Of a DNA stretch of 64,000 nucleotides, positions 1 through 64,000 are shown piece after piece; the first letter of the stretch is position 1, and every line of letters starts with the position of its first letter. The notes below the pieces were generated by a model. It saw only the letters and a program-made list of their open reading frames with translations. It was not told the origin of the DNA and did not search any database. Made by a program: the position numbers and the translations under genes. Source of the stretch: Phycisphaerales bacterium (GTDB lineage: Bacteria > Planctomycetota > Phycisphaerae > Phycisphaerales > UBA1924); assembly GCA_040219655.1 (NCBI GenBank), contig JAVJSB010000003.1:141472-205471 (forward strand), read 5' to 3'.

Positions 1-623
1 GCAGCGATGGCTTGGCGCTGGCGCGTCGCGGGGTCTCGGCGCGCCAGCACGGTCTTGCGCTGCAGGACGTGCGTGATGCTCGGCTGTTCTCGCCGGTCGT
101 CCTCGGGCACTTCGTACGCCACCCGGTCGCCCACGCACAGCTCGGTCTGCTGACGCCCGGCGAGGTCGGCGGGCAGCCGGCACGGCACGTCCGTCGTCTC
201 GTCGTGCGCGAGGACGCCATCGGTGACGGGTCGCACGACGCACCGGCGCTTGCCGACCTCGACCGCGACGCCCACGAGCGCGTCTTGGACGAGCCCCGAC
301 CGGGAGGGAGGGGTTTCCGACGCATCCCCTGGCGTGTGCTCCGCTCCCTCCCGGTCGCGGCTCGTCGGATCACCCGCGTGCATCCCCTCCGCGAGCTCGC
401 GTGCGAGGATCTTGAGGGCGACGAGGCGGACGGGGTCGCCGCTCGACCGCTTGGACGACCCGGGGCGCGGGTCATCGAGATCCTCGAACTTGCGACGCTC
501 GGACTTGCGACGCTTCTGGTCGTCCGCCCGTTTGGCGCGCGCGGCTGTGAAGATGCGGTCCTGCTCAGGCTTGGGGAGGGCTTTGAGTCGCGCTTCGAGT
601 TGTTGGCGCTGGTGGGGGTTCAA
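1..623 (-). CDS. rsgA: Ribosome small-subunit-dependent GTPase RsgA/YjeQ, 5' part (gene continues past left edge)
   Basis: Not in the ORF track (no ATG, no stop in window). My reverse translation reads ...VGVAVEVGKRRCVVRPVTDGVLAHDETTDVPCRLPADLAGRQQTELCVGDRVAYEV...ITHVLQRKTVLARRDPATRQRQAIA. This is the RsgA OB-fold pattern preceded by a basic K/R-rich extension. Codon position 3 is strongly G/C. Start uncertain: TTG at 623 or GTG at 275. Confidence 0.55.
   Translation of the reverse strand, partial: MNPHQRQQLEARLKALPKPEQDRIFTAARAKRADDQKRRKSERRKFEDLDDPRPGSSKRSSGDPVRLVALKILARELAEGMHAGDPTSRDREGAEHTPGDASETPPSRSGLVQDALVGVAVEVGKRRCVVRPVTDGVLAHDETTDVPCRLPADLAGRQQTELCVGDRVAYEVPEDDRREQPSITHVLQRKTVLARRDPATRQRQAIA
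290..364. repeat. 75-nt imperfect inverted repeat (family F), cgagccCCGACCGGGAGGGAG...CTCCCTCCCGGTCGcggctcg
   Basis: Arms are complementary. A second copy with the same termini lies at 41483..41552. This copy sits inside the open rsgA frame. Confidence 0.7.
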
Positions 624-680
624 TGGGTGATTGTTGGGCGCTGTGCACCCCGAATCTCCCCTATCTGACTGCCGCGAGCC

Positions 681-1664
681 TCATTCTGAGGAGTCTGCGT
701 CCGACAACCTGCCATCTCCGTACGTTCCGGCTTGGCGCAGAGACGGATCAGTGTCCATGAACAGGTCTCTGTCCAACGATGCCATCGGACGAAATGGAGC
801 AAGAACGCGATGCAATCTGTTGGTCGCGATCACAAAATCGCAATACGTTGGCTGCATCACGGATGCAGGCCACTTCTCATCAGACGCGATTGTCGGATCG
901 TTGAGTTCAATCAGAACGGAAAGCAATGCCATTGAGTAACCGGCGAGGTCTTCCCGTACGACTGATCCGCACCGAGCACTAGGGATGAGGTTTATACCCT
1001 GTAGCAATCCCCAGAGAGCATCCGCTCGAGACTCAGATGATCCAAAGGCCCTCTCTTGTGCGACGCGTTGCGCATTCACAAGCATGACGAGGTCGAAGTC
1101 TTCTGCCAGCCACTTGATTGCCATTAGAGTTTCAGGATCACCATCACTTGGGATGACCCCAAAGTTGCCCGGAACGGCTACATACAGAAGGGCTCCCTCT
1201 ATCATTTTGCTTCGGTGGTGCTCGCGCATGTCTGAGAACAGCCGGACCTGCTTGCCGAGCGAATCCTCTTCACAACCACCCTCTACCCAACTGCGTGCGG
1301 CGTCTGCTCTTAGCCGATTGAACTGAGCAAATCCCAGCAGGTTCTCTCTTACTTCGGCCGGGAGCGAATTCACGACCGACTGGTGGCTGTAGAAGTAGCT
1401 GTTGTAGAGTGCATCCAACTCAACGCTGGCCATCAACTCTTCCTTCGTGCTCGACTCACGAAGAGCTGCGTCATGTACCCAATCGTTTAATTGCGTTGTT
1501 TGTGCGACAGCTTGACCAATCAAACCAAGCCTAAGGGCAAGTCGCTGGCAAGAAACGAACTGCTCATTTGCACTGGCGAAGGTATCTTGAGAGGCCCATG
1601 TGGCCGAACCTGAAAATGCAACGCATACGAAGACGACAACTGCCCTGATTGCGTCAAACTTCAT
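681..1664 (-). CDS. Hypothetical secreted protein (orphan) on a low-GC island
   Basis: 327-aa ORF with N-terminal signal-like peptide MKFDAIRAVVVFVCVAFSGSATWA. Composition is normal (not R/P/A-biased), and local GC is clearly lower than the flanks. I recognise no family. Confidence 0.6.
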   Translation of the reverse strand: MKFDAIRAVVVFVCVAFSGSATWASQDTFASANEQFVSCQRLALRLGLIGQAVAQTTQLNDWVHDAALRESSTKEELMASVELDALYNSYFYSHQSVVNSLPAEVRENLLGFAQFNRLRADAARSWVEGGCEEDSLGKQVRLFSDMREHHRSKMIEGALLYVAVPGNFGVIPSDGDPETLMAIKWLAEDFDLVMLVNAQRVAQERAFGSSESRADALWGLLQGINLIPSARCGSVVREDLAGYSMALLSVLIELNDPTIASDEKWPASVMQPTYCDFVIATNRLHRVLAPFRPMASLDRDLFMDTDPSLRQAGTYGDGRLSDADSSE

Positions 1665-1799
1665 CGCTCAGACCTCCGCTCGTGACTCGTATCCAATAGG
1701 ATCGTGTCACGCCAGAGATTGCTTGAGTCGTCTCGCTAGCGAGCAAGCCGATAGGCGGATGTCGGTCATTCTCTGGGAATTCTCGGACGCTCTCACATT

Positions 1800-3524
1800 T
1801 CATTCCGGCAGCTTCTCCAACTCCTTCTCCACACGCTCGACCAGCCGCGCCACCGTCGCGTCCCCAAAGTCGAAGGGCAGGTCGGCCGCTTCGAACAGCT
1901 CGGGCAGCGGGCGTGAGCCGCCCAGCGAGAGGGCCTTGCGGTACGCCGCCAGCGCCGGGCCCTCGCCCTCTTCGAGGGATTTGAGCCAGATGCCCAGCGC
2001 GCCGAGCTGGGCGATGCCGTACTCGACGTAGTAGAACGGCACGCCGTAGAGGTGGCTCTGGCGCTGCCAGATGAAGGGGCGGTAGGCCTCGAGCCCGGAC
2101 CAATCGACGGCGTGCCCGAAGCGGTCGTCGAGCCCGAGCCACGCGGCGGCGCGCTCGTCGCGCGTGTGCGTCGGGTTGGTGTAGACCCAGTGCTGGAAGG
2201 CGTCGATCGTCGCGATCCAGGGGAGCAGCCCGATGGAGCCCTCCATCTGCTTGCGCCGGGCGCGGTTCGCGTCGGACGCGTCGGGGTAGTACGCGTCCCA
2301 GTAGGGCATGGTCATGAGCTCCATCGTCATGCTCGCGACCTCGGCGAACTCGATTGGGCTCTCGCGGTAGTGCACGAGGGGCTCATCGACGCAGAGCATC
2401 GAGTGGAAGGCGTGCCCGGCTTCGTGGACCATCGTCTCGACGTCGCGGTGCAGGCCGGCGGCGTTCATGAAGATGAAGGGGACGCGCGAGCGGTCCTGCA
2501 TGTACTGGTACCCGCCGGGCGCCTTGCCCTTGCGGCTGTCAAGGTCCATGAGCTGCCCGGTGGTGATGCCCTGGTCGTTGGAGCCGTCGCCGAGGGATCG
2601 GAACATGTCGCCGAGCTTGGGGTCGAGCTTGTCGAAGACGGTGCGCGTCTTGGCGACGAGGTCCGCGCCGTTCGTGAAGGGCTTGAGCGGCGCCCGGCCC
2701 TTGGGGTCGACCGACAAGTCCCACGGGCGGAGCGAATCGACGCCGAGCTCGGCTTTGCGCTTGGCGTCCAGGCGTTTGACGAATGGCATGACGTGCTTCT
2801 CGATCGCGTCGTGGAACGCGAAGCACATCTCGGGGGTGTAGTCGAAGCGGCCCTTGGCTTTGAAGGCGTAGCCGACGAAGTTGTCAAAGCCGGCGTTGAG
2901 CGCCATCCGGTGGCGCTTTTCGATCATGTCGTCGTAGAGCTTGCTGAGCTTTTCCTCGTCGGCGATGCGCCGATCGGCGGTGACGCGCCAGGCCTGCTCG
3001 CGCACGGACCGGTCCTGCGATTCCTGGTACGTGCCCATCTGGGGGAGGGTCTTCTCGTCGCCGTCGAACTCGACGGTCATCGCGCCGATGGTCGCGTCGT
3101 ACTGCTGGTCCATCTTGGCGAGCTCGGTCTGGATGGGCACGTTCTCGTCGCGGTAGAGCTCGACGCCGGCCTTGACGTCGCGTTCGAGGACGGAGTACCG
3201 CTCGGCCGGCAGCGCGTGCACCTCGGCGAGTGCCGCCTGGCGCTTGTCGAGCTCGAAGCTCGCGGGCTTGAGCTTGGGCATGACGTTCTCGACGAAGTCG
3301 AGGTACGCCTTCTCCTTGTCCTTGTCGGCGGTGTCGCAGGTCATGTTGACGTAGCGCTTCGCGGCGGACTCGCTCACGGCGGCGTCGAGTTCGGAGCGAT
3401 CCAGCAGCCAGCGCTCGAAGTCCTCGATCGATTCGACCGGGCGGTTCTGCAGCTCGGTGTAGAGCGGCTCGACGACCTCCCAGGAGTGGGCGTCGAACTC
3501 GGCGGGCACGAAGTCGGTCATCAT
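1800..3524 (-). CDS. pepF: M3-family oligoendopeptidase F
   Basis: HEAGHAFH zinc motif (HExxH), length and overall M3B-like sequence. The track ORF extends to 3599, but MMTDFVPAEFD (3524) is the more likely start. Confidence 0.85.
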   Translation of the reverse strand: MMTDFVPAEFDAHSWEVVEPLYTELQNRPVESIEDFERWLLDRSELDAAVSESAAKRYVNMTCDTADKDKEKAYLDFVENVMPKLKPASFELDKRQAALAEVHALPAERYSVLERDVKAGVELYRDENVPIQTELAKMDQQYDATIGAMTVEFDGDEKTLPQMGTYQESQDRSVREQAWRVTADRRIADEEKLSKLYDDMIEKRHRMALNAGFDNFVGYAFKAKGRFDYTPEMCFAFHDAIEKHVMPFVKRLDAKRKAELGVDSLRPWDLSVDPKGRAPLKPFTNGADLVAKTRTVFDKLDPKLGDMFRSLGDGSNDQGITTGQLMDLDSRKGKAPGGYQYMQDRSRVPFIFMNAAGLHRDVETMVHEAGHAFHSMLCVDEPLVHYRESPIEFAEVASMTMELMTMPYWDAYYPDASDANRARRKQMEGSIGLLPWIATIDAFQHWVYTNPTHTRDERAAAWLGLDDRFGHAVDWSGLEAYRPFIWQRQSHLYGVPFYYVEYGIAQLGALGIWLKSLEEGEGPALAAYRKALSLGGSRPLPELFEAADLPFDFGDATVARLVERVEKELEKLPE

Positions 3525-3584
3525 CTGCGTCACGAGAGCCTCCTTGAGGCGTGATGGTACGGGGCTCCCGACATGACGACCGTC

Positions 3585-3689
3585 GGGTGCCATGGGCACG
3601 CGGATCGGGTGCCATGGGCAAGCGGAGCTTGCCCGTGATCGTTCTGTTCAGGTTCAGAGCACGGGCAAACAAGTTTGCCCATGGCACCC
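3585..3689. repeat. GTGCC-capped double-hairpin element (copy D1)
   Basis: gggtgccatgggcaagcggagcttgcccgtg...cacgggcaaacaagtttgcccatggcaccc. Its reverse complement matches 6282..6365 at both termini. It also has an extra partial duplication of gggtgccatgggca at the left end. It ends 19 nt after the cca stop. Confidence 0.8.
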
Positions 3690-3707
3690 ATCTCACGCCC
3701 ATCCGTG

Positions 3708-4982
3708 TCAGGCGATCAACACGCCGTGCTCGGGCGCTCGGTTCCGGGCCATCGCCAGCGCGTCGTCGGCGGAGATCACGCGCCCCTCGAGCTGGGCGTC
3801 GTAGACCGCGTCGAGCAGGTCGCCGAAGCCCGGGCCCGGCTGGAATCCGCGCTCGACGAGCGCATCGCCATCGATGAGCGCGGCGGGCGCGAGCCCGACG
3901 CCGTCGCGCGCCAGGGCGCGGACGTCCGACTCGTACCGGTCCGCGGCGGCCGCGTCGATCGAGCGGAGCAAGCACAAGCCTTCCGGAGCGCGCGGCGTGG
4001 ACGCGAGGCGCTTGCGCGCGGCGACGCTGAGCTCGGGCCAATCGCGGAGCACGGCGCCGGCGAAGTCGAGCGTGTGCGCATACTCGCGGGCTTCGTCGCC
4101 CGAGAGGTTCAGCGCGGCGCGCCACCCGAACCCGGCGGCGCCCGAGGCGCTCAACGCCGGCGCGCCGATCCGGTCGTGGGTCCACGCGGCGAGCGCGGTC
4201 ATCGCGTCCGCCGCCGCGTCGAGGTTGCCGAGTGTGGTCAGCGGGCGGTCGGGCAGGCGCTCGCCGAAGATCGGGGCGTCAAGCCCCAGGTCGGTCAGCG
4301 TGCGCGCGGCACGGGCGCGCGTCGGGTGCCCCATCATGCGGCGGACCTCGTCGCCGACGCGCTCGATCGAGACACCCGCGAGCTCGCGCGCGTGCTCGCG
4401 GATCGCGTCCGCCGTGCCCGGGTCGATCGTCAGGCCGTACTTCGCGGCGAACCGGACCGCCCGCAGCGCCCGGAGATGGTCCTCGGCGAGCCGCGCGCTG
4501 GGGTCGCCCACCGCGCGCAGGACGCGGGCGTTCACGTCCGCGACGCCGCCCACGTGGTCGATGATCTGCGCGGCGGGGTCGTCGGCGAGCGGGTCGATGA
4601 ATAGCGCGTTGATCGTGAAGTCGCGGCGGTGCGCGTCCTCCTCGGCGGTCGCGAACTCCACGTGGTCCGGGCGGCGGGCGTCGGAGTACGGCCCGTCCGT
4701 GCGGAACGTCGCGACCTCGACGGTGGGCCCGAACTCCCGCACCAACACCACGCCGAAGCTCGCGCCGACCTCGGCGGTGCGCGTGAAGAGGTTGGTGATC
4801 GCGTCCGGGCGGGCATCCGTCGCGACGTCGTAGTCCTTGGGATCGACGCCCAGCAGCTCGTCGCGGACGCACCCGCCGGCGAAGTACGCGGCGTGCCCCT
4901 CGGCGCGCAGGCGGCGCACGATCGCCAGCGCGGCGTCGCGTTCGCTCACGTCGGATGGGTCGGGCAGCGGGGGCACGCCCAA
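3708..4982 (-). CDS. cca: CCA-adding tRNA nucleotidyltransferase / poly(A) polymerase family
   Basis: FAGGCVRDELLG, DYDVAT and RRDFTINAL motifs of class II nucleotidyltransferases. Confidence 0.85.
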   Translation of the reverse strand: MGVPPLPDPSDVSERDAALAIVRRLRAEGHAAYFAGGCVRDELLGVDPKDYDVATDARPDAITNLFTRTAEVGASFGVVLVREFGPTVEVATFRTDGPYSDARRPDHVEFATAEEDAHRRDFTINALFIDPLADDPAAQIIDHVGGVADVNARVLRAVGDPSARLAEDHLRALRAVRFAAKYGLTIDPGTADAIREHARELAGVSIERVGDEVRRMMGHPTRARAARTLTDLGLDAPIFGERLPDRPLTTLGNLDAAADAMTALAAWTHDRIGAPALSASGAAGFGWRAALNLSGDEAREYAHTLDFAGAVLRDWPELSVAARKRLASTPRAPEGLCLLRSIDAAAADRYESDVRALARDGVGLAPAALIDGDALVERGFQPGPGFGDLLDAVYDAQLEGRVISADDALAMARNRAPEHGVLIA

Positions 4983-5006
4983 GCGTACCCCGAAACCGGC
5001 GGATCG

Positions 5007-5082
5007 ATCCGAGCCGCGGGCGTGGGCACGCGGTCAGGTTCGGCGCTGGAATCTCCGCGCGGCTGAAGCCCGCGGCTCGGGA
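5007..5082. repeat. Family C inverted repeat (tccgagccgcgggc ... gcccgcggctcggga)
   Basis: Related copies at 23538..23615, 26924..26950, 28003..28084 and 28145..28173. It lies just 3' of the stop of the 5091..5693 gene. Confidence 0.7.
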
Positions 5083-5090
5083 CGGACGGC

Positions 5091-5693
5091 TCAGCGGCGG
5101 CGACGGACCGCGACGAGCCCGCCCAGCCCCAGCACGGCGGCGGTCGCGGGCATCGGCACGGCGCTGGGCTCGAGCTTGTACGTGTACACCTGCGAATCGC
5201 TCATCAGACCCGAGAGATCCCGAAAGACGAACGAGGCCTCCCAGACGCCCTTGCTGTCGTCGAACCCGGGATTGGTGTAGTCGATCTCCCAGACCGCGTT
5301 GCGGACGAAGCTCGTCCCGCCCGTGCCGATCGAGTACTGCTCGCCGGCCGACGAGATCGGGCCCGCGGCCAGGTCGTCCGGATCCCAGAGCTGCACGCCC
5401 GTGTCGAAGGAGACGATCTCGATGACAATCTTCGAGCCCGCGTCGATCGGGTTCAGGTCGATCGCCGGGTTGGGGACGGGCCACTCCTCGAAATTCAGCC
5501 CGTCGTCGATCAGTCCGGCAAACCCGGGCTCGGTCCGCCACGCCTTGTGCGTGACGTCCCACAGGAAATCGACCTTGATCTGACCCGACGAGTCCTGCCC
5601 GATGCGCCAGCCGTACGGGTGCGCTTCCGCGCTGGGCGTGGCGACGGTCACGGCGCCGACAGCGGCGGCGACGATCGCGGCGTGCTTCAACAT
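5091..5693 (-). CDS. Secreted protein with PEP-CTERM-like C-terminal anchor
   Basis: Signal peptide MLKHAAIVAAAVGAVTVATPSAEA. C-terminus is VPMPATAAVLGLGGLVAVRRRR (P-x-P, TM helix, Arg cluster). Strong SD aaggaggag upstream. Confidence 0.75.
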   Translation of the reverse strand: MLKHAAIVAAAVGAVTVATPSAEAHPYGWRIGQDSSGQIKVDFLWDVTHKAWRTEPGFAGLIDDGLNFEEWPVPNPAIDLNPIDAGSKIVIEIVSFDTGVQLWDPDDLAAGPISSAGEQYSIGTGGTSFVRNAVWEIDYTNPGFDDSKGVWEASFVFRDLSGLMSDSQVYTYKLEPSAVPMPATAAVLGLGGLVAVRRRR

Positions 5694-5833
5694 CCTGAGT
5701 CTCCTCCTTGGCGCGGCCGGATCCCCACCCGGCCCATCGGCATCATCGCGGTTCGAGCGCCCGGATCAACCCCCAACCCGTGGATTGGGCCTGCCCGGCG
5801 TGATCGGCGGCGGGTTCTCGGGCGATGGTCGGG

Positions 5834-6205
5834 TTACCCGCGCTGGTTCGCCCGGCACTCCTCGAGGAACGCCACGCCGCGCCGGAGGTGCGGGATGACG
5901 ATGGACCCGCCCACGACGAGCCCGATGTCCATCGCTTCGAGGATCTCCTCGTCGGTGAGCCCCTGCCGCACGCACTGGTCGAGGTGGTAGGCGACGCAGT
6001 CGTCGCACCGGAGGACGAGGCTCGCGGTGAGCCCGAGGAGCTCCTTGGTCTTTCGATCGAGCGCGCCGTCGTCGTACACCTTCTCGTCGAGGGTGAAGAA
6101 GCGCTTGGTGACGAGCGACCCGCGCGCGAGGATCTTCTCGTTGAGCTCGGTCCGGAACTTCTGGAACTCGTCGTAACGGCTCATGCCGAAGGTTAGGGGT
6201 GCCAC
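5834..6205 (-). CDS. Carboxymuconolactone decarboxylase (AhpD-like) family protein
   Basis: TKELLGLTASLVLRCDDCVAYH, the CxxC-containing CMD-domain signature. The start may instead be MSRYDEF at 6184. Confidence 0.75.
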   Translation of the reverse strand: MAPLTFGMSRYDEFQKFRTELNEKILARGSLVTKRFFTLDEKVYDDGALDRKTKELLGLTASLVLRCDDCVAYHLDQCVRQGLTDEEILEAMDIGLVVGGSIVIPHLRRGVAFLEECRANQRG

Positions 6206-6281
6206 CGATCTCGCGTGCCGGCTCGCGTGCAGCCGCCCCGCGGGCCCCGGTGCTGGGAGTCTGGGTCGGTTGTTAAACGCC

Positions 6282-6365
6282 GGGTGCCATGGGCAAACTT
6301 GTTTGCCCGTGCCCCTGGCTCGCGAGTCAGATCACACGGGCAAGCTGAGCTCGCCCATGGCACCC
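6282..6365. repeat. GTGCC-capped double-hairpin element (copy D2, inverted relative to D1)
   Basis: gggtgccatgggcaaacttgtttgcccgtgc...cacgggcaagctgagctcgcccatggcaccc. It ends 21 nt after the stop of the methyltransferase gene. Confidence 0.8.
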
Positions 6366-6385
6366 AAGCGCCTTGGAGTCAGGTG

Positions 6386-7063
6386 TTATGCCTTCTTGCG
6401 CGCGATCAGCACGCCCTCGCGGATCGGCACGTTCGCCGAATCGTACTGATCGGACTCGGCGACCAGGCGGTTGAACTCGTCCGCCCCGTCGCGCGATTCG
6501 TGCGAGCCCATGGGGTCGTCGATCCACCAGTCCGCCCCGCCGCCCAGCGAGTTGTCCGCGACGAGCAGCCCGCCCGGGCGCAGCAGTTCGGTCGCGTAGG
6601 GCAGGTAATCGGGGTACTCGCTCTTGATGGCGTCGAGAAAGACCATGCCCACCGAGCCCGCGCCGAGCTCTTGCACAAACGCCGGCAGGACATCGAGGGC
6701 GAACCCGCGCCGGATCTCGACGGACTCGCCCACGCCCGCCGCGATGAACTCGGCGGCGGCGAAGTCCGCGTGCTTCGCCTCGGGCTCGACGGTGATCAGC
6801 CTGCCGCCCTCGGCGAGCCCGCGGGCGATCCAGATGCCCGAATACCCCGCGAGCGTGCCCAGCTCGACGGCCGTGCGCACGTTCGCGGTCTTCGCCAGCA
6901 GCGTGAGCAGCCGCCCGACGGACGGCGACACGGCGATATCGGGGATGCCCGCCTCGATCGCGCGCGGCATCAGCGTGCGGAGCTGGTCGTCTTCGCGACC
7001 GAAGACCTCGTCGAGGTAATCGCACGTCGCGTGCCAGCGCTCGTTGGTCATGTGGACGGGCAT
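6386..7063 (-). CDS. Class I SAM-dependent O-methyltransferase (family 3, caffeoyl-CoA OMT-like)
   Basis: VELGTLAGYSGIWIARGL...GRLITVEPE...VFLDAIKSEYPDYL...LLRPGGLLVADN. Start taken at MPVHMTNERW; the track ORF extends to 7168 through a repeat. Confidence 0.8.
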   Translation of the reverse strand: MPVHMTNERWHATCDYLDEVFGREDDQLRTLMPRAIEAGIPDIAVSPSVGRLLTLLAKTANVRTAVELGTLAGYSGIWIARGLAEGGRLITVEPEAKHADFAAAEFIAAGVGESVEIRRGFALDVLPAFVQELGAGSVGMVFLDAIKSEYPDYLPYATELLRPGGLLVADNSLGGGADWWIDDPMGSHESRDGADEFNRLVAESDQYDSANVPIREGVLIARKKA

Positions 7064-7114
7064 GGGGGCTCCGAGCTCGGTTCTGCCTGTTGGATCGCCC
7101 GAGGGTCGATCCCC

Positions 7115-7193
7115 GTGCCACTGACCCGTCCTCGGGTCAGTGTCTTGTCGGATCACGCTTGGTCGCACTGACCCGAGGACGGGTCAGTGGCAC
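7115..7193. repeat. GTGCC-capped double-hairpin element (copy E)
   Basis: gtgccACTGACCCgtcctcGGGTCAGTg...cACTGACCCgaggacGGGTCAGTggcac: two perfect 9-bp hairpins. It ends 24 nt after the stop of the TlpA-like gene. Confidence 0.8.
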
Positions 7194-7216
7194 GAATCCA
7201 AACTGTCAAACAAAGC

Positions 7217-8545
7217 CTAGTCGTTGAGAAGGCTCTGGATGATCGCGTCGATGCGCGCTCGTTGCTCGCGGTAGGCCTCGCCCGTCGCGGGCCCGTTGAA
7301 CCCGGTGAGGACCTCGACCACCTCGTTGTGCTCGTTCATGAAGAGCATGGTGGGGTACGACCGAACCCTGTCGAGGGCGCGGAAGGTCTTGGTCGCGTCC
7401 GCCTTGTCGCGGTTGCCGGCGACCAGGACGGGCCAGTCCGCGCCGTGGCGCTCCTGATAGCGTCGGACCTGGCGGGCCGAGCGTTCGAAATCGCTGGTCG
7501 CTTCGAACGCCACGCCGACCACCGCGAGGCCCGGGTGGGTCTCCCGAAGATCGACGAGCTCGCGGGCGGCGTCTGTGCAGTTCGGGCACCACGTGCCGAA
7601 GATCTCGACGATCCGAGCCTTGCCCCCCAGCTCATCGAGCACGTCCACCACGCGGCGCTCGGCGCCCGTGTCTGCATCGCGGAACGCGATCGACTCGAGC
7701 GCCGACGCGTCGGACACGACCGACTCGGCGAAGGGGTCGGGCAGCGTCGCGGCCGCGTCCTTCTCGGCGCCCCAGCTCTCGATCCACCAATCGCCCGACG
7801 CGAACAGCCCCCACATCTTGCCGTCGCGTTGGCGGTTGCCGACGATCGTGAAGGCGTGCGCGCCGTCGAACGTGCTGAGCTCGAGCGTGCCGATCACGTC
7901 GCGCGCGAGGATCGGGTCGCCCGGGCCCCACTCGCGCAGGGTGGGCTCGTAGCGACCGGCGAGGTAGCGGTAGTCGCCCGTGGGCGTGCGGACGGTGCCC
8001 GTCGCGCCGCCGTAGCGGTCCACTTCGAATTCACCGATCGCCTCGCCCGACTGGTCGAAGGTGATCGCCCAGCGGCCGGAGACCTCCTCGGGCGCGTCGC
8101 GGTCGATCGCGATGGCCGGTCGGCGGGTGCCCTCGATCCAATCGACGGGCACCGCGACCGCGTCGAGCGTCGCGACGCCCCGGTCGCCCCGATCGATCCG
8201 CCAGGTCCCCTCGGCGCCGACGCGCCCGTCGGGCCGCTTGGCCGACTCGAGATAGACCCGCGCGTCGTAGTGCGGGAACCCGAGCAGCAGCGTCGTCGCC
8301 GAGCGCTCGACGACCGGGACCTCGATCCGCTCGGGCCCGTTGCGGATCACGGCGCGGCAGCGCTCGGGGTTCTGGCCGATCGTCTCGAGATCGAACGTCG
8401 TCTCGATCGCCGGCGCGTCGCTCGTGCCGGTGCGCAGGGAAAGCAGGTACCGCCCGTCGGGGAGCGGTTCGGGCGAGCACCCGCCCGTGATCAGGCCCAG
8501 CGCCAGACCCAACGCGGCGATCGATGTCGGAAGCAATCGCATCAT
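7217..8545 (-). CDS. Lipoprotein with C-terminal TlpA/thioredoxin-like (redoxin) domain
   Basis: Lipobox LGLITGGC. C-terminal VEIFGTWCPNCTDAARELV CxxC thioredoxin-fold motif. The N-terminal ~270 aa are unassigned. Confidence 0.8.
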   Translation of the reverse strand: MMRLLPTSIAALGLALGLITGGCSPEPLPDGRYLLSLRTGTSDAPAIETTFDLETIGQNPERCRAVIRNGPERIEVPVVERSATTLLLGFPHYDARVYLESAKRPDGRVGAEGTWRIDRGDRGVATLDAVAVPVDWIEGTRRPAIAIDRDAPEEVSGRWAITFDQSGEAIGEFEVDRYGGATGTVRTPTGDYRYLAGRYEPTLREWGPGDPILARDVIGTLELSTFDGAHAFTIVGNRQRDGKMWGLFASGDWWIESWGAEKDAAATLPDPFAESVVSDASALESIAFRDADTGAERRVVDVLDELGGKARIVEIFGTWCPNCTDAARELVDLRETHPGLAVVGVAFEATSDFERSARQVRRYQERHGADWPVLVAGNRDKADATKTFRALDRVRSYPTMLFMNEHNEVVEVLTGFNGPATGEAYREQRARIDAIIQSLLND

Positions 8546-8581
8546 GCCCGAACCCTACGGCCCGGACGGGCGCCGTGTTGC

Positions 8582-8995
8582 TCAGCCGTCGCCCGGCCGC
8601 CCGCCGCGCCCGCGGCCCTGGCCCTGCTGGCCCTGCTGCGGGCGGTCGTCCGCATCGTCGCGGTCGTCATCCCGCTCGTCCTCGTCCGGGCGGTTGCCGT
8701 CGCGGTCCTGCGCCGGGCGGTCGTCGACGCGGACCGAATCGCGCCCGACGGTCGAGGTTCCCACGTGCCGCAGCTCGCCCGACCCGCGGTCGAACTGCCA
8801 GATGTAGACGGTGCGCCCATCGTCGGACTGTGTGAAGTGCGACTGCCCCTGGAACGCGCCGCGCTGCGGCTGACGGTCCTGCTGCCCGCGCTGTTGGTTG
8901 CCGCGTTGCTGGGGCTGCATCGCGATCATGCCCAGGGCGGTTGTCGCGATCACACCGAGCGCCAGACCCGAGCCGAACGTTTTCGTGGTTGCCAT
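8582..8995 (-). CDS. Hypothetical small secreted/membrane-anchored low-complexity protein
   Basis: N-terminal hydrophobic segment. Contains Q/R/G-rich and D/R-rich tracts. SD aaggag sits ~6 nt upstream of the ATG. Confidence 0.6.
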   Translation of the reverse strand: MATTKTFGSGLALGVIATTALGMIAMQPQQRGNQQRGQQDRQPQRGAFQGQSHFTQSDDGRTVYIWQFDRGSGELRHVGTSTVGRDSVRVDDRPAQDRDGNRPDEDERDDDRDDADDRPQQGQQGQGRGRGGRPGDG

Positions 8996-9085
8996 GTCGT
9001 TGCTCCTTGTGCCGCCCGCGAAGGCGGGCCGGTCGTCCCAGACTACCGGCGGTCCGCAAGAGGTCCATCCCTACCATCGGGGCCC

Positions 9086-10264
9086 ATGCCCGAACCGCCC
9101 TTCAGCCCCATCCCCGAGGTTCTCGACGAGCTCCGCGCCGGGCGCATGGTCGTCGTCACGGACGACGAGCACCGCGAGAACGAGGGCGACCTCATCCTCC
9201 CCGCCCAGTTCATCTCCCCCGATGCGGTCATGTTCATGCTCAAGGAGGCGACGGGCTACATGTTCGTCTCGCTGCCCGAGGCGGACTGCGACCGCCTAAA
9301 CCTCCACGGGCAGACGGCGGTCAACACCTCGGCGCGCGGCACGCCGCTCACCGTGTCCGTGGACGGCGCGCCCAAGCACGGGTTTACCACCGGCGTGAGC
9401 GCGCACGAGCGCGCCAAGACCATCCGGATGCTCATCGACCCGGCGACCGGGCCCGACGACTTCGTGCGCCCTGGGCACATCAACCCGCTGCGCTCGCGCG
9501 ACGGCGGCGTGCTCGTCCGCACCGGGCACACCGAGGGCATCGTCGATCTCTGCCGGCTCGCCGGGCTCAACCCCGGGTGCGTGGGCATCGAGATCGTGCA
9601 CGCCGACGGCTCCATGGCGCGCGTGCCCGAGCTCACCGAGTTCTGCGCGCGGCACGGCCTGAAGATGTGCTCGATCAAACAGATCATCGAGCACCGTCTC
9701 ACACGCTCAAGCATCGTCGAACGCCTCGACCCCGCGTCGGGCACCGAGATCCGCACGCCCGAGGGCGTCTTCAACCTCATCGCGTTCAAGACGGTCGTGG
9801 ACCCGCTGCCGCATCTGGCGCTCACCGTGGGCGGCGTGGGCGACCTCGCGGCGGACGGCGCGCCCGTCGAATCGAGCGAGCCCACCCTCGTCCGCGTGCA
9901 CCGGCGCGACCTGCTGGGCGACATCTTCGGCGACCTCGACGGCCACGCCTCCTCCACCCGCGACACCCTCCGCGCTTCCATGCGGATGATCCAGGACGAA
10001 GGGCGCGGCGCGATCGTCTACCTCCGACCCTCGGGCACGGGCGACGGGCTCTCCAACCGGCTCACCCGCCCCCACGGCTCGTCGGACGAGGACCTGCCCG
10101 GCAGTTCGATCGGGCCCCAGATGCTCGAGTACGGCGTGGGGTCGCAGATCCTCCGCGCCCTCGGGCTCACCAAGCTCCGGCTGATCACGGCCAGCGAGAC
10201 GGCGTACCCGCAGCTCGGCGCGTTCGGGCTGGAGATCGCCCAGCGCGTCCCGCCCGCGCTCTGA
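9086..10264 (+). CDS. ribBA: 3,4-dihydroxy-2-butanone-4-phosphate synthase fused to a GTP cyclohydrolase II-like domain lacking the Zn cysteines
   Basis: N-terminus is MVVVTDDEHRENEGDLI...RTGHTEG (RibB). The C-domain aligns to RibA but reads VHRRDLLGD...DLDGHASS where RibA has VHSECLTGD...CDCG. The true start is an internal ATG at 9086 of the 7187..10264 track ORF. Confidence 0.85.
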   Translation: MPEPPFSPIPEVLDELRAGRMVVVTDDEHRENEGDLILPAQFISPDAVMFMLKEATGYMFVSLPEADCDRLNLHGQTAVNTSARGTPLTVSVDGAPKHGFTTGVSAHERAKTIRMLIDPATGPDDFVRPGHINPLRSRDGGVLVRTGHTEGIVDLCRLAGLNPGCVGIEIVHADGSMARVPELTEFCARHGLKMCSIKQIIEHRLTRSSIVERLDPASGTEIRTPEGVFNLIAFKTVVDPLPHLALTVGGVGDLAADGAPVESSEPTLVRVHRRDLLGDIFGDLDGHASSTRDTLRASMRMIQDEGRGAIVYLRPSGTGDGLSNRLTRPHGSSDEDLPGSSIGPQMLEYGVGSQILRALGLTKLRLITASETAYPQLGAFGLEIAQRVPPAL

Positions 10265-10370
10265 TCCCGCCCCTGAACGATCTCTTCACACGCCCGCGAC
10301 GCCGGGCGGGCCCCCGCGCGATCTAGCGTTGTCGGTTCCCGGTGAATCTGAGACGTTGGAGGATCACGCC

Positions 10371-11378
10371 ATGCTTCGGATGTCGCTGACCGTGTTGCTC
10401 ACCCTGGGGTTCCTGTCCGCGCCGGCGCCCGCGCAGGACGGGCTGATGGAAGAGCGCCCCGACCCCGCCGGCGGGGTCGATCCCGAGCCCGCGCTCGAAT
10501 TGCCCGAGCGCGTCACCCGCGAAGCGCCCGCGGGGCACCCGATCCTGTTCGAGTTCGGCGACATGCTCGAACGCATGCACGACCGGAACGGGCCGGGACG
10601 CCCCGAGGAGCTCATCGCGCGCCTGTCGGGCACCGCGCGGTTCACCAACGAGCTGAGCATCGCGACCGACGCGCACGCGCGCGCGATCACGGGGACCGCG
10701 GTCTGCGAGCCCATCCTCAACGGACGCGGCGTCCGCCTCACGCTCGACGGGCAGGTCGCCATCGGCGCCGCCAACTTCCCGTACGTCAGCGAAGCGCTGA
10801 TCCTCTACGACCACGACGCGGCGGAGTACGTCTGTTATCAGCGTGATTCGCTCGCGGCGCAGATCGTCGAGATGCGCGGCGACATGAACGCCGACGAGTC
10901 CGAGCTCACCCTCACCGCCGCGGGCCAGTCGGGCGACATCGCGCAGGTGATCCTGTTCAGCGAGTCGGGCATCTCGGAGATCCGCAACTACCTCCGCCCG
11001 CTGGGCATGGAGGAATACGCCTTCCGCGGGCTCACGACGTTCGAGCCGATCGAGGAAGCGGCCGAGCCCGAGCGGTTCCTGGTGACCTACGTCCCCGCGT
11101 GGGGCGAGCCCGACGCCGACGGCGTGTACCCCCCGATGCCAGAGTCGAACCGGACCGTCTACGCCAGGCACCTGCGGCACCTGCGTGAGCTGGCGAACAA
11201 CGGGATGCTCGAGCGCTCGGGCGCGGTGGGGTCGGGCGAGCAGATCGTGCTGATGCGGGCCCCGGATGGTGAGGTCGCCCGGGCCGCCGCCGAGCGGAAC
11301 CCGGCGGTCGCCGCGGGCCTGTTCACCGTCCGCGTGCGCCCGTACGAGCCGCTCTACGCGGATCCCGCGGGCGGCTGA
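10371..11378 (+). CDS. Secreted protein: DUF1579-like N-terminal region fused to YciI-like C-terminal domain
   Basis: Signal peptide MLRMSLTVLLTLGFLSAPAPAQ. The C-terminal ...HLRELANNGMLERSGAVG...GEVARAAAERNPAVAAGLFTVRVRPYEP resembles YciI family proteins. Confidence 0.65.
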   Translation: MLRMSLTVLLTLGFLSAPAPAQDGLMEERPDPAGGVDPEPALELPERVTREAPAGHPILFEFGDMLERMHDRNGPGRPEELIARLSGTARFTNELSIATDAHARAITGTAVCEPILNGRGVRLTLDGQVAIGAANFPYVSEALILYDHDAAEYVCYQRDSLAAQIVEMRGDMNADESELTLTAAGQSGDIAQVILFSESGISEIRNYLRPLGMEEYAFRGLTTFEPIEEAAEPERFLVTYVPAWGEPDADGVYPPMPESNRTVYARHLRHLRELANNGMLERSGAVGSGEQIVLMRAPDGEVARAAAERNPAVAAGLFTVRVRPYEPLYADPAGG

Positions 11379-11578
11379 GCGGGCGTTCTCAGAATCAATC
11401 AAAACCCGAACAAATTTGGTCATTTTCCTCGCAATGCCCGAGAAGATCCGTCATACTGGGCGGACCCGGGGCGGGAGCGCCCCGGGCGTGCGGTGCCCAC
11501 GCCGGCGCCGCGAGGGGACACCCACGCCCCCGGGCGCGGAGCGTCGGGGCGCGTGACAACGCCACAAGGAGCACAGCC

Positions 11579-12256
11579 ATGACCACGAAGAAGCTGGCCG
11601 GCGCGTTCGGCGCGGGCGCGATTTGTATGGGAACCCTGACGTTCGTGATCGCCACCGGCGAGCCCGACAAGCCCAAGATGCCCGCGATGGCCGACATGCA
11701 AGACATGCCGCGGATGCAGGACATGCCCGAGATGTCCGCCGCCGAGGCCGAGATGCAGGCCTGGATCGAACTCAGCCAGCCCAACGCGCACCACGAGCAC
11801 CTCGCCAAGTACGTCGGCGCGTGGGACGTGGACGCCTGGTTCAAGATGGACCCCAACGCCCCCGCGATGGAGTCCACCGGCTCCATGACCACCAAGACCC
11901 TCATGGACGGGCGCTACACCATGTCCAGGTTCAACATGCCCGAGTTCATGGGCGGACCGTTCGACGGCATGGCGATCATGGGCTACGACAACGCCAAGCA
12001 GAAGTACGTCTCGACCTGGATCGACTCGTGGAGCACCGGCATCATGGTCAGCGAGGGCGCCATGTCGTCCGACGGCTCGAAGCTCATCATGATGGGCTCC
12101 ATGGCCGGGCCCGAGGGCGACGAGACCATGAAGATGGTCACCGAGTGGCACGGCGACGACACCATCGTCGATACGTTCTACGACCTCACCGACGGCGAGT
12201 GGAACATGCACGCCAAGATGACCTACACCCGCAAGGGGCACGCCCATGGGGGCTGA
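11579..12256 (+). CDS. DUF1579 domain protein
   Basis: HEHLAKYVGAWDVDAWFKMDP...GYDNAKQKYVSTWIDSWSTGIM pattern. SD aaggag upstream. Confidence 0.75.
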   Translation: MTTKKLAGAFGAGAICMGTLTFVIATGEPDKPKMPAMADMQDMPRMQDMPEMSAAEAEMQAWIELSQPNAHHEHLAKYVGAWDVDAWFKMDPNAPAMESTGSMTTKTLMDGRYTMSRFNMPEFMGGPFDGMAIMGYDNAKQKYVSTWIDSWSTGIMVSEGAMSSDGSKLIMMGSMAGPEGDETMKMVTEWHGDDTIVDTFYDLTDGEWNMHAKMTYTRKGHAHGG

Positions 12257-12761
12257 CACCGCCGCCGACTGCATGAAGCACGCCCGGCCCACAGAGCAGC
12301 ACGCGCTGCTCAAGCACTTCGAGGGCACGTGGCGCGCCGAGGTCAAGATGTGGATGGGCCCGGGCGACCCGCACGTCTCCACGGGCACCATGGTCAACGA
12401 GCGCATCCACAACGGGCTGTTCATCCGCCACGATTACAAGGGCGACCCGAGCGACGGGCCCTTCCCCGCCTTCGAGGGCGGCGGGTACTTCGGGTACAAC
12501 ACCGTGGACGGCCGCTGGGAGGGCGTCTGGGTGGACAACGCGATCTCGCTCATCCAGAGCGAGACCGGGCACGTCGATGATTCGGGCAAGGTCTGGACGA
12601 TGCACTCGTCCATGACCGACCCGGGCAGCGGTACGCCCATGACGAAGCGCTCCGTCATCACCATCCACGACGACGGCACGCACTCGATGGAGATGTTCTT
12701 CACGCCCCAGGACTCCAAACAAGAAGTCAAGGGCATGGAGATCCACTACACCCGCGCCTGA
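12246..12761 (+). CDS. DUF1579 domain protein (tandem paralogue)
   Basis: HALLKHFEGTWRAEVKMWMGP...GYNTVDGRWEGVWVDNAISLI. It overlaps the upstream stop; alternative start at 12273. Confidence 0.75.
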   Translation: MGADTAADCMKHARPTEQHALLKHFEGTWRAEVKMWMGPGDPHVSTGTMVNERIHNGLFIRHDYKGDPSDGPFPAFEGGGYFGYNTVDGRWEGVWVDNAISLIQSETGHVDDSGKVWTMHSSMTDPGSGTPMTKRSVITIHDDGTHSMEMFFTPQDSKQEVKGMEIHYTRA

Positions 12762-12791
12762 GCGGGCCCAATCGAGCGACCAAACCCGATG

Positions 12792-12819
12792 CCCAGGGAT
12801 TCAGGTCCCTGGGTTTCTT
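12792..12819 (+). terminator. Putative intrinsic terminator
   Basis: cccaggga-ttcagg-tccctggg hairpin (8 bp) followed by tttctta, ~30 nt after the 12761 stop. Confidence 0.5.
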
Positions 12820-13393
12820 ATGCGCTCACGTCGAGCGCCATGCGGATCTCGTCGATCGCGCGCCCGTCGGCCTCGATGACGCGCCCCGGGTGCAGCCCCT
12901 CGCGCACGAACCCGAGCGATCCGTACAGCGCCACCGCCCGGTCGTTGTTCGCGAAGACCTGCAGCTCGACGCGCTTCAGCGCCGGGTGCGCGCGGGCCCA
13001 ATCGATCGCGATCTCCATGAGCGCCCGCCCGAGCCCGACGCGTTGCCACCCGGGGACGAGCCCGATGCCGAGCGTCGCGTTGTGGGCGATCTTCCGCTTG
13101 GTCTCGGGGTAGAGCCCGGCGTCGCCGACGATGATGCCCGGGGCGTCCTCCGGAAGCACGATGAAAATCGCCCATCCCCTGGCCGAGTCGCCCTGGGCGA
13201 GCTTCTCGCGCATCCGCTCGACCGGGGCGGCTTCGTCCGGCTGCACCACGCCGTGCTCGGAAGTTCGAAAGAGCTCGATCGCGTGGGCGTGGAACGCGTC
13301 GGCGTCGTCGGGCGTCGCGAGGCGGACCGTCGCCCGGCGGCCGTCGCGGGCCGTGATCGGGCGCGGCTCGAACTCGGGCGGGTTCCCCTGCAT
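12818..13393 (-). CDS. GNAT family N-acetyltransferase
   Basis: GWQRVGLGRALMEIAIDWARAHPALKRVELQVFANNDRAVALYGSLGF (acetyl-CoA binding core). Start taken at MQGNPPEF; the track ORF is longer. Confidence 0.8.
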   Translation of the reverse strand: MQGNPPEFEPRPITARDGRRATVRLATPDDADAFHAHAIELFRTSEHGVVQPDEAAPVERMREKLAQGDSARGWAIFIVLPEDAPGIIVGDAGLYPETKRKIAHNATLGIGLVPGWQRVGLGRALMEIAIDWARAHPALKRVELQVFANNDRAVALYGSLGFVREGLHPGRVIEADGRAIDEIRMALDVSA

Positions 13394-13417
13394 CGCGTGG
13401 CAGGGTACCTTCGGGGG

Positions 13418-13936
13418 ATGAGCGAGCCAACGCCCAGTGTGCCGCCCCCAACCCCAACCGCCGCGAGCGACGACGAGGTCGCTCGGATGTACTTGCACGG
13501 CCGCGATGTCGCGTGCCCGGGGTGCGGTTACAACCGACGTGATGGGAGTACCGCGGCATGCCCGGAGTGCGAGCACCGGCTCGAACTCAGGCCTGCACGA
13601 GCGGGCGAACCGTCCTTTCGGATCGCGTCTCGGGCTCTCGGTGTCGCGGGAATCTTTCTTTCGCTTCCGCCACTCGCGAACATGATCTTCCTGATCACCT
13701 GGGGAGTTCGGAACGGCTGGACAAACCTCAACGCATGGTCGTTCTCGATGGGGCTGTTTCTTATATCGCTCGCCGCGGCGGTCACCCTTCTCCCTCTATC
13801 GCTCATGCTGACGCTGCGCCCGCGTAGACGCATCCGAACGCGGCTCGCGGCCATCGGAACGGTCTCGGCCCTCGTCGCGGCGCTCGCTGCAGCGCAGCTC
13901 GCCGAGGACATCTACTTCTTCGTCCTCACCTGGTAG
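13418..13936 (+). CDS. Zinc-ribbon (CPGCGY...CPEC) polytopic membrane protein
   Basis: Internal ATG of track ORF 12890..13936. Motif VACPGCGYNRRDGSTAACPECEH is followed by ~4 hydrophobic helices. Confidence 0.65.
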   Translation: MSEPTPSVPPPTPTAASDDEVARMYLHGRDVACPGCGYNRRDGSTAACPECEHRLELRPARAGEPSFRIASRALGVAGIFLSLPPLANMIFLITWGVRNGWTNLNAWSFSMGLFLISLAAAVTLLPLSLMLTLRPRRRIRTRLAAIGTVSALVAALAAAQLAEDIYFFVLTW

Positions 13937-13938
13937 CC

Positions 13939-14044
13939 GGGTGCCGTGGAGACGCCGTCTTCGGCTTCTCCACGCGGGCGCGGTGCCGAATCGATCGTGC
14001 CGGTCACGACGCGTGGAGAAGGCTCTGCCGTCTCCACGGCACCC
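13939..14044. repeat. GTGCC-capped double-hairpin element (copy H)
   Basis: gggtgccGTGGAGACgccgtcttcggcttCTCCACgcg...cgcGTGGAGaaggctctgccGTCTCCACggcaccc. It sits between two convergent stops and ends 25 nt after the pfp stop. Confidence 0.75.
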
Positions 14045-14068
14045 GCATCCGACAGCTGGACGCGCCGG

Positions 14069-15316
14069 CTACAGCCGCTCGTACAGCGGCAGCTCGCCCA
14101 CCAGCGGGCGGATGTAGTCCAGGAATTTGCGGCTCACGTCGTTGTGCCCCTCGATGAAGTCATCGGGCATGTGCCGCGTCTTCGCGGCGATCGCGCTGAG
14201 CTCGACGCGCTCGTACGCCGCGGCGTACGGCTGACCGGACCCGAGCGGGTGCACCCGCTTGATCGCGACCGAGCCGTCCAGATCGCCCGACATCGCGAGC
14301 TGGGCCGCGTACTTCCCGACGCCCCGCGCCTCGCGCATGTCCACCACGGACTGATCGGGGAAGCACCGCTGGACGTACCCGAACGTGTCCGCCCGCACGC
14401 GCGGCGGCTTGCCCCCCGCGGGCGTGAGGGCCTCTTTCAGCAGGTTCGAGAGCTGATCGCCCAGCGCGCCCGAGCCGGAGAGCTGCACGTTCCCGTGCGC
14501 GTCGGTCTGCGCGCCCTTGATGAGCGTTGCCCCGATCGGCCGGCCTTCCTTGTCGCTGATGCCCTCCGAAACGGCGATGTGGCAGCGCCCCTTCTCCTCG
14601 TAGAGCTTGGCGACGTCCTGGCAGAAGCGGTCCGTATCGAATGGGACCTCGGGCAGGTAGATGAGCTGCGGGCCGTCGGTGGACTTCTCGATCCGGTCGT
14701 CGCGCCGCGCCATGGCGCTGGCGGCGGTGAGGAACCCCGCGTGGCGGCCCATGATCACGTTGATCTTGATGCCGGGCAGGGAGATGTTGTCGAGGAAGTC
14801 CGCCATGCACGCCTTGGCGACGAACCGCGCCGCCGATGGGAAGCCCGGCGTGTGGTCGTTCTCCATGAGGTCGTTGTCCACGGTTTTGGGCACGTGGAAG
14901 CAGCGGAGCTCGTACCCCTTCTCGTTGGCGAGCTCGTTGACGATGCGGCACGTGTCCGACGAGTCGTTGCCACCGATGTAGAAGAAGTAGCGGATGTCGT
15001 GCTGCTCGCACGCCTCGAAGATGCGCTCGCAGTAGGCGGCGTCCGGCTTGTCGCGGGTCGAGCCGAGGCCGGCGCTGGGCGTCTTGGCGAGCAGCTCGAG
15101 GCGGTCGTGGTCCAGATCGGTCAGATCGTGGAAGTCGCCCCTGGTGAGCCCGTTGACGCCGTGGCGCATGCCCAGGATCTTCTTGATGGGGTTGCCGGGC
15201 GTGCCCGCGCCGCGTTTGCGCAGGCCCTGGATGACGCCGACGAGGGACTGGTTGATGACGGCGGTGGGCCCGCCGGACTGCCCGATGACCGCGTTTCCGG
15301 GGATGAGGTCTGCCAT
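14069..15316 (-). CDS. pfp: Pyrophosphate-dependent 6-phosphofructokinase (PPi-PFK type)
   Basis: PFK fold motifs are present. GGNDSS (Asp rather than Gly) and PKTVDNDL (Lys rather than Gly) are the residues associated with PPi rather than ATP use. MGRHAG motif also present. Confidence 0.85.
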   Translation of the reverse strand: MADLIPGNAVIGQSGGPTAVINQSLVGVIQGLRKRGAGTPGNPIKKILGMRHGVNGLTRGDFHDLTDLDHDRLELLAKTPSAGLGSTRDKPDAAYCERIFEACEQHDIRYFFYIGGNDSSDTCRIVNELANEKGYELRCFHVPKTVDNDLMENDHTPGFPSAARFVAKACMADFLDNISLPGIKINVIMGRHAGFLTAASAMARRDDRIEKSTDGPQLIYLPEVPFDTDRFCQDVAKLYEEKGRCHIAVSEGISDKEGRPIGATLIKGAQTDAHGNVQLSGSGALGDQLSNLLKEALTPAGGKPPRVRADTFGYVQRCFPDQSVVDMREARGVGKYAAQLAMSGDLDGSVAIKRVHPLGSGQPYAAAYERVELSAIAAKTRHMPDDFIEGHNDVSRKFLDYIRPLVGELPLYERL

Positions 15317-15477
15317 GGAAGCGCTCCGCGAGGGTGGCTGCGAACGTGGTTGAACCGAGAGGGTAGTCGCCGGCTGGGCGGGCGGATCCCCGGAGCAGGG
15401 GCGGTCGGAGTCCGAGAGAATCGCAAGTCCTGCCCTTCGTTCCCCGATTTGGGTGAAGCTCCAGCAACTCGAACCGG

Positions 15478-15483
15478 TAGAAT
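15478..15483 (+). promoter_or_regulatory. Candidate -10 box TAGAAT, 7 nt upstream of the ATG (possible leaderless transcript)
   Basis: cggTAGAATcccgaccATG. No SD is present between box and ATG, and the -35 is unclear. Confidence 0.25.
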
Positions 15484-15490
15484 CCCGACC

Positions 15491-18400
15491 ATGCCCATGA
15501 ACATCTGTGTGTCGTCACTGATCGCCGTCGCAGCGGGGGCCGTCGCCCTCGCCGGCCCGACCTCCAACTCCCCGCTGGTCCCCCCGCCCAACGGGCCCAA
15601 GTCCGCCGAACCCGGCGCGTGGGCGGTCGTCGGCGCGACGGTGCACCCGCGCCCGGGCGTCGCGCTCGAGGACCACGCCGTGCTGATGTCCGACGGGTTC
15701 ATCGTCGGCGTCGTGCCCGAGGCGACCGCCGACCTCGCGGGCTACCGCTCGTACGACGCCGAGGGCATGCACGTGTACGCGGCGTTCGTGGACATGGGCA
15801 TCGAGGTGGACGCGCCCAAGCCCGACGCGAACGAGGCGGGCGCGCACTGGCACCACATGGTCACGCCGCGCCGCCGCGCGCTCGCGGGCGAGGGCCTGAC
15901 CGACAAGGAATCCGAACGCCTGCGTTCGCTCGGGTTCGGCGCCGCGTCGATCGCGCCCAAGGACGGCATCTTCCGAGGCGTCAGCGGCATCGTCTCGACC
16001 GCCAAGGAATTCGACGACCCAAGCCAGGGCGCCGTGCCCGCGTACGTGGACGGCGTCTTCCAGTCCGTCGGGTTCGACCGGGACCGGTCGGGTAGCACGC
16101 GGGCCTACCCGGGCTCGGTCACGGGCGCGGTCTCGATCATCCGGCAGGTGCTGTCGGACGCGGACTGGGCCGCCGCGACCGGCGCCGACCCCAGCGCCCT
16201 GACGCCGCTCACCATGCCGTTCCCCCTCGTGTTCGACTGCACCGATGAACTCATGGCGTTGCTGGCCGACGACATCGCCCGCGAGTTCCAGCGCAACGCG
16301 ATGATCCGCGGGTCGGGCACGGAGCTGCACCGCCTCGACGCGATCGCGGAGGCGGGCTGGCCCGTGATCGTGCCGCTGCGCTTCCCCGCCAAGCCCGACC
16401 TCTCCTCGCCCGGCGCGATCGACGCGCTGGACCTGGAAGCCATGATGGAATGGGAGCAGGCGCCCACGAACCCGCGCCGCCTGCACGACGCGGGGCTCGC
16501 CGTCGCGATCACCTCGGCGAACCTGCCCAAGGGCGCCAAGTTCTACGACAACCTCCGCCGCGCCATCGATGAGGGCGGCCTCGCCGAAGACGACGCCCTC
16601 GCCATGCTCACCACCACCCCCGCCTCCCTGCTCGGCATGAGCAGCGAGCTGGGCGCCGTGGAGGAAGGCATGCGGGCCAACGTGCTCGTCACCTCGGGCC
16701 CGGTCTTCGGCGAAGAGACCGAACGCCGGGCCATCTTCGTGGACGGCCGCCTGCACGAGCTCGAGGCCGCCGAGGAGTTCCCCCTCGATGGCACCTGGGC
16801 CATCCGGCTGGGCGGCAACGATTCGCCGCTCCGCATGACCTTCGACGGCAAGAGCGTCACCTTCGACGACGAGAGCGACGACGAGGCCGAGCCCACCAAG
16901 GGCCGCAGCTCCACGATCGACGGCGGCTCGTTCCGCGCCATGCTCGACGCCCAGAACGAAACGGGGGACACCACCGTCCTCTCCGGCGCGCTCACCGCGG
17001 ACGGCACGATCCACGGCGTCGGCATCAACCCGAACGGCGACGCCTTCGAGTTCACCGCCACACGCGTCGATTCGCCGGAAGAATCCGACGACGAGGCGGA
17101 CGACGAGGACGACGCCGTCGATCCCGCGCCCGAGGACTTCGGCGGCTACCCCTTCGGGCCCTACGCCGTCTCCGAGATCCCCGAGCAGGGCACCGTCCTG
17201 TTCACCAACGCGACCGTCTGGACCTCCGGGCCCGACGGGATCATCGACGACGGGTTTGTCATGATCGACGGCGGCACGATCACCGCCGTGGGCCCCATGG
17301 CGGACGCGCCCTCCGCCGGAGAAGGCGTCCGCGTCATCGACTGCGAAGGCAAGCACATCACCCCGGGCCTGCTCGACTGCCACTCGCACACCGGGCTGTT
17401 CCGCTTCGGCGTGAACGAGGCCGGGCAGGCCGTCACCGCCGAGGTCCGCATCCACGACTCGCTCGACCCGGGCGACATCAGCTGGTACCGCCAGCTCGGC
17501 GGCGGGATCACCACCGTCAACTCGCTGCACGGGTCGGCCAACCCGATCGGCGGGCAGAACGCGGTCCACAAGAACCGCTGGGGCGCCCGCCACCCCGAGG
17601 ACCTGCTCCTCGAGGGCGCGCCGAGCGGCATCAAGTTCGCCCTGGGCGAGAACGTCAAGCAGTCCAACTGGGGCGACCGCTACACCACCCGCTACCCCCA
17701 GACACGCATGGGCGTCGAGACGCTCATCCGCGACCGGTTCATCGAAGCGCGCGAGTACGCGGCCCATGCCCAGCGCGCCGCCGCCGCCCAGGCCGAGCTC
17801 GCCGAGCTCCAGCAGCAGATGCAGCGCACGCAGACCGAGATCCAGGGCAAGTATCCCCCGATCGCGATCAACTGGGCCCTCCAGCCCGAGCATTCCCTCG
17901 AGGACGCCTGGCAACGCGTCCTCGAGAGCGGGCAGGTCTCGAACGTTGATCCCAACGAGCTGCTCGCCGACATGCGCGCCGCCCGCGCCCTGTTCGACAA
18001 GACCCAGCGCCTGCAGCGGTCGCTCGTGCAGCGCCGCGACCTGGAGCTCGAGACACTCGCCGAGATCCTCTCGGGCGAACGCCTCATCCACTGCCACAGC
18101 TACCGCCAGGACGAGATCCTGATGCTCTGCCGCATCGCCGAGGAGTTCGGCTTCAAGATCGGCACGTTCCAGCACGCCCTCGAGGTGTACAAGGTCGCCG
18201 AGACCGTCCGCGAGCACGCGATCGGCGCCTCCAACTTCTCCGACTGGTGGGCCTACAAGGTCGAGGTGCAGGACGCCATCCCCCACGCGGGCCCGATCCA
18301 GCACGAGGTCGGCGTCCTCACCAGCTACAACTCCGACGACAACGAGCTCGCGCGGCGCATGAACCTCGAAGCCGCCAAGGCCGTCAAGTACTCCGACGGG

Positions 18401-18871
18401 CGCATCAGCCCCGAGGAAGCCCTCAAGTTCGTCACCATCAACCCCGCCATCCAACTCGGCGCGGGCGACCTCATCGGCTCGCTCGAGCCGGGCAAGCACG
18501 CCGACGTCGTCGTCTGGTCCGGCGACCCGCTCTCGACGTACTCGCGCGTGCTGCACACCTTCGTGGACGGCCGCGAGCTGTTCTCCGACGCCATCGACGC
18601 CGACCACCGCGAGCGCATCGCCGCCGAACGCAAGCGGCTCATCCAGAAGATCGTCGCCGCCCCGGACCGCGGCGAGGACGAAGCCAAGGACGACGAGCCC
18701 GACGCCGACGACCCGACCGATACCACCGACGGCGACGACGACCCCGAGCGCCGCCGCTCGCTCATGGCCGCCGTCCAACGCGACCTCCGCCTGGGCCAGC
18801 ACGACAAGCACGACGAACGCGGCGAGTGCGGCTGCTGGTTCCTCGGCGCCGGCATCGACCTCGAGGACTGA
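15491..18871 (+). CDS. Large two-module amidohydrolase-family protein (HxH-less module + catalytic module) with acidic linkers
   Basis: Internal ATG of track ORF 13946..18871, with signal-like MPMNICVSSLIAVAAGAVALA. The second half carries ITPGLLDCHSHTGL (HxH metal site). The first half reads MHVYAAFVDMGIEVD at the equivalent place. Contains D/E-rich linkers. Confidence 0.8.
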   Translation: MPMNICVSSLIAVAAGAVALAGPTSNSPLVPPPNGPKSAEPGAWAVVGATVHPRPGVALEDHAVLMSDGFIVGVVPEATADLAGYRSYDAEGMHVYAAFVDMGIEVDAPKPDANEAGAHWHHMVTPRRRALAGEGLTDKESERLRSLGFGAASIAPKDGIFRGVSGIVSTAKEFDDPSQGAVPAYVDGVFQSVGFDRDRSGSTRAYPGSVTGAVSIIRQVLSDADWAAATGADPSALTPLTMPFPLVFDCTDELMALLADDIAREFQRNAMIRGSGTELHRLDAIAEAGWPVIVPLRFPAKPDLSSPGAIDALDLEAMMEWEQAPTNPRRLHDAGLAVAITSANLPKGAKFYDNLRRAIDEGGLAEDDALAMLTTTPASLLGMSSELGAVEEGMRANVLVTSGPVFGEETERRAIFVDGRLHELEAAEEFPLDGTWAIRLGGNDSPLRMTFDGKSVTFDDESDDEAEPTKGRSSTIDGGSFRAMLDAQNETGDTTVLSGALTADGTIHGVGINPNGDAFEFTATRVDSPEESDDEADDEDDAVDPAPEDFGGYPFGPYAVSEIPEQGTVLFTNATVWTSGPDGIIDDGFVMIDGGTITAVGPMADAPSAGEGVRVIDCEGKHITPGLLDCHSHTGLFRFGVNEAGQAVTAEVRIHDSLDPGDISWYRQLGGGITTVNSLHGSANPIGGQNAVHKNRWGARHPEDLLLEGAPSGIKFALGENVKQSNWGDRYTTRYPQTRMGVETLIRDRFIEAREYAAHAQRAAAAQAELAELQQQMQRTQTEIQGKYPPIAINWALQPEHSLEDAWQRVLESGQVSNVDPNELLADMRAARALFDKTQRLQRSLVQRRDLELETLAEILSGERLIHCHSYRQDEILMLCRIAEEFGFKIGTFQHALEVYKVAETVREHAIGASNFSDWWAYKVEVQDAIPHAGPIQHEVGVLTSYNSDDNELARRMNLEAAKAVKYSDGRISPEEALKFVTINPAIQLGAGDLIGSLEPGKHADVVVWSGDPLSTYSRVLHTFVDGRELFSDAIDADHRERIAAERKRLIQKIVAAPDRGEDEAKDDEPDADDPTDTTDGDDDPERRRSLMAAVQRDLRLGQHDKHDERGECGCWFLGAGIDLED

Positions 18872-18881
18872 CACGCGACGC

Positions 18882-19385
18882 ATGACCCAACGCACGCAGA
18901 TCCTGATCTGGGCCGCCGCCACCGCGCTCGGCACCGCCTTCGGGTGCTGGATGGGCGTGCGCGCGGTTTCCTCGGCGCGCGACACCCTCGCCTTCCTCGA
19001 CCGCAGCGTCGTCACGCGGGGCGAGATCGTCTCGGTCCGCCGGGAGAGCGCCGAAGGCGGCGCCCGCTCGGTCTACTACCCCACCGTCCGGTTCCAGCCC
19101 ATCGACCCCGCCGACCCGCCCGTCGAGTTCGAGGGCTACGGCTCGATGTCGTTCCAGGGCTCGGTCGGCGAGGCGGTTGACGTCCGCTACGACCCCGACG
19201 CCGAGCACGCCCCGCGCCTGCCGACCTGGTTCGGCACGTGGGGCGAGACGACGATCGCCGCCGGTCTTTCCATCGTGCCAGTCACACTCTGCGGCCCGGT
19301 GCTCGCGTTCTGCCTGATCGCGCTCCGGCCCGAACAACCCAAGGCGCGCCGCGCATCCACCGCCACGAACGAGGCAACCGCATGA
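18882..19385 (+). CDS. DUF3592-like membrane protein
   Basis: Architecture is TM, then beta domain, then TM. Matching segments are VVTRGEIVSV...YYPTVRFQP...VDVRYDP. Confidence 0.65.
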   Translation: MTQRTQILIWAAATALGTAFGCWMGVRAVSSARDTLAFLDRSVVTRGEIVSVRRESAEGGARSVYYPTVRFQPIDPADPPVEFEGYGSMSFQGSVGEAVDVRYDPDAEHAPRLPTWFGTWGETTIAAGLSIVPVTLCGPVLAFCLIALRPEQPKARRASTATNEATA

Positions 19386-20704
19386 CCCGCTTCATCTCCA
19401 CCGCCATCGCCGCCCTGTCCGTCGCGAACGCCGCGCACGCCCAGGACCTCACGCCCACCGCCCCGCCGCAGGACCACCCGATCTACATCTCCGGCGCCAC
19501 CGTCCACACGGCGACGGGCGACGTCATCGAGAACGGGCTCGTCGGGTTCAGCGAGGGGCGCATCACCATGATCGGCGACGCCGATTTCCTCTCCCGCGCC
19601 TCGCTCACCCAGGACACCGAGGTGATCGACGCGACCGGCATGCACGTCTACCCCGGGCTCATCGCCCCGATGACGCGCCTCGGGCTCACCGAGATCAACG
19701 CCGTCCGCGCCATGCGCGACTACAACGAAGCCGGCTCGTTCACGCCCGAGGTCCGCGCCGCCGTCGCCGTCAACCCCGACTCGACGCTCATCCCCGTCGC
19801 ACGCACGAACGGCATCCTCGTCTTCGGCTCCGCCCCCTCGGGCGGTCGCATCCCCGGGCGCCTGTCCGTCATGCGCTCCGACGGCTGGACCTGGGAGGAC
19901 ATGGCGATCGACGACGGCGCCGGGCTCATCATGAACTGGCCCTCCGTCCGCCCGCGCCACCAGCGTTTCGATTCCGACACCGACGCCGCCAAGCGCATCA
20001 AGGAAGACCTCGCCGAGCTCGACGCCTTCTTCGACGCCGCCGACGCCTACGTCGCCGCCAAGGACGCGAACGCCAACCACCCGACCGACCTCCGCTTCGA
20101 AGCGATGCGCCCGATGCTCGCCGGCGACAAGCCCGTCTTCATCAACGCCAACGACCTTGACCAGATCACGACCGCCGTCGCCTGGTCGCTCGAGCGCGGG
20201 CTGCGCCCCGTCATCGTGGGCGGCCGCGACGCCCTCGGCGCCGCCGAGCTCCTCACACGCCACGACGTCCCCGTCATCCTCCGCGGCACGCACGTCTTCC
20301 CCAAGCGCGACGACTCCCCCTACGACGAACCCTTCACCATGCCCAAGCGCCTCACCGACGCCGGCGTCCGCTGGTGCCTCGACTCCGCCGACCGCGACGG
20401 CAACGTCCGCAACCTCCCCTACGAAGCCGCCCGCGCCGCCGCCTTCGGCCTCGACCCCGACCTCGCCCTCCAGTCCATCACGCGCGCCACCGCCGACATC
20501 CTCGGCATCGCCGACGACTACGGCTCGCTCGAGACCGGCAAGTCCGCCACCCTCTTCGTCACCGACGGCGACTGCCTCGAGATCACCTCGAACGTCCAGA
20601 TGGCCTTCATCGACGGCCGGCGCATCGACATCTCCAACAAGCAGACCGAGCTCCGCGACAAGTACCGCGAGAAGTACCAGCAGCTCGATCTGATCGACGA
20701 CTGA
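19382..20704 (+). CDS. Amidohydrolase-family protein lacking the HxH motif
   Basis: Internal ATG overlaps the upstream stop (ATGA). Signal peptide MTRFISTAIAALSVANAAHA. It reads GMHVYPGLIAPMTRLGL where the metal-binding HxH is expected. Confidence 0.75.
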   Translation: MTRFISTAIAALSVANAAHAQDLTPTAPPQDHPIYISGATVHTATGDVIENGLVGFSEGRITMIGDADFLSRASLTQDTEVIDATGMHVYPGLIAPMTRLGLTEINAVRAMRDYNEAGSFTPEVRAAVAVNPDSTLIPVARTNGILVFGSAPSGGRIPGRLSVMRSDGWTWEDMAIDDGAGLIMNWPSVRPRHQRFDSDTDAAKRIKEDLAELDAFFDAADAYVAAKDANANHPTDLRFEAMRPMLAGDKPVFINANDLDQITTAVAWSLERGLRPVIVGGRDALGAAELLTRHDVPVILRGTHVFPKRDDSPYDEPFTMPKRLTDAGVRWCLDSADRDGNVRNLPYEAARAAAFGLDPDLALQSITRATADILGIADDYGSLETGKSATLFVTDGDCLEITSNVQMAFIDGRRIDISNKQTELRDKYREKYQQLDLIDD

Positions 20705-20708
20705 TCGC

Positions 20709-21263
20709 CTAAGGCCGCAGCTCCGCCTCGTCCCACAGCCGGCGCATCGTCCCATCCGAGCGCGGCGTCTCGAGCTGCGCCGTCAGACGCACGCTGCCCG
20801 CGCCCGGCGCGGGCACGCCGTCCGCGTCCGGCATCATCGCCTCGACCCACCCGGGCACGTCCCCCAGCACGATCCGGTACGTCCGGCTCGACGGGTCGTA
20901 GTACCGCGCGTTGTCCTCGTCGGACCACATCGCAACATCCCACCGCACCTCGTCGCGCCCCTCACCCGACGCCGTCCCCGCCGGGCGCAGCAGCTGCACC
21001 GTCAGCTGCCCGACGCCCTTGACCGTGTCGCCCCACTCGTCCTTCATCTCCAGGTGCAAGACGACGCGCGCGGCGCCGTCGTCGTCGCGGTCCAGCCGCG
21101 TCAGCGGGAAGACGCGGATCGCCACCGGCTCGAACGGCCCGGGCGCCCGCCAACCCGCGCGCACCTCGCGCGCCGGGCGATCGCCCAGCCACGACCCCTG
21201 GTCCGCGCACCCGCTCGCCGCACACACGCACGCCGCCAGCCCGATCGCTCGAAGTCCGGTCAT
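20709..21263 (-). CDS. Hypothetical lipoprotein
   Basis: Lipobox AACVCAASGC near the N-terminus; 184 aa; no recognised domain. Confidence 0.6.
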   Translation of the reverse strand: MTGLRAIGLAACVCAASGCADQGSWLGDRPAREVRAGWRAPGPFEPVAIRVFPLTRLDRDDDGAARVVLHLEMKDEWGDTVKGVGQLTVQLLRPAGTASGEGRDEVRWDVAMWSDEDNARYYDPSSRTYRIVLGDVPGWVEAMMPDADGVPAPGAGSVRLTAQLETPRSDGTMRRLWDEAELRP

Positions 21264-21272
21264 CGGCGCAGT

Positions 21273-21539
21273 CTACGCCGCCTCGTCCGGCGTGCGCAGC
21301 CCGCCCAGCATCGCCATCAGCCCACGCTGGCACGCCTCCAGGCTCGCCAGCGCCCGCGTGTTGTCCCCCAGCGCCGCGATGAGCACGTCCGTCTCCCGCC
21401 GCTCACGCATCAGACGCTCGTGCATCTCGCTCACCTGCCGCTCGCGCACCCCCGCCGCCCGACGCTCGGCGAGCCACATCCAGCACACCAGCCCCGCCAC
21501 CCCGAACTGCGCCAGCGCCGCCAACTCCGCTTCCATCAC
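21273..21539 (-). CDS. Small N-terminally anchored coiled-coil protein
   Basis: 88 aa. One hydrophobic helix FGVAGLVCWMWL is followed by the charged helical region RERQVSEMHERLMRERRETD. GTG/ATG start pair. Confidence 0.5.
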   Translation of the reverse strand: MMEAELAALAQFGVAGLVCWMWLAERRAAGVRERQVSEMHERLMRERRETDVLIAALGDNTRALASLEACQRGLMAMLGGLRTPDEAA

Positions 21540-21540
21540 A

Positions 21541-21592
21541 CCCTCTTCCCCCCTCTCCCCTCCGGGGAGAGGGCCGGGGTGAGGGGTCTTCC
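21541..21592 (+). repeat. Module A hairpin repeat (cctctcccc-n-ggggagagg + gccggggtgagggg)
   Basis: Seven copies in the window, all in the same orientation on the + strand. Confidence 0.85.
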
Positions 21593-21610
21593 ACGCCTCC
21601 CCCTCCTACG

Positions 21611-21659
21611 CCTCAAGCCTCACACCTCAAGCCTCACCGCTCACTGCTCACTGCTCACC
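21611..21659 (-). repeat. 7-nt periodic TGA array (7 units) immediately 3' of a stop codon
   Basis: + strand reads cctcaag cctcaca cctcaag cctcacc gctcact gctcact gctcacc, then the cta stop at 21661. On the coding (-) strand this gives a TGA every 7 nt. Confidence 0.8.
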
Positions 21660-21660
21660 A

Positions 21661-22047
21661 CTACAACGTCACCTTCCGGAACGTCGCCGCGTACCGCACG
21701 CTCCACAGGCGCCCGCGATCGATCGGCCCGAGCTCCTCGTACGAGATCATCGTCATCCCGCTCCAGGTGCGCCCGTCGTTGTCGATCAGATCCCCCTGCT
21801 TCTCCGGCAGCTCCGCCTCCGCCGCGACCGCCTGCCGCAGCGTCCACAGCGCGCTCTCGCTCGCCGCGACGAGCCGACCCGTCACCGACATGATGGGCTC
21901 CTTCGCGCCGATCACCTCGCTGCCCGTGCCGTCGTCGAACGGCTGCTGGAACTGCACCCACCGCGGGATCACCAGCAGCTCCCGCGCCGGCGCCGTCACG
22001 CGGTGCGGGCCCGACCCGAAGATGTCATTGCCCCGAAACGAGCTCAT
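21661..22047 (-). CDS. Hypothetical protein downstream of major capsid gene
   Basis: Start MSSFRGNDIF with SD ggaaggag. The track ORF extends 5' through repeat modules. 128 aa, no recognised family. Confidence 0.6.
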   Translation of the reverse strand: MSSFRGNDIFGSGPHRVTAPARELLVIPRWVQFQQPFDDGTGSEVIGAKEPIMSVTGRLVAASESALWTLRQAVAAEAELPEKQGDLIDNDGRTWSGMTMISYEELGPIDRGRLWSVRYAATFRKVTL

Positions 22048-22057
22048 CTCAAACTCC

Positions 22058-22154
22058 TTCCTCCCCCGTCCAGACGGGGGAGGTGGCCGCGAAGCGGACG
22101 GAGGGGGTCCTCCTCCCTCTCCCCCCCGGGGAGAGGGCCGGGGTGAGGGGCTCC
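22058..22154 (+). repeat. Composite repeat: module B (two hairpins incl. GCGAAGC) + module A
   Basis: ttcctcccccgtccagacgggggaggtggccGCGAAGCggacggagggggtcc followed by tcctccctctcccccccggggagagggccggggtgagggg. Confidence 0.85.
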
Positions 22155-22200
22155 CCCTCCTCCCCCTCCTACGCCATTCGCCGCGACACGCTCGCAGCCC

Positions 22201-22236
22201 AAAAACCCCGGGCGCCGGTCTCCCGCGCACCCGGGG
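22201..22236 (-). terminator. Putative intrinsic terminator after the capsid gene
   Basis: - strand reads ccccgggtgcgc-gggagacc-ggcgcccgggg followed by ttttt, ~45 nt after the 22279 stop. Confidence 0.5.
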
Positions 22237-22278
22237 CGCACCGCCGGGTCCCCCCGAACCCCAGCGGGCATCACCCGA

Positions 22279-23454
22279 TCACACCGCCAGGCCCGAGATC
22301 ACCCCGTGCGCGTTCTCGTTCTTGAACTCCAGCGTGTACTCCCCGATCACCTGCCCCCGCACCGCGTCCCCCGCCGGCGCCAGCGGCTTGAAGTGGAAGC
22401 TCCGCCCCTGCAGCGGCATCACCTGGATCCGGCTCGAATCCAGCAGCATCAGCGTGTCCGACGGCACCCACCGGCTCATCACCACCCGGCACACGCCGAA
22501 GTCGCTCTCATACACGCTGATCAGATCCCGGTACGTCTCGTCCTCGGGCAGGTACGCCCGCGTCCCCGACGCGAACGCGTTGATCCGACGCTTCTGCGCC
22601 CCGCCCACCACGATCGTGTCGATCTGACCCGACGACTGATCCCAGATCTCCTTCATCGCCGCGTTCAGCACCGCCTCGTTCAGCTCGTCACTCCCGGCGC
22701 CGTCCCCGTCCGGGATCGCCCCGGTTCCCGGCTCGAACCGGTTCGAGCTGATGAGCTTCAGAATCCCGTTCATCGATCGCCGGATCGACGACGTCCCCTG
22801 CTGGTCCGATGCCGGCGCCACGCCGTTGATCACGCAGTTCTCCAGATCCCGCAGCAGCTCGCGCATCCGCTCCTGCTTCTGGTAATCGACCTCGTCGTCG
22901 ATCCCGTACGCCCGCGCCGCCTGCATCGAACCCGACACCTCGATCGCCTCCGTCAGGATCTGCGTGTAGTTCTGCTTGCGCACCCGCGACGTGAACCGCG
23001 CCTCGGGTGCCTGCTCGCCCTCCAGCGCCGCGTTCCCGATGATCAACAGCTCCATGTTGTCCGCCAGCGTCGCCGCCGTCGTGCCCCCGTACCCACGCAC
23101 CACCCCGACGATGTCCGTATCCACGTCCGACGCCGTCACCAGCATCACCTCACCCGACTGCCCCGGCCGCACCAGATCACCGACCTGGAACACCGACGCG
23201 TCGTCCACGATGAACCCCGTCGCCGTCGTCGGGCTCGGGCTGAACGAGCTCTGGTTGATCCGCCCCACGTTCGGCAGCAGCGTGTCCTCCACCCACTCGT
23301 GCACCGTGCTCAGCGCCGCGCGCTTCGGATCCCCGATGTGATCCAACAGCGGCGTCTCGTGCGGGCTCACGATCCCGATCACGTCCGACACGTCCTCCAC
23401 CAACTCGGGCAGCCCCGCCCCGCCCGAATACGTCGCCTTCCCCGTAAACGCCAT
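22279..23454 (-). CDS. Phage major capsid protein, HK97-fold, SU10-type (DUF5309-like)
   Basis: N-terminal LVEDVSDVIGIVSPHETPLLDHIG...STVHEWVEDTL, then NAALEGEQAPE...RVRKQNYTQI..VSGS. C-terminal YESDFGV..VVMSRW...LD...PL..AGDA..G.VIGEYTLEFKNENAHGVI matches my memory of this capsid family. SD gaggagga. Confidence 0.8.
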   Translation of the reverse strand: MAFTGKATYSGGAGLPELVEDVSDVIGIVSPHETPLLDHIGDPKRAALSTVHEWVEDTLLPNVGRINQSSFSPSPTTATGFIVDDASVFQVGDLVRPGQSGEVMLVTASDVDTDIVGVVRGYGGTTAATLADNMELLIIGNAALEGEQAPEARFTSRVRKQNYTQILTEAIEVSGSMQAARAYGIDDEVDYQKQERMRELLRDLENCVINGVAPASDQQGTSSIRRSMNGILKLISSNRFEPGTGAIPDGDGAGSDELNEAVLNAAMKEIWDQSSGQIDTIVVGGAQKRRINAFASGTRAYLPEDETYRDLISVYESDFGVCRVVMSRWVPSDTLMLLDSSRIQVMPLQGRSFHFKPLAPAGDAVRGQVIGEYTLEFKNENAHGVISGLAV

Positions 23455-23476
23455 CCCGCATCCTCCTCGTTCGTCT

Positions 23477-23615
23477 TCCTCCCTCTCCCCCCCGGGAGAG
23501 GGCCGGGGTCAGGGGCCTTCCCCCCTTCCCCTCGTCAGTCCGAGCCGCGAGCGCAAGCCCGCGGACATCCCCGCATCCATCCGAGCCGCGGGCGTGAGCA
23601 CGCGGACCAGATTCC
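23477..23615 (+). repeat. Composite repeat: module A + module C
   Basis: ttcctccctctcccccccgggagagggccggggtcagggg ... gtccgagccgcgagcgcaagcccgcggac ... catccgagccgcgggcgtgagcacgcggaccagattcc. Confidence 0.8.
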
Positions 23616-23641
23616 CCATGCCTCACACCCGAGGCCTCCGG

Positions 23642-24172
23642 TCAGCTCGCACGCCCCCGCCGCTCACGCAAGTACGCCAGCAACGCCCCCCGGTCACCGC
23701 TCGACCGCGCCTCATCGGCCAGCTCACCCAGCTCCGCTCGCGCGCCGCGTCCGCGCTCCACCGCCACGCTCATCGCCCCAGCCGCCGCGCGTTGACGCGA
23801 TCCGCCCCGGAACAAGAACGGCTTGTCCCGACGCAGCTCCTCGATCGCCGCCCGCACGTCCGGCTCCTCCATCGCGCTCACCGCGATCTCCGTCAGCAGC
23901 GCCACCGTCGCCGCGTCCAGCGCATTCGCCTCGTGCGCCGCGCGCTCAATCTCGTGCCGACGCTCCGACGACCCCAACGCCTCCAACGCCGCCGCCAGCT
24001 CGCCCTCAAGCTCCACGATCCGCGCCTCCAGCTCTGCGATCCGCGCCTCGAAGTCCTCCTCCTCGCGCTCTTCGCGCAGCGCGTCCGCCCGCACGTCCAG
24101 CTCATCCACCATCGTCTCCACGACCGGCGGCTCAATCTCGCCCTCACCGGGCCCGTTGCCGACACCCTTCAT
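23642..24172 (-). CDS. Putative capsid scaffolding protein (acidic coiled coil)
   Basis: Start MKGVGNG with SD ggggagga. It has an E/A/R-rich heptad-like helix (EEDFEARIAELEARIVELEGELAAALEAL) and sits between the portal and capsid genes. Confidence 0.6.
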   Translation of the reverse strand: MKGVGNGPGEGEIEPPVVETMVDELDVRADALREEREEEDFEARIAELEARIVELEGELAAALEALGSSERRHEIERAAHEANALDAATVALLTEIAVSAMEEPDVRAAIEELRRDKPFLFRGGSRQRAAAGAMSVAVERGRGARAELGELADEARSSGDRGALLAYLRERRGRAS

Positions 24173-24188
24173 CGCTCGTTCCTCCCCG

Positions 24189-25706
24189 TCACACCACGCC
24201 CGGATCGCCGGACCCGTACCCCAGTTCCGCCAGCAAACGCTCGTCCCCGACGCCCAACTCGCGCTTCGATTCCGCCGCCGACAGGTCCTCCGCCGGCACG
24301 CTCGGCAACGCGTCCGGCCACGCCACACGCAGCCCGCGCTCCCGCTCGCCCGTCATCAGCACGCCCGCCCCCGCCAACGCGTCCAGCACCAACCCCGACG
24401 CCTCGACGATCCCGCGCCCGTACGTCACACGCTTCCGCGCCGTCTTCGCAAGCAAACTCAGCAGCGTGATCCGCAGCGCGTTCGCGCTCGTCAGATTCCC
24501 GACCTTCGCCCGCACCACGCCGCCCGCCAACGGCGGCACCGCGCTCGCCTTGTCCATCGCCTCGCGGATCTGCTCGATGTGCGATTCCTCGCTCGGGCTC
24601 GCCCCGTCACCCCCGAACGACTCGATCGACGCGTCCGGGTTGTTCGTGCTCCACACGCTCCCCGGCGTCACCGGCACCCGATCAAACCCATCGAGCCCCT
24701 TCGCCAGGTACATCCGAAAGCTCTGCATCGTCACCCGGCTCGCGCGATCGCTCAGCCGCGTGTTCAGCTCGTCCTGCAGCGGGATCAACGCCTCAACCTC
24801 GCTCAGCCCCGAGTACCGGAACGGCTGACTCCCGTTCTGCACGTGCACCACCGGCACAACATCCGGCAACAACGAACTCGCACGCTCCGCAACAACTTCG
24901 CCGTCCTCCACCCGGCGCCAACGCCCGGGTTCGAACACCTCCGTCACCGTCCCACGTTTCCGCTGCAACCTCGAAGACGCTCGCCCGTTCGCCCGCTCGC
25001 GCCCGAACAGCCGCTTCGCCCGCCCCGCCCGGTCCGTCCGCTCCACCTCGTTGAGCTCACGCTCGAAGTGCACCAGGTACCCGTCGAGCCGCCGGTAGTC
25101 CCCCGCGCTCAAGATCGGGACGCCCCGCGTCGCCTCGATCGGCTCGATCCGGATCGCGTGCGCCGCGACCACCGCCGGGTCCTCGCCCGCCAGCTCCGCG
25201 AGCGCCCCCTCATCGACCCGCACCGCGAGATCAACGTGCCCGTACACATGCCCGAGCAGCGCCACGTCCTGCAGCAGCGCGAGCCCCCCGCTCGCCTCCC
25301 ACACCGCGTCGAGCACCCGCTCCACGTCCGCCGCGAGCCCCGCGTCCGACGCCTCCGACGCGATCCGCACCGGCCGCCCGAACAGGAAGTCCACCATCGT
25401 CAGCACGCGCCACGCGATGTCGTTCTCGATCACCACCTCGCGCCGCGTCCGGGCGCGATCGTCCAGACTGAACGCGTCCTCGCCCAACCCCGAAGACCGC
25501 CCCGTCACCCGCGCCGGCAGCCCCGCCTCCTGCGCCAGGCGCCACCCCCTCGACGAACCCCCCTCCGCGCCGACCGGCTCGGCCGGATTCCGGAAGTACC
25601 GCCACAACTCCTCGAGCCGCGGCGCCACCGCCTTCTCGTGCTCTTCGATCGCGACGCGAATCAACGCGTCATCGAGCCCACGTTCCGTTCCGAGCCGGTC
25701 GGGCAT
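24189..25706 (-). CDS. Phage portal protein (SPP1 gp6-like)
   Basis: LEELWRYFRN, ENDIAWRVLTMVDFLFGRPV, VPVVHVQN....YSGLSEVEALIPLQDELNTRLSDRA and LTSANALRITLLSLLAKT follow the portal-family pattern as I remember it. SD ggagggg lies before the ATG at 25706. Confidence 0.75.
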   Translation of the reverse strand: MPDRLGTERGLDDALIRVAIEEHEKAVAPRLEELWRYFRNPAEPVGAEGGSSRGWRLAQEAGLPARVTGRSSGLGEDAFSLDDRARTRREVVIENDIAWRVLTMVDFLFGRPVRIASEASDAGLAADVERVLDAVWEASGGLALLQDVALLGHVYGHVDLAVRVDEGALAELAGEDPAVVAAHAIRIEPIEATRGVPILSAGDYRRLDGYLVHFERELNEVERTDRAGRAKRLFGRERANGRASSRLQRKRGTVTEVFEPGRWRRVEDGEVVAERASSLLPDVVPVVHVQNGSQPFRYSGLSEVEALIPLQDELNTRLSDRASRVTMQSFRMYLAKGLDGFDRVPVTPGSVWSTNNPDASIESFGGDGASPSEESHIEQIREAMDKASAVPPLAGGVVRAKVGNLTSANALRITLLSLLAKTARKRVTYGRGIVEASGLVLDALAGAGVLMTGERERGLRVAWPDALPSVPAEDLSAAESKRELGVGDERLLAELGYGSGDPGVV

Positions 25707-25952
25707 CGGGTCCCCTCCACCACGCACCGCCGGGAATGCCCCCGGTCACAAGATCCGTCGAGCGAGCCACACGCCCGCCGCACACCCCTCCCCCACGCGC
25801 CCTGCCACGCGCGCACAACCACCGCGCTGCGCACGCACGAACGCGCGCAACCCCTTGCCAACACCGGCGCAGAAATTCCCCCAAAAACACAACCGCGGCC
25901 CCGGTCACCCGACGCCGCGTGCGCTCAAAGTCAGATGTCCACGATCACGCGC

Positions 25953-26213
25953 TCAGGCCTCAGCCGCCTCCACGCGCTCCACCCTCGAGTTCTGATCCAG
26001 GTTCACCGTGATCAGCTCGCCGTCGTCCTTGCGAAGCTCCACCCGGTCGATCCACAGCTTCTTGTCCTTGCTGTGCGCAAACCACGACCCCGTCTTCTGC
26101 TGACCCGCACGCACCACCGCGCCCTCGACGACCGTGCTCGTCGCCTCGCGGCCCGTCACCACGTGCTGCGTCACCCGCACCCGCGCCCCGGCTTCAAACT
26201 CAAGCTCATGCAT
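25953..26213 (-). CDS. Hypothetical small protein upstream of portal gene
   Basis: 86-aa ORF, beta-rich by eye, no recognised family. Confidence 0.5.
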   Translation of the reverse strand: MHELEFEAGARVRVTQHVVTGREATSTVVEGAVVRAGQQKTGSWFAHSKDKKLWIDRVELRKDDGELITVNLDQNSRVERVEAAEA

Positions 26214-26233
26214 GCCGACATCCTAGCTCGATC

Positions 26234-26286
26234 ACCCTCCCCCGCGTGCGGGGGAGGTGCCCGCGAAGCGGGCGGAGGGGGGTCCT
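26234..26286 (+). repeat. Module B repeat (two hairpins incl. GCGAAGC)
   Basis: accctcccccgcgtgcgggggaggtgcccGCGAAGCgggcggagggggg. Confidence 0.8.
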
Positions 26287-26294
26287 CTCAGATT

Positions 26295-26348
26295 CCTCAA
26301 GCCTCAGGTCTCAGATCTCAGGTCTCAGGACTCAGGACTCAGGACTCA
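26295..26348 (-). repeat. 7-nt periodic TGA array (8 units) spanning the stop codon of the phosphohexomutase gene
   Basis: TCA on the + strand at 26297, 26304, 26311, 26318, 26325, 26332, 26339 (the annotated stop) and 26346, with exact 7-nt spacing. Confidence 0.85.
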
Positions 26349-27994
26349 TTCACAATCCCCGCCACCTCATCCAGCAGCGCCCCCGCCGCCGTCTCGTCCG
26401 CCGCCTCCCCGATCAGCCTCAAAATCGGCTCGGTGTTGCTCGCCCGCACATGCACCCAGCTGCCCGCCCGCTCGCCCGCGTCGAAGTCCACCCGCACCCC
26501 GTCCTGGGTATCGACCCGCTCCCCGGCGTACCGATCCGCGATCCGCCGCACCGCCGGCTCGGCGTCCGGCTTGCTCGCCAGCGCCTGCTTGCGCTTCACG
26601 ATCGCATACCCGCCCCCGCGCGCATACCCGTTGATCTTCGAGACGATCTCCGACACCGTCTTCCCCTCGCGCGCCATCAGCCCGAGCGTCAGCGCCATCG
26701 CGCCCAGCGAGTCGCGCACGTACGTCACCTCGGGCCAGATCACCCCGCCGTTGCCCTCGCCGCCGAGCACGCAGTGCTCGCCCGCCGCCTTGAGCGCCTT
26801 CATCCGCTCGACGACGTTCGCCTCGCCGACCGCCGTCCGTTCGACCCGCGCCCCGTACGCCGCCGCCACGTCCTCGATCATGCGGCTCGTGGACAAGTTT
26901 GTCACCAGCACCGGCTGCCGTCCCGCGCGGGCTGAAGCCCGCGGCTCAGATTCCTCCCTCTCCCGCCCGGCGTGAGGGTCTCCTCTTCCCCCCTCTCCCC
27001 TCGGGGGAGAGGGCCGGGGTGAGGGGTCTTCCCCTCCTACCAGTTCTCCGTTCACCTGCATCGCCCCGAGGATCGCCTCCGCCGCGATCGCGAGCGTGTA
27101 CTCCTCCCCGATGTACCGTCCCCGCTCATCCACGATCGCCAGCCGATCACCGTCCGGGTCCTGCGCAAACCCGACGTCGGCCTTCAACCCCGGCACCGCG
27201 TCGCACAGCCCACCGGCGCCCGACAGATTCTCCGCCGTCGGCTCGGGGATGTGCGGGAAGATGCCCGACAACCCACCCGCAATCGCGATCATCTGGACCG
27301 GCGTGTCATCAAAGAAGCAATCGTCAATGTTGACGCCGGACGCGTTGACCGCATCAACGACGACCGTGCGAACCCCGCCGTCGACCATGTCCCAGTAGTT
27401 GGAAACATCGAACACGCGCTCCGCAGCGTTCAGTGTGCGCAAGCAGTGCGTGTCCTCGACATCATCGTCAACGCTCGAACTCTCCACGTGATGCTGGGGA
27501 GCCCACGAACACCGCCCCGCGTGGAACGCGTCGATGATCTCCTGCGCCGTCTCCGCGTCGGGCGCGCACGCATCACTGACACCATCCGCACCACCACGCG
27601 CGTCGCTGTCACCCAATTCCCACGCGCGCCGATTGAGGAGGATCTTTATTCCGTTCCATTCCTGCGGGTTGTGACTCGCCGTAATGATGAGGCACGCATC
27701 TCCTTGCCGTGAGTCCGTTACGACCCCGGCGCTCGGCGTCATCGCGATCCCGAGCCGGCGCACCCGGCATCCCGTCGCCAACAACGCCGAGATCACCGCC
27801 GTGTAAACGGCTTCACCACCCGCCCGACCATCTCGGGCGACCATGACCAACGGCTCCCGCTGGCCCGCAATCTGATCTTCGAGCCAAGCCCCAAACGCCG
27901 CCGCGTACCGCACCGCCACCTCCGGCGTCAGGCTCTCGCCCACGATCCCCCGCAGCCCGCTCACACCCAGAATCAACGGCGCATCACCCATCAC
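26339..27994 (-). CDS. alpha-D-phosphohexomutase family enzyme (GlmM/ManB-like) carrying a repeat-derived in-frame insertion
   Basis: All four family motifs are present: ITASHNP, DPDGDR, GGEGNGG and RASNTEP. A 37-codon segment, EDPSPRPSPPRGEGGRGDPHAGREREESEPRASARAG, is encoded by repeat modules C+A. Confidence 0.85.
   Translation of the reverse strand: MMGDAPLILGVSGLRGIVGESLTPEVAVRYAAAFGAWLEDQIAGQREPLVMVARDGRAGGEAVYTAVISALLATGCRVRRLGIAMTPSAGVVTDSRQGDACLIITASHNPQEWNGIKILLNRRAWELGDSDARGGADGVSDACAPDAETAQEIIDAFHAGRCSWAPQHHVESSSVDDDVEDTHCLRTLNAAERVFDVSNYWDMVDGGVRTVVVDAVNASGVNIDDCFFDDTPVQMIAIAGGLSGIFPHIPEPTAENLSGAGGLCDAVPGLKADVGFAQDPDGDRLAIVDERGRYIGEEYTLAIAAEAILGAMQVNGELVGGEDPSPRPSPPRGEGGRGDPHAGREREESEPRASARAGRQPVLVTNLSTSRMIEDVAAAYGARVERTAVGEANVVERMKALKAAGEHCVLGGEGNGGVIWPEVTYVRDSLGAMALTLGLMAREGKTVSEIVSKINGYARGGGYAIVKRKQALASKPDAEPAVRRIADRYAGERVDTQDGVRVDFDAGERAGSWVHVRASNTEPILRLIGEAADETAAGALLDEVAGIVNES
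26924..27034 (+). repeat. Composite repeat (module C fragment + degenerate A + module A) inside a CDS
   Basis: cgcgcgggctgaagcccgcggctcagattcctccctctcccgcccggcgtgagggtctcctcttcccccctctcccctcgggggagagggccggggtgaggggtcttcc. Length is 111 nt = 37 codons with no stop in the gene frame. Confidence 0.85.
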
Positions 27995-28002
27995 GGCCCT
28001 TT

Positions 28003-28173
28003 CATCCGAGCCGCGGGCGTGAGCACGCGGTCAGATTCACTCCCGTTCGAATCTCCGCGTGCTCACGCACGCGGCTCGGATTCCTCCCCCTCCCCGCCTG
28101 GGAGAGGGCCGGGGTGAGGGGTCTCCACCGCCTCCCCCAACCGACCGCGCGGGCCGAAGCCCGCGGCTCGGAC
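28003..28173 (+). repeat. Composite repeat: full module C palindrome + module A + module C fragment
   Basis: catccgagccgcgggcgtgagcacgcggtcagattc...gaatctccgcgtgctcacgcacgcggctcggattcc (a ~80-nt inverted repeat), then tccccctccccgcctgggagagggccggggtgagggg, then gcgcgggccgaagcccgcggctcgg. Confidence 0.85.
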
Positions 28174-28201
28174 ATGTTCTCCCCAGCGTACGCTACCCCC
28201 C

Positions 28202-28495
28202 ATGCAATGGATCATCGACGCCTTCGTCTACGACATCACCACCTACTACGGGCTCGACTGGGCCGCCGGGCTCTTCATGATCCTCTCCTTGTGGCGCCTC
28301 AAGCACCACCACCGCGACGGGTTCGTCCACGCCGCCCTGGCAGCCCTGTGCTGGATCGGGTTCAACATCATCGCCAAGTCGCCCCCGGGGTTCGTCCTCA
28401 ACGCCGTCGTCGGCGGCATGGCTGTCCACTCCTGGCTCAACTTCAAACCCGCCCCACGATCGCCCCTCGAAGCAACCCCCCCCGACGCCACCTAG
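28202..28495 (+). CDS. Hypothetical small membrane protein (3 predicted helices)
   Basis: 97-aa hydrophobic ORF immediately upstream of queD. Confidence 0.5.
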   Translation: MQWIIDAFVYDITTYYGLDWAAGLFMILSLWRLKHHHRDGFVHAALAALCWIGFNIIAKSPPGFVLNAVVGGMAVHSWLNFKPAPRSPLEATPPDAT

Positions 28496-28505
28496 CATCC
28501 TCGCC

Positions 28506-28889
28506 ATGTTTGAGATCACCGTCACCGCCGATTTCTGCGCCGCCCACGCCCTCACCGTCGCGGGGATCAAGGAGCCCGTCCACGGCCACAACTGGCACGT
28601 GACGGTCACCCTCGTCGGCACCGAGCTCGACGACGACGGCCTCCTCTGCGACTTTCACACCGTGGAGTCGTCCGTCAACGCGATCACCGACGATTTCAAC
28701 AACACCGACCTGAACAACCACCCCGCCTTCCGCGAGAACAACCCCAGCGCCGAGCGCGTCGCGGAGTACATCGCGTCCGAGCTGCACCAGCGCGTCGCCC
28801 CGACGCTCGCGCCGCACGCCCGGGTCGCGGCGGTCAGCGTGACCGAGGCCCCCGGCTGCGTCGCGACCTACCGCCCCAGCGGGCACTGA
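28506..28889 (+). CDS. queD: 6-carboxy-5,6,7,8-tetrahydropterin synthase
   Basis: FCAAHAL (catalytic Cys) and HGHNWHV (Zn His) motifs; 127 aa. Confidence 0.85.
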   Translation: MFEITVTADFCAAHALTVAGIKEPVHGHNWHVTVTLVGTELDDDGLLCDFHTVESSVNAITDDFNNTDLNNHPAFRENNPSAERVAEYIASELHQRVAPTLAPHARVAAVSVTEAPGCVATYRPSGH

Positions 28890-28923
28890 CGCCGCCCCAA
28901 CCGACGCCGCGTACCCTCCGCCC

Positions 28924-31089
28924 ATGCCCCGCACGCCCGACATGATCGAGTCGGACATCTACTTCAACCGCGACTTGTCGTGGCTGGAGTTCAACCGCCG
29001 CGTCCTCGACCTGGCGCGCGACCCCGAGCACCCGCTGCTCGAGCGCGTCAAGTTCCTCGCGATCTTCGCGTCGAACATGGACGAGTTCTTCATGAAGCGC
29101 GTCGGCCTCCTCCGCCGACGCCTGCAACTGAACCAGACCTCGTCCCGCCCGGGCACCATGCCCCCCGCCCAGGTGCTCGACGCCGTCCGCAAGACCGTCG
29201 CGAAGATGCAGAAGGTGCAGGCGAAGTGCTGGTCCGAGGACCTCGTGCCCGCGCTCGCGAACGCCGGCATCCACATCCTCTCCTACACCGACCTGGCCGA
29301 GGCGGACCGCGCGACGATCGACGCGTGGTACACCGCCAATGTCTTCCCCGTGCTCACCCCCCTCGCCGTGGACCCCGGGCACCGCTTCCCCTTCATCTCC
29401 AACCTCTCCGAGAACCTCGGCGTCCTGCTCGAACCGATCGAGCCATCAAGCGCAACCCCGCGCCCCGCCGAGTCGCTCTTCGCGCGGGTGAAGTGTCCGG
29501 ACGTCCTGCCGCAGATGGTCCGCCTGGACACCCTCGACAGCGCCCCGGGCGCTCCCGCCTCGCCCAAGGGCGCCAACGCCAAGGACATCCGCCTCGTCCC
29601 CCTCGACGAGATCATCTACCACAACCTCGACGACCTCTTCCCGGGTCTGCGCATCACCGACGTCCTCCCCTTCCGCATCACCCGCAGCGCCGCGGTGGAA
29701 GTCGACGACGACGAAGCGGACGACCTGCTCGAGCAGGTCGAGGAAGAGCTCCGCATGCGCCGCTTCGCCAGCGCCCTGCGGATCCAGGTGAACCCGAACC
29801 CCAACCGCCGCATCCTGCAGTTCGTGATGGACGAGCTGGGCCTGACCGACAACGACGTCTACGAGCGCTCGGGCCCGCTGGCGTACGCGGACCTCTTCGA
29901 GATCGCCGCCCTCGACCGCCCGGACCTCAAGGACCGCCCGTGGAAGCCCGTCGTCCCCGCGGCCCTGCGCGGCGACGAGACGCCCGTCTTCAACCGCATC
30001 GCCAAGGGCGACATCCTCGTCCACCACCCCTACGACTCGTTCGAGCACTCCGTCGAGCGTTTCGTCGCCGAGGCCGCCCGCGACCCCGACGTCCTCGCGA
30101 TCAAGCAGACGCTGTACCGCACCAGCGCCGATTCGCCGTTCGTCGATTCGCTCGTCCGCGCGGCCGCCGAGGGCAAGCAGGTCGCGTGCCTCGTCGAGCT
30201 CCGCGCCCGGTTCGACGAGGACCGCAACGTTCAGTTCGCCCGGCAACTCGAGTCCGCGGGCGTCCACGTCGCCTACGGCGTCGTCGGGCTCAAGACCCAC
30301 TGCAAGATCTCGCTCGTCGTCCGCCGAGAGCGGCACGAAGGCCGCGCCACCATCCGCACCTACGCCCACATCGGCACCGGCAACTACCACCCCACCACCG
30401 CCCAGCTCTACACCGACGTCGGGCTCCTCACCGCCGATCCCGAAGTCACGTCCGACGTCGTCATGCTCTTCAACGCGCTGACCGGGCACACCGCGACGAG
30501 CGCGTATAAGCGCCTGCTCGTCGCGCCCAACACCATGCGCCGAAAGTTCGAAGAGCTCATCGACAACGAGATCGCGAACGCCAAGAACGGCCGCCCCGCG
30601 CGCATCATCGCGAAGATGAACTCACTCGAGGACCGCAAGATCACCGATCGCCTCTACGTCGCCTCCCAGGCGGGCGTCCCCATCACGCTCTACATCCGCG
30701 GGTTCTGCTGCCTCCGCCCCGGCGTGCCCGGGCTCTCGGACAACATCCGCGTCGTCTCCATCGTCGGACGCTTCCTCGAACACTCACGCGTCTTCCACTT
30801 CGCCGACGGCTCGGACGACCCGCTCGAGGGCACTTGGATCATCGGGTCCGCCGACTGGATGTACCGCAACCTGAACACCCGCGTCGAATCCGCCGTCCCC
30901 GTCACCAGCCGCGCCGCCCGCGCCCGCCTCCAGCGGCTCGTCGATGTGATGACCACCGACACCCGCAACGCATGGGACCTCACGCCAACCGGTGCCTACG
31001 TGCGCCGCAGCCACGCCGACCCCGCCAACCCGGACCCGGGCACCTTCGCCGCCCTCATGGCCGACGCGACCCGCCCGCCTCCCAGCTGA
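28924..31089 (+). CDS. ppk1: Polyphosphate kinase 1
   Basis: YFNRDLSWLEFNRRVLDLA...ERVKFLAIFASNMDEFFMKRV N-terminus, 721 aa, PPK1 domain order. Confidence 0.9.
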   Translation: MPRTPDMIESDIYFNRDLSWLEFNRRVLDLARDPEHPLLERVKFLAIFASNMDEFFMKRVGLLRRRLQLNQTSSRPGTMPPAQVLDAVRKTVAKMQKVQAKCWSEDLVPALANAGIHILSYTDLAEADRATIDAWYTANVFPVLTPLAVDPGHRFPFISNLSENLGVLLEPIEPSSATPRPAESLFARVKCPDVLPQMVRLDTLDSAPGAPASPKGANAKDIRLVPLDEIIYHNLDDLFPGLRITDVLPFRITRSAAVEVDDDEADDLLEQVEEELRMRRFASALRIQVNPNPNRRILQFVMDELGLTDNDVYERSGPLAYADLFEIAALDRPDLKDRPWKPVVPAALRGDETPVFNRIAKGDILVHHPYDSFEHSVERFVAEAARDPDVLAIKQTLYRTSADSPFVDSLVRAAAEGKQVACLVELRARFDEDRNVQFARQLESAGVHVAYGVVGLKTHCKISLVVRRERHEGRATIRTYAHIGTGNYHPTTAQLYTDVGLLTADPEVTSDVVMLFNALTGHTATSAYKRLLVAPNTMRRKFEELIDNEIANAKNGRPARIIAKMNSLEDRKITDRLYVASQAGVPITLYIRGFCCLRPGVPGLSDNIRVVSIVGRFLEHSRVFHFADGSDDPLEGTWIIGSADWMYRNLNTRVESAVPVTSRAARARLQRLVDVMTTDTRNAWDLTPTGAYVRRSHADPANPDPGTFAALMADATRPPPS

Positions 31090-31116
31090 TCCCCGCCTCC
31101 CACCCTCGAGCGACGC

Positions 31117-31158
31117 AAAAAAGACAAGCGCTCCCCGCGAAAGCGAAGAGCGCTTGTC
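31117..31158 (-). terminator. Intrinsic terminator (perfect 11-bp stem + T6 on the - strand)
   Basis: - strand reads gacaagcgctc-(14 nt)-gagcgcttgtc tttttt. It lies between the convergent ppk1 and sigma/anti-sigma operons. Confidence 0.6.
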
Positions 31159-31277
31159 CATCTCTGCCGTCGGGCAAGCGCCCGGGGCAACCTACTCCAC
31201 CACATCAAATGGACCACAGATCGCCCGAACCGCCACCCGTTCTCAGAAAAACCCGATTTCGGTTGCAAATCACTGGT

Positions 31278-31703
31278 TCACAGCGACTTCCCCAGCTCCG
31301 CCATCGTCCGAACGGGCTTCTCCACCGTCGCTCGGAAGAGGTTCAACTCCGACCAGATCTGCTTCGCTTCCTGCGTTAGGGGGTCCGGCCGCAGGGCGAC
31401 CGCCCGGATTCGGCTCAGCGGACCTGCCCGCTCAGCACCCGCCGCGACCCTCTCCACGGGCGGCGCCTCGGGCTCGATCGCCGGCGTCGAACCGATCCCG
31501 ACCCAGACCGCCGCCCCCGCCATCAGCACCGCCAGGGCCCCGATCGCCGTGGGCGTCCGATGCGAACCGCCTGGCACACGCGCACGCCCGGGGTCCGAGT
31601 CGCCCAGGGCGGCATCAACCCGATCACGCAGATCGGCGGGCGCCCGCGCCCGCCCGGGGCTCTCCCCGCGCAGCACCGATCCGATTTCGTTACGCCGCTC
31701 CAT
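31278..31703 (-). CDS. Putative anti-sigma factor (single TM)
   Basis: It overlaps the sigma gene stop by 14 nt, has one TM helix AIGALAVLMAGAAVWVGI, and sits directly after an ECF sigma gene. Confidence 0.55.
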   Translation of the reverse strand: MERRNEIGSVLRGESPGRARAPADLRDRVDAALGDSDPGRARVPGGSHRTPTAIGALAVLMAGAAVWVGIGSTPAIEPEAPPVERVAAGAERAGPLSRIRAVALRPDPLTQEAKQIWSELNLFRATVEKPVRTMAELGKSL

Positions 31704-32334
31704 ACGCGCCGCCTCCTTCCGGCTGACCCGTGCGCGCGCCCGCGCACGCCTCAGCGATCCGCTTCCGCGCCCGGTGCAGGCGCACCCGCACCGCGACGCC
31801 GCTCACCCCTACAACCCGCGCGATCTGCGCGGGCGTTCTGTCTTCCGCGTAGCACAACCACACGAGCTCGAACGCGTCGTCGTCGAGCACCCGCCGCGCC
31901 AACGCCCAGACCTCGCCCAGCTCCACCGCGCCGTCGCGGCCCACCGCGTCGTCCGCCGCGTTCTGCCGCTCGCGCTCGCGCGTCGCGTCGCGCTCGACGC
32001 GCTTGCGCCGGCGGACGACCTCGATCACCTCTCGCCGCGCGATCGTCAGCACCCACGTCGCGAAGCTCCGCGACGGATCGAAGCGCCCGATGCTCCGCCA
32101 CGCCCGACACAGCGTCTCCTGCGTCACGTCCGCCGCGTCCGAGCCGCACCGCAAGCGCACGAGCGCGAACCGGTAGACCCGGTCCTGGTACCGGTCGATG
32201 AGCCGCCCGAAGGCGTCCCGGTCCCCCGCCGCCGCGCGGACCGCCAGGCGTTCGTCCGCGCCGATGTCCTCATCGTGCGCGCGCGACACACCCGGCGCGA
32301 TCGCCGGGCGTGCCGCGAGGTCGTGGTCTGTCAC
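31690..32334 (-). CDS. ECF (sigma-70 group IV) RNA polymerase sigma factor
   Basis: Region 2 is FGRLIDRYQDRVYRFALVRL...DAADVTQETLCRAWRSIGRFD. Region 4 is TPAQIARVVGVSGVAVRVRLHRARKRI. The start is uncertain; GTG at 32334 is proposed because the track ORF runs on through the upstream gene. Confidence 0.8.
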   Translation of the reverse strand: MTDHDLAARPAIAPGVSRAHDEDIGADERLAVRAAAGDRDAFGRLIDRYQDRVYRFALVRLRCGSDAADVTQETLCRAWRSIGRFDPSRSFATWVLTIARREVIEVVRRRKRVERDATRERERQNAADDAVGRDGAVELGEVWALARRVLDDDAFELVWLCYAEDRTPAQIARVVGVSGVAVRVRLHRARKRIAEACAGARTGQPEGGGAYGAA

Positions 32335-32345
32335 GGGGATCGTGC

Positions 32346-33380
32346 TCAGCCGTCGTCCCCCCAGAAATCGTCGTCGTCGTTGTGGTCGTCGTCCCAGTCG
32401 TCCGCGTCGTGTTCGTCCCAGTCCCCGTCGTCGCCGTTCATCTCGACGATCAGACCCTTCAGCTCCGCCGCGCTGTGGCTCATGCTGACCAGCAGCGAGC
32501 CGTCCTCCGCCCGAACGCGGATCCCGCGGGCGAACTCCATGACGCGCGCCAGCTCCTGGTCCTCCGCGCTCATGAGGGCCCCGAGCGCCAGCAGCCCGTC
32601 GGCCATCCGCGCGATCTGATCCGCCTGCTTCGGGTCGTGCGTATCGAGGCGTGCCTCGGCGAAGACCTCGCCGCCCGCCTCGCCCACGCGCGCCATCACA
32701 CGCTCCGCCTGCTCGGCGATGTGCGACACATCGTCGAAGTCGGCCAGCTCCGACGGGTTCTCCACCGCCGCGAACGCGATCGTGCCAGACTTCCAACCCA
32801 GCGACGCGAGGTCCTCGTTCGTCTTCCCGCCGCCCGAGATGAACGACGCGCCCCTGCCCGAGCGGTTCGCGCTGCGGGTGACGATCCAGACGTGGTCGCC
32901 GCCCGAGCGGGCCATCGACGCGAAGATCGGGTTGTCCTCGTCCGCGGGCACGATGAGCACGCGGTTCCCGTCCGCCTCGATCTTCGGCGCGTCGTACCCG
33001 TGCTCGAGCATCTTCGCCCGGATCTCGTCGCCCCACGACGCGATCCGTTCATCGCCGTACACAAGCGCGACGAAGTCCTCGCTCTCCTCGTCGAGCTCGC
33101 GCCCGAAGATCGTGATCCCGCGCAGCCCCCCCTCGGGCGACAGCGTGAACCCGCGGATCCCCTTGCGGATGTCGGCGTACCCGTCGCTCTCGCGTTCGAT
33201 CATGTCGAGCATGAAACGCCCGATCTCCGTGCCGCCCGCGGCTTCCAGGTCCACGTGCGCCACCCACTTGGCCGACCCCGGCACATGGTTCGCATTCACC
33301 GGGCCCGCCAAAGCCGTCCCGCACGAGAGCACCAGCCCGCCCAGCGCCGTGGCGCCCGTCGTCTTCATCGCATGCCGCAT
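32346..33380 (-). CDS. Hypothetical secreted protein with extreme acidic W/F-containing C-terminal tail
   Basis: Signal peptide ...ALGGLVLSCGTALAGP. C-terminus is NGDDGDWDEHDADDWDDDHNDDDDFWGDDG. It ends 11 nt before the ECF sigma gene. Confidence 0.65.
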   Translation of the reverse strand: MRHAMKTTGATALGGLVLSCGTALAGPVNANHVPGSAKWVAHVDLEAAGGTEIGRFMLDMIERESDGYADIRKGIRGFTLSPEGGLRGITIFGRELDEESEDFVALVYGDERIASWGDEIRAKMLEHGYDAPKIEADGNRVLIVPADEDNPIFASMARSGGDHVWIVTRSANRSGRGASFISGGGKTNEDLASLGWKSGTIAFAAVENPSELADFDDVSHIAEQAERVMARVGEAGGEVFAEARLDTHDPKQADQIARMADGLLALGALMSAEDQELARVMEFARGIRVRAEDGSLLVSMSHSAAELKGLIVEMNGDDGDWDEHDADDWDDDHNDDDDFWGDDG

Positions 33381-33565
33381 CGTCTGACTCCTTGGGATTC
33401 GGGCCCTGCGCGATCCGCCCGTCAGGAACGACTACGGCCGCGGCCGGTCACCGTTACACCGCCCGCCGACCCAGCCTGAGTTTCGTCCGACCAGCCCGGG
33501 CCCCCGCCCGACTCCGACGCCCCGCCAGCGCCCGCCATCCGGGCCAACCCGATCCACGCCCAGCC

Positions 33566-33571
33566 TAGAAT
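33566..33571 (+). promoter_or_regulatory. Candidate -10 box TAGAAT upstream of fbaB
   Basis: cagccTAGAATcgacc, ~52 nt upstream of the ATG; the -35 is weak. Confidence 0.2.
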
Positions 33572-33623
33572 CGACCCGGTACGCAACTCCTTTCTCGGAC
33601 CCCAAACCGCCGGAACCCACCCG

Positions 33624-34718
33624 ATGCCGAACCTCACCATCGACGTCGCCGCCACCCTCAACAACGACGACCTCCTCACCCACGAGTGCAAGACCGTCTC
33701 CAAGAACGCCCTCTACCTCCCGGGCGGCGACTTCGTCTCCCGTGTCATGAGCCAGTCCGACCGCAAGCCCGCGGTCCTGCGCAACATGAACCTGCTGCTC
33801 AACTCGGGTCGCCTCGCCGGAACCGGCTACACCAGCATCCTCCCCGTCGATCAGGGCATCGAGCACTCCGCCGGCGCCTCCTTCGCCCCCAACCCCGACT
33901 ACTTCGACCCCAAGAACATTGTCGAGCTCGCCATCGACGGCGGGTGCAACGCCGTCTGCTCCACCTTCGGTGTCCTCGGATCCGTCGCCCGCCAGTACGC
34001 CCACCGCATCCCCTTCCTGGTCAAGTTCAACCACAACGAACTGATGACCTACCCCAACACCTTCAACCAGATCCCCTTCGGCAACATCCGCCAGTGCTTC
34101 GAGATGGGCGCCGTCGCTGTCGGCGCGACGATCTACTTCGGCTCCGAAGAGTCGGGCGAGCAGATCCAGTACGTCGCCGACATGTTCGCCGAAGCCCACG
34201 AGTACGGCATGGTCACCGTCCTCTGGTGCTACATCCGCAACAACGCCTTCAAGGTCAACGGCGTGGACTACCACAGCGCCGCCGACCTCACCGGCCAGGC
34301 CAACCACCTCGGGGCAACGATTCAAGCCGACATCGTCAAGCAGAAGCTCCCGACCAACAACGGCGGGTTCGCCGCCCTCAACTCGGGCGACTCCTCTTAC
34401 GGTAAGTTCCGCAAGGAGGTCTACACCGAGCTCGCCGGGTGCGACGAGAACGGCAAGGGCGGGCACCCCATCGACCTCTGCCGCTACCAGCTCGTCAACC
34501 AGTACATGGGCCGCGTCCCGCTGATCAACTCGGGTGGCGAGTCCAAGGGCGCCTCCGACCTCGCCGACGCCGTCACCACCGCTGTCATCAACAAGCGCGC
34601 CGGCGGCATGGGCCTCATCTCGGGCCGCAAGGCGTTCCAGCGTCCCCGCGCCGAAGGCGTGGCCCTCCTCAACGCCATCCAGGACGTCTACCTCGACGAC
34701 AACGTCACGATCGCCTGA
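33624..34718 (+). CDS. fbaB: Class I fructose-bisphosphate aldolase (FbaB/DhnA type)
   Basis: Long near-collinear match to E. coli FbaB as I recall it: [13 protein letters not shown]...[56 protein letters not shown]. Confidence 0.9.
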
Positions 34719-35290
34719 TGCCAAACGAGATCCCCACCGTCGGCTCACCCGCTCCGAACTCGAGCGGCGAACCCCACCGGTCAGGATCGGGGCCCGTCGT
34801 GCCCATGATCATCGGCGCCGTCATCTTCGCCACCGGGTGCGGAGGCGGGCTCGTCGCCGGCTGGTTCGCCGGCGTCGCCAATCAGATCACCGGATCCATC
34901 AGCGGCGCGTTCGGGCCCTTCGACGCCGACCTGCAAGTCGACGCTCCGAACACCGCGACGGTCCGCGAGCCGTTCGAGATCGAAGTCACGATCACGGATA
35001 CGTCCGGCTCGTCGCGCACCATTTCAACCATCGACTTCAACGGCGACATCGCCGACGCGGTCTCCATCACCGCCGTCAGCCCCGCGCAGTCGGGCCTGAG
35101 CTCAAGCCCGGGATGGGCCGAGTACAACTTCTACGAGCCGCTCGACGCCTACGCCACGCAGACCTTCGTCTTCACGGTCTCCGCAAACCAACCGGGCACG
35201 TTCACGGGCTCCATCGACGTCTACATGGAAGACTTCCAGTCCGATTCCCGCCCGATCACGATCTCGGTCTCCGCCGAGTCTGAAGACTGA
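34718..35290 (+). CDS. Hypothetical membrane-anchored protein
   Basis: ATG overlaps the fbaB stop (TGATG). One TM, VVPMIIGAVIFATGCGGGLVAGWFAGV, followed by a beta-rich domain. Confidence 0.55.
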   Translation: MPNEIPTVGSPAPNSSGEPHRSGSGPVVPMIIGAVIFATGCGGGLVAGWFAGVANQITGSISGAFGPFDADLQVDAPNTATVREPFEIEVTITDTSGSSRTISTIDFNGDIADAVSITAVSPAQSGLSSSPGWAEYNFYEPLDAYATQTFVFTVSANQPGTFTGSIDVYMEDFQSDSRPITISVSAESED

Positions 35291-35297
35291 CGCCGGC

Positions 35298-36491
35298 TCA
35301 CCCCTCCCGCGCGTCCCACGCCGCCAGCACCTCGCGCTCCCGCTCCGCCGGCAACCCGCCGCGGACACGCTGCGCCCACTGGTCCGCCGTCTCGTCACCG
35401 CGCTCCTCGCGGATCTCGGGCCCGCGCGTTCGGACGTACTCGAGCACGCTCTTCGCCGTCTCGACCTCGGGGCGGATCGTCATCCCCGCCGCCAGCGCCC
35501 TCGCCACGCTCAGCCGCCCGCGCGACGGGAACTCGCTGTTGGGCAGCCACACCGGCATCTGCTGCCACGGCGCCACGTTCTGCGATTGCAGGAAGTCCGC
35601 GGGCAGGTACGCGACCTCGGGCGATGTGCCCGCCGCCGCGATCGCCGCGTCCACCATCGACTTGACCGTTCGCGTGTCCGCCGGGCTGTCCGCGGTGTAC
35701 GTCTCGCACAACCGCTTCTCGGCGCAATGCACGATGAAGTCCCCGAGATCGCGCACGTCGATGTACTGCACGTAGTCTGACCCGTCGCCCGGCGCGATCA
35801 TCCTCCCGCCTTCCTGGGCGCGCAGCGGCCAGTAGCTGTACCGCCCCGTCGTGTCGCGCTCGCCGCAGATCAGGCCCGGGCGCACGACCGTCACCTTGCC
35901 CGGGAACCGCTCTTCCGCGGCCTTCTCCACGCGGGCCTTCATCGCGCCGTAGTGGACGCCCACCTCGCGGTGCGTTGTGATCCCCGCCGCCGTCGCGTCA
36001 TCGACCGTCGCCAGCGGCGCGTTCTCGTCCGCCCCCGGCTCGCCGGGCGGGGCGTACACGCTGATCGTCGAAACCACCAGGAACTGCCCCATCGCCGGCA
36101 GCAGCACGTCCATCGCGTCCGTCACCGTCTTGGGCACGTACGTGAACGTGTCGATCACGCAGTCCCACGTACGCCCGTCCGCGACCGCCTGCTCCAGCGC
36201 GCTCAGATCCGAGTACCGATCGCCCTGCAGGTGCTCGAGATCCGGGAACATGTCGGGCCCGGACCGCCCGCGGTTGAACAGCGTCATCTCGTGCCCGTTC
36301 GCCACCGCGCGGCGGACGATCTGCGGGCCCAAGAAACCAGTCCCGCCCAGGATCAGCAGCCTCAGCTTCTTCTTCGACGCCGTCAGGTCCTTCATCAGTC
36401 CCCCCATCGCGTTCGCACCCAGGGTCATGCCCGCCGCCGCGCCCAGCGCCGCCGCACCCGTTGTCGTCAAGAACTCGCGTCTCGTCGTCAT
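35298..36491 (-). CDS. NAD(P)-dependent epimerase/dehydratase (SDR) with twin-arginine signal
   Basis: MTTRREFLTTTGAAALGAAAG (Tat motif) followed by LILGGTGFLGPQIV Rossmann GxxGxxG. Confidence 0.8.
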   Translation of the reverse strand: MTTRREFLTTTGAAALGAAAGMTLGANAMGGLMKDLTASKKKLRLLILGGTGFLGPQIVRRAVANGHEMTLFNRGRSGPDMFPDLEHLQGDRYSDLSALEQAVADGRTWDCVIDTFTYVPKTVTDAMDVLLPAMGQFLVVSTISVYAPPGEPGADENAPLATVDDATAAGITTHREVGVHYGAMKARVEKAAEERFPGKVTVVRPGLICGERDTTGRYSYWPLRAQEGGRMIAPGDGSDYVQYIDVRDLGDFIVHCAEKRLCETYTADSPADTRTVKSMVDAAIAAAGTSPEVAYLPADFLQSQNVAPWQQMPVWLPNSEFPSRGRLSVARALAAGMTIRPEVETAKSVLEYVRTRGPEIREERGDETADQWAQRVRGGLPAEREREVLAAWDAREG

Positions 36492-37876
36492 GCCACCACT
36501 CCCTCCGGCGTCGCGCCGGTTGTTGATTCCGTTTCAGACTCCTGCGCCCGCACTTGAGACGCCCGCCACGACTGACCCCGAGCCAGAAAGAACGACACGA
36601 TCACCCACACCACGCCCAGCGGCGCCGCCGCCATCGCCATCCCGCCCAGCCCGAGCGCGAGCGCCCCGAGCCCCGCGCTCACACCCACGCCCGCCACGTC
36701 GCCGCCGCGGTACAGGAACACGTCCACCACGGGCTTCGCCTTGTACTTCTCCCGCTCGCTCACCACGGAGAAGAGCGTCTCCCGCGCGGGCCGAGCAACG
36801 GCGTACCGCGTCGCCCGATGGATCGCGTTGAACGCCGCGAACACCGCGAACACCTGCCACGCCTCCACACCCTCGCGCGAACCGACCAACGCGAGCGCCG
36901 CGAACCCCAGCACCGTCACCACCGGCAGCACGCCCAGCGTCACCCCGACGCCCGCCCGCTTCATCAGCTGCCCCGTGATGAACAGCTGCACGAACAGCGT
37001 CGCCGCCTGCGTCCACATGTCCAGCTGCCCGAACAGCGCGATCCGGCTCGTCAGCTCGTCCTCCGCGTCGCTCACCAGCTCCGCCTGCGTGAAGTAGATC
37101 AGCGTCGAGCTCACCGCCATCAGCACGATGTACGCACCCACCCCCAGCAAGTACGGCGACCGCGCCACCGCCCGCACGCCCTCCACCCACGACCCGCCCA
37201 TCGCGTGCTTCTCGTGCCGCACGAGCCCGCCCGCGCCGCCGGACGACCGCCTATCCAGCGCCCGCATCACCCACACGGCCCCCTCGAACAGCACCGCCGC
37301 GATCAGCATCTGCACGGGCGCGCCGATCACCTCGACCCACTGCCACGCGAAGGTCGAACCGAGCAGCGCGCCGATGGTGCCCCCGACCCCAATCGCCGCA
37401 TAGAGCCGCTTGCCCTGCTCGAGCCGCCACACGTCCGCCATGAACGCCCAGAACACGCTCGTCATGAACACGTTCACGACGCTCAGCCAGACGTAGAACA
37501 CGTACCCGGACCACAGCTTCACCCCGCCGTCGAACAGATCGCCGAACCCGACCCGGACCGCCGCGAACGCGACGACGCACGCGACCACCCCGCGGAACGC
37601 CCACGCGATGAACCGCGCTCTGTCCAGCCTGCTCACGAGCCCGCCGAACAGCACCGCCGCGCCGAGCGACGCGACGCACGTCACGCCAAACAGCCAGCGC
37701 AGATCGCCCATCGAGCGTTCGACGCCCATCGCCTCGCGCACGGGCCGAAGCAGGAAATACCCGAAGAGCAGCAGGAAGAAGAATCCGCCGCTGAGCAGCA
37801 GCGCCGCCCATTCGCCCGGGCGCACCGCGGTCAGCACGCCGACCGCCCTCCCGCCCATCGCGCCGTCCCGCCCCAT
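36488..37876 (-). CDS. MFS-like transporter of the ATP/ADP-translocase (TLC/AAA) superfamily
   Basis: About 12 hydrophobic helices. FWAFMADVWRLEQGKRLYAAIGVGGTIGALLG resembles the TLC motif FWxFAN...AKRFY. Start chosen at MGRDGAMGG. Confidence 0.65.
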   Translation of the reverse strand: MGRDGAMGGRAVGVLTAVRPGEWAALLLSGGFFFLLLFGYFLLRPVREAMGVERSMGDLRWLFGVTCVASLGAAVLFGGLVSRLDRARFIAWAFRGVVACVVAFAAVRVGFGDLFDGGVKLWSGYVFYVWLSVVNVFMTSVFWAFMADVWRLEQGKRLYAAIGVGGTIGALLGSTFAWQWVEVIGAPVQMLIAAVLFEGAVWVMRALDRRSSGGAGGLVRHEKHAMGGSWVEGVRAVARSPYLLGVGAYIVLMAVSSTLIYFTQAELVSDAEDELTSRIALFGQLDMWTQAATLFVQLFITGQLMKRAGVGVTLGVLPVVTVLGFAALALVGSREGVEAWQVFAVFAAFNAIHRATRYAVARPARETLFSVVSEREKYKAKPVVDVFLYRGGDVAGVGVSAGLGALALGLGGMAMAAAPLGVVWVIVSFFLARGQSWRASQVRAQESETESTTGATPEGVVA

Positions 37877-37974
37877 GATGCCGTGTATCGCGTCGCGCCC
37901 GTTCGGTTGCAATGATGCCCGAACCGACCAACAGCTCCGACGCCGCTCACTCTCAGTTTGGAACGGATCTATCC

Positions 37975-38913
37975 ATGCGTGCCGCACTCGCCCAGATCGC
38001 CCCCGTCTTCCTCGACCGCGTCGCGACGCTCTCCAAAGCCGCCGACGCCGTCCAGACCGCCGCCGACCAGGGCGCCAACCTCGTCTGCTTCGGCGAGACC
38101 CTCCTCCCCGCCTACCCCCTCTGGCTCTCGCGCACCGATGGCGCCCGCTTCGACTCGGACGACCAGAAAGAACTCCACGCGCTCTACCTGCGCGAAGCCG
38201 TCAGCGTCGAGTCCAACGACCTCGCGCCCCTCGCCGACGCCGCCACCCAGCACGACACCTGGATCGTCGTCGGCATCGCCGAACGCCCCGCCGACCGCGC
38301 CGGCCACTCCCTCTTCGCCAGCTGCGTCACCATCAACCCCGACGGCGACATCGCGTCCGTCCACCGCAAGCTCGTCCCCACCTACGAGGAACGACTCGCC
38401 TGGGCCCAGGGCGACGCGCACGGCCTCACCGCGCACAACCTCGGGCCCTTCACCCTCGGCTCGCTCAACTGCTGGGAAAACTGGATGCCCCTCACCCGCG
38501 CCGCCCTCTACGCACAAGGCGTCGATTGCCACGTCGCCATCTGGCCCGGCAGCACCGACAACACCGCCGACATCACCCGCTTCATCGCCCGCGAATCACG
38601 CAGCTACGTCCTCAGCGCCTCCACCATCATCCGCGCCCAGGACATCCCCGCGCACGTTCCCCACCGCGACCGCATGGTGAACGCCGAGGACGAGATCATC
38701 CACAACGGCGGCAGCGCCGCGGCCAACCCCGACGGCACCTGGCTCCTCGAACCACAAGCCGACGAAGAAGACGTCTACGTCGTCGATCTCGACCCCGAGT
38801 TCGTCCGCCGCGAACGCCAGAACTTCGACCCCGCCGGTCATTACGCCCGCCCCGAGCTCCTGCGCCTGCAGATCGACCGCCGCCGCATCACGAGCGCGGA
38901 CTTCACGGACTGA
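37975..38913 (+). CDS. Nitrilase / carbon-nitrogen hydrolase family
   Basis: Catalytic E-K-C triad context: CFGETLLPAYP, HRKLVPT, LNCWENWMP. Confidence 0.85.
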   Translation: MRAALAQIAPVFLDRVATLSKAADAVQTAADQGANLVCFGETLLPAYPLWLSRTDGARFDSDDQKELHALYLREAVSVESNDLAPLADAATQHDTWIVVGIAERPADRAGHSLFASCVTINPDGDIASVHRKLVPTYEERLAWAQGDAHGLTAHNLGPFTLGSLNCWENWMPLTRAALYAQGVDCHVAIWPGSTDNTADITRFIARESRSYVLSASTIIRAQDIPAHVPHRDRMVNAEDEIIHNGGSAAANPDGTWLLEPQADEEDVYVVDLDPEFVRRERQNFDPAGHYARPELLRLQIDRRRITSADFTD

Positions 38914-38937
38914 CCATGCACGCTCGGGCCCGCCACC

Positions 38938-39050
38938 CAGATTCCTCCCTCTCCCCTTGGGGGAGAGGGCCGGGGTGAGGGGTCTTCAGATTCCACCCTC
39001 CCCCGTCCCGACGGGGGAGGTGTCATGCGAAGCATGACGGAGGGGGCCTC
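38938..39050 (+). repeat. Composite repeat: module A + module B
   Basis: cagattcctccctctccccttgggggagagggccggggtgaggggtcttcagattccaccctcccccgtcccgacgggggaggtgtcatGCGAAGCatgacggagggggcctc. Confidence 0.85.
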
Positions 39051-39063
39051 GACACCCGCGCGC

Positions 39064-40482
39064 TCACGGGCCGGGCACACCATCCCCCACCGGCGGTACA
39101 TCAAACCACACCTCGCCCACCCAGCACCGCTCCGCGTCAAAGAACTCGAGCGCCAGCTCCGGCTTGCCCTCCGCCTTCACACGCAGCCGACCCGCAGCGC
39201 GAACAGCGTCGATCGTGTCGATCAGGTCTCCATCCCCGTCAGCGAACGAAACCCAGTTCCCCCAGCTCCCCCCTGGCTTGCCGGGAACCAATCCCTCAGC
39301 CCGCCACCGGCCTTCCATCGCTCCGAGCGGCGTCTCGCCGTCGTAGTACGTGAACAACACACCAAACACGACGCCCTCGTGCAAGATCGACTTGGCCCCG
39401 CGAGCGTCGATATGCCAGGCCTCTTCCGGGAACTCCAGCCCCTCGGCGACCAACGCGTCAAGCTCCGCCGACCGCACCGGCGTGATCACCTCCTCGATCG
39501 AATCCACCACGCGCCACGCAAGCTCGAACCGACCCGTCCGCAGCGGCGCCTCGCCCTCTTCCCGCTCCCACGGCGCGCTCGCGTACTCCGACAACTCCAA
39601 CTCCAGCCGCACCCGATCTCCGTCGATCGCCGGAAGCGGGAAGCTCCGACCGAAGTCCGCTGTGCCCTCGGTCCGCTCCGCCCCGTGCGCCACCCACCGC
39701 GCGTGCTCCGTCGTCCGCAGGCTCGTCCACCCGGCGTGCATCGAGATCGTCTCAATGTGCACCGGCACGCCGCGCGGCCACACCTCCCGCGTCCGCACCT
39801 GCCACGGCGGCCGCACCGACTGGATCTCATCAAGCAGCGCAATCAACCGCTCATCCGCCTCCGCCCCGCCCGCGTAGTGCCGGTCATCCCAGCGCCCAAA
39901 GCGGAACCGCTGACCAGCGAACCACGCCCCGTACGTCTCGGCCCAGCGAACACTCCCCGCCGGCGCCAGCATGTTCCCCCGTGCGATCCGCCGCAGCAGG
40001 TAACGCTGCTGCCGATGGCTCAGCAGCACCCCCGTGTCCTCGCGAACGCCCCCGGGCCCCACACGCGCCTCGAGCAACCGGTTGATGAGTTGATCCCCCG
40101 GGTCAGTACGCGGCGTGTACGTCCCCCGCGGCAAACGCTCCCAAAGCGGCATCATCTCGATCAACGCCCACGTCGGCAGCACCCCCATCGCCCCCCGTGC
40201 CCGCACCGCCGGTGTCACCACCAACCCCAACCCCGCCAGCACGACCAACACGCCCGCCGCCGCGCGCCACCAGCGCCGCCGCGTCTTCAGCATCTGCCGC
40301 CGCGCCGCGTGCACCCGCCCACACTCCGGGCACGTCACCGCCCCGCCCGCCGGTGTCTCCTCGAGCGCATACCAGCACCGCCGGCACCGCAGCCGCCCAC
40401 GCGCCCGATCCCAGAACAACGCCCACACCACAACCGCAGCCCCCAACGCCGCGATCGCCCATCCGCCAATCGTCCACCACAT
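39064..40482 (-). CDS. Zinc-ribbon (CRRCWY...CPECG) membrane-anchored protein with large C-terminal domain
   Basis: N-terminal TM, then LRCRRCWYALEETPAGGAVTCPECG, a second TM, and a ~370-aa unassigned domain. Confidence 0.7.
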   Translation of the reverse strand: MWWTIGGWAIAALGAAVVVWALFWDRARGRLRCRRCWYALEETPAGGAVTCPECGRVHAARRQMLKTRRRWWRAAAGVLVVLAGLGLVVTPAVRARGAMGVLPTWALIEMMPLWERLPRGTYTPRTDPGDQLINRLLEARVGPGGVREDTGVLLSHRQQRYLLRRIARGNMLAPAGSVRWAETYGAWFAGQRFRFGRWDDRHYAGGAEADERLIALLDEIQSVRPPWQVRTREVWPRGVPVHIETISMHAGWTSLRTTEHARWVAHGAERTEGTADFGRSFPLPAIDGDRVRLELELSEYASAPWEREEGEAPLRTGRFELAWRVVDSIEEVITPVRSAELDALVAEGLEFPEEAWHIDARGAKSILHEGVVFGVLFTYYDGETPLGAMEGRWRAEGLVPGKPGGSWGNWVSFADGDGDLIDTIDAVRAAGRLRVKAEGKPELALEFFDAERCWVGEVWFDVPPVGDGVPGP

Positions 40483-40506
40483 ACGCCCAGCCTACCGCGC
40501 GCCCGC

Positions 40507-40555
40507 CAGATTCCCTCCCTCTCCCCCCGGGGAGAGGGCCGGGGTGAGGGGCTCC
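40507..40555 (+). repeat. Module A repeat with CAGATTCC linker
   Basis: cagattccctccctctccccccggggagagggccggggtgaggggctcc. Confidence 0.85.
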
Positions 40556-40575
40556 GCCTTCTCCTACCCTCCCCC

Positions 40576-41463
40576 ATGCGCCCCGCCGTCTTCCTCGACC
40601 GCGACGACACCATCAACCGCAACGCGGACCTCCCGGACGCCGCCTGGCGCGGCACACCCGGCGACCTGCTCGACCCAAACCACGTCCACCTCCTCGAGGG
40701 CACCGAGCACGCCATCCGCCAGCTCAAGGACGCCGGCTACACCATCGTCATCATCACCAACCAGGGCGGCGTCGCCCGCGGGCACGGCGACGTCGCCGAC
40801 ATCGACGCCGTCAACGACCGCCTCCGCCAGCTCCTCCCCCACGACCCGCTTGACGAAACGAACGAGCCCGCGCCCATCGGACGCTCGCTCATCGACGCCT
40901 GCTACGCCTGCCCGCACCACCCCTCGGGCGTCGTCAGCCACCTCGCCGACAACCACGCCTGGCGCAAGCCCAACCCCGGCATGGTCGCCGCCGCGATCAA
41001 CGAGCTGAACCTCGACCCCGAGCGTTCGTGGATGGTCGGCGACAAGCAGCGCGACCTCGACGCCGCCCGCGCCGCCGGCATCGCTCCCCAGCGCGCCCTG
41101 CTCCTCGGCCCGGGCAAGGACATCCCCGACCTCGCCGCCGCCGCGGAGATCATCCTCACGCCCCCGCCCGTGCCGCGCGTGCTCGCCGCATCGCGCGTCG
41201 TGCTGCACGCCGACCTGTCCGCCGACCCGCGCCCCCTCGCCGACGAGCGCGTCCGCGAGACCGTCATCGCCAGCGCCCGCGCCATCGCCGAGCGCACGGG
41301 CGTCGAATTGCTCGACACCTCCGCGACGGACACGGCGCTCACCGCCACGCTCGCCGCCTCGCGCGTCGCCGCGATGGGCTTCGCCGCCGAGCTGCGCCGA
41401 ACCACGAACGCCTGGCACACCAAACGCCACGACCGCGCCCTCTGGCTCGACCGGTCCGAGTAA
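40576..41463 (+). CDS. gmhB: D-glycero-D-manno-heptose 1,7-bisphosphate phosphatase (HAD-IIIA) with ~110-aa C-terminal extension
   Basis: VFLDRDDTIN, ITNQGGVARG, CPHHP, WRKPNPGM and VGDKQRDLDAA motifs. Internal ATG of the track ORF. Confidence 0.8.
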   Translation: MRPAVFLDRDDTINRNADLPDAAWRGTPGDLLDPNHVHLLEGTEHAIRQLKDAGYTIVIITNQGGVARGHGDVADIDAVNDRLRQLLPHDPLDETNEPAPIGRSLIDACYACPHHPSGVVSHLADNHAWRKPNPGMVAAAINELNLDPERSWMVGDKQRDLDAARAAGIAPQRALLLGPGKDIPDLAAAAEIILTPPPVPRVLAASRVVLHADLSADPRPLADERVRETVIASARAIAERTGVELLDTSATDTALTATLAASRVAAMGFAAELRRTTNAWHTKRHDRALWLDRSE

Positions 41464-41482
41464 CAGGATCCCGTCATCCATA

Positions 41483-41552
41483 CGAGCCGCGACGGGGAGG
41501 GAGCGGAGATGCTCGCATCGACGGCAGACCGCTCCCTCCCCGTCGCGGCTCG
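41483..41552. repeat. Family F inverted repeat
   Basis: cgagccgcgacggggagggagcgg...ccgctccctccccgtcgcggctcg, with the same termini as 290..364. Confidence 0.75.
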
Positions 41553-41569
41553 TACCCTGTCCCTCACCG

Positions 41570-42682
41570 ATGCCCGCGCCGCCGCCCACACGCCTCCTCA
41601 TCGTCCTCCCCTCCTGGGTCGGCGACGCCGTCATGGCGACCCCCGCGCTCCGCCACATCCGAACCCGCGTCCCGGGCGCCTTCATCGGCGCCCTGTGCCG
41701 GCCGGGGCTCGACACGCTCTTGGGTGGGACTGACCTCATCGACGAGTTCCACATCCAGCAACCCGCCGGCGTGATGACACCCAAGCACGCCGCCGCCAAG
41801 GTTCGCGCCCGCAAGTACGACGCCGCCCTGTTGCTGACCAACTCGTTCTCGACCGCGCTCACCACACGCCTCGCCTTCATCCCCCGCCGCACCGGGTACG
41901 ACCGCGACGGCCGCGGCTTCCTCCTCACCCAACGCATCACCCCGCCACGCAACCCCGACGGCTCCTGGCGCCTCACCTCCGCCGTCGATTACTACTTCCA
42001 CGCCGCCCAGCACCTGCTCGGCGAACCGCCAACCCCCTTCAACACCGACGCGCTCACCGACCCCGCCCGCGCCCCGCTCATCCTCCCCGCGGACGCCAGG
42101 CTCGAGCTCGCATGCACGGACGACGACCACGCCCGCGCCAATGCCACGCTCGCTTCCGCCGGCGTCGATCCCGCCGAGTCCTTCGTGCTCTTGAACCCCG
42201 GCGGCAACAACCCCGCCAAACGCTGGCCCGAGGACCGCTTCGCCGCCCTCGCCGATCACCTCCAAGCCAACCACAAGCTCCGCGCGCTCATCAACGGCTC
42301 CCCCGCCGAGACCGACCTCTGCCGATCCATCGCCCAGCAGGCGTCGTCCGACGCGATCGCCCTCCCCGACCACGACCATTCCCTGCAGGGCGTCAAATCC
42401 CTGTGCGCCCGCGCCCGCATCATGATCACGAACGACACGGGCCCGCGCCACATCGCCGCGGCGATGGGCACCCCCGTCGTCTCCCTCTTCGGCCCCACCG
42501 ACGCCCGCTGGACGACCATCCCCTTCGACCGAGAAGCGATCGTCCTCGCCGACCCCACGCTCCCGCCCGATCAGTCCGCGAACGACCACCCCGAGCGGTG
42601 CGCCATCGACCACATCACGCTCGGCCGCGTCATCGACGCCGCCAAGTCGCTGTTGGGCTCATCCGCGATCGAGGAGTCGTGA
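41570..42682 (+). CDS. Glycosyltransferase family 9 (LPS heptosyltransferase-like)
   Basis: LLIVLPSWVGDAVMATPALRHIR N-terminus and C-terminal ITNDTGPRHIAAAMGTPVVSLFGPT. Confidence 0.85.
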   Translation: MPAPPPTRLLIVLPSWVGDAVMATPALRHIRTRVPGAFIGALCRPGLDTLLGGTDLIDEFHIQQPAGVMTPKHAAAKVRARKYDAALLLTNSFSTALTTRLAFIPRRTGYDRDGRGFLLTQRITPPRNPDGSWRLTSAVDYYFHAAQHLLGEPPTPFNTDALTDPARAPLILPADARLELACTDDDHARANATLASAGVDPAESFVLLNPGGNNPAKRWPEDRFAALADHLQANHKLRALINGSPAETDLCRSIAQQASSDAIALPDHDHSLQGVKSLCARARIMITNDTGPRHIAAAMGTPVVSLFGPTDARWTTIPFDREAIVLADPTLPPDQSANDHPERCAIDHITLGRVIDAAKSLLGSSAIEES

Positions 42683-42683
42683 A

Positions 42684-42755
42684 GGGTGCCACGGGTTGGC
42701 CCGAAGGGCAACCCGTGCGCACAACAACACGGCTTGCAAGACAAGCCGCGGCGTC
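42684..42755. repeat. GTGC-capped single hairpin (cacgggttgGccc-GAA-gggcaacccgtg) plus second small hairpin
   Basis: Starts 2 nt after the GT9 stop. The second stem, cggcttg-caaga-caagccg, lies at ~42730..42748. Confidence 0.7.
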
Positions 42756-42783
42756 CAGACTCACCCCATCACTTTGACTCGGA

Positions 42784-43059
42784 TCAGCCGACCCGCGCGT
42801 CCCCGCCGGGTCGGCGGGGCGCCGCGGCCTCGTCGCCGTCGTGCCCCGTCGCCACGAACCACCGCGTCCCCGGGTACCGACGCTCAAGAACGTCCAGCAC
42901 CTCCGTGGGCAGCCGGTCGCTCACCGCCGGCTCGCCGTTCAGCCGCTCGATCGCCCCGGTCTGCGAGCCCGTATCGACCCACCCGGCCGCCAGCGAAAGG
43001 TCGTCCTCGGCCCCCGCCCGCACGTGCCCAAGCTCGTCGATGGTCCAGGTGTCCCGCAT
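42784..43059 (-). CDS. Hypothetical small protein
   Basis: ORF with ordinary composition from MRDTWTIDELGHV; no recognised family; start uncertain (the track ORF runs to 43155). Confidence 0.35.
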   Translation of the reverse strand: MRDTWTIDELGHVRAGAEDDLSLAAGWVDTGSQTGAIERLNGEPAVSDRLPTEVLDVLERRYPGTRWFVATGHDGDEAAAPRRPGGDARVG

Positions 43060-43323
43060 CGGGTCTCGCTCCTGTGCCGCAGCCCACTCCGCAGCCCTCC
43101 CCACATCGACGACCCGCACCCCTTCCCAAAGCGGCACACCCCCGACACACGCCACACGCCCGTTGCCCCTTCAGCAGCACCCGCGCGGACCACGCAGCCG
43201 CCACACCCCGCCCGGAAGGCACACCCCGCCCAGCCCGCACACCCCGACCCCGCTTCTGTCTTGACCGGCCCCTTCGGTCCACTACCATTGCCCTCGCCGC
43301 CGAAAGCCCGGCGACAACCCCTC

Positions 43324-43396
<73 letters not shown>

Positions 43397-43404
43397 CTCG
43401 AATC

Positions 43405-43438
43405 AGCCCCCGGGTCAACACACCCGGGGGCTTTCTTG
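43405..43438 (+). terminator. Intrinsic terminator after tRNA-Ala
   Basis: agcccccgggt-caacac-acccgggggct (11-bp stem) followed by ttcttgtg. Confidence 0.6.
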
Positions 43439-43529
43439 TGCGCACACACACCAACGCGACCATGATCGGACGCCCCGTGATCGGACCAAACGCTGGCTAT
43501 GGGACCGCCCGTGATCGGACGCGCGCCGC

Positions 43530-43564
43530 CCTCACGACTCAGGCCTCAGGACTCAGGCCTCTCA
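43530..43564 (-). repeat. 7-nt periodic TGA array (4 units + stop)
   Basis: TCA on the + strand at 43532, 43539, 43546 and 43553, then the stop at 43562. The - strand reads TGA gaggcc TGAgtcc TGAggcc TGAgtcg TGAggg. Confidence 0.75.
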
Positions 43565-44068
43565 AGGCACCTTCCGGCACATCGCCGATCGCCCCTCCAC
43601 CGAGCGCCCGGCGTTGAGCACCCGCTCCCGCATCCACCACGCCGGCACATCGTCGAACGCGACGGCACGGAACCCACCCCGCTCGAACCACTCCGGGATC
43701 TTCGTGAGCAAGTAGAGCTCCTTGATCCCCTCCTCGTCCGCCGCCTTCACCACGCCCGCCAAGACCGCCTTGCCCGCGCCCATCCCCTTGGCCCGCTCGG
43801 CCACCGCGACGGACCGCACCTCCCCCACCTGCCGCCCGCACTCCTCAACACACGCGCACGCGATGATCGCGCCCGACGACTCCACGACCACGAACCGGTC
43901 GATCATCGCGAGCACCTCGCCCGCACTCCGGCGCAGCGTGAACCCCTGGTCCGACCACGAACTCACGAGCGCCGCGATCGCCGCCGCGTCCGCCACGCGC
44001 GCGTGCCGCACGATCATCGGGGGCTGTTCAATCGTCGTGAGCACCGGGCTCGCGGTCATCGTCGTCAT
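43562..44068 (-). CDS. Short GNAT-type N-acetylglutamate synthase candidate
   Basis: 168-aa GNAT (GEVRSVAVAERAKGMGAGKAVL) resembling short mycobacterial-type NAGS. It is translationally coupled (ATGA) to argH. Confidence 0.65.
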   Translation of the reverse strand: MTTMTASPVLTTIEQPPMIVRHARVADAAAIAALVSSWSDQGFTLRRSAGEVLAMIDRFVVVESSGAIIACACVEECGRQVGEVRSVAVAERAKGMGAGKAVLAGVVKAADEEGIKELYLLTKIPEWFERGGFRAVAFDDVPAWWMRERVLNAGRSVEGRSAMCRKVP

Positions 44069-45492
44069 GACGTCTGCTCCAACTCGGCATCCAGCTCTTC
44101 ACGAGCCACCGCCGCCGCCTTCATCACCCGATCGGGCGAGCTCCCGCCCAGCGCGACGCGCCGCTCCAGGCTCGCCGCCACACCCAACCGATCCAGCACG
44201 CCCGCGCCCAGCTCCGGCGCGTGCTCGCTGAGATCCTCGGGCGTGAGCTCTTCGAGTTTCACGCCCTTCTCGATCGCCAGACGCACCAGCGCGCCGACGC
44301 GCTCGTGGGCCGTGCGGAAGGGCACGCCCGCCGCGACCATCTCATCGGCGAGATCCGTCGCGTTGGTGTACCCGCCCTCCGCCGCCGCCTTCGCCGCCGC
44401 CTCGTTCACACGGACGCCCGAGACGACGACCCCCGCGGCGCGCACGCTCAGCGACGCGACGTCCATCGCCTCGAACAGCGCCGCCTTGTCTTCCTGCAAG
44501 TCCTTGTTGTACGCGAGGGGGAGCCCCTTCACCGTCGCCGCGAACCCCGCCTGCAGCCCGATCAACCGCGCCGCCTTGGCGCGCACAAGCTCCAGCGCGT
44601 CCGGGTTCTGCTTCTGCGGCATCAGGCTCGACCCGCTCGTCATGCTCTCGCCCAGCGCCACGAACGCCGCCTCGCCCGACGCGTAAAAGATCAAGTCCTC
44701 CGCCATCCGCGACAGGTGCACGCCCACCAGCGTGAGGGCGCTGATCGCTTCGAGCACGAAATCCCGATCGCTCACCGAGTCCAGCGAGTTCGCCGTCGCG
44801 CGCGCAAACCCGAGGTCCTCCGCGAGCGCTGCACGATCGACATTCCACCCCGTCCCCGCGAGCGCCCCCGAGCCCAGCGGGCACTCGTCTGTGCGCGCCA
44901 ACGCATCGCGCAGCCGCCCCGCGTCCCGCGCCAGCATCCGCTCGTACGCCAGCGCCCAGTGCCCGAACGTCACCGCCTGCGCCCGCTGCAGGTGCGTGTA
45001 CCCGCACAGGGGCGTCCCCGCCTCGCGCGCGCCGAGCTCGACCAACGCCGCCCGCAGCACGTGCAACTCGCCCAGACGCGCTTCCAGCGCTTCCTTCGTC
45101 CACAGGCGCAGGTCCGTCGCGACCTGATCGTTCCGGCTGCGCCCGGTGTGCAGCTTCCGACCCAGATCGCCCACACGCTCCGTCAGCCGCTGCTCGACCC
45201 ACGAATGCACGTCCTCCGCGCCCGAATCCACGGGCGCCGCCATGCCCTCGACCTCGTCGGCGAGCTTCCCGAGCGCCGCGGTGAGCTCCTTCACCTCACC
45301 CGCCGTCAGCACCCCCGCCTTCCCGATCGCCCGCGCCCAGGCGACCGAGCCCGCGATGTCCTGGCGCACAAGCCGCCAGTCCACGCCGATCGAATCGTTG
45401 ATCGCGCGGAACAACGCATCGGGCCCCTCGCTGAAGCGCCCGCCCCACATGGCGGTGGGATTGCCCTCAGGTTGTGGCCGCGGATCGGTCAT
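44065..45492 (-). CDS. argH: Argininosuccinate lyase
   Basis: MWGGRFSEGPDALF N-terminus and the fumarate-lyase signature region GSSLMPQKQNPD. Confidence 0.92.
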   Translation of the reverse strand: MTDPRPQPEGNPTAMWGGRFSEGPDALFRAINDSIGVDWRLVRQDIAGSVAWARAIGKAGVLTAGEVKELTAALGKLADEVEGMAAPVDSGAEDVHSWVEQRLTERVGDLGRKLHTGRSRNDQVATDLRLWTKEALEARLGELHVLRAALVELGAREAGTPLCGYTHLQRAQAVTFGHWALAYERMLARDAGRLRDALARTDECPLGSGALAGTGWNVDRAALAEDLGFARATANSLDSVSDRDFVLEAISALTLVGVHLSRMAEDLIFYASGEAAFVALGESMTSGSSLMPQKQNPDALELVRAKAARLIGLQAGFAATVKGLPLAYNKDLQEDKAALFEAMDVASLSVRAAGVVVSGVRVNEAAAKAAAEGGYTNATDLADEMVAAGVPFRTAHERVGALVRLAIEKGVKLEELTPEDLSEHAPELGAGVLDRLGVAASLERRVALGGSSPDRVMKAAAVAREELDAELEQTS

Positions 45493-45520
45493 GGTTCGCT
45501 CGTCACGGAGGGAATCTCGA

Positions 45521-45594
45521 GTCCTGAATGCTCACTGCTGATTGCTGACTGCTCTTCACGCAAGCCTCAGGTCTCAGGCCTCAAGCCTTCCTCA
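45521..45594 (-). repeat. CCTGAATGCTCACTGCTGA motif + 7-nt periodic TGA units before/at the argG stop
   Basis: TCA at 45567, 45574 and 45581, and the stop at 45592. Also tgaatgc tcactgc tgattgc tgactgc at 45525..45552. Confidence 0.7.
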
Positions 45595-46923
45595 CACCGC
45601 GTTGCCTTCCTTCATGAACGGCTTCTCGACGCCATCGTCCGCCGGCGCGTGCACCGGGCCCGTGCGCGGCCCCAGCACCGGGGGCACGCCCGGCGCGTCC
45701 TCCCACTTCTTCCCCTTCTCGATCAGCCGCAGCCCGTTCAGCGCCGCGACGCGCTCGGGCAGGCTCATCAGCCGGATGAACCCCTCGGCGTGCTGCTGGT
45801 TGTACACCTCGTCGGCGCCGAACGTCGCGAAGTCCTCCGAGTACAAACTCAGCGGGCTCTTGCGCTTGATCGCCGTCGCCGTCCCCTTGTACAAGCGCAC
45901 CACGACCTCGCCCGTCAGGCGGTCCGCGATCCGCTCCGCCGCCGCGCTCAGCGCGTCGCGCACCATCGCGAACCAACGCCCGTCGTACACCACCCGCGCG
46001 AACCGCACGCCCAGCTCCTCGCGGTACGCCCGCGTCTCCCGGTCCAGCACCAGCTCCTCGAGCGACTGCAACGCCTCCACGATGATCGTCCCGCCCGGCG
46101 TCTCGTACAGCCCGCGGCTCTTCATCCCCACACACCGGTTCTCCACGATGTCCACGCGACCCACCCCGTTCGCGCCGCCCACCCCGTTGAGCTTCTCCAG
46201 CAGCGTCACGCCGTCGATCTTCTCGCCGTCCAGGTGCGTCACGCGCCCGCGCTCGAACGTCAGGTGCACGTCCGTCGGCGCGTCCGGCGCCTCCGTCGGG
46301 CTCACCGTGAGCATCCACGCGTCCGCCGGCGGCTCGTTCCACGGGTCCTCGATCAGACCGCCCTCGTGCGAGATGTGCCACAGGTTCCGGTCCCGCGAGT
46401 AGATCTTCTCCTTCGTGCTCGTCACCGGCACGCCCTTGGACTCGCAATACGCGATCAGCTGCTCGCGGCTCCGCAGGTCCCACGAACGCCACGGCGCGAT
46501 CACCTCCAGGTCCGGCGCCAGAGCGCTGAACGCGCTCTCGAACCGCACCTGGTCGTTCCCCTTGCCCGTGCACCCGTGCGCCAACGCTTCGGCGCCGACC
46601 TTGCGCGCGATCTCGACCTGCGCCTTCGCGATCACCGGGCGCGCCATCGACGTCCCCAGCAAATACCGCCCCTCGTACACCGCGCCGGTGATCAGCGTCG
46701 GCCAGACGTAGTCCTCGACGAACTCCCGGCGCAGATCGAGCACATGACACGCGCTCGCGCCGCTCGCCTCCGCCTTCTTCTCGACCCCCTCGAGCTCGCC
46801 CGCGCCCTGCCCGACGTCCGCCACCACGCACACGACCTCGTAGTCGCCCTGCTCCTTCAGCCACGGCACGATCGCCGAGGTATCAAGCCCGCCCGAGTAC
46901 GCCAGCACAACTTTCTTGCTCAT
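45592..46923 (-). CDS. argG: Argininosuccinate synthase
   Basis: [17 protein letters not shown]-terminus and full-length similarity. It has a ~40-aa C-terminal extension. Confidence 0.92.
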
Positions 46924-46980
46924 CGCTCGCTCCAACCGTTGAGATGCTTCTCTCGCACACTACGGCCAACCCGCACAGGT

Positions 46981-47042
46981 TTCAGCATTCAGCAGTGAGC
47001 ATTCAGGTCCAGATCCCCTGGCTGCTCATTGCTCACCCCTCA
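46981..47042 (-). repeat. 7-nt periodic TGA units at the argF stop + inverted CCTGAATGCTCACTGCTGA motif
   Basis: TCA at 47026, 47033 and 47040 (the stop). Bases 46982..47008 are the reverse complement of cctgaatgctcactgctgaatgctgaa. Confidence 0.7.
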
Positions 47043-48035
47043 TTGCTTCCCAAACACCTTCAACATCAACGCGTTCTGCGCCCACATCCGGTTCTCCGCC
47101 TGCTCGTACACCAGCGACTGCGCCGAATCGATGACGTCGTCCGTCACCTCCTCGCCCCGATGCGCCGGAAGACAGTGCATGAACACCGCCGGTGATTCGA
47201 GCCCCTCGGACGCGATCGCCATGACCTCGTCGTCCACCTGCAGGTGCGTGAACTCCCCACCGCGGAGGTTCGTCTGGTGCTCCTGCCCCATGCTCACCCA
47301 CGTGTCGGTGTACACCGCGTGATGCCCCTTGATGTCGCCGATCGAACGTGAAATCGTGATCGTCGCGTCGGTCTCCTGCGCCGCGGCCGTCGCCGCCTTC
47401 ACGACGCCGAACTGCGGCTCGAACCCCTTGGGCGTCACCGCCGTGAAGTCCACGCCGAGTTTCGCGCACGCCAGCATCAGCGAGTGGCACACGTTGTTCC
47501 CGTCGCCGACGTACGCCACCTTGAGCCCGTCCAGCGAACCGAACGCCTCCCGCAGCGTCAGCACGTCCGCCAGCGCCTGGCACGGGTGCTCCACGTCGCA
47601 CAACGCGTTCACGACCGGGATCGATGCGTTCCCGCTCAGCTCCTGCAGCACCGTGTTTTTGAACACCCGCGCCACGATCGCGTCCGTCCAGCGCTCGAGG
47701 TTCTTCGCGTAGTCCTTCACCGCCTCGCGCTCACCGAGCTTGCTCTTCGAGTGGTCGAGATACACGACGTGCGCGCCGAGCTTGGTGAGCCCGATCTCGA
47801 AGCTCATCCGCGTCCGCAGGCTTGGCTTCTCGAACAGCATCGTCACGCTGAGCCCGCTCAGCATCCCGGCGTACGCCTTCGGGTTCGCCTTCACCGCCGC
47901 CGCGAGATCCAGGACCTCCAGGATCTGTGCACCCGTGAGGTCATCGATCGCGAGCAGCCCGCCCGCGAACGGGCTGGTGGCCGCCGCGAGTTTGAGTTCG
48001 GCGGTCGAGTTCGTTGTCGGCATCATCGCTGTCAT
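47040..48035 (-). CDS. argF: Ornithine carbamoyltransferase
   Basis: KPSLRTRMSFE, DTWVSMG and HCLPAHRGEEV motifs. Start MTAMMPTT is an internal ATG of the long track ORF. Confidence 0.88.
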   Translation of the reverse strand: MTAMMPTTNSTAELKLAAATSPFAGGLLAIDDLTGAQILEVLDLAAAVKANPKAYAGMLSGLSVTMLFEKPSLRTRMSFEIGLTKLGAHVVYLDHSKSKLGEREAVKDYAKNLERWTDAIVARVFKNTVLQELSGNASIPVVNALCDVEHPCQALADVLTLREAFGSLDGLKVAYVGDGNNVCHSLMLACAKLGVDFTAVTPKGFEPQFGVVKAATAAAQETDATITISRSIGDIKGHHAVYTDTWVSMGQEHQTNLRGGEFTHLQVDDEVMAIASEGLESPAVFMHCLPAHRGEEVTDDVIDSAQSLVYEQAENRMWAQNALMLKVFGKQ

Positions 48036-48106
48036 GGTGTCTGCTTTCCGCCGCGTCGCGGCGTTGATCGTGTGTTTCGTGTGTGAGAGCCGGTATCCGC
48101 GGGCGC

Positions 48107-48886
48107 TCAGCCCGCGGTGATCGCGCGCCTTCGTCGGACGCGCGTCCCCGCTTCGGCTCCGCCGATCAACGCCGCAGCGTCGTGCCACGACCCGATGACG
48201 ACATCCGCGCCGCACGCGTCCGCCGCCGACACCCCCGCGCGCGCCTTCGGGCACATCCCGCCCGCGATCACGCCCGACGCGATCAGTTCCTCGACGCTCG
48301 CGGCGTCGAGCTCCTCGATCGTCTCCCCGTCCGCGTTCAAGACGCCCGCGACATCGGTGAGCAGCACGAGCTTGTCGGCGCTGATCGCGCCCGCCACGCC
48401 CGCCGCCGCGTCGTCCGCGTTCACGTTCAGCGCCTTGCCCGCCGCGTCCATCCCGATCGAATGCACCACGGGGACAAGCCCCGCCCGGTGCAGCGCCGTG
48501 ATCGCGCGCCCGTCCGCGCCCGTCGCCGTCCCCACGCGCCCGAGCCCCTCGATCGGCTCGCACGCGCACAGCCCGGCGTCCGCCACGCCGATGCCCACCG
48601 CGTCCACGCCCGCGTCCGTCAGCACGCCGACCAACGCCCGGTTCACCTCGCCCGCCAGCACGCCGACGACGACGCCGATCTGATCGTCGGGCGTCACGCG
48701 AAGCCCGTCGCGCCGCTCACTCGTCATGCCGAGCGACATCAGGCGCCGATCGACCGCGTTCCCCCCGCCGTGCACGACGACAAGGCGCGCCCCGCCCGCG
48801 GCCGACGCGAGCGCCGCCCACAACGGCGCGCACGCGACCGGATCATCCACGGGCTTCCCGCTCACCTTGACAACCACAACACTCAC
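48107..48886 (-). CDS. argB: Acetylglutamate kinase
   Basis: VVVKVSGK...LVVVHGGGNAVD amino-acid-kinase motifs. The GTG start overlaps the argC stop (GTGA). Confidence 0.85.
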   Translation of the reverse strand: MSVVVVKVSGKPVDDPVACAPLWAALASAAGGARLVVVHGGGNAVDRRLMSLGMTSERRDGLRVTPDDQIGVVVGVLAGEVNRALVGVLTDAGVDAVGIGVADAGLCACEPIEGLGRVGTATGADGRAITALHRAGLVPVVHSIGMDAAGKALNVNADDAAAGVAGAISADKLVLLTDVAGVLNADGETIEELDAASVEELIASGVIAGGMCPKARAGVSAADACGADVVIGSWHDAAALIGGAEAGTRVRRRRAITAG

Positions 48887-49917
48887 GCCGGCACCCCTTC
48901 GTTCACACAACCGGGGATCAAGCCCAGCGTCTCATCCAGCCCGAGCGCGACATTGGCACACTGCACCGCCTGCCCGCTCGCGCCCTTCACAAGGTTGTCG
49001 ATCGCGGCGAACAGGACCGCGTGCCCGTTGCGGTCCACGCTCCACGCGAGATCAACGAAATTGGTCCCGCGCACCCCCGCCACGCTCGGCCACACACCCT
49101 CTGGCATGACCCGGACGAACGGCTCGCCCCCGAACGCCGCGCGCATCGCGCCCTCCACCGCCGCCGCGTCCCAGCCCGACCCGAGCTCGACGTGGATCGT
49201 CGCCAGGATGCCGCGGTCGAAGGCGCCCAAGTGCGGCTGGAAGATCACCCCGCGCCCGACGTTCATCTCGATCTCGGGCGCGTGCCGGTGCGACCCGACA
49301 CCGTACGGCTTGGCGCTCACCTCGGCGAGGTGCATCGCCGCCGCCCGCCCGGCGCCCGAGACGCCGCTCACCGCGTCGATGATCGGGCGCGTGCCCGGCG
49401 GGATCGCCCCCGCGTCCGCCAGCGCCCCCAGCGGCACGCTCGCCGCCGTGACGTAGCACCCGGCGCACGCGACCAACGAAGCGCCGCCCAACGCGCCCCG
49501 CGTCCGCTCGGGCAACCCATACGCCGCCGACGCGACCAGCCCGGCATCACGCTCGAACCCGTAGTGCTCGCGGTGCACGATCTCGTCACGCAGCCGGAAC
49601 GCACCCGAGAGATCGATCACCGTCTTGCCCGCGTCCAGCAACGCCGATGCGAGCTCGGCGCTCGCCTCGTGCGGCGTCGCGAGGAACACGACCTCCGCGC
49701 CGCACGACGACACGGCGTCCGCGCCGCCCGGCATGATCGGAAGATCCATCACGCCGCGCAGCCGCCCGTCCATCTCGCCGAGCGTCCGCGACGACTCGGA
49801 CGACGTCGATCCGAACGCCGCGACGAGCTCGAACCGCGGGTGATGCGCGATGATCCACGCGAGCTCGCACCCGGTGAACCCGCTCGCGCCGACGATGGCG
49901 ACCGGCGTGCCGCTCAC
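48883..49917 (-). CDS. argC: N-acetyl-gamma-glutamyl-phosphate reductase
   Basis: VAIVGASGFTGCEL N-terminus and the active-site Cys context ACAGCYVTAA. Confidence 0.88.
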   Translation of the reverse strand: MSGTPVAIVGASGFTGCELAWIIAHHPRFELVAAFGSTSSESSRTLGEMDGRLRGVMDLPIMPGGADAVSSCGAEVVFLATPHEASAELASALLDAGKTVIDLSGAFRLRDEIVHREHYGFERDAGLVASAAYGLPERTRGALGGASLVACAGCYVTAASVPLGALADAGAIPPGTRPIIDAVSGVSGAGRAAAMHLAEVSAKPYGVGSHRHAPEIEMNVGRGVIFQPHLGAFDRGILATIHVELGSGWDAAAVEGAMRAAFGGEPFVRVMPEGVWPSVAGVRGTNFVDLAWSVDRNGHAVLFAAIDNLVKGASGQAVQCANVALGLDETLGLIPGCVNEGVPA

Positions 49918-50387
49918 GACGACACCTCCAGCCCCGCCATCTCGCGCATCGCGCTGGCGACCAGCGCGAGGTCCGCGTCCGACTTCACCGCGAGGAACAT
50001 CGTGTCGTCGCCCGCGATCGTGCCGACCACGCCCTCGGGCGGCGTCCGGTCCAGCTCGAGCGCCACCACCTGCGCGTGCCCCGGGCCCGTGCGCACCACC
50101 ACCATCGACAGCGCCTCATCAACGCCCACGACGTACTGGCGGACCACGCGCTCGAGCGCGCCCGTCGCCGCGAGCCCCCGCAACCGCTTGCGCGTCGGGG
50201 CCGCGGGCAGCTGATATCCGTCCGGTCCCTTCACGACGCCGAGCTCGCGCAGATCCCGCGAGATGGTCGCCTGCGTCGCCTTCACGCCGCGCTCGAGCAG
50301 CAACTCACCCAGCCGATCCTGGCTGGGCACAGCATGATCGGCGAGGATCTCCCGAATCAAGGCTTGTCGCTGGGCCACGGAGCTCAT
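49914..50387 (-). CDS. argR: Arginine repressor
   Basis: Winged helix RQALIREIL...SQDRLGELLLERGVKATQATISRDLRELGVVK and C-terminal GTIAGDDTMFLAV. Its stop overlaps the argC start (ATGA). Confidence 0.88.
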   Translation of the reverse strand: MSSVAQRQALIREILADHAVPSQDRLGELLLERGVKATQATISRDLRELGVVKGPDGYQLPAAPTRKRLRGLAATGALERVVRQYVVGVDEALSMVVVRTGPGHAQVVALELDRTPPEGVVGTIAGDDTMFLAVKSDADLALVASAMREMAGLEVSS

Positions 50388-50480
50388 GGGATAATTATTC
50401 AGTTTCTGCATGAATAGTCAAGCAGGCCGGGCGAGATTTCCCGAATCGGTGTTGGGCGACCAGAATCACGGGTCTCGGGG

Positions 50481-51650
50481 TCAGCCGCCCCGCTGCTCGA
50501 CCGCCGCGACCAGCAGCACCGCCAGCTGGTCCGCCGGCAGCCGGAACGGGCCCTCCGCCGCCGTGGACGGCAGCCGGACCGTCCGTCCTTCAGGCAGGCG
50601 GTAGGTCGTCCGGTCCAGGCGTCGCCCGGCGATCGTTCCTACGACGGGCACATGCCCGTCGGCGACGATGTCCGCCGCGAGCTCGATCCACCCCTGCGCG
50701 TCGCCGTCCCGCCCCTTGAGCAAGTCCGCCCGGGCCCGCCCGTCGATCACCCGCAGCGCCGGGGCGCACAGGTCCTCGGTCGCGATGTTCCGGCTGTGCC
50801 CCTGCTTGCGGAAGACGTCCTCCCACGCGACGACCGGCAGGCACAGCTCGTTCGGCCAGGGGCGCGCCTTCTGGATCCGCGCCTCGACGCCCACGAACCG
50901 CCCGGGCTGACGCCGCTTCGCCTCGTGCGCCCACTTGACGATCTTCGCGTTGGGCTCGTTGGGCCCGTAGCTCACCGCGGCGTCGAAGACGATGCTCACA
51001 TAATCGAGCTCGACGAGCGGGCGGAGCGATTCCTTCCAGCGATCGAGCAACGCATCCTCGCCGAACCGCGCCATGAACGCCTTGTCCTCGTCGTCCATCG
51101 AGCCGACGTACACGATCACCTCGACGCCCGGGTGGGCCGCGTGCAGGCGGCCCATCGCGCTGTAGAACCCGCGAGAGATGTGCTCGTTGCCCGTCCGGCG
51201 CAGGTCGTGCTCGTGATCGAGCGACATGTGCCAGCGCTCCAGCGATGCGTCGTCGCGGCCCGTGCGGCGCTTCGTCATCTCACGCGGCGACTGCCCGGTC
51301 GTCTTCCCGAACGGCAGGTGGAAGAACACACGCCGGTACCCGAACCGCTCGATCGCCTCGCGGACGTGCGTCGAGTAGAACCGATCCCATCCGCCCGGCT
51401 CCTCGAGCCCGTAGCTCATGTGGTGCGGGTTGCCGGGGCTCCAGGGCGACGAGGCGCAGGGGAAGTAGGCGATGAGTCGGCGCTCGAGCTCAGACGCGTC
51501 GGGCAGGTCGGCGGCGATGTCCGGCGCGATGTCGGGCGCCGAGACGCCCCCCGCCGGCGCGCGGGTGTCGATGTCCACCCAGCCGGAGCGGCATCCCGCG
51601 GCGGTGAGCACGAGCCCGACGAGTGCGACCATGATCCGATGCGTCATCAC
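50481..51650 (-). CDS. Hypothetical lipoprotein
   Basis: Lipobox LVLTAAGC; 389 aa; no recognised family. Confidence 0.6.
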   Translation of the reverse strand: MMTHRIMVALVGLVLTAAGCRSGWVDIDTRAPAGGVSAPDIAPDIAADLPDASELERRLIAYFPCASSPWSPGNPHHMSYGLEEPGGWDRFYSTHVREAIERFGYRRVFFHLPFGKTTGQSPREMTKRRTGRDDASLERWHMSLDHEHDLRRTGNEHISRGFYSAMGRLHAAHPGVEVIVYVGSMDDEDKAFMARFGEDALLDRWKESLRPLVELDYVSIVFDAAVSYGPNEPNAKIVKWAHEAKRRQPGRFVGVEARIQKARPWPNELCLPVVAWEDVFRKQGHSRNIATEDLCAPALRVIDGRARADLLKGRDGDAQGWIELAADIVADGHVPVVGTIAGRRLDRTTYRLPEGRTVRLPSTAAEGPFRLPADQLAVLLVAAVEQRGG

Positions 51651-51718
51651 TGCCTCCTGGTCCTGAGGGGGGTCCTCCGGACACTACGGCGACCGCCGCG
51701 CCCGCGTAGGCTCTGACC

Positions 51719-53062
51719 ATGCCGAGCGTGGAAGCGAACTTCGACGGGCTCATCGGGCCCACCCACAACTACGCGGGCCTGAGCCCGGGCAACGTGCCCA
51801 GCCAGTCCAACGCCGGCGCGGTCTCACGCCCGAAGGACGCCGCCCTGCAGGGGCTCGCGAAGATGCGGCGGGTGCACGACCTGGGCGTCGTCCAAGGCGT
51901 TCTGCCCCCCCAGCAACGCCCTGACTTCGCGATGCTCCGCGATCTCGGGTTCACGGGGACGGACGCGCAGGTGCTCGAGCGGGCGTCGGAGCTGTCGCCC
52001 ACGCTGACCGCCGCCGCCTGGAGCGCCTCGAGCATGTGGGCCGCCAATGCCGCGACGGTGTCGGCTTCGTCGCACACGCCCGACGGGCGCGTGCACATGA
52101 CGCCGGCGAACCTGATGTCGCACTACCACCGGATGATCGAGGCGCCGACGACGACGCGGATCCTGCGCGCGATCTTCGCGGATCGTGAACGGTTCCATGT
52201 GCACGGCGCGATGCCGTGCCACACGCTGTTCGCCGACGAGGGCGCGGCGAACCACATCCGGTTCGCGCGCAACCACGCCGAGGCGGGCGTCGAGCTGTTC
52301 GTGTACGGGTTTGACCCGCCCCGCCCGACGCCGATGGCGCCCAAGAAGTACAAGTCGCGCCAGTCGCGCGGCGCGTGCGAGACGATCGTCCGCAAGCACG
52401 GGCTGGACCGCGCGCGCGTGGTCATCGCGCGCCAGCACCACGAAGCAATCGACGCCGGCGTCTTCCACAACGACGTGATCTCCACGGGCAACGAGAACGT
52501 GTTCCTGTACCACGAGCTCGCCTTCGCGGACACCGCGGGCGTGCTCGACCAGCTCCGCCTCGCCCTGGACCCGACGCCCCTGATCGAGATCCCCGCGACG
52601 CGCGAGGACTTCACCTTGGACGAGGCGGTCTCGAGCTACGTCTTCAACTCCCAGCTCCTCACGCTCGAAGGCGGCGAGATGATCCTGCTCGCGCCGGGCG
52701 AAGCCGAGCGGACACCCCGCGTCGCGGCATGGATCGAGGGCCTCGTCGCCGACGACGCGAACCCGATCGCCCGCGCCGAGTTCATCGACGTGCGGGAGTC
52801 CATGCGCAACGGCGGAGGCCCGGCGTGCCTCCGCTTGCGGGTCCCCCTCACCGAGGCCGAGCTCGCCGCCGTCAACCCGGGCGTCCTGCTCACGCCCGAC
52901 CTGCACGACCGCCTGACCGCCTGGGTCGAGGCGCATTACCCCGACCAGATCAGCCCGGCGGACCTGGCGGACGCCCAGCTCGCCCGCCGATGCCTCGACG
53001 GGCTCGACGAGCTCACCCGGATCCTGGGGTTGGGCGACATCTACGCCTTCCAGCGGGCGTGA
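51719..53062 (+). CDS. astB: N-succinylarginine dihydrolase
   Basis: Collinear with E. coli AstB as I recall it: EANFDGLIGPTHNYAGLS, DEGAANH, GVFHNDVI and MRNGGGPACLRLRV. Confidence 0.88.
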   Translation: MPSVEANFDGLIGPTHNYAGLSPGNVPSQSNAGAVSRPKDAALQGLAKMRRVHDLGVVQGVLPPQQRPDFAMLRDLGFTGTDAQVLERASELSPTLTAAAWSASSMWAANAATVSASSHTPDGRVHMTPANLMSHYHRMIEAPTTTRILRAIFADRERFHVHGAMPCHTLFADEGAANHIRFARNHAEAGVELFVYGFDPPRPTPMAPKKYKSRQSRGACETIVRKHGLDRARVVIARQHHEAIDAGVFHNDVISTGNENVFLYHELAFADTAGVLDQLRLALDPTPLIEIPATREDFTLDEAVSSYVFNSQLLTLEGGEMILLAPGEAERTPRVAAWIEGLVADDANPIARAEFIDVRESMRNGGGPACLRLRVPLTEAELAAVNPGVLLTPDLHDRLTAWVEAHYPDQISPADLADAQLARRCLDGLDELTRILGLGDIYAFQRA

Positions 53063-53219
53063 ACCGCGCCAGACCCGGCGTCCGGGAACCGGCGAACCCT
53101 CGCTGAGCCGGACCGGGCTCAAGCGAGCGCTCCTCCGAACCGAAACCGATCTGGGATAACTCGGACCCCGCACCCGGTCCGCGCTATTCTGTCGGCCGAC
53201 GGGCCAGAACGGAGCTCGG

Positions 53220-54737
53220 ATGTCCATGGCAGTGCACGGTGTTCACATCCCGACCGCGACGGAAGAGCTCGCGCCCGAGACGGGCGAACGCCTCACGCGC
53301 CCGTTTTCGCGCTTCGCCGCCCTGTCCAGCGCCGGCGGGATCATGCTCATCCTCGCGACCCTGGGCGCCATGCTCTGGGCCAACTCGCAGTGGGCCGACG
53401 CGTACCACTACGTCTTCCACGAGATCCCCCTCGCCATCGGGCTGCTGCCCGATACGGCGCTGACGACGGGTGTCGAGGGCAAGATCGTCTCGAACGCCGG
53501 GCACGTCAAGAACATTCACTGGTGGATCAATGACCTGCTGATGGCGGTCTTCTTCCTGCTCGTCGGGCTTGAGATCAAGCGCGAGATCCTCGTCGGCGAG
53601 CTCTCGAACATCAAGCGGGCGACGCTCCCCGTCTTCGCCGCCATCGGCGGCATGGTTGCCCCCGCGGGCATCTACATGATCTTCAACGCCCCCGGCACGG
53701 AGACCTTCCGCGGCTGGGGCATCCCGATGGCGACCGACATCGCTTTCGCGCTGGGCATCCTCGCGCTGCTCGGCTCGCGGGCGCCGGTGTCGCTCAAGAT
53801 CTTCCTGACGAGCCTCGCGATCGCCGACGACCTCGGCGCGCTGATGGTCATCGCGATCTTCTACACCGAGAAGCTCCAGCTGGTCTATCTCGGGTACTCC
53901 GCCGCGATCATCGCGGGCCTGTTCGCTCTGAACTTCATGGGCTTCCGCCGGGCGATCTGGTACCTGATCCCGGGCGTCTTCCTGTGGTATTTCGTGTACG
54001 CCTCGGGCGTGCACGCGACGATCGCGGGCGTGCTGCTCGCGGCGACGATCCCGGCGTCCAGCCGCGTCGACTCGAAGCGATACCTCTCCTACTCGCGCGC
54101 CGCCCTGGACGCCTTCGAGGAGCACTCACGCCCGGGCACGGACGTGAAGACCAACTCCGAGCAGCGGGCCGCGGTCTACGCCATCAGCAAGAACAACCAC
54201 TTCGTGATGCCGCTGCTGCACCGCATGGAGACCGCCATCCACCCGTGGGCGGCCTTCGCGATCATCCCGATCTTCGCGCTGGCCAACGCGGGCGTGCACA
54301 TCGGCGCCGAGTTCACCCAGAACGGCGTGGGCGGGTTCGTCAAGACCATCGCCGCCGACCCGATCATGATCGGCATCGTGCTCGGCCTGTTCGTGGGCAA
54401 GCCGGTCGGCATCGTCCTGTTCAGCTGGCTGAGCGTGAAGCTCAGGCTCGCCGAGCTGCCCAAGGGCGTGTCGTGGCGGCACATCCTCGGCGCCGGGTGC
54501 CTCGCGGGCATCGGGTTCACGATGGCGCTGTTCATCGCGAACCTCGCCTTCAAGACGCCCTACGACGCGACGCCCGAAGTCGCCGCGCTCGCGCTCGAGC
54601 ACCGAGAGCACGCGACGATCTCGATCCTGCTCGCCTCGCTTCTCAGCACGATCCTCGGGCTCGGCCTGCTCATGACGTGCCGGCCCAAGCCCGAGCCCGA
54701 GCCCGACGAGCTCGGGCCCGAGTTCCACTCCGCCTAA
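53220..54737 (+). CDS. nhaA: Na+/H+ antiporter NhaA
   Basis: WINDLLMAVFFLLVGLEIKREILVGEL signature and ~12 TM segments. It has a longer C-terminus than the enterobacterial NhaA. Confidence 0.88.
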   Translation: MSMAVHGVHIPTATEELAPETGERLTRPFSRFAALSSAGGIMLILATLGAMLWANSQWADAYHYVFHEIPLAIGLLPDTALTTGVEGKIVSNAGHVKNIHWWINDLLMAVFFLLVGLEIKREILVGELSNIKRATLPVFAAIGGMVAPAGIYMIFNAPGTETFRGWGIPMATDIAFALGILALLGSRAPVSLKIFLTSLAIADDLGALMVIAIFYTEKLQLVYLGYSAAIIAGLFALNFMGFRRAIWYLIPGVFLWYFVYASGVHATIAGVLLAATIPASSRVDSKRYLSYSRAALDAFEEHSRPGTDVKTNSEQRAAVYAISKNNHFVMPLLHRMETAIHPWAAFAIIPIFALANAGVHIGAEFTQNGVGGFVKTIAADPIMIGIVLGLFVGKPVGIVLFSWLSVKLRLAELPKGVSWRHILGAGCLAGIGFTMALFIANLAFKTPYDATPEVAALALEHREHATISILLASLLSTILGLGLLMTCRPKPEPEPDELGPEFHSA

Positions 54738-54785
54738 CCCCCGCGCGCCACGGCCGGCGCCATCCCCGCCACGGAAGGACCCCGC

Positions 54786-55286
54786 ATGGACTGCCCCCGC
54801 TGCGCCAACACGCTCTCGCAGATCACCGCCAACGGCGTCATCGTGGACGCCTGCCACCTCGGGTGCGGCGGGCTCTGGTTCGACCAGGGCGAGCTCAAGC
54901 GTTTCGACGAGGCGCTCGAGGACGCCGGGCCACTCCTCGCCGTCGAGACCGACCCGGACACCACCATCGACCTCGACGAGCGCGCCCACTGCCCGTCGTG
55001 CGGCGACCAGGTCATGATGCGGCACTTCTTCTCGACCCACCACGAGGTCGAGGTGGACGAGTGCCCGTCGTGCGCCGGGTTCTGGCTCGACGCGGGGGAG
55101 CTCGCGCGCGTCCGCGCCCTGTTCGAGTCCGAAGAGGAATCGAACGTCGCCGCCCGCGAGGCGTTCCGCGCCGAGTTCGGCGCGCAGCTCGACGAGATCG
55201 CGGCGGGCGACAACAGCCGCGCCGAGCGCTTCGCCTCGCTCTTCCGATTCATCTGCCCGTCGAACTACTTCGGCAAGGCGGCCTGA
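54786..55286 (+). CDS. Zinc-ribbon (TFIIB-type zf) domain protein, two repeats
   Basis: CPRC...VDACHLGCGGLWFDQGEL and CPSCG...VDECPSCAGFWLDAGEL. Confidence 0.75.
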   Translation: MDCPRCANTLSQITANGVIVDACHLGCGGLWFDQGELKRFDEALEDAGPLLAVETDPDTTIDLDERAHCPSCGDQVMMRHFFSTHHEVEVDECPSCAGFWLDAGELARVRALFESEEESNVAAREAFRAEFGAQLDEIAAGDNSRAERFASLFRFICPSNYFGKAA

Positions 55287-55292
55287 AGAGCC

Positions 55293-55370
55293 GTGAGCAG
55301 TGAGCAGTGAGCAGTGAGCAGTGAGCAGTGAGCAGTGAGCAGATTCTCTTCCTGAATGCTCAATGCTGAC
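55293..55370 (+). repeat. Perfect tandem heptamer (GTGAGCA)x7 followed by CAGATTC linker and CCTGAATGCTCAATGCTGA motif
   Basis: Heptamers span 55293..55341, starting 7 nt after the TGA stop at 55284..55286. On the + strand this gives a TGA every 7 nt. Confidence 0.9.
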
Positions 55371-55385
55371 GGCGCACGGCTGGTC

Positions 55386-55982
55386 TTACGTCCCGCCGTC
55401 GGACGCCTTGACCAGCCCCGCGTCCTCGAGCATGTAGAGCCCGAGCAGCCACCCGCTGACGATGTACGGGTCCGTCTTGAACGTCCCCTCGAGCGCGCCG
55501 TACCCCGGCGCGCCGCGCGTCGTGTCCAGCTCCTTCGCCATGCGCACCTCGACGGCGTCGTAGGGCGTCGGGGGCACGCCGATGCAGCACCCGTCCCACT
55601 GGTTCTGCATGATCAGCAGCTCTTCGGCGCCCGTGCCCGTCATCGGGAGCAGCAGGTAGCCCGTCAGCCGAACGCGCTTGCCCTCCAGGGCTTCGGTCCA
55701 CGCGGGCAGCTCGTTCTTGTCGGCGCGCGGGTCGTACATCCGCATCGCGGACGTCAGCACCGCCCAGTCCACGACGAAGGGCTTCTCCTTCGTGCCCTTG
55801 CCGAGCACCTTGATGCGGCCCTCGATGAGCAGCGACCCGTCGTCGAGCGTCTCGAACGTGCCCGGCTCGGCCGCCTCGGGCGCGGGGATCGTCGCGGGCT
55901 CCTCGGGCTGGGCCCAGCCGCCGGCGCCGAGCACCGCGACGCCGAGCGCCACCGAACCGATCAGTTTCCGTACATCAAGCAT
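55386..55982 (-). CDS. DUF3299 domain protein (secreted)
   Basis: Signal peptide; GKRVRLTGYLLLP...WDGCCIGVPPTPYDAVEV pattern. It is the last gene of the ABC operon. Confidence 0.7.
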   Translation of the reverse strand: MLDVRKLIGSVALGVAVLGAGGWAQPEEPATIPAPEAAEPGTFETLDDGSLLIEGRIKVLGKGTKEKPFVVDWAVLTSAMRMYDPRADKNELPAWTEALEGKRVRLTGYLLLPMTGTGAEELLIMQNQWDGCCIGVPPTPYDAVEVRMAKELDTTRGAPGYGALEGTFKTDPYIVSGWLLGLYMLEDAGLVKASDGGT

Positions 55983-56052
55983 GGTCCGCTCCTGAAGCTC
56001 GTGAGAGTTGTACGCCCGAACCGGCCGCGCAGACGCACCCGGGAGGGAGAAC

Positions 56053-57336
56053 TCACCCCAGCGGGCGGAGATTCCGCACGACGCTCGTCTTGTAGCCGGC
56101 GATCGCGGGGACCAGCCCCGCCACCACCGCGAGCCCGACCGTCGCGCCGACGACCGCCCCGGCGAGTTGCCACCCGAAGCTCGGCGTGACGACCAGCCCG
56201 AGCCGCGCCTCGAGCACGCCCGCGACGACGACGCCCCCCACCGTCGCGACGAGGGTGCCCAGCACCGCCCCGATGAGCCCGATCAGCGCGCTCTCGACGA
56301 TGACGAGCCGGAAGATCCGCGCCCGGCTCGCGCCCAGCACGCGGAGCAGCGCGATCTGACGCCGACGCTGCTCCATCGAGTTGTACATCGCGAGCATGAT
56401 CGCGATCGCCGACGACGCCATCACGGCACCCGCCATCGCGATCAGGATCTTGTCGATGTTGCCCACGATCTCGAACAGGCGGTTGATCTCGCCGCTGGGC
56501 TCGGCGACCACGAAGCTCGGGTTGCGCCGCAATTGCACCAGCACCTGCGGCAGGTACGCCGGCGGGCCCGAACTCCCGGGACGCCCGATCGCGCGCCCGT
56601 AGATCCCCGTGATCAGCTTGTCGGCGTCCACCAGATCGTCCGGCGTCGTCACCGCGTCCGGCCCGATCTCCTGCAGCCGCCGATCGTGCGCGTGCAGCGT
56701 CCACGAGCTCGTCAGGTCGGTAAACAGCGCCCGGTCGTGCGGGCTGCCGGTGGGCTCGAGGATGCCGACGACCGTGTAGTCGTACTCGTCGTGGACGTGC
56801 GCGTCCGGGTCGCGCGGCCCGCCGTGGCGAAGGTTGATCGTGTCGCCCACGCTCAGCACCGCCGCCCGCGCCGCCTCCGAACCGACGACGACCTCGAACG
56901 GCGCGTCGAACGCCTCACCCGACGCGAACTCGAAGGGCTCGCCCTGCACCGGCTCGAAGTCCGTAAAGAACTCAGGCACCGTCGCCATCACGGGGCGCCC
57001 GCGGTAGCTGTCGCCCTGCTGGGTCGGGATCATCACGAGCGGGAACCGCAGCGACCCCCGCAAGCCCTCGAACTCCTGCCAGGTGATCGGGTTCGCCGGC
57101 GGGTTCGCGTAGAACACGCCGTTGAGCACGCTGACCAGCGGGCTCGAGTCCCGGCTGATGAGCATGTGCATGTTCCCGATGCCGCGCTCAAAGCTCTTGC
57201 GACCCGAGTCCTTCATCGAGAGCAGCAGCAGCATGAGCCCGACGGAAACCGCGACGAGCGCGACGGTCGTCACCGTCGAGAACATCCGGGCGGACATGGA
57301 CCGCTGCACGATGGTTGCGTCGCCGATCGCCATCAC
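56053..57336 (-). CDS. ABC transporter permease, FtsX/MacB-like
   Basis: N-terminal TM, a large periplasmic domain, and three C-terminal TMs with the FtsX-like segment. It overlaps the ATPase gene stop. Confidence 0.8.
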   Translation of the reverse strand: MMAIGDATIVQRSMSARMFSTVTTVALVAVSVGLMLLLLSMKDSGRKSFERGIGNMHMLISRDSSPLVSVLNGVFYANPPANPITWQEFEGLRGSLRFPLVMIPTQQGDSYRGRPVMATVPEFFTDFEPVQGEPFEFASGEAFDAPFEVVVGSEAARAAVLSVGDTINLRHGGPRDPDAHVHDEYDYTVVGILEPTGSPHDRALFTDLTSSWTLHAHDRRLQEIGPDAVTTPDDLVDADKLITGIYGRAIGRPGSSGPPAYLPQVLVQLRRNPSFVVAEPSGEINRLFEIVGNIDKILIAMAGAVMASSAIAIMLAMYNSMEQRRRQIALLRVLGASRARIFRLVIVESALIGLIGAVLGTLVATVGGVVVAGVLEARLGLVVTPSFGWQLAGAVVGATVGLAVVAGLVPAIAGYKTSVVRNLRPLG

Positions 57337-58034
57337 GCCACCCCCCCACCAACCGTCGTGGCGCTGAGCGCCCCGAGCTCGCCGCGCCGCTCGAACCGCG
57401 ACGCCATCGCCGGGTCATGACTCACGCACAGCAGCGCCGCGCCGTGCTCGCGGCAAGCGTTCTGCATCAGGTCCATCGCGACGGCCGCGGCTTCGGGGTC
57501 CAGGCTCGCGGTCGGTTCGTCGGCCAGCACGAGCGCGGGCCCGCAGACGAGCGCCCGCGCCACCGCGACGCGCTGCTGCTGCCCGACGCTCAGTTCGCCC
57601 GGGTCCGCGTCCACCCGGTCGATGCCCAGGTCGTTGAGCGTCTTGCGCGCCAGGTCGCGGTGCGTGGACCGCGACACGCCGGAGAACGTCAGCGCGACCA
57701 TCACGTTCTCCAGCGCGCTGAAGCCCGGCAGCAGGTGGTGCGTCTGAAAGACCATCCCGATCTGACGCCCGCGGAAGCGGTCCCGCTTGGCGCCGTGGAT
57801 CGCGTGCATCGCCTGCCCGCCCACGCGGACCGTGCCCTCGCGGGGCTCGATCAGGCCCGCGATCAGGTGCAGCAGCGTGCTCTTGCCGCGCCCAGACCCG
57901 CCGGTGAGCAGCATCTGCTCGCCCTTCGCGAGCGTGAGCCCGTCGATCGCGATCACGTCGTCGTTCGCGCCGGCGTAGCGGAACCGAAGCCCCTCGATCT
58001 CGAGCGCCGGCGGGTTCTCAGCTTGCTTGGTCAT
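57333..58034 (-). CDS. ABC transporter ATP-binding protein (LolD/MacB-type)
   Basis: Walker A GGSGRGKST, signature LSVGQQQRVAVARAL, Walker B LVLADEPT. Confidence 0.9.
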   Translation of the reverse strand: MTKQAENPPALEIEGLRFRYAGANDDVIAIDGLTLAKGEQMLLTGGSGRGKSTLLHLIAGLIEPREGTVRVGGQAMHAIHGAKRDRFRGRQIGMVFQTHHLLPGFSALENVMVALTFSGVSRSTHRDLARKTLNDLGIDRVDADPGELSVGQQQRVAVARALVCGPALVLADEPTASLDPEAAAVAMDLMQNACREHGAALLCVSHDPAMASRFERRGELGALSATTVGGGVA

Positions 58035-58099
58035 GGCTGCAAATCTATGCGCGCCGAGCCTTCCACGCCGGTACGCTCAACCCAAGCGAGGACCGAACC

Positions 58100-59581
58100 T
58101 TGGAATGCAAGACCTGCGGCTACGCCCTGTGGAACCTCAAGGACCGCACCTGCCCCGAGTGCGGCGCGGGGTTCAAGCCGTCCGATTACGGCTTCCGCCC
58201 CGGCGCCGTGCGCTACATGTGCCCGCACTGCGGGCAGGATTACTACGGCACGGACGACCGCGGGCACCTCGTGCCGCGCTCGTTCGACTGCGTCTCGTGC
58301 CACACACCCGTGACAATGGACGAGATGGTGCTGCTGCCCGCCGAGGGCGTGCCCGAGTCGAAGACCGAGCTGCAGGACCTGCCCTGGGAGGACCGCAAGG
58401 CGCGGGGAACGTTCAGGGCGTGGTGGCAGACGACCAAAGCCGCGATGCTCCGCCCGGGCGAGCTCATGTCCGCCCGCAACGACACCAGCTCGCTGGGCGC
58501 GGCGTGGGGGTACTTCGCCGTCACCTTCGGGATGATCTTCCTGATCGGGGCGCTGCTCGGGACGCTCTTCCTCGCCCTTTTCTCGCTCGTGTTCTCAGGC
58601 GCGGGCGGCATCCCCCCGAACTTCCTTGGCATCATGCTGCTCGTGCAACTCGCGGCCTTCGGCGCTGCGGTCATCATCACCGTCGTCTTCGTCCTGCTCT
58701 GGGCCCTCGCGACGCACGGGCTGCTCCGCGTCACGGGCGCGTGCGCCGGCTCGATCCGCACGACGTTCCACGCGCTGCTCTACTCAAGCGGGCCCAACTT
58801 CCTCAACGCGATCCCCTGCCTGAACAACCTCCCGATCGGGTCCGTCTGGTGGGTCGTCTCGGCGATCCTGATGATCAAACGCGGGCACGAGGTCTCCGGT
58901 CTGCGGGCGTCGTTCGCCGTGCTGCTCTTTCCGATCCTGAGCGTCGGGGTGCTGCTTGTCGGGTACATGGCGTTCATCGCATGGATGGTGACGCTGACGC
59001 CCACGACGACGAACTTCAACGTCGCCGCGACGACGCACCCCGAGATGGAGGCGATGGCCTTCGCCGCCGAGACGCGCGCCAACGAGCGCGGCGCCGGGTG
59101 GGACCACACCGACCACGCGCTCATGCTGCTCGCCGAAGACCGCGTGGACGCCTTCGACTTCATCGCGGCGGACACGCCGACGCTGCTCGACGAGATCCCG
59201 CTGACCAACGGCGAGACCCTCGACGACTACGCCGAGTACGCCGACGGCGACGTCGCGGACGTCGCGGGCCTGTTCGATCCGCTGCCCGAAGACGTCGTCG
59301 CGCACCGCGTGGGCGACTTCGTCTTCACCTGGCACGGCATCGACGCGTCCGACCCGCCGCCCGGGCTGTGGGTGATCGTCGAGCACAACCTGCGCGACGT
59401 GGGCTCCGGGTCCGACTTCGCCTACGCGATGCAGGCGGACGGGGCGATCGTGGACATCCCGCCCGGTTCCATGCAGAACTTCCTGCCAGCCCAGAACGCG
59501 CTCCGCGCGCTGCACAACCTGCGCCCGCTGCCCGACCCCACCGCCGTGACACAACAAGAGCCCGCGACCGCGGGCCCTTGA
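58100..59581 (+). CDS. Double zinc-ribbon protein fused to Yip1-like polytopic membrane domain and acidic C-terminal domain
   Basis: MECKTCGYALWNLKDRTCPECG plus CPHCG...CVSC, then 5 or more TM helices, then a D/E-rich soluble tail. Confidence 0.7.
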   Translation: MECKTCGYALWNLKDRTCPECGAGFKPSDYGFRPGAVRYMCPHCGQDYYGTDDRGHLVPRSFDCVSCHTPVTMDEMVLLPAEGVPESKTELQDLPWEDRKARGTFRAWWQTTKAAMLRPGELMSARNDTSSLGAAWGYFAVTFGMIFLIGALLGTLFLALFSLVFSGAGGIPPNFLGIMLLVQLAAFGAAVIITVVFVLLWALATHGLLRVTGACAGSIRTTFHALLYSSGPNFLNAIPCLNNLPIGSVWWVVSAILMIKRGHEVSGLRASFAVLLFPILSVGVLLVGYMAFIAWMVTLTPTTTNFNVAATTHPEMEAMAFAAETRANERGAGWDHTDHALMLLAEDRVDAFDFIAADTPTLLDEIPLTNGETLDDYAEYADGDVADVAGLFDPLPEDVVAHRVGDFVFTWHGIDASDPPPGLWVIVEHNLRDVGSGSDFAYAMQADGAIVDIPPGSMQNFLPAQNALRALHNLRPLPDPTAVTQQEPATAGP

Positions 59582-59604
59582 AGGTGTTCGGAATGTCCTG
59601 ACGC

Positions 59605-61752
59605 TCACCGACGGCGGCGCGACGCGACCAGCCCGCCCATCGCGAGCAGCGCGGCGCTCGCGGGGGTGGGTGTCACCGTCGCGAGGACCGCGTTGGACAG
59701 GTACGTCAGCTCGACGGCGAGCCCGTCGCGCAGCCCGCGGACATTCAGCGAGCCGAACTCGCCGAAGACGGACCCGTCGGCCAGGACGAGCACGAACTCA
59801 TCGCCCGCCTTGGGGTCGTACGAGCCGTTGAAGACGAGCGTGAGCGCGGCGGAGGGAGCCAGGAACCCGTCGCCCCCGATGCCGATCGACCCGAAGTTGT
59901 CCGGCTCGGTGCCCGCGAGCCCCAGGATGATCTCCGAGCCCGCCTCGGCGCGGAAGTCGCCGACGGTCGAGAGCCCCGCGAGCCCGTCGTCGCCGCGCAA
60001 GATACGCCCCGACGCGGGATCGATTTCGAGGATGCCGTCGACGATCAGGCTGTTGAGGTTCTGCAGCGTCCGCCCGCCGCGGAGGCGGAGGATGCCGTCC
60101 TCCGCGATGAGCTGCAGCGCGCCGAGCGCGTCGTTGCCCTGACCGTCGATGAACAGCGAGCCGACGCCGTCGAGGATCAGCTCGTTGGAGATCGTGTTGA
60201 TCATGAGGTTGGGCGCCTGCAGGGTGCCCTCGATCTCGAAGAACGCGTCCTCGAAGATGCCGCTCTGGAAGTTGCCCAGCACGCCGTTGACCACGAGCGA
60301 CGAGTTCATGCCGACACGGACGCGCCCGCCGTCCACCACGTTGAAATCGTCCACCGTCTGGAACTCCCGGCCGTCCTCGAGCGCGAAGCGCCCCTGCGAC
60401 CCCACGACGATGAGCTCCTCGATCCCCGTCAGCTGCGAGTCGGCGCCGATCAGCGTCACGTCCGCCTCGAGGAAGGGGATCTGATCGCCGGGCAGCAGCT
60501 GCAGCTGCCCCTCGATCTGGTACGTCCCGCCCATGAGCACGCCGCTCTGCAGGTTGGTCAGCCCGAACTCCTGGATCGCGAACAGCGAGTCCTGATCCAC
60601 GCGCAGCAGGCCGTTGTTGGTGAACGCCTCGTTGGTCACGAAGTCGTACCCGCCGCCGATGCGGAACGAGCTGCCCTGCCCGATCTCGTCGAGGGCTTCG
60701 ATGCCGTTGAACGTGGAGAACTCGCCGAAGATCTCGACGGCGGCGCCGCCGATGATCGAGTCGATCTGCTGGTTCTCGAAGGTCAGCGTGGACCCGCCGC
60801 GCACGCGCCAGGTGCCGAGCTGCAACGCGTTGTCGTCCGTCACGCCCGTGCTGTTCGTGAAGAGCATCTCGCCGAACCCGACGGCGACCGTGCCGTTGTT
60901 CACGAAGTCGAGCTGGCTGAACGTCGTGGTGAGCGCCCCGCGGTTGCCGAAGCGCCCCGTGAGCTCCTGCGTCACGACGCCGTCGTTGACAAACGAGGCG
61001 GGCGTCTTGCTGTCGCCGGACATCGTGCCCCCGCCGTCGCGGATCGCGAAGGTCCCGCCCTCGTTGTTCATGACCATGCCGCCGTTGGTGACGGCGACGG
61101 TGCCGGCGCCGGTCCAGTTCATGTTCTTGCCGTTGCCGACACACGTGTCGTCGATCGAGGCGAACATGTCGCCGCCGCCCGTGTCGAGCGTCAGCTCGCC
61201 CAGGTTGTTGAGCTCCCCGATCCCGACGAGCTCGCTCGCCGTCAGCGTGAGCGAGCCCTGCGGCCCGACGTCCCACTGCGCGATGTTCTGGAACAACATG
61301 TTCGTGCCGACCGCGTCGCCGACGACCGCGAACTGGTTCATGTCCCGGACGGTCGCGTTGGACATGTTCGCGCTGCCCCCGACGAGCAGGGCGCCCGCCT
61401 GGTTGCTGTTGCCGCGGATCGCGCCGTTGGACAGCGACAGGTCGGCCGAGACGCCGAACCCGTTGTCGTTCAGGTTGAACGTCGCGACGTTCGCCGTCAG
61501 CGAGAAGTTCAGCACCGTCGCGTTGGTGACGTCGAGCGTGCAGGTGTACCCCGTCTTGCCGATGACGTCGAAGATCGCGTTGTCGTTGGCGCCCGGGCCG
61601 CCCGCGGGCGACCACGCGCCGGAGTTCGACCAGGTGTCGTCCACCGGGCTCGCCCAGAAGAAGTCCGTCTGGGCGTACGCCGAGCCTGCCAAAGCGCCGA
61701 TGACCGCGCCACACATCAATCGCCGACCGCGCCGGCTGGGAACACCCGTCAT
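59605..61752 (-). CDS. Large secreted beta-helix-like repeat protein with PEP-CTERM-like anchor
   Basis: Signal peptide ...GALAGSAYAQ. G/N/T-rich repetitive beta-strand pattern. C-terminus is TPTPASAALLAMGGLVASRRRR. Confidence 0.75.
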   Translation of the reverse strand: MTGVPSRRGRRLMCGAVIGALAGSAYAQTDFFWASPVDDTWSNSGAWSPAGGPGANDNAIFDVIGKTGYTCTLDVTNATVLNFSLTANVATFNLNDNGFGVSADLSLSNGAIRGNSNQAGALLVGGSANMSNATVRDMNQFAVVGDAVGTNMLFQNIAQWDVGPQGSLTLTASELVGIGELNNLGELTLDTGGGDMFASIDDTCVGNGKNMNWTGAGTVAVTNGGMVMNNEGGTFAIRDGGGTMSGDSKTPASFVNDGVVTQELTGRFGNRGALTTTFSQLDFVNNGTVAVGFGEMLFTNSTGVTDDNALQLGTWRVRGGSTLTFENQQIDSIIGGAAVEIFGEFSTFNGIEALDEIGQGSSFRIGGGYDFVTNEAFTNNGLLRVDQDSLFAIQEFGLTNLQSGVLMGGTYQIEGQLQLLPGDQIPFLEADVTLIGADSQLTGIEELIVVGSQGRFALEDGREFQTVDDFNVVDGGRVRVGMNSSLVVNGVLGNFQSGIFEDAFFEIEGTLQAPNLMINTISNELILDGVGSLFIDGQGNDALGALQLIAEDGILRLRGGRTLQNLNSLIVDGILEIDPASGRILRGDDGLAGLSTVGDFRAEAGSEIILGLAGTEPDNFGSIGIGGDGFLAPSAALTLVFNGSYDPKAGDEFVLVLADGSVFGEFGSLNVRGLRDGLAVELTYLSNAVLATVTPTPASAALLAMGGLVASRRRR

Positions 61753-61862
61753 ATCTCACTCCTCCGGATGGAACTGATCCACGATACCCCAGGTCCGGTA
61801 GGCGACCAAAGGAATGCCCACTTTGACGTCCGATCAGTCGAGTTCCCCCCGGATCGCCCCGA

Positions 61863-64000
61863 TCAGGAACCGTCCGACGCCGCCGCAAGCTGATCCTGGA
61901 TGCCCGCGATCAGCTCCTCGAGCGTCTCGACCGAGCTGGCCACGCTGAGCCCCGCCTCGCCCAGCTCTCGGAACCGGGTCAGCGAATCGCGGTAGCCCTG
62001 CTCGGCCAGCCGGAGGTAGGCCACCCGCTCGCGGTCGCTCTGGGCGATCGCGGCGAGCTTCTCGTTGATGTCGCCCCGGTTGTAGTCCGCGACCGCCAGG
62101 TCGCGCCGGTGCCGGACCATGTCGTCGGCCCGCAGCACCTCGCCGCGCCGATCGCTCAGCTCCTGGAAGACCGCCGCCGCCGCGTCCAGCTCGCCCAGCC
62201 CCGCGTGGGCCCGACCGACCCGGTTGAGCACGAGCCCGAGATCCCGCTGGGCTTCGAGGTTCGATTCGTCGAGCGCCAAGGCCCGGGTCAGCGCCTCCGC
62301 CTCGTCGTACCCCTTCAGCGCGTTCTGCAGCAGCTCGCGCCGCTCCTCGTCCGGCCGCCCGAGCTTCGCTGCGAGCTCCGCCCCGATCTCCGCGCCCAGC
62401 CCGAGACGGTAGAGCACGAGGTACAGATCCCGCGCGATCTGGTAGTCCTGCGGGAACTCCTCGGCCAGCGACTCGATCAGCGGCCGCGCCTGCTCGTTCC
62501 GCTCGAGCCCGGACCGCAGCGCGTCGGACGCGGCGTCCAGATCCCGATCGCCCTCGATCGCCGCCCGGGCCGCGTACATCTCCGTCTGCCCCCACGTGCT
62601 GAGCAGGACCGCGATGCCCCGGCGCTTGCCGCGCTGCTCGCCCACCGGCGCGTCGTACGCGCGCCACCCGCTCAACGCCGCTTCGTACCGCGGCGCCGCC
62701 CGATCGAAGTAATCCAGCTGGACCGCCAGGTCGCGCTCGCCGCGCCCGATCCGCGTCAGCAGATCGCCCACGCCCTTGAGCCCGGCCAGCCGGCGCGGCT
62801 CGTCGCCCAACTCCTCGGCCAGCTCGATCGAACGGTCCCACTGCGCGACCGCCTCCTCGTAGTTCCCGCGCATGTGCTCCACGCCCGCGAACCGCTCGGC
62901 GCTGTCGGCCAGCCCGCGCAGCACCCGCTCGTTGCCCGGCATCGCCGACGCCAGCTGATCGCGGATCCGCTTGGCCTCCTCGTAATAGACCATCGCCTCG
63001 TCGGTCGAGCCCGTCCGCGCCTCGTACAGCGCCCCGTGCAGGTCGCCCACCTTGTCGTTCGCGTCCGCGAGCTCGAAGAGGTACTGCGGGTCCGTGATCG
63101 CCTGCGCCTCGATCCGGTCGAGGTACTCGATCGCCTTCTTGAGCACCAGCTCGCGCGCGTCCGTCGCGCCGCGGAGGTTCTCGATCGCGTCGCTGAAGTC
63201 GAACAGGAACGTGTTCGCCAGGTCTCGGATCGCGCGGAGGTTGTCCTCGGCCCGCTCGCGCTGCTCCTCGGCGACCGTCAGGTTCTCCTCCGCGTCCGCC
63301 CGGGCCGCGTTCGCCGCGGACCACGCGCCGGTCATCCCGATGCCGAAGAGCACGGTCATGACCATCACGGTCGCCGCGAACGCCGCGGGGATCTTGTGGC
63401 GCTTGATCTGCTTGCCGATGACATACATCGCGCTGTCGCGCTTCGCCTCGATGGGCTCGCCCTCGAGGTAGCGCTTGATGTCGCGCCCCAGCTCGCCCGC
63501 GGACTGATACCGCCGGTCGCGGTCCTTCGCCAGCGCCTTGAGGACGATCGTCTCGACCTCGTCGTCGATCCGCTTGCGGATCGTGCTGGGCCTGGCCGGC
63601 TCGACGCTCACGATGTTGTCGAGCACCTCGCGCATCGTGCCCACGACCTGGTACGGGAACTTCCCGCCCGTGAGCATCTGATACAGCACCACGCCGAGCG
63701 AGTAGACGTCCGTCCGCACGTCCAGCCCGCCCGAGGCGCCCTCGGCCTGCTCCGGGCTCGCCCACGGGAGCGAGCCGATGAACTGCCCCGTCATCGTCAT
63801 CGGGCCCGAGTCGTCGATGTCGCTCTCGACGCCGACCGACGCCTTGGCGAGCCCGAAGTCCACGACGATCGGCTCCCCGTTCGCGTCGATGCGCACGTTC
63901 GCGGGCTTGATGTCGCGGTGGATCACGCCACGCAGGTGCGCCGCGTTCACCGCGTCGCAGATCGTCGCGAAGAGCTCAAGCGTCGAGCGGATGTCGGGCC
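61863..64000 (-). CDS. Ser/Thr protein kinase with TM segment and C-terminal TPR-like repeats (N-terminus beyond right edge)
   Basis: HRDIKPANV, DFGLAK and SPEQ motifs, one TM (AAFAATVMVMTVLFGIGM), then a long helical repeat region. The frame stays open to base 64000. Confidence 0.85.
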   Translation of the reverse strand, partial: PDIRSTLELFATICDAVNAAHLRGVIHRDIKPANVRIDANGEPIVVDFGLAKASVGVESDIDDSGPMTMTGQFIGSLPWASPEQAEGASGGLDVRTDVYSLGVVLYQMLTGGKFPYQVVGTMREVLDNIVSVEPARPSTIRKRIDDEVETIVLKALAKDRDRRYQSAGELGRDIKRYLEGEPIEAKRDSAMYVIGKQIKRHKIPAAFAATVMVMTVLFGIGMTGAWSAANAARADAEENLTVAEEQRERAEDNLRAIRDLANTFLFDFSDAIENLRGATDARELVLKKAIEYLDRIEAQAITDPQYLFELADANDKVGDLHGALYEARTGSTDEAMVYYEEAKRIRDQLASAMPGNERVLRGLADSAERFAGVEHMRGNYEEAVAQWDRSIELAEELGDEPRRLAGLKGVGDLLTRIGRGERDLAVQLDYFDRAAPRYEAALSGWRAYDAPVGEQRGKRRGIAVLLSTWGQTEMYAARAAIEGDRDLDAASDALRSGLERNEQARPLIESLAEEFPQDYQIARDLYLVLYRLGLGAEIGAELAAKLGRPDEERRELLQNALKGYDEAEALTRALALDESNLEAQRDLGLVLNRVGRAHAGLGELDAAAAVFQELSDRRGEVLRADDMVRHRRDLAVADYNRGDINEKLAAIAQSDRERVAYLRLAEQGYRDSLTRFRELGEAGLSVASSVETLEELIAGIQDQLAAASDGS

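What the first reader, a model, noticed from the sequence alone, without database searches (positions are those of the whole stretch)
20709..26213. Orphan phage-head module (portal, scaffold, major capsid) with no terminase, tail or integrase, embedded among housekeeping genes
Seven co-oriented genes on the minus strand form the core of a tailed-phage head-assembly cassette. In order they encode an 86-aa protein, an SPP1-like portal, an acidic coiled-coil scaffold candidate, an SU10/HK97-type major capsid protein, a 128-aa protein, a TM/coiled-coil protein and a lipoprotein.

Everything else a prophage, GTA or PICI would need is absent from the window. I see no terminase (small or large), maturation protease, head-tail adaptors, tail, integrase, repressor or lysis enzyme. 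The flanks are an alpha-D-phosphohexomutase on one side and an amidohydrolase operon on the other.

The ORFs are intact, have good SD sequences, and the capsid gene is followed by a hairpin-T5 terminator. Host-type intergenic repeat modules have colonised every spacer, which suggests long residence.

Candidate explanations are:
- a domesticated capsid (a portal-bearing nanocompartment or packaging particle)
- a satellite that hijacks a helper
- a very cleanly trimmed prophage relic
Basis: partly seen in the sequence, partly recalled or inferred. Interest (0 to 1): 0.75.

Follow-up and report, generated by a model that had tools for sequence, protein, structure and literature searches.

The report
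Domesticated phage head-neck operon of Phycisphaerales
A small set of virus-shell genes (portal, scaffold, capsid, neck parts) with no DNA-packaging motor, tail or integrase sits at the same chromosomal spot in at least 80 related planctomycete species and is kept intact by selection, so it looks like a captured virus head that the bacteria now use themselves; this particular genome has lost two of the genes.

Summary
Portal (24189-25706), scaffold (23642-24172) and SU10-type major capsid protein (22279-23454) are real. I found no terminase, tail, integrase or lysis enzyme anywhere in the 64 kb.

The decisive evidence is comparative. The same cassette, between the same housekeeping genes, occurs in at least 80 Phycisphaerales species genomes. 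The capsid protein is the most conserved protein in the neighbourhood (median 73% identity, against 51-63% for housekeeping genes). dN/dS is 0.12-0.30. This excludes a decaying relic or a mobile satellite and supports ancient domestication.

- Relatives carry nine genes, not seven. Two genes (about 213 and 134 aa) between capsid and the 128-aa gene are missing here, at a junction made of a repeat element.
- The 128-aa protein has a phage tail-tube fold, so the module is head plus neck.
- A paired palindromic operator (TTGTGCGCAC twice, 110-115 nt apart) precedes the portal gene in about 50 species.

The 86-aa gene is probably a neighbour, not a member. What the particle does, and whether a terminase is encoded elsewhere, remains open. 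I found no description in the searched literature.

The parts
25953..26213 (-). 86-aa conserved small protein (p86). It is a neighbour of the cassette and probably not a member.
   Evidence: Median identity is 61% in 58 loci. A terminator-like hairpin and the operator region separate it from the portal. In L028, L058, L060, L072 and L074 unrelated genes lie between them, and in L067 it is inverted. It has no family or PDB match.
25889..25908 (-). Terminator-like hairpin plus T-run downstream of p86.
   Evidence: It is the only site found in 20600-26400, and the shuffles give a similar count, so it is weak evidence on its own.
25919..25928 (-). Distal copy of the conserved operator. It reads TTGAGCGCAC here; the consensus is TTGTGCGCAC, with palindromic core GTGCGCAC.
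25809..25818 (-). Proximal copy of the operator (TTGTGCGCGC), 110 nt from the distal copy and about 100 nt upstream of the portal ATG.
   Evidence: The pair, spaced 110-115 nt, lies upstream of the portal in about 50 of 70 loci. There are 104 hits in 31.5 kb of upstream sequence, against 34 in the other 1.3 Mb.
24189..25706 (-). Portal protein, 505 aa, SPP1 gp6-like.
   Evidence: Pfam PF05133 5e-9, above the cut-off; PHROG 104 and 64. Median identity is 56% in 77 loci. The start codon and SD (GGAGGGG) are fixed by alignment.
23642..24172 (-). Scaffolding protein, 176 aa. It is an acidic coiled coil with a basic C-terminus.
   Evidence: PF06810 2.7e-6, below the cut-off. It sits between portal and capsid as in related phages. 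It is conserved in 71 loci, with median identity 44%.
23473..23531 (.). Copy of the 59-nt host intergenic repeat (D1) in the scaffold-capsid spacer.
22279..23454 (-). Major capsid protein, 391 aa, SU10/DUF5309 family (HK97-type by family membership).
   Evidence: PF17236 1e-87; PHROG 1328. PDB relatives are listed. Identity is 67-92% and length 389-392 aa in more than 120 clusters and 80 species loci. dN/dS is 0.13.
22200..22269 (-). Two stem-loops directly after the capsid stop codon. The second is followed by UUUUU, giving a terminator or attenuator.
   Evidence: z -2.6; the same architecture appears in L084, L002 and L005 with changed stems. In 79 loci the first 100 nt after the stop have median z -3.0, and 31 have a hairpin of at least 8 bp plus a T-rich tail.
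22048..22278 (.). Deletion junction. This 231-bp spacer stands where relatives carry two genes (about 213 aa and about 134 aa). It holds repeat D1 (22107-22165) and repeat B (22056-22107).
   Evidence: tblastn finds neither gene anywhere in the window. Both are present in 77 and 73 of 80 loci, and in L084 and L206. In L002 repeat B lies directly upstream of both the 213-aa gene and the 128-aa gene. The window's copy is a hybrid of the two.
21661..22047 (-). 128-aa protein with a phage tail-tube fold (neck or tube-ring candidate).
   Evidence: AlphaFold2 pLDDT is 92.9. All 50 best Foldseek PDB matches but one (MexA, rank 40) are tail-tube-fold or other tail, neck and baseplate proteins of phages, RcGTA, AFP/PVC and a phage-tail-like bacteriocin (monocin). 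E ranges from 2e-3 to 7.5e-2 and TM from 0.29 to 0.58. The 292 homologues found are either unnamed or named as Phycisphaerae/Planctomycetota MAGs.
21543..21601 (.). Copy of repeat D1 in the p128-tm88 spacer.
21273..21536 (-). 87-aa membrane protein: an N-terminal TM helix followed by a charged coiled coil, with inferred N-out/C-in topology.
   Evidence: Invariant residues are G13, A15, G16, W22, E25, R26, R27 and R32. The profile gives only coiled-coil matches. It abuts the 128-aa gene in L084. It is present in 66 loci, with median identity 55%.
20709..21263 (-). 184-aa lipoprotein.
   Evidence: A signal peptide plus Cys is conserved in essentially all 62 orthologues. It has no family or PDB match. 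dN/dS is 0.14.

Best explanation
This is an anciently domesticated, vertically inherited remnant of a tailed phage's morphogenesis module. It has been kept as a host operon in Phycisphaerales.

**Canonical form: nine genes, six of them core**
- portal
- scaffold
- SU10-type capsid protein
- a 213-aa protein (helical bundle plus beta-barrel, with a DxDxDG loop)
- a 134-aa beta protein
- a 128-aa tail-tube-fold protein

In most lineages a small membrane-anchored coiled-coil protein and a lipoprotein follow.

**Mechanism I think most likely**
1. A host transcription factor releases a promoter bracketed by two palindromic operators.
2. Portal, scaffold and capsid protein assemble a portal-bearing shell. 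A terminator-like hairpin after the capsid gene keeps capsid output above that of the downstream genes.
3. The three small proteins stack on the portal as a short neck or stub.
4. The result is a tail-less, phage-like particle that serves the host.
5. It most likely carries DNA loaded by a terminase encoded elsewhere, which is gene-transfer-agent logic.
6. The membrane protein and lipoprotein act in envelope docking or release.

**What is shown and what is inferred**
- Shown: gene identities, fold of the 128-aa protein, synteny, purifying selection, the operator pair, the hairpin.
- Inferred: particle assembly, neck stacking, DNA content, the role of the envelope proteins.

**This window's copy**
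It has lost the 213- and 134-aa genes at a junction between two copies of a roughly 55-nt repeat, so it may be impaired or altered.
For: - **Identities:**
- **Distribution:** 373 GTDB species genomes encode a relative. The 80 best loci are all titled as Phycisphaerae or Planctomycetota MAGs, apart from two 'uncultured bacterium' records and one mislabelled as Cyanobacteria. Most show the same order: Ppk, QueD, phosphohexomutase, p86, cassette, two amidohydrolases.
- **Conservation:** median identity is 73% for capsid and 56% for portal, against 63% for Ppk, 51% for phosphohexomutase and 53% for amidohydrolase.
- **Selection:** window versus L084 gives dN/dS of 0.13 (capsid), 0.16 (portal), 0.12 (tm88), 0.14 (lipoprotein), 0.30 (p128) and 0.29 (scaffold), at dS 0.3-0.66. 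Housekeeping genes give 0.06-0.39.
- **No close phage relative:** cultured phages reach at most 32% identity, and IMG/VR holds none close.
- **Gene order:** related phages have TerL-portal-(minor capsid)-scaffold-capsid-small neck genes-tail. The cassette is exactly the middle of that module.
- **p128:** tail-tube fold.
- **p210 (the 213-aa protein):** confident model. One domain resembles the N-terminal parts of phage tail fibres and tailspikes.
- **Coupling:** the 134-aa, 128-aa and membrane-protein genes overlap or abut in L084.
- **Regulation:** an operator pair specific to the portal upstream region. It is also found in front of a portal only 31% identical.
- **RNA structure:** conserved structured RNA after the capsid gene.
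Against: - No terminase was found within 10 kb of the cassette in about 85 genomes, nor in the 64-kb window. Without one, DNA packaging is impossible, and I could not search whole genomes.
- There is no tail, baseplate, fibre or endolysin, so DNA delivery and release have no visible machinery.
- The 213-aa, 134-aa, membrane and lipoprotein genes have no recognisable family. The neck assignment rests on gene position and one fold match of modest E-value.
- No expression or particle data exist.
- The window's own copy lacks two core genes.
Confidence: 0.45

Rival explanations
1. DNA-free protein shell. The operon builds a portal-bearing capsid that is never filled with DNA. It would serve as a compartment, store or structural body (encapsulin-like logic). 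The portal and neck would be retained only as the assembly nucleus and pore plug.
For: No terminase lies in or near the cassette in about 85 genomes. The evolutionary pattern is that of a core cellular component. The scaffold is retained.
Against: No enzyme or cargo gene with a targeting peptide is visible in the operon. In phages, neck proteins act after DNA packaging. Their order-wide conservation, and that of the portal, is hard to explain for an empty shell. Known encapsulins have neither portal nor scaffold.
Confidence: 0.25
2. Immobile anti-phage decoy. The host makes capsids with necks that capture the terminase, DNA or tails of an infecting phage and so abort its cycle. This is what capsid-forming satellites do, but without any transfer of the element itself.
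For: A head plus neck without tail or terminase is the gene set of an element that borrows the rest. A phage-like contig of similar G+C carries the same operator pair.
Against: There are no PADLOC matches. Defence genes are typically patchy, fast-evolving and horizontally moved, whereas this cassette is syntenic, near-universal in the clade and slowly evolving.
Confidence: 0.1
3. Phage satellite (PICI or cf-PICI-like) that is mobilised by a helper phage.
For: Capsid-forming islands also carry portal, capsid and connector genes and lack tails. This rests on my own knowledge of cf-PICIs.
Against: The window has no integrase, att site, replication or small-terminase gene, and its only tRNA is 17 kb away. 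The cassette has the same flanking host genes in most of the 80 species and evolves at the host's rate.
Confidence: 0.03
4. Inert, decaying prophage remnant.
For: The origin is certainly a tailed phage. This genome has lost two genes, and repeats have invaded the spacers.
Against: ORFs are intact in about 85 genomes. dN/dS is 0.12-0.30 at dS 0.3-0.66. The capsid protein is more conserved than polyphosphate kinase. Lineage-specific substitutions are equal in the window and its sister: 44 versus 44 in the cassette, 52 versus 52 in housekeeping genes. The cis-regulatory elements are conserved.
Confidence: 0.03

Closest known systems
Gene transfer agents (RcGTA of Rhodobacter capsulatus and relatives)
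   Same: Both are phage-derived structural genes fixed in the host chromosome. Both are inherited vertically across an order-level clade under purifying selection, lack integrase and replication genes, and appear to be under host-type regulation. The 128-aa protein's fold matches include RcGTA neck and virion chains (6toa_G, 6tba_50).
   Different: By established knowledge, RcGTA-type clusters include small and large terminase, a protease, a complete tail and head spikes, or have these in known extra loci. Here the cluster starts at the portal. It has no terminase, and only one tube-fold protein stands in for a tail. The capsid is of the SU10 family with a scaffold and no protease.
Encapsulins (HK97-fold nanocompartments)
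   Same: A phage-type capsid protein kept by a cell for its own use, without terminase or tail.
   Different: Encapsulins have no portal, scaffold or neck genes. They are defined by cargo enzymes with targeting peptides, and none is seen here.
Capsid-forming phage-inducible chromosomal islands (cf-PICIs)
   Same: They encode their own portal, capsid and head-tail connectors but no tail.
   Different: cf-PICIs are mobile: they carry an integrase, replication genes and their own terminase subunits, and their distribution is patchy. This cassette is immobile and syntenic.
Head modules of tailed phages with SU10-type capsid protein (e.g. Sporosarcina phage Lietuvens, Clostridium phage CB452P1, Escherichia phage SU10)
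   Same: The same protein families and the same order: portal, scaffold, capsid, small neck proteins.
   Different: Capsid identity is at most 32%. The phages have TerL directly upstream of the portal, and tails and lysis genes downstream.
Tailocins, eCIS and T6SS (domesticated phage tails)
   Same: One half of a virion is domesticated and the other half discarded.
   Different: They are the mirror image. Those systems keep the tail and lose the head. This one keeps head and neck and loses the tail.

Membership tests
Tailed-phage head module (origin) | Major capsid protein of a recognised phage family | tested here: met
   PF17236 SU10_MCP, 295 bits against a cut-off of 24. PHROG 1328. PDB relatives 9ny2, 9in6 and 7z45.
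Tailed-phage head module (origin) | Portal protein | tested here: met
   PF05133, 36 bits against a cut-off of 25.5; PHROG 104 and 64. phmmer finds no PDB relative.
Tailed-phage head module (origin) | Scaffold or protease between portal and capsid | tested here: inconclusive
   PF06810 gives 27.9 bits, below the cut-off of 35 (E 2.7e-6). Position, acidity and coiled coil all fit.
Gene transfer agent | Phage-like structural cluster fixed in the chromosome, vertically inherited, under purifying selection | tested here: met
Gene transfer agent | Terminase that packages host DNA | tested here: not met
   None is found in the cassette, in the 64-kb window, or within 10 kb in about 85 genomes. Whole genomes could not be searched.
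Gene transfer agent | Tail for delivery to a recipient | tested here: not met
   There is only one tail-tube-fold protein. There is no tape measure, baseplate or fibre gene.
Gene transfer agent | Particles that transfer random host DNA | not testable with these tools
   This needs culture, particle purification and DNA sequencing.
Encapsulin | Shell protein alone, with no portal or scaffold, plus cargo carrying a targeting peptide | tested here: not met
   Portal and scaffold are present. No enzyme gene lies in the operon.
PICI / cf-PICI satellite | Integrase, att sites, replication module, own terminase subunit; mobile and patchy distribution | tested here: not met
   No such genes are present. 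The cassette keeps a fixed syntenic position.
Cryptic prophage remnant | Neutral decay: frameshifts, dN/dS near 1, strain-variable presence | tested here: not met
   ORFs are intact in about 85 genomes and dN/dS is 0.12-0.30. The one exception is the two-gene deletion in this window.
Known anti-phage defence systems | Match to a PADLOC model | tested here: not met
   There are no meaningful matches. The only hits are weak LmuB/JetC matches to the scaffold's coiled coil.

The most novel reading that the evidence does not exclude
Phycisphaerales keep a 'head-only' domesticated virus organelle. It would be a portal-bearing capsid with a short neck, anchored or released through its own membrane protein and lipoprotein, and switched on by a dedicated operator pair. 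It would work without any terminase or tail.

That would make it the missing mirror image of tailocins and T6SS, and a kind of phage domestication not described before. It would be neither a GTA nor an encapsulin.
Probability: 0.3. Interest if true: 0.9.

Novelty: new variant of a known kind. Interest (0 to 1): 0.8.

Why it matters
Cells are known to have captured phage tails (tailocins, T6SS, contractile injection systems), bare capsid proteins (encapsulins) and whole small virions (gene transfer agents). A head-plus-neck module with a portal, but no motor and no tail in its neighbourhood, fits none of these. Its retention across an order-level clade, under selection as strong as on housekeeping genes, therefore needs explaining.

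Either outcome is of interest:
- A new gene transfer agent lineage in Planctomycetota, with an unusually split genetic architecture. That would bear on horizontal gene flow in an abundant marine and soil clade.
- A new use for a viral capsid.

The finding comes with ready handles for experiments:
- a defined six-gene core
- a conserved operator for finding the regulator and the rest of the regulon
- a natural two-gene deletion variant

Tried and rejected
**Family and sequence searches with no usable match**
- Pfam, PHROGs, NCBIfam, PADLOC and PDB sequence profiles for the 213-, 134-, 128-, 87-, 184- and 86-aa proteins.
- Profile-profile comparison of the 134-aa and 128-aa families: unrelated.
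- HMMs of the three small families against all ORFs of the two closest phages and of L205: nothing.
- TerL of the two closest phages against 1.52 Mb of cassette neighbourhoods: nothing at E <= 1.

**Structure searches**
- Foldseek of the 213-aa model against PDB: best E 0.35.
- Against BFVD: only one domain matches, resembling tail-fibre and tailspike N-termini. This is suggestive, not decisive.

**RNA structure**
- RNAalifold on a MAFFT alignment of the post-capsid spacer gave no consensus because the alignment was too gappy. I replaced it with per-sequence folding.

**Collection scans**
- The metagenome scan for the operator pair was meant to find other members of the regulon. Only L133, L146 and L134 were relevant.
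- The IMG/VR search with the capsid protein found no close relative.

**Other leads**
- I checked whether a 213-aa homologue 86% identical to L084's belonged to this genome on another contig. It belongs to a different MAG that has a complete cassette.
- I considered p86 as the regulator or a small terminase. Nothing supports either.
- I considered tm88 plus the lipoprotein as a two-component spanin. The charge distribution puts the coiled coil in the cytoplasm, which does not fit an i-spanin.
- Literature searches for DUF5309, Phycisphaerales or Phycisphaera with capsid or portal, and GTA in Planctomycetota found no description.

Full report
**What is in the window**

The window is about 70% G+C. 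Its capsid protein is identical to one from a 294-kb Phycisphaerales MAG contig.

On the minus strand between 20709 and 26213 lie seven co-oriented ORFs. Three are clearly phage head genes:
- Portal, 24189-25706: Pfam SPP1_portal at 36 bits, above the 25.5 cut-off; PHROG 104 at 6e-13.
- Capsid protein, 22279-23454: SU10_MCP at 295 bits; PHROG 1328 at 2e-78. Solved relatives are 9ny2, 9in6 and phage SU10 7z45.
- Scaffold, 23642-24172: an acidic coiled coil between portal and capsid. Phage_scaffold gives E 2.7e-6, below Pfam's cut-off.

The other four ORFs (86, 128, 87 and 184 aa) match no family in Pfam, PHROGs, NCBIfam or PADLOC.

The rest of the window is housekeeping. It holds M3 peptidase, CCA/poly(A) polymerase, PFK, two amidohydrolases, phosphohexomutase, QueD/PTPS, polyphosphate kinase, arginine biosynthesis genes, AstB, NhaA and others. 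There is no terminase, tail, integrase or lysis enzyme, and the ORFs without a Pfam hit have no PHROG hit of note. The only tRNA is 17 kb away.

**The comparative picture**

The capsid protein has more than 120 database clusters at 72-92% identity. All are 389-392 aa (one 400), and many sit on megabase-size chromosomal contigs. A scan of one genome per GTDB species found 373 genomes with a relative. The 80 best loci (67-86% identity) are almost all titled Phycisphaerales, Phycisphaeraceae, Phycisphaerae or Planctomycetota.

In most of these loci the whole neighbourhood is collinear with the window: polyphosphate kinase, QueD, phosphohexomutase, p86, the cassette, then the two amidohydrolases.

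Median identity to the window:

| Protein | Median identity |
|---|---|
| Capsid | 73% |
| Polyphosphate kinase | 63% |
| p86 | 61% |
| Portal | 56% |
| Membrane protein (tm88) | 55% |
| QueD | 55% |
| Amidohydrolase | 53% |
| Phosphohexomutase | 51% |
| Scaffold | 44% |
| 128-aa protein | 43% |
| Lipoprotein | 40% |

The capsid protein is thus the best-conserved protein in the region.

Against the closest relative, L084 (92% capsid identity), dS is 0.26-0.66 across the genes compared. The cassette's dN/dS is 0.12-0.30, within the housekeeping range of 0.06-0.39.

The nearest cultured phages reach only 32% capsid identity, and IMG/VR holds no close relative. In those phages the order is TerL, portal, (minor capsid), scaffold, capsid, several small neck genes, tail. 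The cassette corresponds exactly to the middle of that module.

Together this excludes a neutral relic and a mobile satellite. It shows ancient domestication with vertical descent.

**Two genes are missing here**

In 77 of 80 loci, and in L084 and L206, two further genes lie between the capsid gene and the 128-aa gene. One encodes about 213 aa and the other about 134 aa. The window has no trace of either anywhere in its 64 kb. In their place is a 231-bp spacer made of repeat elements.

In L002 the same ~55-nt element sits directly upstream of both the 213-aa gene and the 128-aa gene. The window's single copy has the left half of the first and the right end of the second. The simplest reading is recombination between two repeat copies. 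An assembly collapse cannot be excluded.

A relative-rate test with L002 as outgroup shows no acceleration in the window's lineage. The cassette has 44 window-specific and 44 L084-specific changes. Housekeeping genes have 52 and 52. So the loss is recent, or artefactual, or tolerated.

The canonical element has nine genes. A subclade (L039, L041, L045) carries only portal, scaffold, capsid and the 213-, 134- and 128-aa genes, in a different genomic context. That defines a six-gene core.

**The small proteins**

*128-aa protein.* AlphaFold2 on an alignment of 64 homologues gave a confident model (pLDDT 92.9). Foldseek against the PDB returned 49 phage-type proteins among the top 50; the exception is MexA at rank 40. 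They are mostly tail-tube-fold proteins: tail tubes, tube initiators, Dit and hub N-domains, RcGTA neck and virion chains, and AFP/PVC tube and cap proteins. E ranges from 2e-3 to 7.5e-2 and TM from 0.29 to 0.58. The fold class is clear. The exact role (ring, terminator or short tube) is not.

*213-aa protein.* The model is also confident (pLDDT 92.8). It shows a helical bundle, an inserted beta-barrel, and a C-terminal hairpin with an invariant DxDxDG loop.
- It has no PDB fold match.
- In BFVD one domain of 80-95 residues matches the N-terminal parts of tail fibres and tailspikes.
- An exhaustive profile search finds 730 clusters at 50% identity. The best 150 are nearly all about 200-220 aa and stand-alone, plus one fusion with the 134-aa protein.

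*134-aa protein.* It remains unassigned.

*Position and coupling.* By position these three proteins stand where phages encode adaptor, stopper and tail-joining proteins. The 134-aa, 128-aa and membrane-protein genes overlap or abut in L084.

*Membrane protein.* It has an invariant G-x-A-G...W..ERR motif, and its positive charges follow the helix. This suggests an N-out/C-in topology with a cytoplasmic coiled coil.

*Lipoprotein.* The signal peptide and Cys are conserved throughout.

**Regulation**

Aligning the spacer upstream of the portal revealed two copies of TTGTGCGCAC (core palindrome GTGCGCAC) flanking a T-rich stretch.
- Across 70 loci the motif occurs 104 times in the 450 nt upstream of the portal, against 34 times in the other 1.3 Mb.
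- Pairs spaced 110-115 nt are found upstream of the portal in about 50 loci, and essentially nowhere else.
- In the window the copies are at 25919-25928 and 25809-25818.
- A metagenomic fragment (L134) has a perfect 20-bp palindrome, ACGTTTGTGCGCACAAACGT, twice and 111 nt apart, directly before a portal only 31% identical. The operator may therefore be older than the clade sampled here.

After the capsid stop codon, two stem-loops occur, the second followed by a U-run, with different stem sequences in different species. In 79 loci the first 100 nt fold with a median z of -3.0, and 31 have a hairpin of at least 8 bp plus a T-rich tail. This fits a conserved attenuator that keeps capsid output high.

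p86 is followed by a terminator-like hairpin. In several species unrelated genes separate it from the portal. I therefore treat it as a neighbour.

**What it most likely does**

*Shown:* a host-regulated operon under purifying selection that encodes everything needed to nucleate and build a portal-bearing shell, plus three portal-proximal small proteins.

*Inferred:* particles are made, the small proteins form a neck, and the envelope proteins dock or release the particle.

The main unknown is the cargo. In phages, neck proteins act only after DNA has been packaged. Their conservation, and that of the portal, leans towards a DNA-carrying particle loaded by a terminase encoded elsewhere (GTA-like). 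I put this at about 0.45.

However, no terminase is visible within 10 kb in about 85 genomes, and I could not search whole genomes. The alternatives are:
- a DNA-free shell (about 0.25);
- an immobile anti-phage decoy (about 0.1);
- a satellite or an inert relic, both effectively excluded.

**Comparison and novelty**

The element shares its evolutionary mode with GTAs. It fails two of their defining features locally: terminase and tail. Like encapsulins it is a captured capsid, but it keeps a portal and scaffold and has no cargo. Its gene set resembles that of cf-PICIs, but it is immobile. It is the mirror image of tailocins.

Searches of the held literature found no description. I file it as a new variant of a known kind, namely domesticated phage structural modules. 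There is a real chance (about 0.3) that it is a new kind altogether.

**Caveats**
- All relatives are MAGs.
- Taxon labels are those of the records.
- The functional steps are inference.
- The two-gene loss in this window needs read-level confirmation.

Noticed in passing
window 26950-27080 (inside the phosphohexomutase gene 26339-27994, minus strand): A copy of the host intergenic repeat (CCCTCTCCCC..GGGGAGAGGG, 26989-27013) lies in frame inside the phosphohexomutase ORF. Together with flanking sequence it adds about 33 residues (…GEDPSPRPSPPRGEGGRGDPHAGREREESEPRASARAGRQ…) relative to the L084 orthologue. The ORF is not broken.
   Followed up: partly
window 16000-50000: There is a long domain of strong negative GC skew (-0.2 to -0.33), regardless of gene orientation. 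Skew is near zero before about 16 kb and weak after about 50 kb. This may be a replication-related asymmetry. It is not specific to the cassette.
   Followed up: no
L134 720-880 and 882-1835: A 1.8-kb metagenome contig (G+C 0.62) carries two perfect 20-bp palindromes, ACGTTTGTGCGCACAAACGT, 111 nt apart. They lie directly upstream of a portal only 31% identical to the window's. That portal has one in-frame stop at about codon 61, which could mean a pseudogene, an error or recoding.
   Followed up: partly
L205 13052-13176 (IMGVR_UViG_3300029224_000031): A viral contig (G+C 0.64) with tail genes carries the same operator pair (TTGTGCGCACAA twice, 113 nt apart). The pair sits about 400 nt upstream of a gene for an excisionase-type HTH fused to a response-regulator receiver domain. 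An 87% identical homologue lies 7 kb from the cassette in L035, without the operator. This is a possible lead to the regulator or to a phage using the same switch.
   Followed up: partly
L208 1-1710 (IMGVR_UViG_3300031673_016560): In an organism of 46% G+C, the first ~150 residues of a cassette-type portal (MGFELNIF…QAQEYGLPARITG…EVVIENDIAWR) are followed immediately by an oppositely oriented integrase-like gene. It looks as if a mobile element had inserted into the portal gene. This suggests the portal lineage extends beyond high-G+C Phycisphaerales.
   Followed up: partly
window 42715-42724, 43436-43447 and 44579-44588: Exact copies of the operator decamer occur outside the cassette. One (TTGTGCGCACAC, palindromic) is 39 nt after tRNA-Ala (43324-43397) and upstream of a 129-aa ORF (42784-43170, minus strand). 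Window-wide, the motif is not more frequent than chance.
   Followed up: no
L039, L041, L045 (about 7800-12700 in each): A subclade carries only the six core genes, in a different genomic context. An aminotransferase-like gene lies upstream and a prepilin-type protein downstream, and p86, the membrane protein and the lipoprotein are absent. L041 is deposited as 'Cyanobacteria bacterium CYA', which is probably a mis-binned contig.
   Followed up: partly
P0363 (369 aa, from the representative library): This single protein joins the 213-aa and 134-aa families head to tail through a short linker (…RFVPRLNHIALAKHQESPMLVLNP…). It is either a natural fusion or a lost stop codon. It hints that the two proteins work together.
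   Followed up: no
window 21611-21662, 26295-26332, 23527-23607: There are further short repeat families in the spacers. One is CCTCAAGCCTCA…-type repeats after the 128-aa gene and between p86 and the phosphohexomutase gene. Another is a tandem pair of about 40 nt upstream of the capsid gene.
   Followed up: no
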